IMG/VR virus record: IMGVR_UViG_3300009154_000048
Reading direction: 5' to 3' (one strand)
DNA from: an uncultured virus (IMG/VR IMGVR_UViG_3300009154_000048)
Taxonomy: Duplodnaviria > Heunggongvirae > Uroviricota > Caudoviricetes
Length of the DNA stretch: 20,000 nt
This document shows, piece after piece, positions 1 to 20,000 of this stretch. A model generated the notes under the pieces. The model was not told the DNA's origin. It did no database searches and saw only the letters and a program-made list of their open reading frames with translations. Position numbers and translations under genes: made by a program. Position 1 is the stretch's first letter. Each line of letters begins with the position of its first letter.

Positions 1-248
1 ACCCAGAATTCTTCCTCGATCTTTTCCATGATCTTTTGGATAGAGAATTTGGGATTTTTCTGCAATTGATAGCGGATTAATTGCGATTTATTCTGTTCGA
101 GATTGATTGGGATAAGAATATATTCCCGGTTTTCTTTTTCTCCCAAGGGGGCCTTTATGATATCGACCCCTAGATTTTGAAGTCTATCGTGATTTGCTCC
201 TTTTAGGAGGTCATTAAGTCTCTTCTTATTTTCTTTATTCCACCTCAT
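1..248 (-). CDS. Paralog-family protein (MRWNKENKKRL...), truncated at window edge
   Basis: Translated by hand (absent from the ORF track): MRWNKENKKRLNDLLKGANHDRLQNLGVDII..., open to base 1. AAGGAG RBS; the upstream region is nearly identical to that of 2386..2739. An in-frame upstream ATG lies at 320. Confidence 0.8.
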   Translation of the reverse strand, partial: MRWNKENKKRLNDLLKGANHDRLQNLGVDIIKAPLGEKENREYILIPINLEQNKSQLIRYQLQKNPKFSIQKIMEKIEEEFW

Positions 249-252
249 GGTA

Positions 253-280
253 TGCTCCTTGTTTCTTCTAAACCGTCTGG
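253..280 (-). promoter_or_regulatory. Half copy of the 27-bp motif plus RBS
   Basis: CCAGACGGTTTAGAAGAAACAAGGAGCA; 27/28 identical to 2745..2772. Confidence 0.6.
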
Positions 281-319
281 TTTTAATAACAACGTCTTGT
301 AGAGTTTTGTTGTCAATCA

Positions 320-517
320 TTATTTTTTCTCCAGTAAATAAGTTCCATTATCATTGAGGGTTAAAATTAGATTATTTAGTTCAAATACAACGGTATTTGC
401 AATAGTATTTTCTCTATAAACATAAGGATCAAACTCAATACTATGTGGATAGTCTTGAGAGTTTTCAACCTCTTTTGCGAATTCTTGGAAATGCTTAATT
501 TGCAAATCATTAGTCAT
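320..517 (-). CDS. Hypothetical protein (65 aa), AT-rich
   Basis: ORF with GGAG RBS (CTGGAGAAAAATAATG); markedly lower GC than its neighbours. Confidence 0.7.
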   Translation of the reverse strand: MTNDLQIKHFQEFAKEVENSQDYPHSIEFDPYVYRENTIANTVVFELNNLILTLNDNGTYLLEKK

Positions 518-606
518 TATTTTTCTCCAGGTGTGTTAAAATATCAACAGCAATATTTAAAAGATAACTACATTGATTATGACTCATTGGTCTAAGAATT
601 CAGGGC

Positions 607-894
607 TTATGGTATTCCTAGTGCGAGAAATTTTTCTGCGATGTCTTTGGGGATGCTGAGTCCGTCCATACGGTCTCCACCAGGATCGCCGACGATAATG
701 CGGTCCTTGCTTTGGGCGTTCACCCACTTTCCGTCTTTTTTTTCTTGCCAAGCCCGCGTTAACTTCGAAACTTGTACGACAGAATGTCTGGCTCTCCATT
801 CCTCGCGATCACGCCCCGATGTCATGACATTATGGTGAATTACCAGAGCCTTGTACAACTTCTTCTTGTTTTCGTTGTTCCATTTTATGGTCAT
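607..894 (-). CDS. Paralog-family protein (MTIKWNNENKKKLY...DGLSIPKDIAEKFLALGIP)
   Basis: Shares both terminal motifs with 1722..2021, 2018..2389 and 2386..2739; start set at ATG 894. Confidence 0.85.
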   Translation of the reverse strand: MTIKWNNENKKKLYKALVIHHNVMTSGRDREEWRARHSVVQVSKLTRAWQEKKDGKWVNAQSKDRIIVGDPGGDRMDGLSIPKDIAEKFLALGIP

Positions 895-905
895 TTGTCC
901 ACCAA

Positions 906-1190
906 TCAATTAAATGTATCGGAAACAACATATCTCCGACCTTCGGAAATAGTATCAATAAGTCCCCAATTCTTGAGTTTTTGAAGAGCAATATCCATAG
1001 ACTTGCGAGTAGTTGCCCTGACCACTGCTCTTTTCTGGCCCACATAACAACTGCTGCCTGTGTATGCCCAGATGCCAGAGGACTTGTCCGTGATGTACTT
1101 GCCAAAACCGGCCAAGTCAGCCTCGCCATTCCAATCCAACTTGTACCTATATTTGATCTTCATTGTTTTTTGGTTCTTCATTGTATTCAT
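906..1190 (-). CDS. Hypothetical protein (94 aa)
   Basis: ORF coupled to the upstream gene by a TAATG overlap; co-oriented with the array. Confidence 0.7.
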   Translation of the reverse strand: MNTMKNQKTMKIKYRYKLDWNGEADLAGFGKYITDKSSGIWAYTGSSCYVGQKRAVVRATTRKSMDIALQKLKNWGLIDTISEGRRYVVSDTFN

Positions 1191-1681
1191 TAAGACAACT
1201 CTCGTTTCCTTTGTTCCAATTTTTCTATATCTGACTTCATTTTTTTTAGCTTCGACTTCAAAGCCTTTATTTTTTGGCTGATCTCTTGGGTTTTGGACTT
1301 GCTTTCTTGGCTGCGTGGTGTGTGATTTTTGATATTGTAGAGGTCGAGTATGATTCGGTTGAGCCTTTTCATGTCCTTTTCGGCGGCTTTGTGGGGGTTC
1401 TCAAACTCTCTGCGAGTGAAAAATTCATCATCCCCTTGTTTCCAATAGTAAAGTTCCCATCCGTTAGCGATCAAGTACGTCCGTTCTGGCTTGCGTAGGG
1501 TTGGATTCATTTTCTTCGAGCGGAACTGGATTGAATGGTTGTTTTGCTTGAAGATAAAGCCAAGGAACTCTTCCATCCAATCTGCGTCTATTTCGCTATT
1601 GTTGAACTTACGCTTGACGAGGGATTCTGCCACCGAGCGGAAACTCATTCCGAGCAGGATTTGCGTTCGTATTGTCTTCAT
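1190..1681 (-). CDS. Hypothetical protein with C-terminal coiled coil; paralog of 2828..3412
   Basis: Blocks LGMSF, IDADWMEEFLGFIFKQNNHSIQF and LNRIILDLYNIK match LGLGF, IDLEWMENFIRLLFEKNDHDLHF and LNKFILNFYGIK. Confidence 0.85.
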   Translation of the reverse strand: MKTIRTQILLGMSFRSVAESLVKRKFNNSEIDADWMEEFLGFIFKQNNHSIQFRSKKMNPTLRKPERTYLIANGWELYYWKQGDDEFFTRREFENPHKAAEKDMKRLNRIILDLYNIKNHTPRSQESKSKTQEISQKIKALKSKLKKMKSDIEKLEQRKRELS

Positions 1682-1699
1682 ATGTGCCTTTCTTCTTAC

Positions 1700-1726
1700 T
1701 AAACCATCTGGGGTTGAGAAATCAGG
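1700..1726 (-). promoter_or_regulatory. 27-bp repeated motif copy
   Basis: CCTGATTTCTCAACCCCAGATGGTTTA; overlaps the TGA stop of 1722..2021 and precedes 1190..1681. Confidence 0.7.
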
Positions 1727-2021
1727 GCACGCCTAGTACGAGGAATTTTTCTGCTACTTCTTTGGGGATGCTGAAGGCTTCGTGCCATACGGCGTGGGCA
1801 TCCGTCAGTTGTTTGCTCATTTCGACGATAACGCAATTTTTAGGCGGCTTTGGCTTCTTTGTTTCCCTTATTCCATGACCATTCACCCAGACGATTTTGC
1901 GGTCTACGAATTGTATGTTGAATTCGTTGAGGAAACTGTCGGGGACTGTTCCGAAGGGGTGCTTAAATTTTTCTTCTAGGAGCCAGTACAGCCTATGTTC
2001 CTTGTCTTTGTCCCACTTCAT
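1722..2021 (-). CDS. Paralog-family protein (MKWDKDKEHRLY...FSIPKEVAEKFLVLGVP)
   Basis: Family motifs present; ATGA start/stop overlap with 2018..2389. Confidence 0.9.
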   Translation of the reverse strand: MKWDKDKEHRLYWLLEEKFKHPFGTVPDSFLNEFNIQFVDRKIVWVNGHGIRETKKPKPPKNCVIVEMSKQLTDAHAVWHEAFSIPKEVAEKFLVLGVP

Positions 2022-2065
2022 GGCGCACCTAGTACGAGGAATTTTTCTGCGATTTCCTTGGGGAT
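2011..2065. repeat. Gene-junction repeat (3' end of one paralog plus 5' end of the next)
   Basis: 51/55 identical to 2379..2433; the 3'-end part also recurs at about 1726..1774. Confidence 0.9.
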
Positions 2066-2389
2066 TTCCAAGCCTGCGTCCCATCTTCCTTTGTAGTTGC
2101 TGTCGTAGGGACTGGGGATGACGATGGTGTTTTTCCTTCGTTTATAATGGGGGATTGGGTCGCCGATTTTCCATTTGTGTCGGTGGTTTTCGGCTAAGGT
2201 TATGGTCTTCCATTTGCAGTCCCAATTTACCATCTTGATTTCGAAGGCGTCCAAGAAGTTGTTTATTTCTTGGGAGAATGCCCATCCCCAAGTGTCGCCG
2301 TCACGGTTGCGTAGGTCTGAGAGGATCTGATCCAATTTCTCCTTGACGAGGGACCGCAGTTGTTCTTTTATTTTCTTATCCCACTTCAT
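2018..2389 (-). CDS. Paralog-family protein (MKWDKKIKEQL...GLEIPKEIAEKFLVLGAP)
   Basis: Family motifs present; ATGA overlap with 2386..2739. Confidence 0.9.
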   Translation of the reverse strand: MKWDKKIKEQLRSLVKEKLDQILSDLRNRDGDTWGWAFSQEINNFLDAFEIKMVNWDCKWKTITLAENHRHKWKIGDPIPHYKRRKNTIVIPSPYDSNYKGRWDAGLEIPKEIAEKFLVLGAP

Positions 2390-2433
2390 GGCACACCTAG
2401 CACGAGGAATTTTTCTGCTACTTCCTTGGGGAT
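2379..2433. repeat. Gene-junction repeat
   Basis: 51/55 identical to 2011..2065. Confidence 0.9.
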
Positions 2434-2739
2434 ACTGAGGCCGTCTGTGCATCCTCTAAGCCTCAATTTGGGATAGGTTTCGCTTTGTCCCCACCATGGA
2501 TCTAGGATTATGACGCGATCCTTGTCTCTGGCGGGTGAATTGGTGTGCGGCTTCATCCACAAACTGGCGGCTCTGGTCATGTTGACCCGGTTCTTCAGCC
2601 TTTTTCCCTTTTGTACCTTTTCAATTCCAAACTCATTCAAGAAGGTATTATAAAAGACCCCCGCTGGATGGGACATTTTCTGGAACCTCAAAAAGATCAG
2701 CCGATACAGCCTATCCTTGTTTTTACTGTCCCACTTCAT
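2386..2739 (-). CDS. Paralog-family protein (MKWDSKNKDRLY...DGLSIPKEVAEKFLVLGVP)
   Basis: Family motifs present; AAGGAG RBS; 27-bp motif upstream. Confidence 0.9.
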   Translation of the reverse strand: MKWDSKNKDRLYRLIFLRFQKMSHPAGVFYNTFLNEFGIEKVQKGKRLKNRVNMTRAASLWMKPHTNSPARDKDRVIILDPWWGQSETYPKLRLRGCTDGLSIPKEVAEKFLVLGVP

Positions 2740-2760
2740 GGTCTTGCTCCTTGTTTCTTC

Positions 2761-2787
2761 TAAACCATCTGGGGGTGAGAAATCAGG
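2761..2787 (-). promoter_or_regulatory. 27-bp repeated motif copy
   Basis: CCTGATTTCTCACCCCCAGATGGTTTA; 26/27 identical to 1700..1726; precedes 2386..2739. Confidence 0.7.
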
Positions 2788-2827
2788 CCAGGAGGCTCTG
2801 GCTTGCGTTCTGTGGCCTTTTTTTATT

Positions 2828-3412
2828 TTATTGGGGTCGTGGGGGCCTTTTTGTCTTTGGGGGCTTTAATCGCGATTTAGGGCTTTTCTTTATGCCGTAG
2901 AAGTTGAGGATGAATTTATTAAGTATTTCTGCGTCGTGTTGTGCGTCTTTCTTTTGTCGATCCAAGTTTGAAGAGAAGTATAATAAGTCTTCAAGTGGCT
3001 TGAGAATGGCGATCCATGATTTTGATGAGTTCAACTGCCAAGTTGGGCTTTTTACACATATGACCTTGAAATGTAGATCGTGGTCGTTTTTCTCGAAGAG
3101 AAGTCGGATGAAATTTTCCATCCATTCGAGGTCGATTTTGTGATTTTTGATTTTTTTGACTGTTTTCAGTCCTACATGGGCTGCTTCTTTGAAGCCTAGG
3201 CCGAGGTTTATTGCTGTGCGGAGGTCTTTGGTCTTTATGCCTTTTGTTTTATTTTCGAGACGTTTATGTTCTGCTTCTGTGGCGGCTCTTCTTTTGGCTT
3301 GAATAATTGATACGGCTTGTCCTACTGCTGCCGTACTTGAGTTTGCGAGGGACTTTAGTGCGTTTATCTGTGTGAAGATGTTAGACATTTGGGCTTTTGT
3401 TATTTGTTTCAT
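2828..3412 (-). CDS. Hypothetical protein; paralog of 1190..1681
   Basis: Start placed at MKQITK because of the ATGA overlap with 3409..3783; shares sequence blocks with 1190..1681. Confidence 0.85.
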   Translation of the reverse strand: MKQITKAQMSNIFTQINALKSLANSSTAAVGQAVSIIQAKRRAATEAEHKRLENKTKGIKTKDLRTAINLGLGFKEAAHVGLKTVKKIKNHKIDLEWMENFIRLLFEKNDHDLHFKVICVKSPTWQLNSSKSWIAILKPLEDLLYFSSNLDRQKKDAQHDAEILNKFILNFYGIKKSPKSRLKPPKTKRPPRPQ

Positions 3413-3783
3413 TGGTGGCTCAAGGCTTGATGTTTGTATTCTTCTTCCCATTTGTAGTCGAGGATTAATTCTGCTGCTTCTTTTATTGCTTCTCTTTGTT
3501 CATTGGTCATGAGGAGTTCGATAGTTTTTGAGCATTCTTGTGTGTTTGCGTTGATTTCTACACTAAGGATTTTGTAGTGGGTGGGGCTTGCTTGTTCTGA
3601 TGCGCCGGGGCTATCCCCACTTGGATCCCATCCTGGGTCGATTTCGGCGTTGATTTCGACTTCGACTTCTATGTCTGCGTTTTGGAGGATTGCTTCTAGG
3701 CACTTGTAATTTTCTGGGAGGTTTAGATCTTTTGTGATGTGGACTATGGATGGGAAGCGGACGTTGTATGATCTGATTGGCAT
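3409..3783 (-). CDS. Hypothetical protein (124 aa, acidic)
   Basis: Translationally coupled ORF within the operon. Confidence 0.75.
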   Translation of the reverse strand: MPIRSYNVRFPSIVHITKDLNLPENYKCLEAILQNADIEVEVEINAEIDPGWDPSGDSPGASEQASPTHYKILSVEINANTQECSKTIELLMTNEQREAIKEAAELILDYKWEEEYKHQALSHQ

Positions 3784-4106
3784 TATTGGCTCAGTTTATT
3801 TTTTGCTTGGTTTAGAACGTCTTTGATCCATTTTTTGCTTGGGTTGTAGTCTAGGTGCATTTCGAGCATATTGATTCTTTCGACTATGTCCGAGTTGTTG
3901 TTTAAGCAGTCGGGTTCTTCGAGTGGTTCGCCTTCTGGTGATTCTTCATGTTTAGCGTAATCGAATGATTTATTAAACACTTCTAGTATTGTTTCTTCGT
4001 TGATTTTCTTTCTGATGTCTAGGTCGTGTTTTAGTTTCAAGATATAGTAACCTTGGGCTATGAGAACCCAAACTACGATGACAGAGGGGATAATTATCTT
4101 TTTCAT
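3783..4106 (-). CDS. Hypothetical membrane-anchored protein (107 aa)
   Basis: N-terminal hydrophobic segment IIIPSVIVVWVLIAQGYYIL; coupled overlaps at both ends. Confidence 0.75.
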   Translation of the reverse strand: MKKIIIPSVIVVWVLIAQGYYILKLKHDLDIRKKINEETILEVFNKSFDYAKHEESPEGEPLEEPDCLNNNSDIVERINMLEMHLDYNPSKKWIKDVLNQAKNKLSQ

Positions 4107-4540
4107 TTTTCTACGTTATTAGGGAATTTGACGGATGTTTTACGGAGTGTTTCTTTGTCTGGGGTGAGGTAGAATTGTGATTGGAGGTATTCAAACTTCT
4201 TCTTGTATTTTTCAAGAAGATTTATTTGAATATCCTCCAAGTCTGTCTTTCTCTTTCGTCCAGAAAGATCACGGCGAAATGCGTCCCGGCCTTTCAAGAG
4301 CTTTTCGATAGACTTTAATACGCACTCTGTTATCTCAAAATTAGGAAATCTGTATCCTACTGGACAGGTTTTATAAGGTTCGCAATTGGGTTCAAGTTGC
4401 AGTTGTGTTATTACGTGCATTGCGGCGATTTTTTCATCTACTGTTCCTTTCTCAACGGTGTTCTTGAAGAAGTCTTCCAGTTCACAAAGCCAATTCACAG
4501 CGTCATCATTTTGTATCGGCCCGTCGCCCCAATCGCCCAT
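4103..4540 (-). CDS. DUF4259-like protein
   Basis: N-terminus MGDWGDGPIQNDDAVNWL resembles the MGxWGxGxFxNDxAxDW signature of DUF4259. Confidence 0.6.
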   Translation of the reverse strand: MGDWGDGPIQNDDAVNWLCELEDFFKNTVEKGTVDEKIAAMHVITQLQLEPNCEPYKTCPVGYRFPNFEITECVLKSIEKLLKGRDAFRRDLSGRKRKTDLEDIQINLLEKYKKKFEYLQSQFYLTPDKETLRKTSVKFPNNVEK

Positions 4541-4564
4541 GTTGCTTTCCTTCCGCGTTAATAT

Positions 4565-5089
4565 TTATTCGTCTTCGTCGTCCTCGTCGTCATCTCCGGC
4601 ATCGGCGTCCAAAAGGGATTGTAAGTCCTCTTCATCCCCCCACACCTTGTGTTGTTTCAACTGTCTTTCCCACTCTTCGTCATCCTCATCCTCATCATCG
4701 TCTTCGTCTTCGTCTTCGTCTTCGTCAACTTCTTCCCAATTTTCTTCGTCCTCGTCCTTGATTTCTTCGGTCAAGGGCATATTTTTATCGAATAGCACAT
4801 AGATTTTGTTAGGGCTGATTCTGACTCCTATAACGTCCGTGTCTTCGTCTAGTTCGTTATTAATCGCTTCTGTGAGTGCTGCATGGAAGGCACTTGGGTA
4901 GTGTTTTGCCTTTTCTCTTAGTTCTGCGGCGACAGATTCGTTTGACATTCTAGAGGTAGGGATAGGGAATCCACCGAATTGGATAAGGTGTCTTAGGCAA
5001 TTATCATCCTTCATTCGATTGAAGTGATAATTGGTAAGTGTGCTATTGGCTTGATCGGCAGAGATTTCTACGACTTTTCTTGTGTTCAT
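4565..5089 (-). CDS. Hypothetical protein with highly acidic D/E C-terminal tail
   Basis: 174-aa ORF with AAGGA RBS; tail ...DEDEDEDEDDDEDEDDEE...DDDEDDEDE. Confidence 0.85.
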   Translation of the reverse strand: MNTRKVVEISADQANSTLTNYHFNRMKDDNCLRHLIQFGGFPIPTSRMSNESVAAELREKAKHYPSAFHAALTEAINNELDEDTDVIGVRISPNKIYVLFDKNMPLTEEIKDEDEENWEEVDEDEDEDEDDDEDEDDEEWERQLKQHKVWGDEEDLQSLLDADAGDDDEDDEDE

Positions 5090-5115
5090 TTTTTATTCCT
5101 TGGGTTTTGTTTAGG

Positions 5116-5721
5116 TCAAACAATCGTATCAAAATCGAAAAAACATGACAACAACACTTGATTTTCTTGGATATTAGCCACTGCGCTAATCAAGTTTGGA
5201 AAAAGTTTATCAGAGTATCCGTCCCAAATGGTGCAAGAATATCCGCGATCTAAGTCATGTTCGCCAACAATAAAGGACAAGAAATCCATATCGTCCATGC
5301 TCTTCGCAGTTTTTACTGTTTGGGCGATGCTATTCAACCAATCAAAGGCTTCATCAAAAAACTGAATAGGATCTAATTCTTCTCTATCCTGGTCAACATA
5401 GAATGTTCCAGTGTTAGAGTTGTAGCATTCATAAATCTTGATAAGGTATCCAAGACCATTACTGATAAAATCTTCGGTATTTTTCTTGCTTTGTTTGATG
5501 TGTTCAATGTCTTTTTCAATTGCACTGAGTAGAACGACCTTGTATTCAAAGTTTTTGATGGCTTGTTCTGGGCAATCAGAACCATATGCGCAAAAATGCG
5601 GGGATCTAACAATAAAATTGTCGTAGTCCCATTCCTTCTGATTGGAACTAACAACAAGTTCTAATTTCTCGCCACAGAGGTTGGAGACTTCATCAAGAGT
5701 AGGAATTGTTGTATTCTTCAT
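5116..5721 (-). CDS. Hypothetical protein (~201 aa)
   Basis: Long ORF; start placed at MKNTT after AAGGAAGAAAAA. Confidence 0.8.
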   Translation of the reverse strand: MKNTTIPTLDEVSNLCGEKLELVVSSNQKEWDYDNFIVRSPHFCAYGSDCPEQAIKNFEYKVVLLSAIEKDIEHIKQSKKNTEDFISNGLGYLIKIYECYNSNTGTFYVDQDREELDPIQFFDEAFDWLNSIAQTVKTAKSMDDMDFLSFIVGEHDLDRGYSCTIWDGYSDKLFPNLISAVANIQENQVLLSCFFDFDTIV

Positions 5722-5749
5722 TTTTTCTTCCTTGGGGTTTATTAACTGG

Positions 5750-6643
5750 CTAGGCACAAATCTTTTCGCACTTTAGAGCGCCGTTCTTGACGGCCCAATC
5801 GATGATTTTCTTTTTGATTTCGGAGATGTCTTGGACGGCGATGAGGGGGTCTGGACCTTCGTTCTTATTTTCGGAGAACCAGAGTGTTTCGAGACCTTGG
5901 GCGTCTCTAAAGCATAGGAAGGAGGGAATCCAATAAATGTTGCCGTGGCTGTCTGGGCTTGAAGACTTATTTGGGAATTCCTCGTCAAGAAGTTTTTCGA
6001 TACCCCGCAAATTCTTAATTGGTCCGTGTCCGTTGCTTGTGTAGATATTGTAATCCAAAAATTCATCGACGCGAGTGCCGTGTTCTTCTAGCACAAAGTC
6101 TCCGAGTCCTTGGATGAACTCAAGAATATTCTTCATGTTTTCCTTGATGACGTTGCATTCCCGCAACTGTTTGCCTTCTGCGGCTTTGATCATGTAGTCT
6201 CGTTCGCGGACTGCGGCGTCGAGCATATTGGAGGGCAGATTCTTATTGCTACGGTCTTCACGGAGTTTTTTATCAAGGGCTTTGTATTCATCGTCAGAGA
6301 CAAGTGGGTTTACATGGCGCAAAATCTTAGACTTATTATCCCAGTTGTCTTCGACTGCCTTGTTCTTATACACACAGTTCAATTCACATCTTCCGCCAAG
6401 CACAATCGCAGAGGGCGCCAACCAAGTCCCTTCTTCATTGTAAGGATATCTGTTCAAGACTTTGGCAATATTTTGCAAGCCGCTGACGTTAGACAAATAA
6501 ATATTCTCTTCAAAAAAATCTGAGAGACATCCTGTGTTGTCGGTCAAAGGAATGTGCCCGATTTCCTTGAGAAAATCGAGAAGTTCCATGATCCGAGCGT
6601 TGATCCGCAAACAATCATCGTACTGCTGGCGAGCGTTTTCCAT
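5750..6643 (-). CDS. Hypothetical protein with internally duplicated domain (297 aa)
   Basis: AAGGAG RBS; two halves share (L/I)L(D/E)F....G...L......(D/E)F...NIY.SN..G...L..I.K.L and a later W...PS / WIPS. Confidence 0.85.
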   Translation of the reverse strand: MENARQQYDDCLRINARIMELLDFLKEIGHIPLTDNTGCLSDFFEENIYLSNVSGLQNIAKVLNRYPYNEEGTWLAPSAIVLGGRCELNCVYKNKAVEDNWDNKSKILRHVNPLVSDDEYKALDKKLREDRSNKNLPSNMLDAAVRERDYMIKAAEGKQLRECNVIKENMKNILEFIQGLGDFVLEEHGTRVDEFLDYNIYTSNGHGPIKNLRGIEKLLDEEFPNKSSSPDSHGNIYWIPSFLCFRDAQGLETLWFSENKNEGPDPLIAVQDISEIKKKIIDWAVKNGALKCEKICA

Positions 6644-6665
6644 TTCATTGTCTCCTTGTGATGGT

Positions 6666-6692
6666 TTAACTGTCTGGGTTAGAGTTTTCAGG
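6666..6692 (-). promoter_or_regulatory. 27-bp repeated motif copy (divergent)
   Basis: CCTGAAAACTCTAACCCAGACAGTTAA; precedes 5750..6643. Confidence 0.6.
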
Positions 6693-7007
6693 AGAATCTT
6701 CTGGGATTGGTATGAAACCGTGGTCCGAGCAGATTTGTTCCCAATTTTCTGGGATTGGCATGAAGCCTAGCGTGAGGATTTTTTCGAGTTGTTCTCTATC
6801 AATTCCGATGTAGAGGGAGGGTCTTCCTAGGCTTGCGAACCAGTCTAGTAGGACCCAGACGGTCTTTTTGGTATTTCTTGGCTTGGTTTTTTGGACTTTT
6901 GTTTGAAAGCCCAATTTTTCCATGAGTGGAGCGTTGCTGGGGCTATGGAATGGTCCCAGTCCAGCGTCTTTGACGATGATTTCGATAATTTTTCTGGACG
7001 GGTGCAA
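6666..7007 (-). CDS. Divergent paralog-family protein (...IDREQLEKILTLGFMP plus extension)
   Basis: TTG start with GAGAGG upstream; C-terminal family motif followed by a short duplicated extension. Confidence 0.7.
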   Translation of the reverse strand: MHPSRKIIEIIVKDAGLGPFHSPSNAPLMEKLGFQTKVQKTKPRNTKKTVWVLLDWFASLGRPSLYIGIDREQLEKILTLGFMPIPENWEQICSDHGFIPIPEDSPENSNPDS

Positions 7008-7064
7008 GTTTAATAACCTCTCTGCATCCAGTGATTGTAGGTCGTTTTCCGGTGGTGTAAAGCA

Positions 7065-7406
7065 TCAAGGGCATCCTAGGACGAGAATTTTTTCAACCAT
7101 GTCTTCGGGGACGAAGATCCAAGCGGTCATCGGCTTTGGACTATGCCATCTGATCATGGTCTCGACGAAACCCTCCATTTTTCCGCTTCGGGGGGTTTGG
7201 GTTCCGTGCGCCATGGACCAGGCGCCCCAGCGGTCGTGCCGGCCCTTCTTGGGGTAGGTCTGGTGGCCCATGTTGAAGCCGCGATCCTTCAGCCAAGTGA
7301 CCGTCTTGAAATTTGGATTCCAAGCCCTCTTGGCAAGAACCCCGTCGCGTATCATCGCTTCCTTGATGATTTCGCCAAGTTTGCTGCGTAATTCTTGATT
7401 CATCAT
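7065..7406 (-). CDS. Divergent paralog-family protein (...IFVPEDMVEKILVLGCP)
   Basis: C-terminal family motif; 27-bp motif upstream. Confidence 0.8.
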   Translation of the reverse strand: MMNQELRSKLGEIIKEAMIRDGVLAKRAWNPNFKTVTWLKDRGFNMGHQTYPKKGRHDRWGAWSMAHGTQTPRSGKMEGFVETMIRWHSPKPMTAWIFVPEDMVEKILVLGCP

Positions 7407-7440
7407 TTAATCCCAATCAAGTTCGGTATTGGTTTTCTTT

Positions 7441-7467
7441 TCAACTGTCTGGCGTCGAGGAATCAGG
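7441..7467 (-). promoter_or_regulatory. 27-bp repeated motif copy
   Basis: CCTGATTCCTCGACGCCAGACAGTTGA; precedes 7065..7406. Confidence 0.65.
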
Positions 7468-7711
7468 AGTTGCCTAGAATGCGGTTTATTTTGTCTAGCC
7501 AAGGCTGTGCTTTTTTGTAGCGTATCTCGGCTAGTTCCTTGTTACCTTTTTCTGCGGCTTGATTGGCGAGATGTAGCCAATGGCCGCACATCTTCTCTGC
7601 GTGTTGAAGTCGTTCGGAATCGGCTAGGTTCTTGTCTTTGAAGAAGCCCAAGCCGTGGATAGATTTATCCCTTGGTCTTCCCCAACATATGACTTCGTAG
7701 ATTGCTTCCAT
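7463..7711 (-). CDS. Hypothetical protein (82 aa)
   Basis: ORF bounded on both sides by copies of the 27-bp motif. Confidence 0.7.
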   Translation of the reverse strand: MEAIYEVICWGRPRDKSIHGLGFFKDKNLADSERLQHAEKMCGHWLHLANQAAEKGNKELAEIRYKKAQPWLDKINRILGNS

Positions 7712-7716
7712 GTCTT

Positions 7717-7743
7717 CTAACCGTCTGAGGTCGAGAAATCAGG
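7717..7743 (-). promoter_or_regulatory. 27-bp repeated motif copy
   Basis: CCTGATTTCTCGACCTCAGACGGTTAG; precedes 7463..7711. Confidence 0.65.
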
Positions 7744-7746
7744 ACG

Positions 7747-7801
7747 CTCATTTTTTAATGGGTTCCATCCGTCAAACTTACCCCGTGTTTGATTCCGGCG
7801 A
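7747..7801. repeat. 55-bp exact direct repeat, copy 1
   Basis: Identical to 8918..8972. Confidence 0.95.
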
Positions 7802-8150
7802 AGTCCTTTATCAGATACGCGTCGATGGTTGTCATGTTGTTTTTCCAGGCTTTCCAGACGCGGTGGTTGCCGTCGATGATTTCCCATTTTCCGTCCGGTT
7901 TTTCCAGCACTAGAATTGGGAATGAAAGGTCTGCATTCATGGATCTTGTGACCCATTCGCCTTCTGCGTCCACGAACAAGCCTTTTGCGTCCTCGTATTT
8001 CTTTTGGATGTCCGAGATGTTGATGGCGACCGGTTTCAGGTTCTTTTTGGCCCAGGCGGCGATTTCGGGAACGCTGTGGTCACGTCCGTTGATCGTGTAC
8101 AGCGACTTGGGAAAATGATTTTCTGAGAGCCATTGGTGGAAGTTTTTCAC
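7755..8150 (-). CDS. ParB/sulfiredoxin-like N-terminal domain protein
   Basis: ADLSFPILV...WEIIDGNHRVWKA fits the ParB/Srx PI.V...I.DG.HR..A motif; GTG start; no HTH region visible. Confidence 0.8.
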   Translation of the reverse strand: MKNFHQWLSENHFPKSLYTINGRDHSVPEIAAWAKKNLKPVAINISDIQKKYEDAKGLFVDAEGEWVTRSMNADLSFPILVLEKPDGKWEIIDGNHRVWKAWKNNMTTIDAYLIKDFAGIKHGVSLTDGTH

Positions 8151-8154
8151 ATTT

Positions 8155-8162
8155 TATCTATG
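8155..8162 (-). promoter_or_regulatory. Putative T4-like late promoter CATAGATA
   Basis: 4 nt before the start of 7755..8150; resembles the T4 gp55 promoter TATAAATA. Confidence 0.55.
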
Positions 8163-8191
8163 CTTCTACGGATTTTAATGGGTTACGCTTG

Positions 8192-8896
8192 TCAATTATA
8201 AGAAATCGTATCGTAGCCGTGTTTGAGGGCCCATGCCGCCATTTTTTCCAACATTTGCAGGTAGTATTCCAATCTTTCTTCTGTCAGTCCGAAACTGACC
8301 ATTCTGCCGAAGGATTGGTCTGCGCTTTGGTCCGCCCTCAGGGCCATTTGCTTCTCGAAATCCGTTATTTTGGCCAACCTTATGTTGAGATCGGCCACGT
8401 TTATTTCTCCCCATCCTTCTTTGCGCATTCCGAGTAATTTGAAGATTTCCGTGGCGTTTGCGTCTGCAATGTTGATTTGGGGGGCGGGATCATCTACCGG
8501 GGTCACTGAAACTGGGATCCTGTAAACTTCCACCTTTTTCAATCTGCTGACGTCCTTCCTTACCGGTCCGTTCTGTTTCATCCTGAATTCGGGCAGGAGG
8601 TACAGCAGGGCTTTGAGCATTTTGTCTCTGGATTCTTCCGGGATCATTCCCGAATAGAAGTTTATTTCTTCCTTGCGTTCCTCGCCGTAGAAATCTCCAT
8701 CTGGTTCTATAAGATCGGAATTGTATTTGTCAAAACCTGCGGCTTCTAATTCTTTGGGGAACATCGAGTACATCTTGTCTTTAAGATGATAGCACAAGAA
8801 GTGAAGATCCTCATCTTCTTGACTTTTGTCTATTCCACTGACTTGGAAGGACACGGTTTCGTTCAGGCTTTCCAACCACTCGTTGAATTTTTTCAT
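8192..8896 (-). CDS. Hypothetical protein, possibly virion-internal (234 aa)
   Basis: N-terminus MKKFNEWLESLNE; CATATATA box just upstream. Confidence 0.85.
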   Translation of the reverse strand: MKKFNEWLESLNETVSFQVSGIDKSQEDEDLHFLCYHLKDKMYSMFPKELEAAGFDKYNSDLIEPDGDFYGEERKEEINFYSGMIPEESRDKMLKALLYLLPEFRMKQNGPVRKDVSRLKKVEVYRIPVSVTPVDDPAPQINIADANATEIFKLLGMRKEGWGEINVADLNIRLAKITDFEKQMALRADQSADQSFGRMVSFGLTEERLEYYLQMLEKMAAWALKHGYDTISYN

Positions 8897-8903
8897 TTCG
8901 CTT

Positions 8904-8911
8904 TATATATG
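8904..8911 (-). promoter_or_regulatory. Putative T4-like late promoter CATATATA
   Basis: 7 nt before the start of 8192..8896. Confidence 0.55.
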
Positions 8912-8917
8912 CGCCCC

Positions 8918-8972
8918 CTCATTTTTTAATGGGTTCCATCCGTCAAACTTACCCCGTGTTTGATTCCGGCGA
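8918..8972. repeat. 55-bp exact direct repeat, copy 2
   Basis: Identical to 7747..7801. Confidence 0.95.
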
Positions 8973-9129
8973 GGAATGATTCCAGTTCGTATCCCATCTT
9001 GTCTTTGTCTGTGTATTTTCCGATGAGGATGCCTATTTCGTTTCCTAAGTCTCCCAAGTCGCATCCTTGTGGGATTCTGGATTTCTGGAGGTGTTCGATG
9101 AGTTCGGAGGTTATGTCTTGGAGTGTCAT
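8926..9129 (-). CDS. Hypothetical protein (67 aa)
   Basis: Co-oriented ORF; its last 14 aa are identical to those of 7755..8150. Confidence 0.7.
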   Translation of the reverse strand: MTLQDITSELIEHLQKSRIPQGCDLGDLGNEIGILIGKYTDKDKMGYELESFLAGIKHGVSLTDGTH

Positions 9130-9138
9130 GGGGGGCTG

Positions 9139-9789
9139 TTACCTGAGGACTTTGGGAAACCAGACGAGGGTGGGGCTTTTCATGTCCCGTCGGATTGGGC
9201 TGATTCTGGTCACGATGGCTCCCTTCTCGCTGGCGAGCCTTTCTGCGATTCTCCTGTATATCCTTGCCCTTCCATCTTTGGAATCCTCCCTTGTGGACAT
9301 GACGATTCCGTCTGGGGCGAAGTCTTGATAGTACCTTGCGGCGACTTGGCTGATTCCGGCGAAGACTTGGAGGGCGTCCTTTGTGGAGAGGTCCGCCTCG
9401 TCCTTGTCGCTGTACTCCGTGGTGTTCCGCCAGTAGAACCTCTGTCCCACGGGCTGGTACTCGAGCTTGCACTCGCTCCTTCCGAAGTGCATTTCGACGA
9501 CCCTCTGGGTGTCGATCTCTATCTGGTTGACCCATATCGGGCCTTGGGTTTGGAGTTGCGAGAACTCGACGACGAACTGAAAGCCGGTGGGCTGTTCCGT
9601 TCCGAACTCCCCGAGGAAGTCCCTCCTCATCTCGTCCCTGGTCTTCCCTTCCGGCTTATATTCGGGGGCCGCCGAGACGAGTCCCGTGGGGGTCCTGGCC
9701 ATGGCGAAGGAGTACTTGGCCTCCATTCCGTTTCCGTGGAGCCACTTCCTGAAGCTGGCGCGGGTGTCGAGGGTCTCCTTGATTTCCAT
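9139..9789 (-). CDS. Hypothetical phage protein (216 aa), GC-rich
   Basis: Strong GC3 bias in this frame; CATAGATA box 4 nt upstream of the ATG. Confidence 0.8.
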   Translation of the reverse strand: MEIKETLDTRASFRKWLHGNGMEAKYSFAMARTPTGLVSAAPEYKPEGKTRDEMRRDFLGEFGTEQPTGFQFVVEFSQLQTQGPIWVNQIEIDTQRVVEMHFGRSECKLEYQPVGQRFYWRNTTEYSDKDEADLSTKDALQVFAGISQVAARYYQDFAPDGIVMSTREDSKDGRARIYRRIAERLASEKGAIVTRISPIRRDMKSPTLVWFPKVLR

Positions 9790-9793
9790 GTCC

Positions 9794-9801
9794 TATCTAT
9801 G
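9794..9801 (-). promoter_or_regulatory. Putative T4-like late promoter CATAGATA
   Basis: 4 nt before the start of 9139..9789. Confidence 0.55.
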
Positions 9802-9848
9802 TGGTTTGGTTTCATGTTTGTACCGGCTAAATAACGGTGAGGGTTTTC

Positions 9849-9929
9849 ATGAAATCATTTTTGGAATGGCTTAAGAACATAGATCAGTTTGATGATGCGA
9901 GTTATGCTGCCGAAAAATTAGTGCGATAG
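9849..9929 (+). CDS. Small peptide MKSFLEWLKNIDQFDDASYAAEKLVR (26 aa), possibly a gene remnant
   Basis: Translated by hand; GCTAAATA box and GAGG upstream; same N-terminal motif as 8192..8896. Confidence 0.45.
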   Translation: MKSFLEWLKNIDQFDDASYAAEKLVR

Positions 9930-9967
9930 ATTGGTTAAAATTGGGGGTCTGAAATGCCTCCCTTTCT

Positions 9968-9975
9968 CATAAATA
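9968..9975 (+). promoter_or_regulatory. Putative T4-like late promoter CATAAATA
   Basis: Just upstream of the RBS of 9993..10280. Confidence 0.55.
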
Positions 9976-9992
9976 CCCTAAAAGGAGTTTTT

Positions 9993-10280
9993 ATGAGAAC
10001 AGGAAGTTCGTTTTTCGAGGTTTTGTTGTGTACGGGGTTGAGTGTATCTTTGGCTTTGGCCGCTCTTCAATATGTCTCCCCCGCGAAGGAAGTGATTATC
10101 TCTGGGTTCAAGAAGTACGTGAGTGTTGTTGAGAGGGTACAAGATGCCGAAGAAGTGAGGCAAGTTCCGGGTGGAATTAATCTTTTAAGAAAGATGTATG
10201 AATCGGTGGACGGTTCAGTTTTGAGCGTTGAACTTTCTTCTGAGGAGTTGGAATTGTTGAAGTTTCTTTCTGAGGGTTAG
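9993..10280 (+). CDS. Prepilin-like (class III signal) membrane protein (95 aa)
   Basis: AAGGAG RBS before ATG 9993; MRTG/SSFFEVLLCTGLSVSLALAAL has Gly at -1, Glu at +5 and a hydrophobic helix. Confidence 0.6.
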   Translation: MRTGSSFFEVLLCTGLSVSLALAALQYVSPAKEVIISGFKKYVSVVERVQDAEEVRQVPGGINLLRKMYESVDGSVLSVELSSEELELLKFLSEG

Positions 10281-10307
10281 GAACTCATATAATCCAAAGG
10301 AGAAACG

Positions 10308-10382
10308 ATGACTTACGTATTTTGGTTGGTGGCCCTTTTCTGCATCAGTCTTATTTATTATTTGAAGGTGAGCGAGGGATAG
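10308..10382 (+). CDS. Small single-TM peptide MTYVFWLVALFCISLIYYLKVSEG (24 aa)
   Basis: AAAGGAG RBS at normal spacing; hydrophobic core. Confidence 0.55.
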   Translation: MTYVFWLVALFCISLIYYLKVSEG

Positions 10383-10384
10383 AA

Positions 10385-10495
10385 TTATATTTCAATATCC
10401 TCATCCACAGCACTCATGAATGTTACGTGGTACTCTACGTATTTTGTAGCGCTATAAATCGGCTCTTCATTAGAATTTGATTGATTTTCACTCAT
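10385..10495 (-). CDS. Small acidic peptide MSENQSNSNEEPIYSATKYVEYHVTFMSAVDEDIEI (36 aa)
   Basis: AAAGGAG RBS; convergent with 10308..10382. Confidence 0.45.
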   Translation of the reverse strand: MSENQSNSNEEPIYSATKYVEYHVTFMSAVDEDIEI

Positions 10496-10685
10496 ATTTC
10501 TCCTTTAAAGGTAGTTATATGGACCATTTTAGGTATGCTTCTTGAAATATTTTCTTTACCGTAGCGGAAGATTTATTTTACCAATTTTGCATATTTAAAG
10601 ATTATGGGCTCCATTGGTCATTATTTTCATATCCTAATTGCACAAGAGCATCTCCAAAAAATCCAAAAAGAGTTGTATTTCTGAA

Positions 10686-11753
10686 TCATAAAAGCAACTT
10701 TTTTATTGTTTTAACAAATTCTTTGTTTTCAAAATAGTCTTCATAAACACGACGAGCATTTTGAATAATGCGATCTGCTTCATCCGGATGGTCTAAATAA
10801 TAACGACATTTTTCGACAACATCAGAAAAGTCCCAATTAATAGCAACATAAGTCTCTCCATCAATGAAAAAGTTAGGCTTAGTGTCAAGATGAGCCATAG
10901 AAGGTTTTACCAATAAGCAATCATAACATACTGCTTCAAAATCACGCCAGCAACCTTCTCCCCAACCAAAAGGACTAACAACAATCTTGCTACTTTTAAT
11001 TTCCTTCTGATATTGATTATTGGGTATTAAACTATCGACAAATGATCCACTGATGGCTACTCGATAATTAGAGGATAAAAACTCAAGGGCATCAATCGCT
11101 GACTTACGATATTCGTAATACCATTCTTTTTTATGTCGATCACCAAAAGACATCCGACAAAATACATCAATTTCTTTTGGATAAAGACTGGACGATGACC
11201 AACTTTTTGAGTGCTGAAGTGCTTCTTTATAGCGTTTAGCTGTTCCCAAATTCCATCCTGGGATAATGCGTTCTTCATATCCTTTATGGACTTTTGAACC
11301 AACAGACCACTGCTCAAAATTTAGATTACAAGTGTTAGCTAAAAAATTAGTAAATTTTGACCCACCAATAAAGTCTTGGTGATAATCTTGTAAATTTTTA
11401 TAACACTGACGCTTGAGAAACTTATCAACATAAGGTAGCACATTAAAATAGTTGCTACTTGCTTGGGCCCATGGGTCAATAAAAATAAGCTTACGATGAG
11501 GATAAGTAGAGCGAATTTCTTTCAGTGTAGTTTTAACTTTATCAGGGCTTTCTCGCCAAAAAGGTTGTATAAAAATAATTTCCGAATCATATTTTTGACA
11601 AAGTTGTTGAGCCTCATCCAATGTTTCAATATTCAGATATTTGATGGTCAAATCAAGATCTTTTAAAAGATCTTGACTATGGTAGAGAAAAGGTTCATAT
11701 TGCGCTTGACTAATAGCGTCTACTCTGTTGCCCACAAAAAGTGCTGTTTTCAT
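10686..11753 (-). CDS. Glycosyltransferase (GT-B / Glyco_trans_1_2-like C-terminal domain)
   Basis: SKIVVSPFGWGE...RDFEA...CLLVKP...GETYV...DVVEK..YYL.HP.EA.RI..NA pattern. Confidence 0.8.
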   Translation of the reverse strand: MKTALFVGNRVDAISQAQYEPFLYHSQDLLKDLDLTIKYLNIETLDEAQQLCQKYDSEIIFIQPFWRESPDKVKTTLKEIRSTYPHRKLIFIDPWAQASSNYFNVLPYVDKFLKRQCYKNLQDYHQDFIGGSKFTNFLANTCNLNFEQWSVGSKVHKGYEERIIPGWNLGTAKRYKEALQHSKSWSSSSLYPKEIDVFCRMSFGDRHKKEWYYEYRKSAIDALEFLSSNYRVAISGSFVDSLIPNNQYQKEIKSSKIVVSPFGWGEGCWRDFEAVCYDCLLVKPSMAHLDTKPNFFIDGETYVAINWDFSDVVEKCRYYLDHPDEADRIIQNARRVYEDYFENKEFVKTIKKLLL

Positions 11754-11828
11754 AATTTTTACTTTTTTTCTTCAAGGAACAACTGGACTCACCTCCGCCA
11801 ACCCGAAACGAAAAAATCAACTTCTTTT

Positions 11829-12566
11829 TTATAAACTGCTATGAATATTATTTTTTAGTACATGTTTTCCCCTAAAGCCTTCTTTTATCCAAGACTTAAT
11901 AGATTCATTCATATCACAATAAGTGTTTTCATGAATCATCATTTCGTTGTGTTGTTTGTCCCAAGTGTTGTTTCCATTGAACCTATACAAATAGTGAAAA
12001 AATGGAGAGTTGTACCGTATTACCTTAATATTATCTAGCCTCTGTAGGCCCTTTGTATCTTCTCCTATTGAATCCCATTTTGGATAGATGTTGAAAAGAC
12101 ATCTTTTTTTACCCATAACCGTTCCAGGCCATGCCGAGTGTACTGCTTCTGAATTGATAGGTCTTTGTTCGACGTGTATTTTTCCATCAACTTGATGATA
12201 TTGTGCAGCCAATAAAGACACATCGTAATTTTTCATATTCTCATACTGAAATGTCAAACGGTTGCGGTGAGATATGTCGTCGTCGTCCCATTGGCACACA
12301 TATTCACCCTCAGATAAGTCTATACTAATATTTCTTGCTTCGCCAAGTTTAGTTATTTCTTTTATTTTATACATGACAGGTCTGAATCCACTGCTATAAG
12401 AGTAATCTATAAAGTGATTTACATTATTTTCTGTTGAATGAGAATAAACAACAATAAGTTCTTTGTTGCTATAATCTTGGGACAAAAAAGAATCAATCGC
12501 TTGAAAAGTTAATTTATTATCAAGCCTCTTTGTTACCATTAAACAACTTATCATTGGCAGTTTCAT
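11829..12566 (-). CDS. Glycosyltransferase family 2
   Basis: ISCLMVT, SFLSQDYSNKELIVV, LGEARN, GEYVCQWDDDD..H.NRL..Q and GED motifs. Confidence 0.9.
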   Translation of the reverse strand: MKLPMISCLMVTKRLDNKLTFQAIDSFLSQDYSNKELIVVYSHSTENNVNHFIDYSYSSGFRPVMYKIKEITKLGEARNISIDLSEGEYVCQWDDDDISHRNRLTFQYENMKNYDVSLLAAQYHQVDGKIHVEQRPINSEAVHSAWPGTVMGKKRCLFNIYPKWDSIGEDTKGLQRLDNIKVIRYNSPFFHYLYRFNGNNTWDKQHNEMMIHENTYCDMNESIKSWIKEGFRGKHVLKNNIHSSL

Positions 12567-13339
12567 ATTTTACCTATTCTTAGATTTACATTATCTTTCA
12601 AACTGTTGTAAACATTCCAACAAATAGTTTGTATTTCAAACAATTTGTTTGGCTGAATTTCCTCGTATATTCTTTGAAACTTATGCTCCCAACCTCTAAC
12701 ATGCATCTTTTTAGGATGGGGGAGACCCACAGGGCTTTCCCCAGTGAATGCTATGTAAAATAGACACGCCAGCATGTATGCTCCAAATTGCGTCATGTGT
12801 CCGTCATGGTCTGGACTGCCATACGGGATTCCATTTCCATAAACTTTTTCATCTTGATTGTTGTCATATATTTCAAATGCATGTCCTAACGGTATTAATG
12901 TACAGTCTTTGTGTTTGTTTACATATTTAATTGGATATTCAATAAGAGCATCTTTTTTAAGTCGTCCTTTTGAGTGCAAAAACAACCATGGCTCTATAAT
13001 AAACACATTCTTACTTTGATTATGGAGACTCTTAAACACTTTCTTGCGTATTAAAATGTACTTGTCGCGTGTTGAAATGTGCTTGTCTTTTTTTTCTTCT
13101 GGCCAAAAATCTTTTTTAGGTCTAAAAGAGTGCAATATTGCAGATATGTCTGATTTTTCTATGGAAGAACAATAATCATCTAATGAATGTCCTTGTTCTA
13201 AGAAACGATGATTTTCAAATTCTTTAAAGCCCGTTGTTATTTTAATACTAGAATGATCGTTGATAATATCTTCAATCCACAAATGAGTTTGATACCAAGA
13301 CAACAAACAATTTCCATATAAATTAACTGAGGTATTCAT
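12563..13339 (-). CDS. SGNH/GDSL-hydrolase-like protein (possible O-acyl modification)
   Basis: N-terminal LYGNC; IPLGHAF; D..GH...GAY..AC..Y...TG.SP.GLP. Start set by ATGA overlap. Confidence 0.6.
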   Translation of the reverse strand: MNTSVNLYGNCLLSWYQTHLWIEDIINDHSSIKITTGFKEFENHRFLEQGHSLDDYCSSIEKSDISAILHSFRPKKDFWPEEKKDKHISTRDKYILIRKKVFKSLHNQSKNVFIIEPWLFLHSKGRLKKDALIEYPIKYVNKHKDCTLIPLGHAFEIYDNNQDEKVYGNGIPYGSPDHDGHMTQFGAYMLACLFYIAFTGESPVGLPHPKKMHVRGWEHKFQRIYEEIQPNKLFEIQTICWNVYNSLKDNVNLRIGKI

Positions 13340-14100
13340 TTGTATTTCTCCCAAGTTTTATAGATAGTATCTGTCCAACCGTCACATCTCCACCATGTAT
13401 GAAATGATATGGTGTCCGGTTTCCTGGCTGCAAAATGTAAGATGGATATCTTGTCATAATTGTATTTGTTGATTCCATCGTCTTTAAAGTTTAAAAACTG
13501 TGGTTGAAAATTAAAATAAACATCGTCTTCTATTTTGACGTCATTAGATTTACACCACATTGAGATAATGGATTGGTCGGCGAAGATGCTCTCGTTGGAA
13601 AAAGTATCTGTCATTTCGTACAATTGCTTGTAGTTGTCATCAGTTATGTGTCGCTTATTGACTACGAATACGCCCGCATTGCACATGGGTATTGATATGT
13701 TCTTAAAAGCCCTAGCCATGTCTTCGCTTTCATTGTTTGTAAAAAACCTACTGTCTCCATTAAATATATTGTCACATGGCTTTAAAATTACAGTATCGCA
13801 ATCTAAGTGCATAACATTATCAAAATCATCAAAGTATTTCTTGTTCCAGCAATTGTATTTATTGTAAACTATTTTGTTGTTTACCGGACCAAGATTTAAA
13901 AATTCATGATCATCATCTATTTTTACCAACTTAACACGATCATTAAAAGTTTTGAGGAAGTCTAAAAATTGCGATGTAAGAGTATCATAAAAGATAAACA
14001 CCTTAGGATGGTTCGCCCAGTTGATTCTCAAACTATTTAAGCAGTTTGTGGCATACTTTTCATAGTTGTTATCAAGAGCCATGTAGATAGCGTTATTCAT
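13336..14100 (-). CDS. Glycosyltransferase family 8
   Basis: ALDNNY, VMHLDCDTVI (DxD), NAGVFV, ADQSII, FNFQ and ILHFA..KP motifs. Confidence 0.9.
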   Translation of the reverse strand: MNNAIYMALDNNYEKYATNCLNSLRINWANHPKVFIFYDTLTSQFLDFLKTFNDRVKLVKIDDDHEFLNLGPVNNKIVYNKYNCWNKKYFDDFDNVMHLDCDTVILKPCDNIFNGDSRFFTNNESEDMARAFKNISIPMCNAGVFVVNKRHITDDNYKQLYEMTDTFSNESIFADQSIISMWCKSNDVKIEDDVYFNFQPQFLNFKDDGINKYNYDKISILHFAARKPDTISFHTWWRCDGWTDTIYKTWEKYK

Positions 14101-17100
14101 ATTGCTCCCTCAATTCATCTATTTGGTCTTTGTTTATTATTGACTCGTAGATGACTTCAAAAGGTATACTCTTAAATAAGTCATACGTAGGATCAGAAAA
14201 GTTTCTTGCTCCTATATAATCAATTATTTCTGAAAAGTCACTAGTGTTGTTTCTATAAATATTTTCATAACTTACCTCTAAGTATGGTATTCCATTATGA
14301 TCAAAATGGTTTTTCCATCCATTATATCTGGACAATACCCCGTCTATCCACCCAGATGCCCATTCCTCATCTATTCTAAAAGGTTCTACTTCTTTTACAT
14401 CGACCCCAGTATGCCATACCCCGCTGCTGTGAGCATACGCACAATCTATCATGGCATTAAAAATATTTTGCCTGCCCAATAGAATTACTTTGAATTCATC
14501 GCTTATGTTGTTATATGGAACTGATTCTGGCTCATCCCAAATATTAAATCTAAAACCGCAAAACTTCTTATCATTACTCATCAAGATTAAGTCCCAATAA
14601 GAACTTAAAAAGTCAGAAGGTGACGTTATTCTGTTGTAATCCAAAACTTGTGATATTCTTGTTCTGTCCTTTTGAAAAATGTCATGATCCAAGAATATGT
14701 CTTTATGTTTACAAAGAACTTGCTTCATATTATTAAACCCACATCTCGGTTGCGTTAGTATGATAAATTTTTGTCTATCTGCGTTTTGTATGTTTATATT
14801 GGTGAATAGATTTGATGAATTTATTTGTTTGGTCTTGACTTCCCTATTAATTCTATCTGGAATTTTTGATATTATTCCAATAGAGCCGACTGTCTGTTTG
14901 ACATATTCTGGTGGTATCTTTTCAAAGACATTGCTGAAGTTTGAATCAAATATTACAGTGCCCTCGGTCGAAAGATACTTTTCTATTTTACTGAAAGATG
15001 TTACATAGTCAAACACCATGATCACATCACATTTTTCTTCAATATACTTTACTTCTTCAAAATCCACACCTTTCAGTATGTTTTTGTTTCCTAATATACA
15101 AACTTTCTTATTTTCGCAGATCATTTTTATCAATTTTGACTCGGTCTCATCGCCCAAGTCGTCAATATGTTTAGAAGAATCTTCTATTCCTCTCCAAACA
15201 TAATCCGTCTTGGATAGAAAAATTTCTGGCTTACTGCTGTCTCCCCATTTTTTTGGTAGATTCTCTATGTCGAATCCTTTTTCTAAAACGCCGTATGAAT
15301 ACCAGTCATCATGGAAATAATGGTCTTGTTCTTGGAAGCAAAAGCCTCCTATGTCATCCCACAATTTCTTTCTAGTGAATATGAAGCTTCCATTTGGCAA
15401 GTACAGTCTTTTGAAATTGTTGTCTAGAGCATTTAGTAGTTTACCAGAGAACCAACTGGCATTTACTAGTTTGTGGGATTCTTTATTGGTCAAATTCGGA
15501 TTGGCATTTGGTCTTATATTGTACTCAAGGGTTTCTCCACTCCAAAAAGTTCCTGGGCAACGGACGTCGTCATAATGCCAGCCTATTAGTCCAGTTTTTT
15601 CATTTTGCTCCATTCTATTCAAACACCATTCTACGCACTCTTCACTAACAAGCATATCGTTGTTGATAACTGCTATGTATTTCCCTTTTGCATATTGCGT
15701 AGCCAACGCCAATCCATTTATGTGTCCATGGTTTTTTGTGGCGAATATAAGCTTGTCAATTATTCCCAAGTTGTTAAAGTGTTTCAAAGTTTCACGATGA
15801 ATTACGCTTTCATCATGAACTACTGCTATTATTTCATGCTTTGAATTTTTCCACTGTGTGAATCTTTGCATCCATTCATAAGTCATCAGTGTTTCTTTTC
15901 CGTAAGTAGTAAACAAAATGGAAACCAGTTTGTCTTTTTCTGGCGTGATGTCAATTCTGTCAAAGGTTGACATGTTGCCATTTTTTATAGATTCGCTATG
16001 AGTTTTCCTATAAGCGTATATCTTTTTGTTTTTAATTACCACGGCTCTTCTTTTGGATTCAAATATTTCTTTAACTTTATCGATGTCTTTTTTGACGGGA
16101 TTTACAATTACGATCTGTCCATTAAAAAATTCATGTATATTTCTGTCTCTATACTTTGCGTTATCTAAGTCATATTTCACGCATTTAATGTTTTTTACAT
16201 TGTTTACAACAAAGATATCTCTAACCATATTATCGGAAATTAAGTATTGAATATCTTTGACTGAAACGCGCTTGTTAAAAATAACAGTTATGCTATCAAC
16301 GGGACTAATGAAATTGCAACCAATGTATTTTAGAAGTTCATCCTTGCCCATTTTGTTGACTTTTGCATACTCTTCATAGTTGGAATTCCAGTACTCTGTG
16401 CCCAAACCATTTTCTTCATCACTTCTGGAATGGTTCATGTGGTAACAGGTTGACTTTTTGGAGTTGTATCTTGTATGTCCAAGAATCTCAAATCTAGCCT
16501 CTATCTCATCATCCTCAAATCCCCATTGATAGAAGTTCTCATTGTAATTGCCGCACTGGTTCAGACATTCGCGATCAAACATGACGCAACCGCCATTGTT
16601 TCCGCCGCCTGATGTGTGATAGCGAGTGCTAAATCTTATTTTATATCCGGGATCAATTGTGTCTGATGGAAAATCCTTTAGTTTGGTGTAATTGATATCC
16701 TTGGTAAATTTGTTTAACACATCTCCGTCAATATCAACAAACCAACCGTTATAAGGATAAGATATTTTGTAATTATCATTTATTATACTGTCAACAGAAT
16801 CTTTTATTCCGTCTGGTTTTATGATGGCATCGATGTCCCACACGCACACTATTTTTCTTTTTGATAAACTAATGCCGATATTTATAGCCGATGTTTTATT
16901 GTATGTTTCTTTGACGTGGCGATATTCTACATTCTTGTTGTGATACAAAATTTTACATTTTTCACTCTGCATTTCCACGACGTATATCTTGTAGTTAACA
17001 AAAAACTTCTGTATGTATTTCAATAAGCAAGTTATATTTCTAAATCTTTCTACTGTATCGATATAGGTTGGAATAATTATGTCAACGTCTGTCAAATCAT

Positions 17101-18820
17101 ATTTGTTTCTATGTTCAGACAATCTGATGCTGTAGTTAAAACAATCATTAGTTATCTCTAAATTCATTCTCGTATCAAATTTGACATGCTTGAATCCATT
17201 GTTAACGTATGACCATAATTCATCGCCAGCCATCCCTTGTATTTTGTCAAACTCTGTAAGGTTGCTGTCAAAGAAGTTGTTATAGTGACTATCAGTACTT
17301 CTGTCGTGTTGTAGATGATACGCATTAAAACTACTATTTCTTTCTATCTTATTTCCTAAAATCTTGACTCTGACTTCTATTTCATTATCTTCACAACCAT
17401 ATGATATTATGTTTGGGTTGTAGCCACCACATTTTAAAAATTCTTCTTTGGAGAACATGAAAGCGCCGCCGGTGCAATCATACGTCATTTCGCCATATAG
17501 AATTGAAATATTGTTGCTATTTAGTATGTTTTTATTTAAGTGATTTACTGTTGGCAAAGAGTTTATTATTTCTCTGCTTATCAAGTCTTTTTCTTTGAAC
17601 ATGTCCTTTTTTATTTCGAGCATGTATGAGTTGTAAGGAAATATGAAAGACGTTTCTTTGTCGAGCAGCCTGCGTAAGGAAGTTATTATGGCTTCTGGTT
17701 TAAAAATTACGTCACAATCATAGGCCAATATGAAATCATTTTTTGCCAATGCTATGCCGTAGTTGAAGTTCCATGTCTTATGAAAGCAATTTTCATTTCT
17801 TCTAAACACATGTTTGAACCCGAAAGAATTGACTATTTGTTCAAGTCTTGAAGATGAGTCTTGTTCGACGACTATAAGTTCAAAATCTTTGAAGTTTTCT
17901 TTAAAATACGACAATACAATTTGAATGTTTTTTAATCTATCAACTGTGTCTATTTTGACTGGTATTACTACTGATAGTTTGTTGTCAAGAGATATAACAC
18001 CATTTATTACGGTATGATCTGTAAATACGTGCTCTGATTTTATTTTTATATGTTCTTTTATTGAATTGGTGGAGTTTTCATCATTGATGCAACTTTTTTT
18101 TTCACATTCATCAATTATTTTCTTGTTGTTTTCTTCGTTTGAGGGTGACTTGGGATGCCATAGATGAACTCCTTTAGATGATTCGACTGTATGAACTGTG
18201 TATTTTCTTTGCATTCTTTTTGCAAATTCTATATCCTCCCAACTCCAGCCTTCAAATAATTCATTCATTCCATTTTCATCGTCGTATATTGATTTTTTAA
18301 CTATAAAAGACAATGGTCCGAATTTTGATACTGTATCCCGAATATCGCCTTTTTTTATAGTTAACTTTTTATTATGCCTATACCATTCTGTCTCTTCCTT
18401 TTTTAATTTAACAATATAGTTGAAAGGCTTTACAACTTCATGGTCATTTTCTATACATTTTAGAACATCATTCCATTTTAAAATTACATCAGCATCAACT
18501 TGCCAAATGTATTTTGTTTTCGCATTCTTTGATCCAATATTAACAAGTTTTGATTTGTTTATTTGTTTTGAATCTGATATGTTTTCTACATATAATACAT
18601 TGGAATAAGTTAGCAAATGACTCTTTAAACGGCTTGTGCCATTGTGTTGTTCACATACTATAACACGTATGTCAGCAGATTCTACTGAGTTCAATACACA
18701 AATTATGTTATCAAACCTTTCATCCGATGAGTCAAAAAATGGAATTATTATGGATATTTCATTGGAATTCATGACGACCTTTTCCTTTTGATAATATAGT
18801 GCATCTAGGGGGTTATTCAT
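14093..18820 (-). CDS. Multidomain glycosyltransferase: three GT2/GT7-like modules, one GT2 module and a C-terminal Stf0-like sulfotransferase domain
   Basis: Three repeats of (I/V)IP...NK/HK...N.G...DxD...G.N..(W/Y)..ED.E...R...H..H; a fourth module with YIAVINNDMLV...IGGF; C-terminal FIILTQPRCG...VILLGRQN...VSYE. Alternative start at 18772. Confidence 0.88.
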   Translation of the reverse strand: MNNPLDALYYQKEKVVMNSNEISIIIPFFDSSDERFDNIICVLNSVESADIRVIVCEQHNGTSRLKSHLLTYSNVLYVENISDSKQINKSKLVNIGSKNAKTKYIWQVDADVILKWNDVLKCIENDHEVVKPFNYIVKLKKEETEWYRHNKKLTIKKGDIRDTVSKFGPLSFIVKKSIYDDENGMNELFEGWSWEDIEFAKRMQRKYTVHTVESSKGVHLWHPKSPSNEENNKKIIDECEKKSCINDENSTNSIKEHIKIKSEHVFTDHTVINGVISLDNKLSVVIPVKIDTVDRLKNIQIVLSYFKENFKDFELIVVEQDSSSRLEQIVNSFGFKHVFRRNENCFHKTWNFNYGIALAKNDFILAYDCDVIFKPEAIITSLRRLLDKETSFIFPYNSYMLEIKKDMFKEKDLISREIINSLPTVNHLNKNILNSNNISILYGEMTYDCTGGAFMFSKEEFLKCGGYNPNIISYGCEDNEIEVRVKILGNKIERNSSFNAYHLQHDRSTDSHYNNFFDSNLTEFDKIQGMAGDELWSYVNNGFKHVKFDTRMNLEITNDCFNYSIRLSEHRNKYDLTDVDIIIPTYIDTVERFRNITCLLKYIQKFFVNYKIYVVEMQSEKCKILYHNKNVEYRHVKETYNKTSAINIGISLSKRKIVCVWDIDAIIKPDGIKDSVDSIINDNYKISYPYNGWFVDIDGDVLNKFTKDINYTKLKDFPSDTIDPGYKIRFSTRYHTSGGGNNGGCVMFDRECLNQCGNYNENFYQWGFEDDEIEARFEILGHTRYNSKKSTCYHMNHSRSDEENGLGTEYWNSNYEEYAKVNKMGKDELLKYIGCNFISPVDSITVIFNKRVSVKDIQYLISDNMVRDIFVVNNVKNIKCVKYDLDNAKYRDRNIHEFFNGQIVIVNPVKKDIDKVKEIFESKRRAVVIKNKKIYAYRKTHSESIKNGNMSTFDRIDITPEKDKLVSILFTTYGKETLMTYEWMQRFTQWKNSKHEIIAVVHDESVIHRETLKHFNNLGIIDKLIFATKNHGHINGLALATQYAKGKYIAVINNDMLVSEECVEWCLNRMEQNEKTGLIGWHYDDVRCPGTFWSGETLEYNIRPNANPNLTNKESHKLVNASWFSGKLLNALDNNFKRLYLPNGSFIFTRKKLWDDIGGFCFQEQDHYFHDDWYSYGVLEKGFDIENLPKKWGDSSKPEIFLSKTDYVWRGIEDSSKHIDDLGDETESKLIKMICENKKVCILGNKNILKGVDFEEVKYIEEKCDVIMVFDYVTSFSKIEKYLSTEGTVIFDSNFSNVFEKIPPEYVKQTVGSIGIISKIPDRINREVKTKQINSSNLFTNINIQNADRQKFIILTQPRCGFNNMKQVLCKHKDIFLDHDIFQKDRTRISQVLDYNRITSPSDFLSSYWDLILMSNDKKFCGFRFNIWDEPESVPYNNISDEFKVILLGRQNIFNAMIDCAYAHSSGVWHTGVDVKEVEPFRIDEEWASGWIDGVLSRYNGWKNHFDHNGIPYLEVSYENIYRNNTSDFSEIIDYIGARNFSDPTYDLFKSIPFEVIYESIINKDQIDELREQYE

Positions 18821-18903
18821 TCAAAAATTGAATATTTGGATGGCAAAATGCCCTTCTGTAGTGAGCTGTTTATTATTCTTTCTCTTTGCGGTTATTGTCT
18901 CAT

Positions 18904-19086
18904 ATGGATAATAAGCAGCGGGATAAGATTGCCGAAGTTATACGGCTGTGTAATGAGAAGATAGAGGACCAGAGGCGTCATGAGGCCGGGGCTGGTTATG
19001 GTGAAGACTATGCGGACGGTCGGGTGGTGGGTGGAGCCGCCTTGGCCCGGAGGGTTCTTCAGTTGTTGAAGGACGTGCATTGGTAA
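18904..19086 (+). CDS. Hypothetical protein (60 aa)
   Basis: ATG inside the TTG-started ORF of the track; plausible composition; co-oriented with the next gene. Confidence 0.6.
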   Translation: MDNKQRDKIAEVIRLCNEKIEDQRRHEAGAGYGEDYADGRVVGGAALARRVLQLLKDVHW

Positions 19087-19115
19087 AAAAAAAGTTCTGC
19101 GGCATACCATAGTTC

Positions 19116-20000
19116 ATGAGAGAAAATGAATTAAACATGCGGAGGGGTACGGCGGCACAGTGGAGGGGAATAAATCCCATCCTTGCGACTGGCGAACCTG
19201 GATTTGAGTCGGACACTAAGAAATTGAAGTTCGGGGACGGCACGACGGCTTGGAACAATCTTCCCTACTTCCATGTGGACGGTGGTGAACTTTCGCTCAA
19301 TTGCACCGAAGCTCCCGGAGAGCCGCTACTAGGAGGCCCGGGATTAAAGGTGAAGGGGTCTTGGTGCGCTCCTGCGTTGACCGGCGGGTATATATCGCAT
19401 TACGTGATGCAGCAGGCTGCCGTGAATCTTGATTTTTCAACCGGGGATGTGTTCGAACTCGGACCGTGGGATTGGGAAGATGTACCCATCACGCAGCCGA
19501 TGAACCCGTACAGGGTTAATTGCGAAGGACTCACCTTAGTCTATTTTTACAGGATCGCCGCTGTAAATTCATGCGGACAAGGTCCATGGTCTACTGAGTC
19601 GGCCATGGGCACCAACGACTGCCTAAGCTCCAGCAGCAGTTCCGCTGGTTCAAGCAGTTCGTCTTCGTCTGGAAGTAGTAGCAGCACAAGTGGCAGCAGC
19701 AGTAGCGAAGATACGCCCTGCGCTCCTCCTTTTTGCCAATGCGGCTATATCATGCATTACGACCAACCCGGTCCATGCTTCCCCTACGATTGCCTGCCTT
19801 GCAGCAGCAGTTCATCTAGCAGTTCATCTGGAGATTCCTGCCCTGCTCCTTGGATGAATATTTTATTGAGTGATGGTTCGCTCGTTCCTGCTGGTGAACT
19901 CAAGCCCGGAATGATGGTAAGAACCAATCATGAAGACACTATGGTGATGGGTTCTTACGAAGTGACCCATGTTTCTACGGTTGAGGCAGAAAGATTACAA
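19116..20000 (+). CDS. Tail-fibre/adhesin-like protein: Mtd_N-like + FN3 + Ser/Cys-rich linker + Hint domain (partial)
   Basis: Translated by hand: RRGTAAQW..NPILATGEPGFESDTKKLKFGDGTTAWNNLPY; YFYRIAAVNSCGQGPWS; poly-Ser runs; CPAPWMNILLSDGSLVPAGELKPGMMV. Open to the window end. Confidence 0.85.
   Translation, partial: MRENELNMRRGTAAQWRGINPILATGEPGFESDTKKLKFGDGTTAWNNLPYFHVDGGELSLNCTEAPGEPLLGGPGLKVKGSWCAPALTGGYISHYVMQQAAVNLDFSTGDVFELGPWDWEDVPITQPMNPYRVNCEGLTLVYFYRIAAVNSCGQGPWSTESAMGTNDCLSSSSSSAGSSSSSSSGSSSSTSGSSSSEDTPCAPPFCQCGYIMHYDQPGPCFPYDCLPCSSSSSSSSSGDSCPAPWMNILLSDGSLVPAGELKPGMMVRTNHEDTMVMGSYEVTHVSTVEAERLQ

Follow-up and report, generated by a model that had tools for sequence, protein, structure and literature searches.

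The window, the whole stretch of 20,000 nucleotides analyzed here, comes from the genome of an uncultured freshwater tailed phage. The first 10 kb of the window, made up of small minus-strand genes with no assigned function, form a region of gene flux. Several of these genes resemble each other at their ends and differ in their middles, which raises the question of what keeps the ends alike. A preliminary description of this DNA had proposed that the paralogs recombine through ends sharing the same silent sites, so that the array could gain, lose or swap variable middles, with a DNA- or RNA-level signal embedded in the gene tails as the alternative. The genes concerned are the following.

607..894, minus strand: family member, 95 aa counted from the ATG at 894 (open reading frame, alignments)
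1722..2021, minus strand: family member, 99 aa, last gene of a tandem trio (unit missing in the related X2 contig)
2018..2389, minus strand: family member, 123 aa, middle gene of the trio (open reading frame, alignments)
2386..2739, minus strand: family member, 117 aa, first gene of the trio (open reading frame, alignments, AlphaFold2 model with pLDDT 85)
6666..7007, minus strand: degenerate or atypical member (open reading frame, alignment)
7065..7406, minus strand: divergent family member, 113 aa, tail VPEDMVEKILVLGCP (open reading frame, alignment; orthologues P0101-P0103)
3..251, minus strand: head-only relative (MRWNKENKKRL...), 3' end outside the window (hhalign)

The six genes and the head-only relative are one protein family, known from metagenomes only. 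Six complete members had been announced, but the copy at 6666..7007 is incomplete: it has no ATG, follows the TGA of 7065..7406 in the same frame, and carries its tail motif internally (6766-6785), followed by 24 further codons whose 24-residue extension contains a 25-nt repeat at a spacing of 48 nt. The relative at 3..251 matched A3 by hhalign over 18 head columns only (probability 93%), and the 28 nt upstream of it are 96% identical to those upstream of 2386-2739. Within the trio, ATGA overlaps join 2018..2389 to both flanking genes.

The middles, described as impossible to align, indeed cannot be aligned as DNA, but at the protein level a single family alignment is obtained, in which FLxEFGI and (K)DRIIILDP are conserved motifs. 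This family comprises 82 clusters at 50% identity, all metagenome-derived, of which 35 score E <= 1e-10; 17 homologues were obtained for the 2386..2739 member. Conservation is highest in the tail across the 82 clusters, where a C-terminal strand and helix (GLSIPKEVAEKFLVLGxP) are followed directly by the stop codon; the N-terminal helix (MKWDxxNKxxLY) is conserved as well. In the AlphaFold2 model the tail has a pLDDT of 96-98 (strand 99-104, helix 105-114) and the head helix one of 93. The N-terminal helix and the C-terminal strand and helix form the conserved, predicted structural core and the middle loops vary freely, which is why the proteins have conserved ends and divergent middles.

None of the six members matched Pfam at E<=0.1 or PHROGs at E<=0.01, and searches among solved folds gave at best Foldseek E-values of 0.93 (PDB) and 0.98 (BFVD) and a VIA Z of 3.6, although the absence of a fold match is no proof of a new fold. 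The "IPKE" of the tail resembles an AbrB/SpoVT-like signature; this identity was dropped, there being no Pfam match at E<=0.1. The nearest ESM Atlas entries were clusters of short DDE_5 transposase fragments (0.89, with 130-135/256 features shared), which we took as noise because the score falls under that tool's own trust line. INPHARED yielded no match to the family by megablast or tblastn, and among viral, metagenome and species-genome contigs, queried with proteins and alignments, the one confirmed relative was L001, a bona fide member in another genome (hhalign probability 99.9%). Other L001 reading frames, ending in ...LVLGYLP and ...VVMGGLP, reached hhalign probabilities of 30-38% and were not counted as members. 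A compact family is thereby defined, with 82 clusters and a confident model but without a match in Pfam, PHROGs or the fold searches. Its multiplication in an array is the pattern that would be expected of host-takeover or counter-defence genes in phages.

At silent sites, too, the tails stand out.

1722..1769, minus strand: 48-nt tail (IPKEVAEKFLVLGVP plus stop; repeat search, codon table)
607-654, 2018-2065, 2386-2433 and 7065-7112, minus strand: equivalent 48-nt tails

As first reported, all six minus-strand tails read GAA AAA TTY/ATY CTC nnn CTA GGn, with CCTAG at positions 617, 1732, 2028, 2396, 6766 and 7075. The pattern GAAAAAWTYCTCNNNCTAGG had 6 matches without mismatch in the 20 kb, all in family tails, and no others with up to 2 mismatches allowed (0.02 expected from shuffled sequence); every other gene end in the window lacks it. 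With codon expectations built from 16 genes of the window, pairs of identical tail residues used the same codon in 100/129 cases against 52.3 expected, and in a simulated test the tail value was 107 against 57.5 expected (sd 7.2), reached in 0/5000 runs. The excess did not extend to the head (14/35 vs 13.9 expected), and the middle, with 68/155 against about 60.5 expected, likewise lay at expectation. The local deficit of synonymous divergence is therefore confined to the tail, the remainder of the genes being saturated, so that the original claim of silent-site identity at the paralog ends stands for the tail and fails for the head, where synonymous identity matches expectation and needs no special explanation.

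These figures bear on the simplest account, in which shared ancestry and the favoring of major codons wherever residues are strongly conserved would suffice, with neither recombination nor a nucleotide signal. In the window's non-family genes, GAA, AAA, CTC and ATC are indeed the codons used most for the residues concerned, with a usage of 0.79 for GAA, 0.59 for AAA and 0.30 for CTC. However, CTA (0.15), CCC (0.33) and GCA (0.40) are fixed in 6/6, 5/5 and 4/4 tail copies, respectively, and none of them is the major codon. The head is equally conserved as protein, yet has no excess, the simulations never reached the tail value, which thus lies above what codon bias predicts, and array content varies at family ends (see below). 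We consider this account very unlikely.

The spelling of the tail is not uniform: four codons are fixed as had been noted, but the third positions of the IPK lysine and of F/I, V, G and P vary. The longest exact runs between tails measure 17-23 nt within the trio and 11-16 nt when the 607 copy is compared. For the 7065 and 6666 copies, no exact match to the other tails exceeds 8 nt; the four codons are nevertheless the same. Such a distribution might reflect a lineage-specific nucleotide signal inside the tail, with silent sites fixed by selection and recombination merely a side effect; candidates would be a site bound by protein or RNA, a site of processing, or an AGG element recruiting ribosomes to a coupled downstream gene. 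It is favored by the invariance (6/6) of four codons, including the non-preferred CTA, next to silent sites that vary, and by their retention in the two distant copies. The two coupled junctions are the following.

2011..2065, minus strand: tail plus head of the next gene across an ATGA overlap, 51/55 identical to 2379-2433
2379..2433, minus strand: second tail-head junction, 51/55 identical to 2011-2065

The 51/55 identity and both ATGA overlaps were confirmed. CTAGGTG lies 4 nt before the next ATG in 2/6 copies and could there be a Shine-Dalgarno site, but 4/6 tails have no coupled gene downstream. Against a signal in general, the six tail regions have no RNA structure (z-scores of -0.17 to +1.20), no Rfam family was found at gathering score, there are no promoter-like or terminator-like sites at the tails, and the motif is missing from every other gene end in the window. 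The L001 member spells its tail GAG AAG ATC CTC GTC CTC GGT, so the protein does not require the nucleotide motif. If the distant copies are counted as one lineage, the chance from codon usage of their matching the other group is about 0.02. The signal proposed at the outset as an alternative is thus weakened by the missing RNA structure and the L001 codons and kept alive by the distant copies, and on balance we hold it to be unlikely.

CTAG occurs 36 times in the window against 36.8 expected, a neutral frequency that gives the signal no help and led us to reject CTAG as a rare word. Degenerate tail patterns had no match in viral or genome contigs; a looser pattern gave a chance match inside an unrelated 424-aa reading frame (L002). 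Dual coding of the tail was considered as well, since a -1 frame (RKIPRxRCA) runs into the next ATG, at two coupled junctions only; it was rejected because the -1 frame of the 7065 tail contains a TGA and those of 607 and 1722 reach no gene. Four-gamete clashes within the tail, at columns 126, 128 and 136, are compatible both with conversion and with recurrent change under constraint.

Comparison with single assembled contigs from other lake metagenomes (at least 80% likeness) supported the expectation that array content varies between strains, with breakpoints at family ends in the X2 and X9 contigs. In X2 record 17 (2804 nt, depth 6.4), 327 nt are skipped between 1769 and 2097 and 31 letters are inserted; the net difference of 296 nt equals the tail-to-tail spacing from 1722 to 2018, although this joint could conceivably be a graph artefact at the repeat. 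The same record lacks 607..894 together with 252-606 (joint from 251 to 895), thus all of 252-894, a segment bounded by two consecutive family start codons. In X9 record 23, at most about 273 letters stand where the window has 1530, and the tandem trio is missing. Each of these X2 and X9 differences may be a gain or a loss. Of the proposed gain, loss and swapping, gain or loss of units was therefore seen, but no middle was swapped between fixed junctions among these differences. The X1 contigs match the window's own gene order with 0 differences. Three X1 joints (1763 to 2722, 1766 to 1, and 2771 to 1720, the last with 9 letters between its sides) were set aside as evidence of circles, their sides being only 30-47 letters long; most simply, they are other loci carrying a family tail, head or motif.

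Orthologues gave a further indication. P0017 differs from the 607-894 protein at 2/80 residues in the body and at 4/15 in the tail (Fisher p = 0.005), and its tail is of the 1722/2386 paralog type; P0016 and P0100 differ at 3/78 body vs 3/15 tail residues. Over 31 close ortholog pairs, 196/3128 body and 47/465 tail residues differ, with 14 of the 47 tail differences due to a single register shift (P0014/P0015), and the tail differences are 0/15 in pairs of the 7065 type and 0-2/15 in other groups. Raised tail change is not general among close orthologs.

The explanation that we favor, and regard as probable with moderate confidence, combines constraint on the protein with exchange through the tails, by unequal crossing-over and by gene conversion. 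Protein constraint would preserve similarity over about 48 nt of paralog DNA, and the tails would then be the sole stretches permitting misaligned homologous pairing. Unequal crossing-over there would delete or add entire in-frame units, and short conversion patches would retard silent-site divergence. We infer crossing-over and conversion from the silent-site excess, the in-register indels in relatives and the one tail-swapped ortholog. General phage or host recombination would suffice, and a dedicated cassette enzyme would be unnecessary. Recombination through the ends, as first suggested, thus gains from the tail-only silent identity, the breakpoints at family ends and the P0017 tail, but no dedicated cassette machinery was found to go with it among the 29 window ORFs scanned against Pfam.

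The process is of a known kind, ordinary recombination between repeated genes, in a new family. In paralog arrays, region-restricted concerted evolution comes about through gene conversion and unequal crossing-over. As in that process, silent-site similarity here is limited to a single segment, the paralogs being saturated elsewhere; copy number changes in register between relatives, and one ortholog has a paralog-type tail. Unlike in the usual cases, homogenisation covers a very short segment (48 nt, with exact runs of 17-23 nt), and selection and conversion are not cleanly separable because this segment is also the family's most conserved protein motif. The 48-nt coding repeat would be held recombinogenic by protein selection itself, and strain-level contigs show gain and loss of small genes in the flux region of an uncultured freshwater phage. 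The process being a textbook one, the value of the case lies mainly in the family annotation and in a clean example.

Several observations go against this explanation, among them the absence of a general rise of tail change in close orthologs. Exact matches of at most 8 nt between the 7065 and 6666 copies and the other tails do not suffice for homologous exchange, although these two copies have the four codons in common with the others. All copies also have the same interleaving of invariant with variable silent sites, which fits site-specific selection too.

A dedicated system moving middles between fixed junctions, whether integron-like, based on another site-specific recombinase or a diversity-generating retroelement, appears extremely improbable. 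Integron gene cassettes consist of genes with attC sites mobilized by IntI, and the window resembles them in its array of short, uniform units of one gene, each of which has a conserved element 3'; gene-sized indels in relatives would suit such a system. Unlike in integrons, the tails have no attC-type imperfect hairpin and the conserved element is translated, as part of the predicted protein fold. The Pfam scan of 29 window ORFs found no integrase, recombinase or reverse-transcriptase family, in line with the earlier remark that the window holds no recombinase. Of a diversity-generating retroelement there is only the Mtd_N domain of a fibre gene at 19116-20000, and no template/variable repeat pair exists, because the middles are not alignable as DNA. 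Plain unequal crossing-over would give the indels seen.

Repeats of another kind lie between genes.

2751..2790, minus strand: repeated intergenic motif, placed after a stop codon and ahead of the following ribosome-binding site (repeats, alignment)
1690-1729, 6656-6695, 7431-7470 and 7707-7746: further copies of the motif, with a half copy at 253-280
7747..7801, minus strand: 55-nt repeat, 100% identical to 8918-8972

Upstream of 2386..2739, the intergenic motif is followed by an AAGGAG ribosome-binding site. One copy folds into a weak hairpin (z = -1.56), one terminator-like stem adjoins the 2751-2790 copy, and the X2 contig has a 240-letter insertion next to that copy (joint from 2787 to 2803). 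In T4-type phages, PeSL cassettes are intergenic elements of about 100 bp with a sigma-70-type promoter and a stem-loop terminator; they border small genes without assigned function in the hyperplastic region and were proposed as recombination sites by which genes are added, deleted or replaced between close relatives (Arbiol et al., 2010, PMC2839356). Our tails are similar to PeSLs as short repeats at the borders of small genes in a phage flux region, but they are coding and have no promoter-like site, terminator-like site or fold, and the intergenic motif is nearer to PeSLs in position than the tails are. Together with this motif, the tail spelling might be a selected, lineage-specific recombination or regulatory handle in coding sequence, a coding-embedded counterpart of PeSLs; we judge this to be rather improbable. 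If true, the phage lineage could use the handle to reshuffle, in frame, a new family whose members are small proteins, probably directed at the host.

Finally, each copy of the 55-nt repeat takes in the stop codon of an ORF, the 14 codons before it and 10 bases beyond it; apart from this end the two ORFs are unrelated. These 55/55-identical 3' ends, in a second, unrelated pair of ORFs, indicate that gene-end exchange at the DNA level occurs in this genome.

The six minus-strand ORFs 607-894, 1722-2021, 2018-2389, 2386-2739, 6666-7007 and 7065-7406, named below by their lower coordinate, are members of a single family whose head-tail core is conserved (conserved elements of the family: MKWDxxNKxxLY, FLxEFGI, (K)DRIIILDP and GLSIPKEVAEKFLVLGxP, then the stop codon). 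The preliminary description held that the gene middles could not be aligned; this does not apply to the proteins, which do align. We retrieved 17 homologues by word-indexed search and 82 family clusters (35 at E <=1e-10) by profile search against 1.84 billion representatives, nearly all of these clusters terminating exactly at the tail, the shared 3' end of about 48 nt. The AlphaFold2 model built from 54 sequences was confident (pLDDT 85, pTM 0.80) and showed two helices at the N-terminus and a small sheet, followed by a strand (99-104) and a helix (105-114), with pLDDT values of 93 in the head, 96-98 in the tail and 65-77 in the middle loops. The alignment, the cluster ends and the model thus indicate that conserved ends around a variable middle are primarily a feature of the protein. 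In this analysis, the family was without match to Pfam and PHROGs (0 of 6 members) or to solved or viral predicted structures (Foldseek best E 0.93 and 0.98, VIA best Z 3.6).

We recovered the common codon spelling previously reported for the tails, GAA AAA TTY/ATY CTC nnn CTA GGn, in all six of them; besides these perfect matches the 20 kb contained none at <=2 mismatches (shuffles gave 0.02). The reported likeness of the junctions 2011-2065 and 2379-2433, where the tail of one member meets the head of the next, was also confirmed (51/55 identical). Codon usage in the 16 non-family genes of the window was GAA 0.79, AAA 0.59, CTC 0.30 and CTA 0.15. The six copies were aligned in a codon-aware manner and same-codon pairs counted wherever residues were identical; simulations drew every codon from the window's usage.

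Same-codon pairs by gene region (the tail range was slightly wider in the simulation than in the 100/129 count)
Tail: 100 of 129 pairs, 52.3 expected from codon usage; in simulation 107 observed against 57.5±7.2, reached in 0 of 5000 runs
Head: 14 of 35 pairs, 13.9 expected; reached in 2621 of 5000 simulations
Middle: 68 of 155 pairs, 60.4 expected; reached in 656 of 5000 simulations

The tail codon identity is real and above chance, and the deficit of silent change is restricted to the tail and goes beyond codon bias; for the conserved head ATGAAGTGGGA, the amino acids suffice as an explanation. Codon bias alone, which the preliminary description had set against its own reading, does not account for a tail excess never reached in the simulations, and this makes ancestry combined with codon preference alone an improbable explanation.

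Exact tail identity extended over 17-23 nt inside the trio of tandem genes 1722, 2018 and 2386 (coupled by ATGA overlaps), 11-16 nt against the 607 copy and <=8 nt against the 7065 and 6666 copies. The latter two nevertheless retain the same four tail codons, and free and fixed silent sites interleave alike across all copies, both of which would also fit a lineage-specific nucleotide signal within the tail. We consider such a signal unlikely, however, as the tails displayed no RNA structure (z -0.17 to +1.20), promoter-like or terminator-like sites were not found there, no other gene end of the window carries the motif and CTAG frequency is not unusual in it. Furthermore, the distant member on contig L001 (hhalign 99.9%, GC 0.54), the sole member from another genome whose DNA was compared, spells its tail GAG AAG ATC CTC GTC CTC GGT and, if the 7065 and 6666 copies are taken as one lineage, the codon-usage chance of their matching the other group is ~0.02.

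Another repeated element occurs between genes of this region:

2751-2790, 1690-1729, 6656-6695, 7431-7470, 7707-7746 and 253-280, minus strand: ~40-nt intergenic motif in the gap separating a stop codon from the following ribosome-binding site

Its core CCAGA..GTT is invariant, and in two copies its CCTGA start takes in the stop codon that ends the upstream gene. The motif may act as a promoter, form a weak hairpin or bind a protein. It comes after each of the minus-strand ORFs 1190-1681 and 2828-3412, which are paralogs (29% identity across 126 residues), so that the region seems to have been assembled from larger duplicated blocks.

Contigs of four metagenome runs were aligned to positions 1-9500 at >=80% likeness, the strain evidence consisting of single assembled contigs. 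Run X1 showed 0 differences from the window, and both ATGA junctions are crossed by a single contig of this run. A contig of run X2 (2804 nt, depth 6.4) covered 1-251, 895-1769, 2097-2787 and 2803-2954. In place of the window's 327 letters between 1769 and 2097 it carries 31, a net loss of 296 nt, the exact spacing of homologous tail positions in genes 1722 and 2018, and the joint produces a hybrid with the reading frame kept. Its joint from 895 to 251, with 4 letters between, connects two successive family start codons, and 240 additional letters adjoin the motif copy 2751-2790. A contig of run X9 has at most ~273 letters between 1211 and 2742, and the tandem trio is therefore absent there; in a second one, 22 letters replace 2868-3408, almost all of gene 2828-3412. 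Array content, whose invariance would have spoken against the initial reading, thus varies from relative to relative, and in these assembled contigs the breakpoints lie at family ends.

P0017, a homologous metagenome protein, differs from the 607-894 product at 2/80 body vs 4/15 tail residues (Fisher p = 0.005), and it has exactly the tail of genes 1722 and 2386. Two further homologues, P0016 and P0100, differ at 3/78 body and 3/15 tail residues. Raised tail change is not general among close orthologs: 31 pairs showed differences at 196/3128 body vs 47/465 tail residues, a single register shift supplying 14 of the 47, and 7065-type pairs had 0/15 tail differences. The called N-terminus of P0100 (a 607-894 ortholog from another metagenome), MKCAMKW, resembles the out-of-frame family tail across the ATGA junction, RCAMKW in the window; these protein letters hint that its gene might lie directly behind another family tail in its own contig, unlike in the window.

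Recombination through the gene ends, as first proposed, is thus supported in part, by the tail-only silent excess, the array differences at family ends and the P0017 tail, whereas the <=8 nt identity at the distant copies and the lack of a general tail rise in orthologs argue against it. We favour, as rather probable, a combination of protein constraint, unequal crossing-over and conversion through the tails, without need of a dedicated enzyme. Protein constraint would hold the tails alike enough for misaligned homologous pairing, unequal crossing-over would then remove or add in-frame units, and short conversion patches would homogenise silent sites in part. This amounts to region-restricted concerted evolution combined with unequal crossing-over, already known in kind, acting in a family for which our searches gave no Pfam, PHROG or solved-structure match. 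We also count as evidence a 55-nt stretch, 100% identical at 7747-7801 and 8918-8972, an independent case in the same window of exchange through gene ends. ORFs 7755-8150 and 8926-9129 (131 and 67 aa) resemble each other at the C-terminus only, where the repeat encodes their final 14 residues AGIKHGVSLTDGTH and the stop codon and then extends 10 bases further downstream. Each of the two copies coincides with a break in X1 contigs.

A dedicated cassette system appears extremely improbable, since the defining features of integrons (Pfam scan of 29 window ORFs; RNA folding of the tails) and of DGRs (same Pfam scan) were not found. Among described phage systems, the PeSL cassettes of T4-type phages come nearest: these short repeats border small function-unknown genes and are proposed sites of the recombination by which genes are gained and lost (PMC2839356). 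PeSLs are described there as intergenic promoter-terminator units, whereas the window's tails are coding and without promoter or terminator feature; in position, the window's intergenic motif is nearer to PeSLs than the tails are.

The previous count of six complete members needs qualification for ORF 6666-7007, which lacks an ATG, carries its motif internally and shares the frame of 7065-7406 on the same strand, with just the TGA of the latter between them. It could be a tandem copy in decay, part of a gene that once had two domains, or a product of read-through. In both ORFs the tail motif is followed by a PE[ND]-rich, linker-like stretch.

The first 10 kb form a row of small minus-strand ORFs, many with ATGA overlaps, whose Pfam matches were weak and sub-threshold only (29 ORFs scanned); no tRNA genes or Rfam families were found in the window. 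ORF 4565-5089 carries an acidic GAT/GAA-rich low-complexity stretch (4565-4760) that draws hundreds of unrelated metagenome contigs (a depth spike), making joints there unreliable. The sequence is present in metagenomes from freshwater and lake water, the contigs behind exact-match proteins reach 80.8 kb, and we read the window as a portion of an uncultured tailed-phage genome. Two features occupy its second half:

10686-18820, minus strand: glycosyltransferase gene block, GC 0.32-0.35 vs 0.45-0.5 around
19116-20000, plus strand: fibre-type ORF with an Mtd_N fibre domain at its start, then poly-serine linkers, leaving the window end

The low-GC block has the look of an island for glycan modification that was acquired by the phage contig; one of its products, 1575 aa long, combines three GT2 domains with a sulphotransferase-like end.
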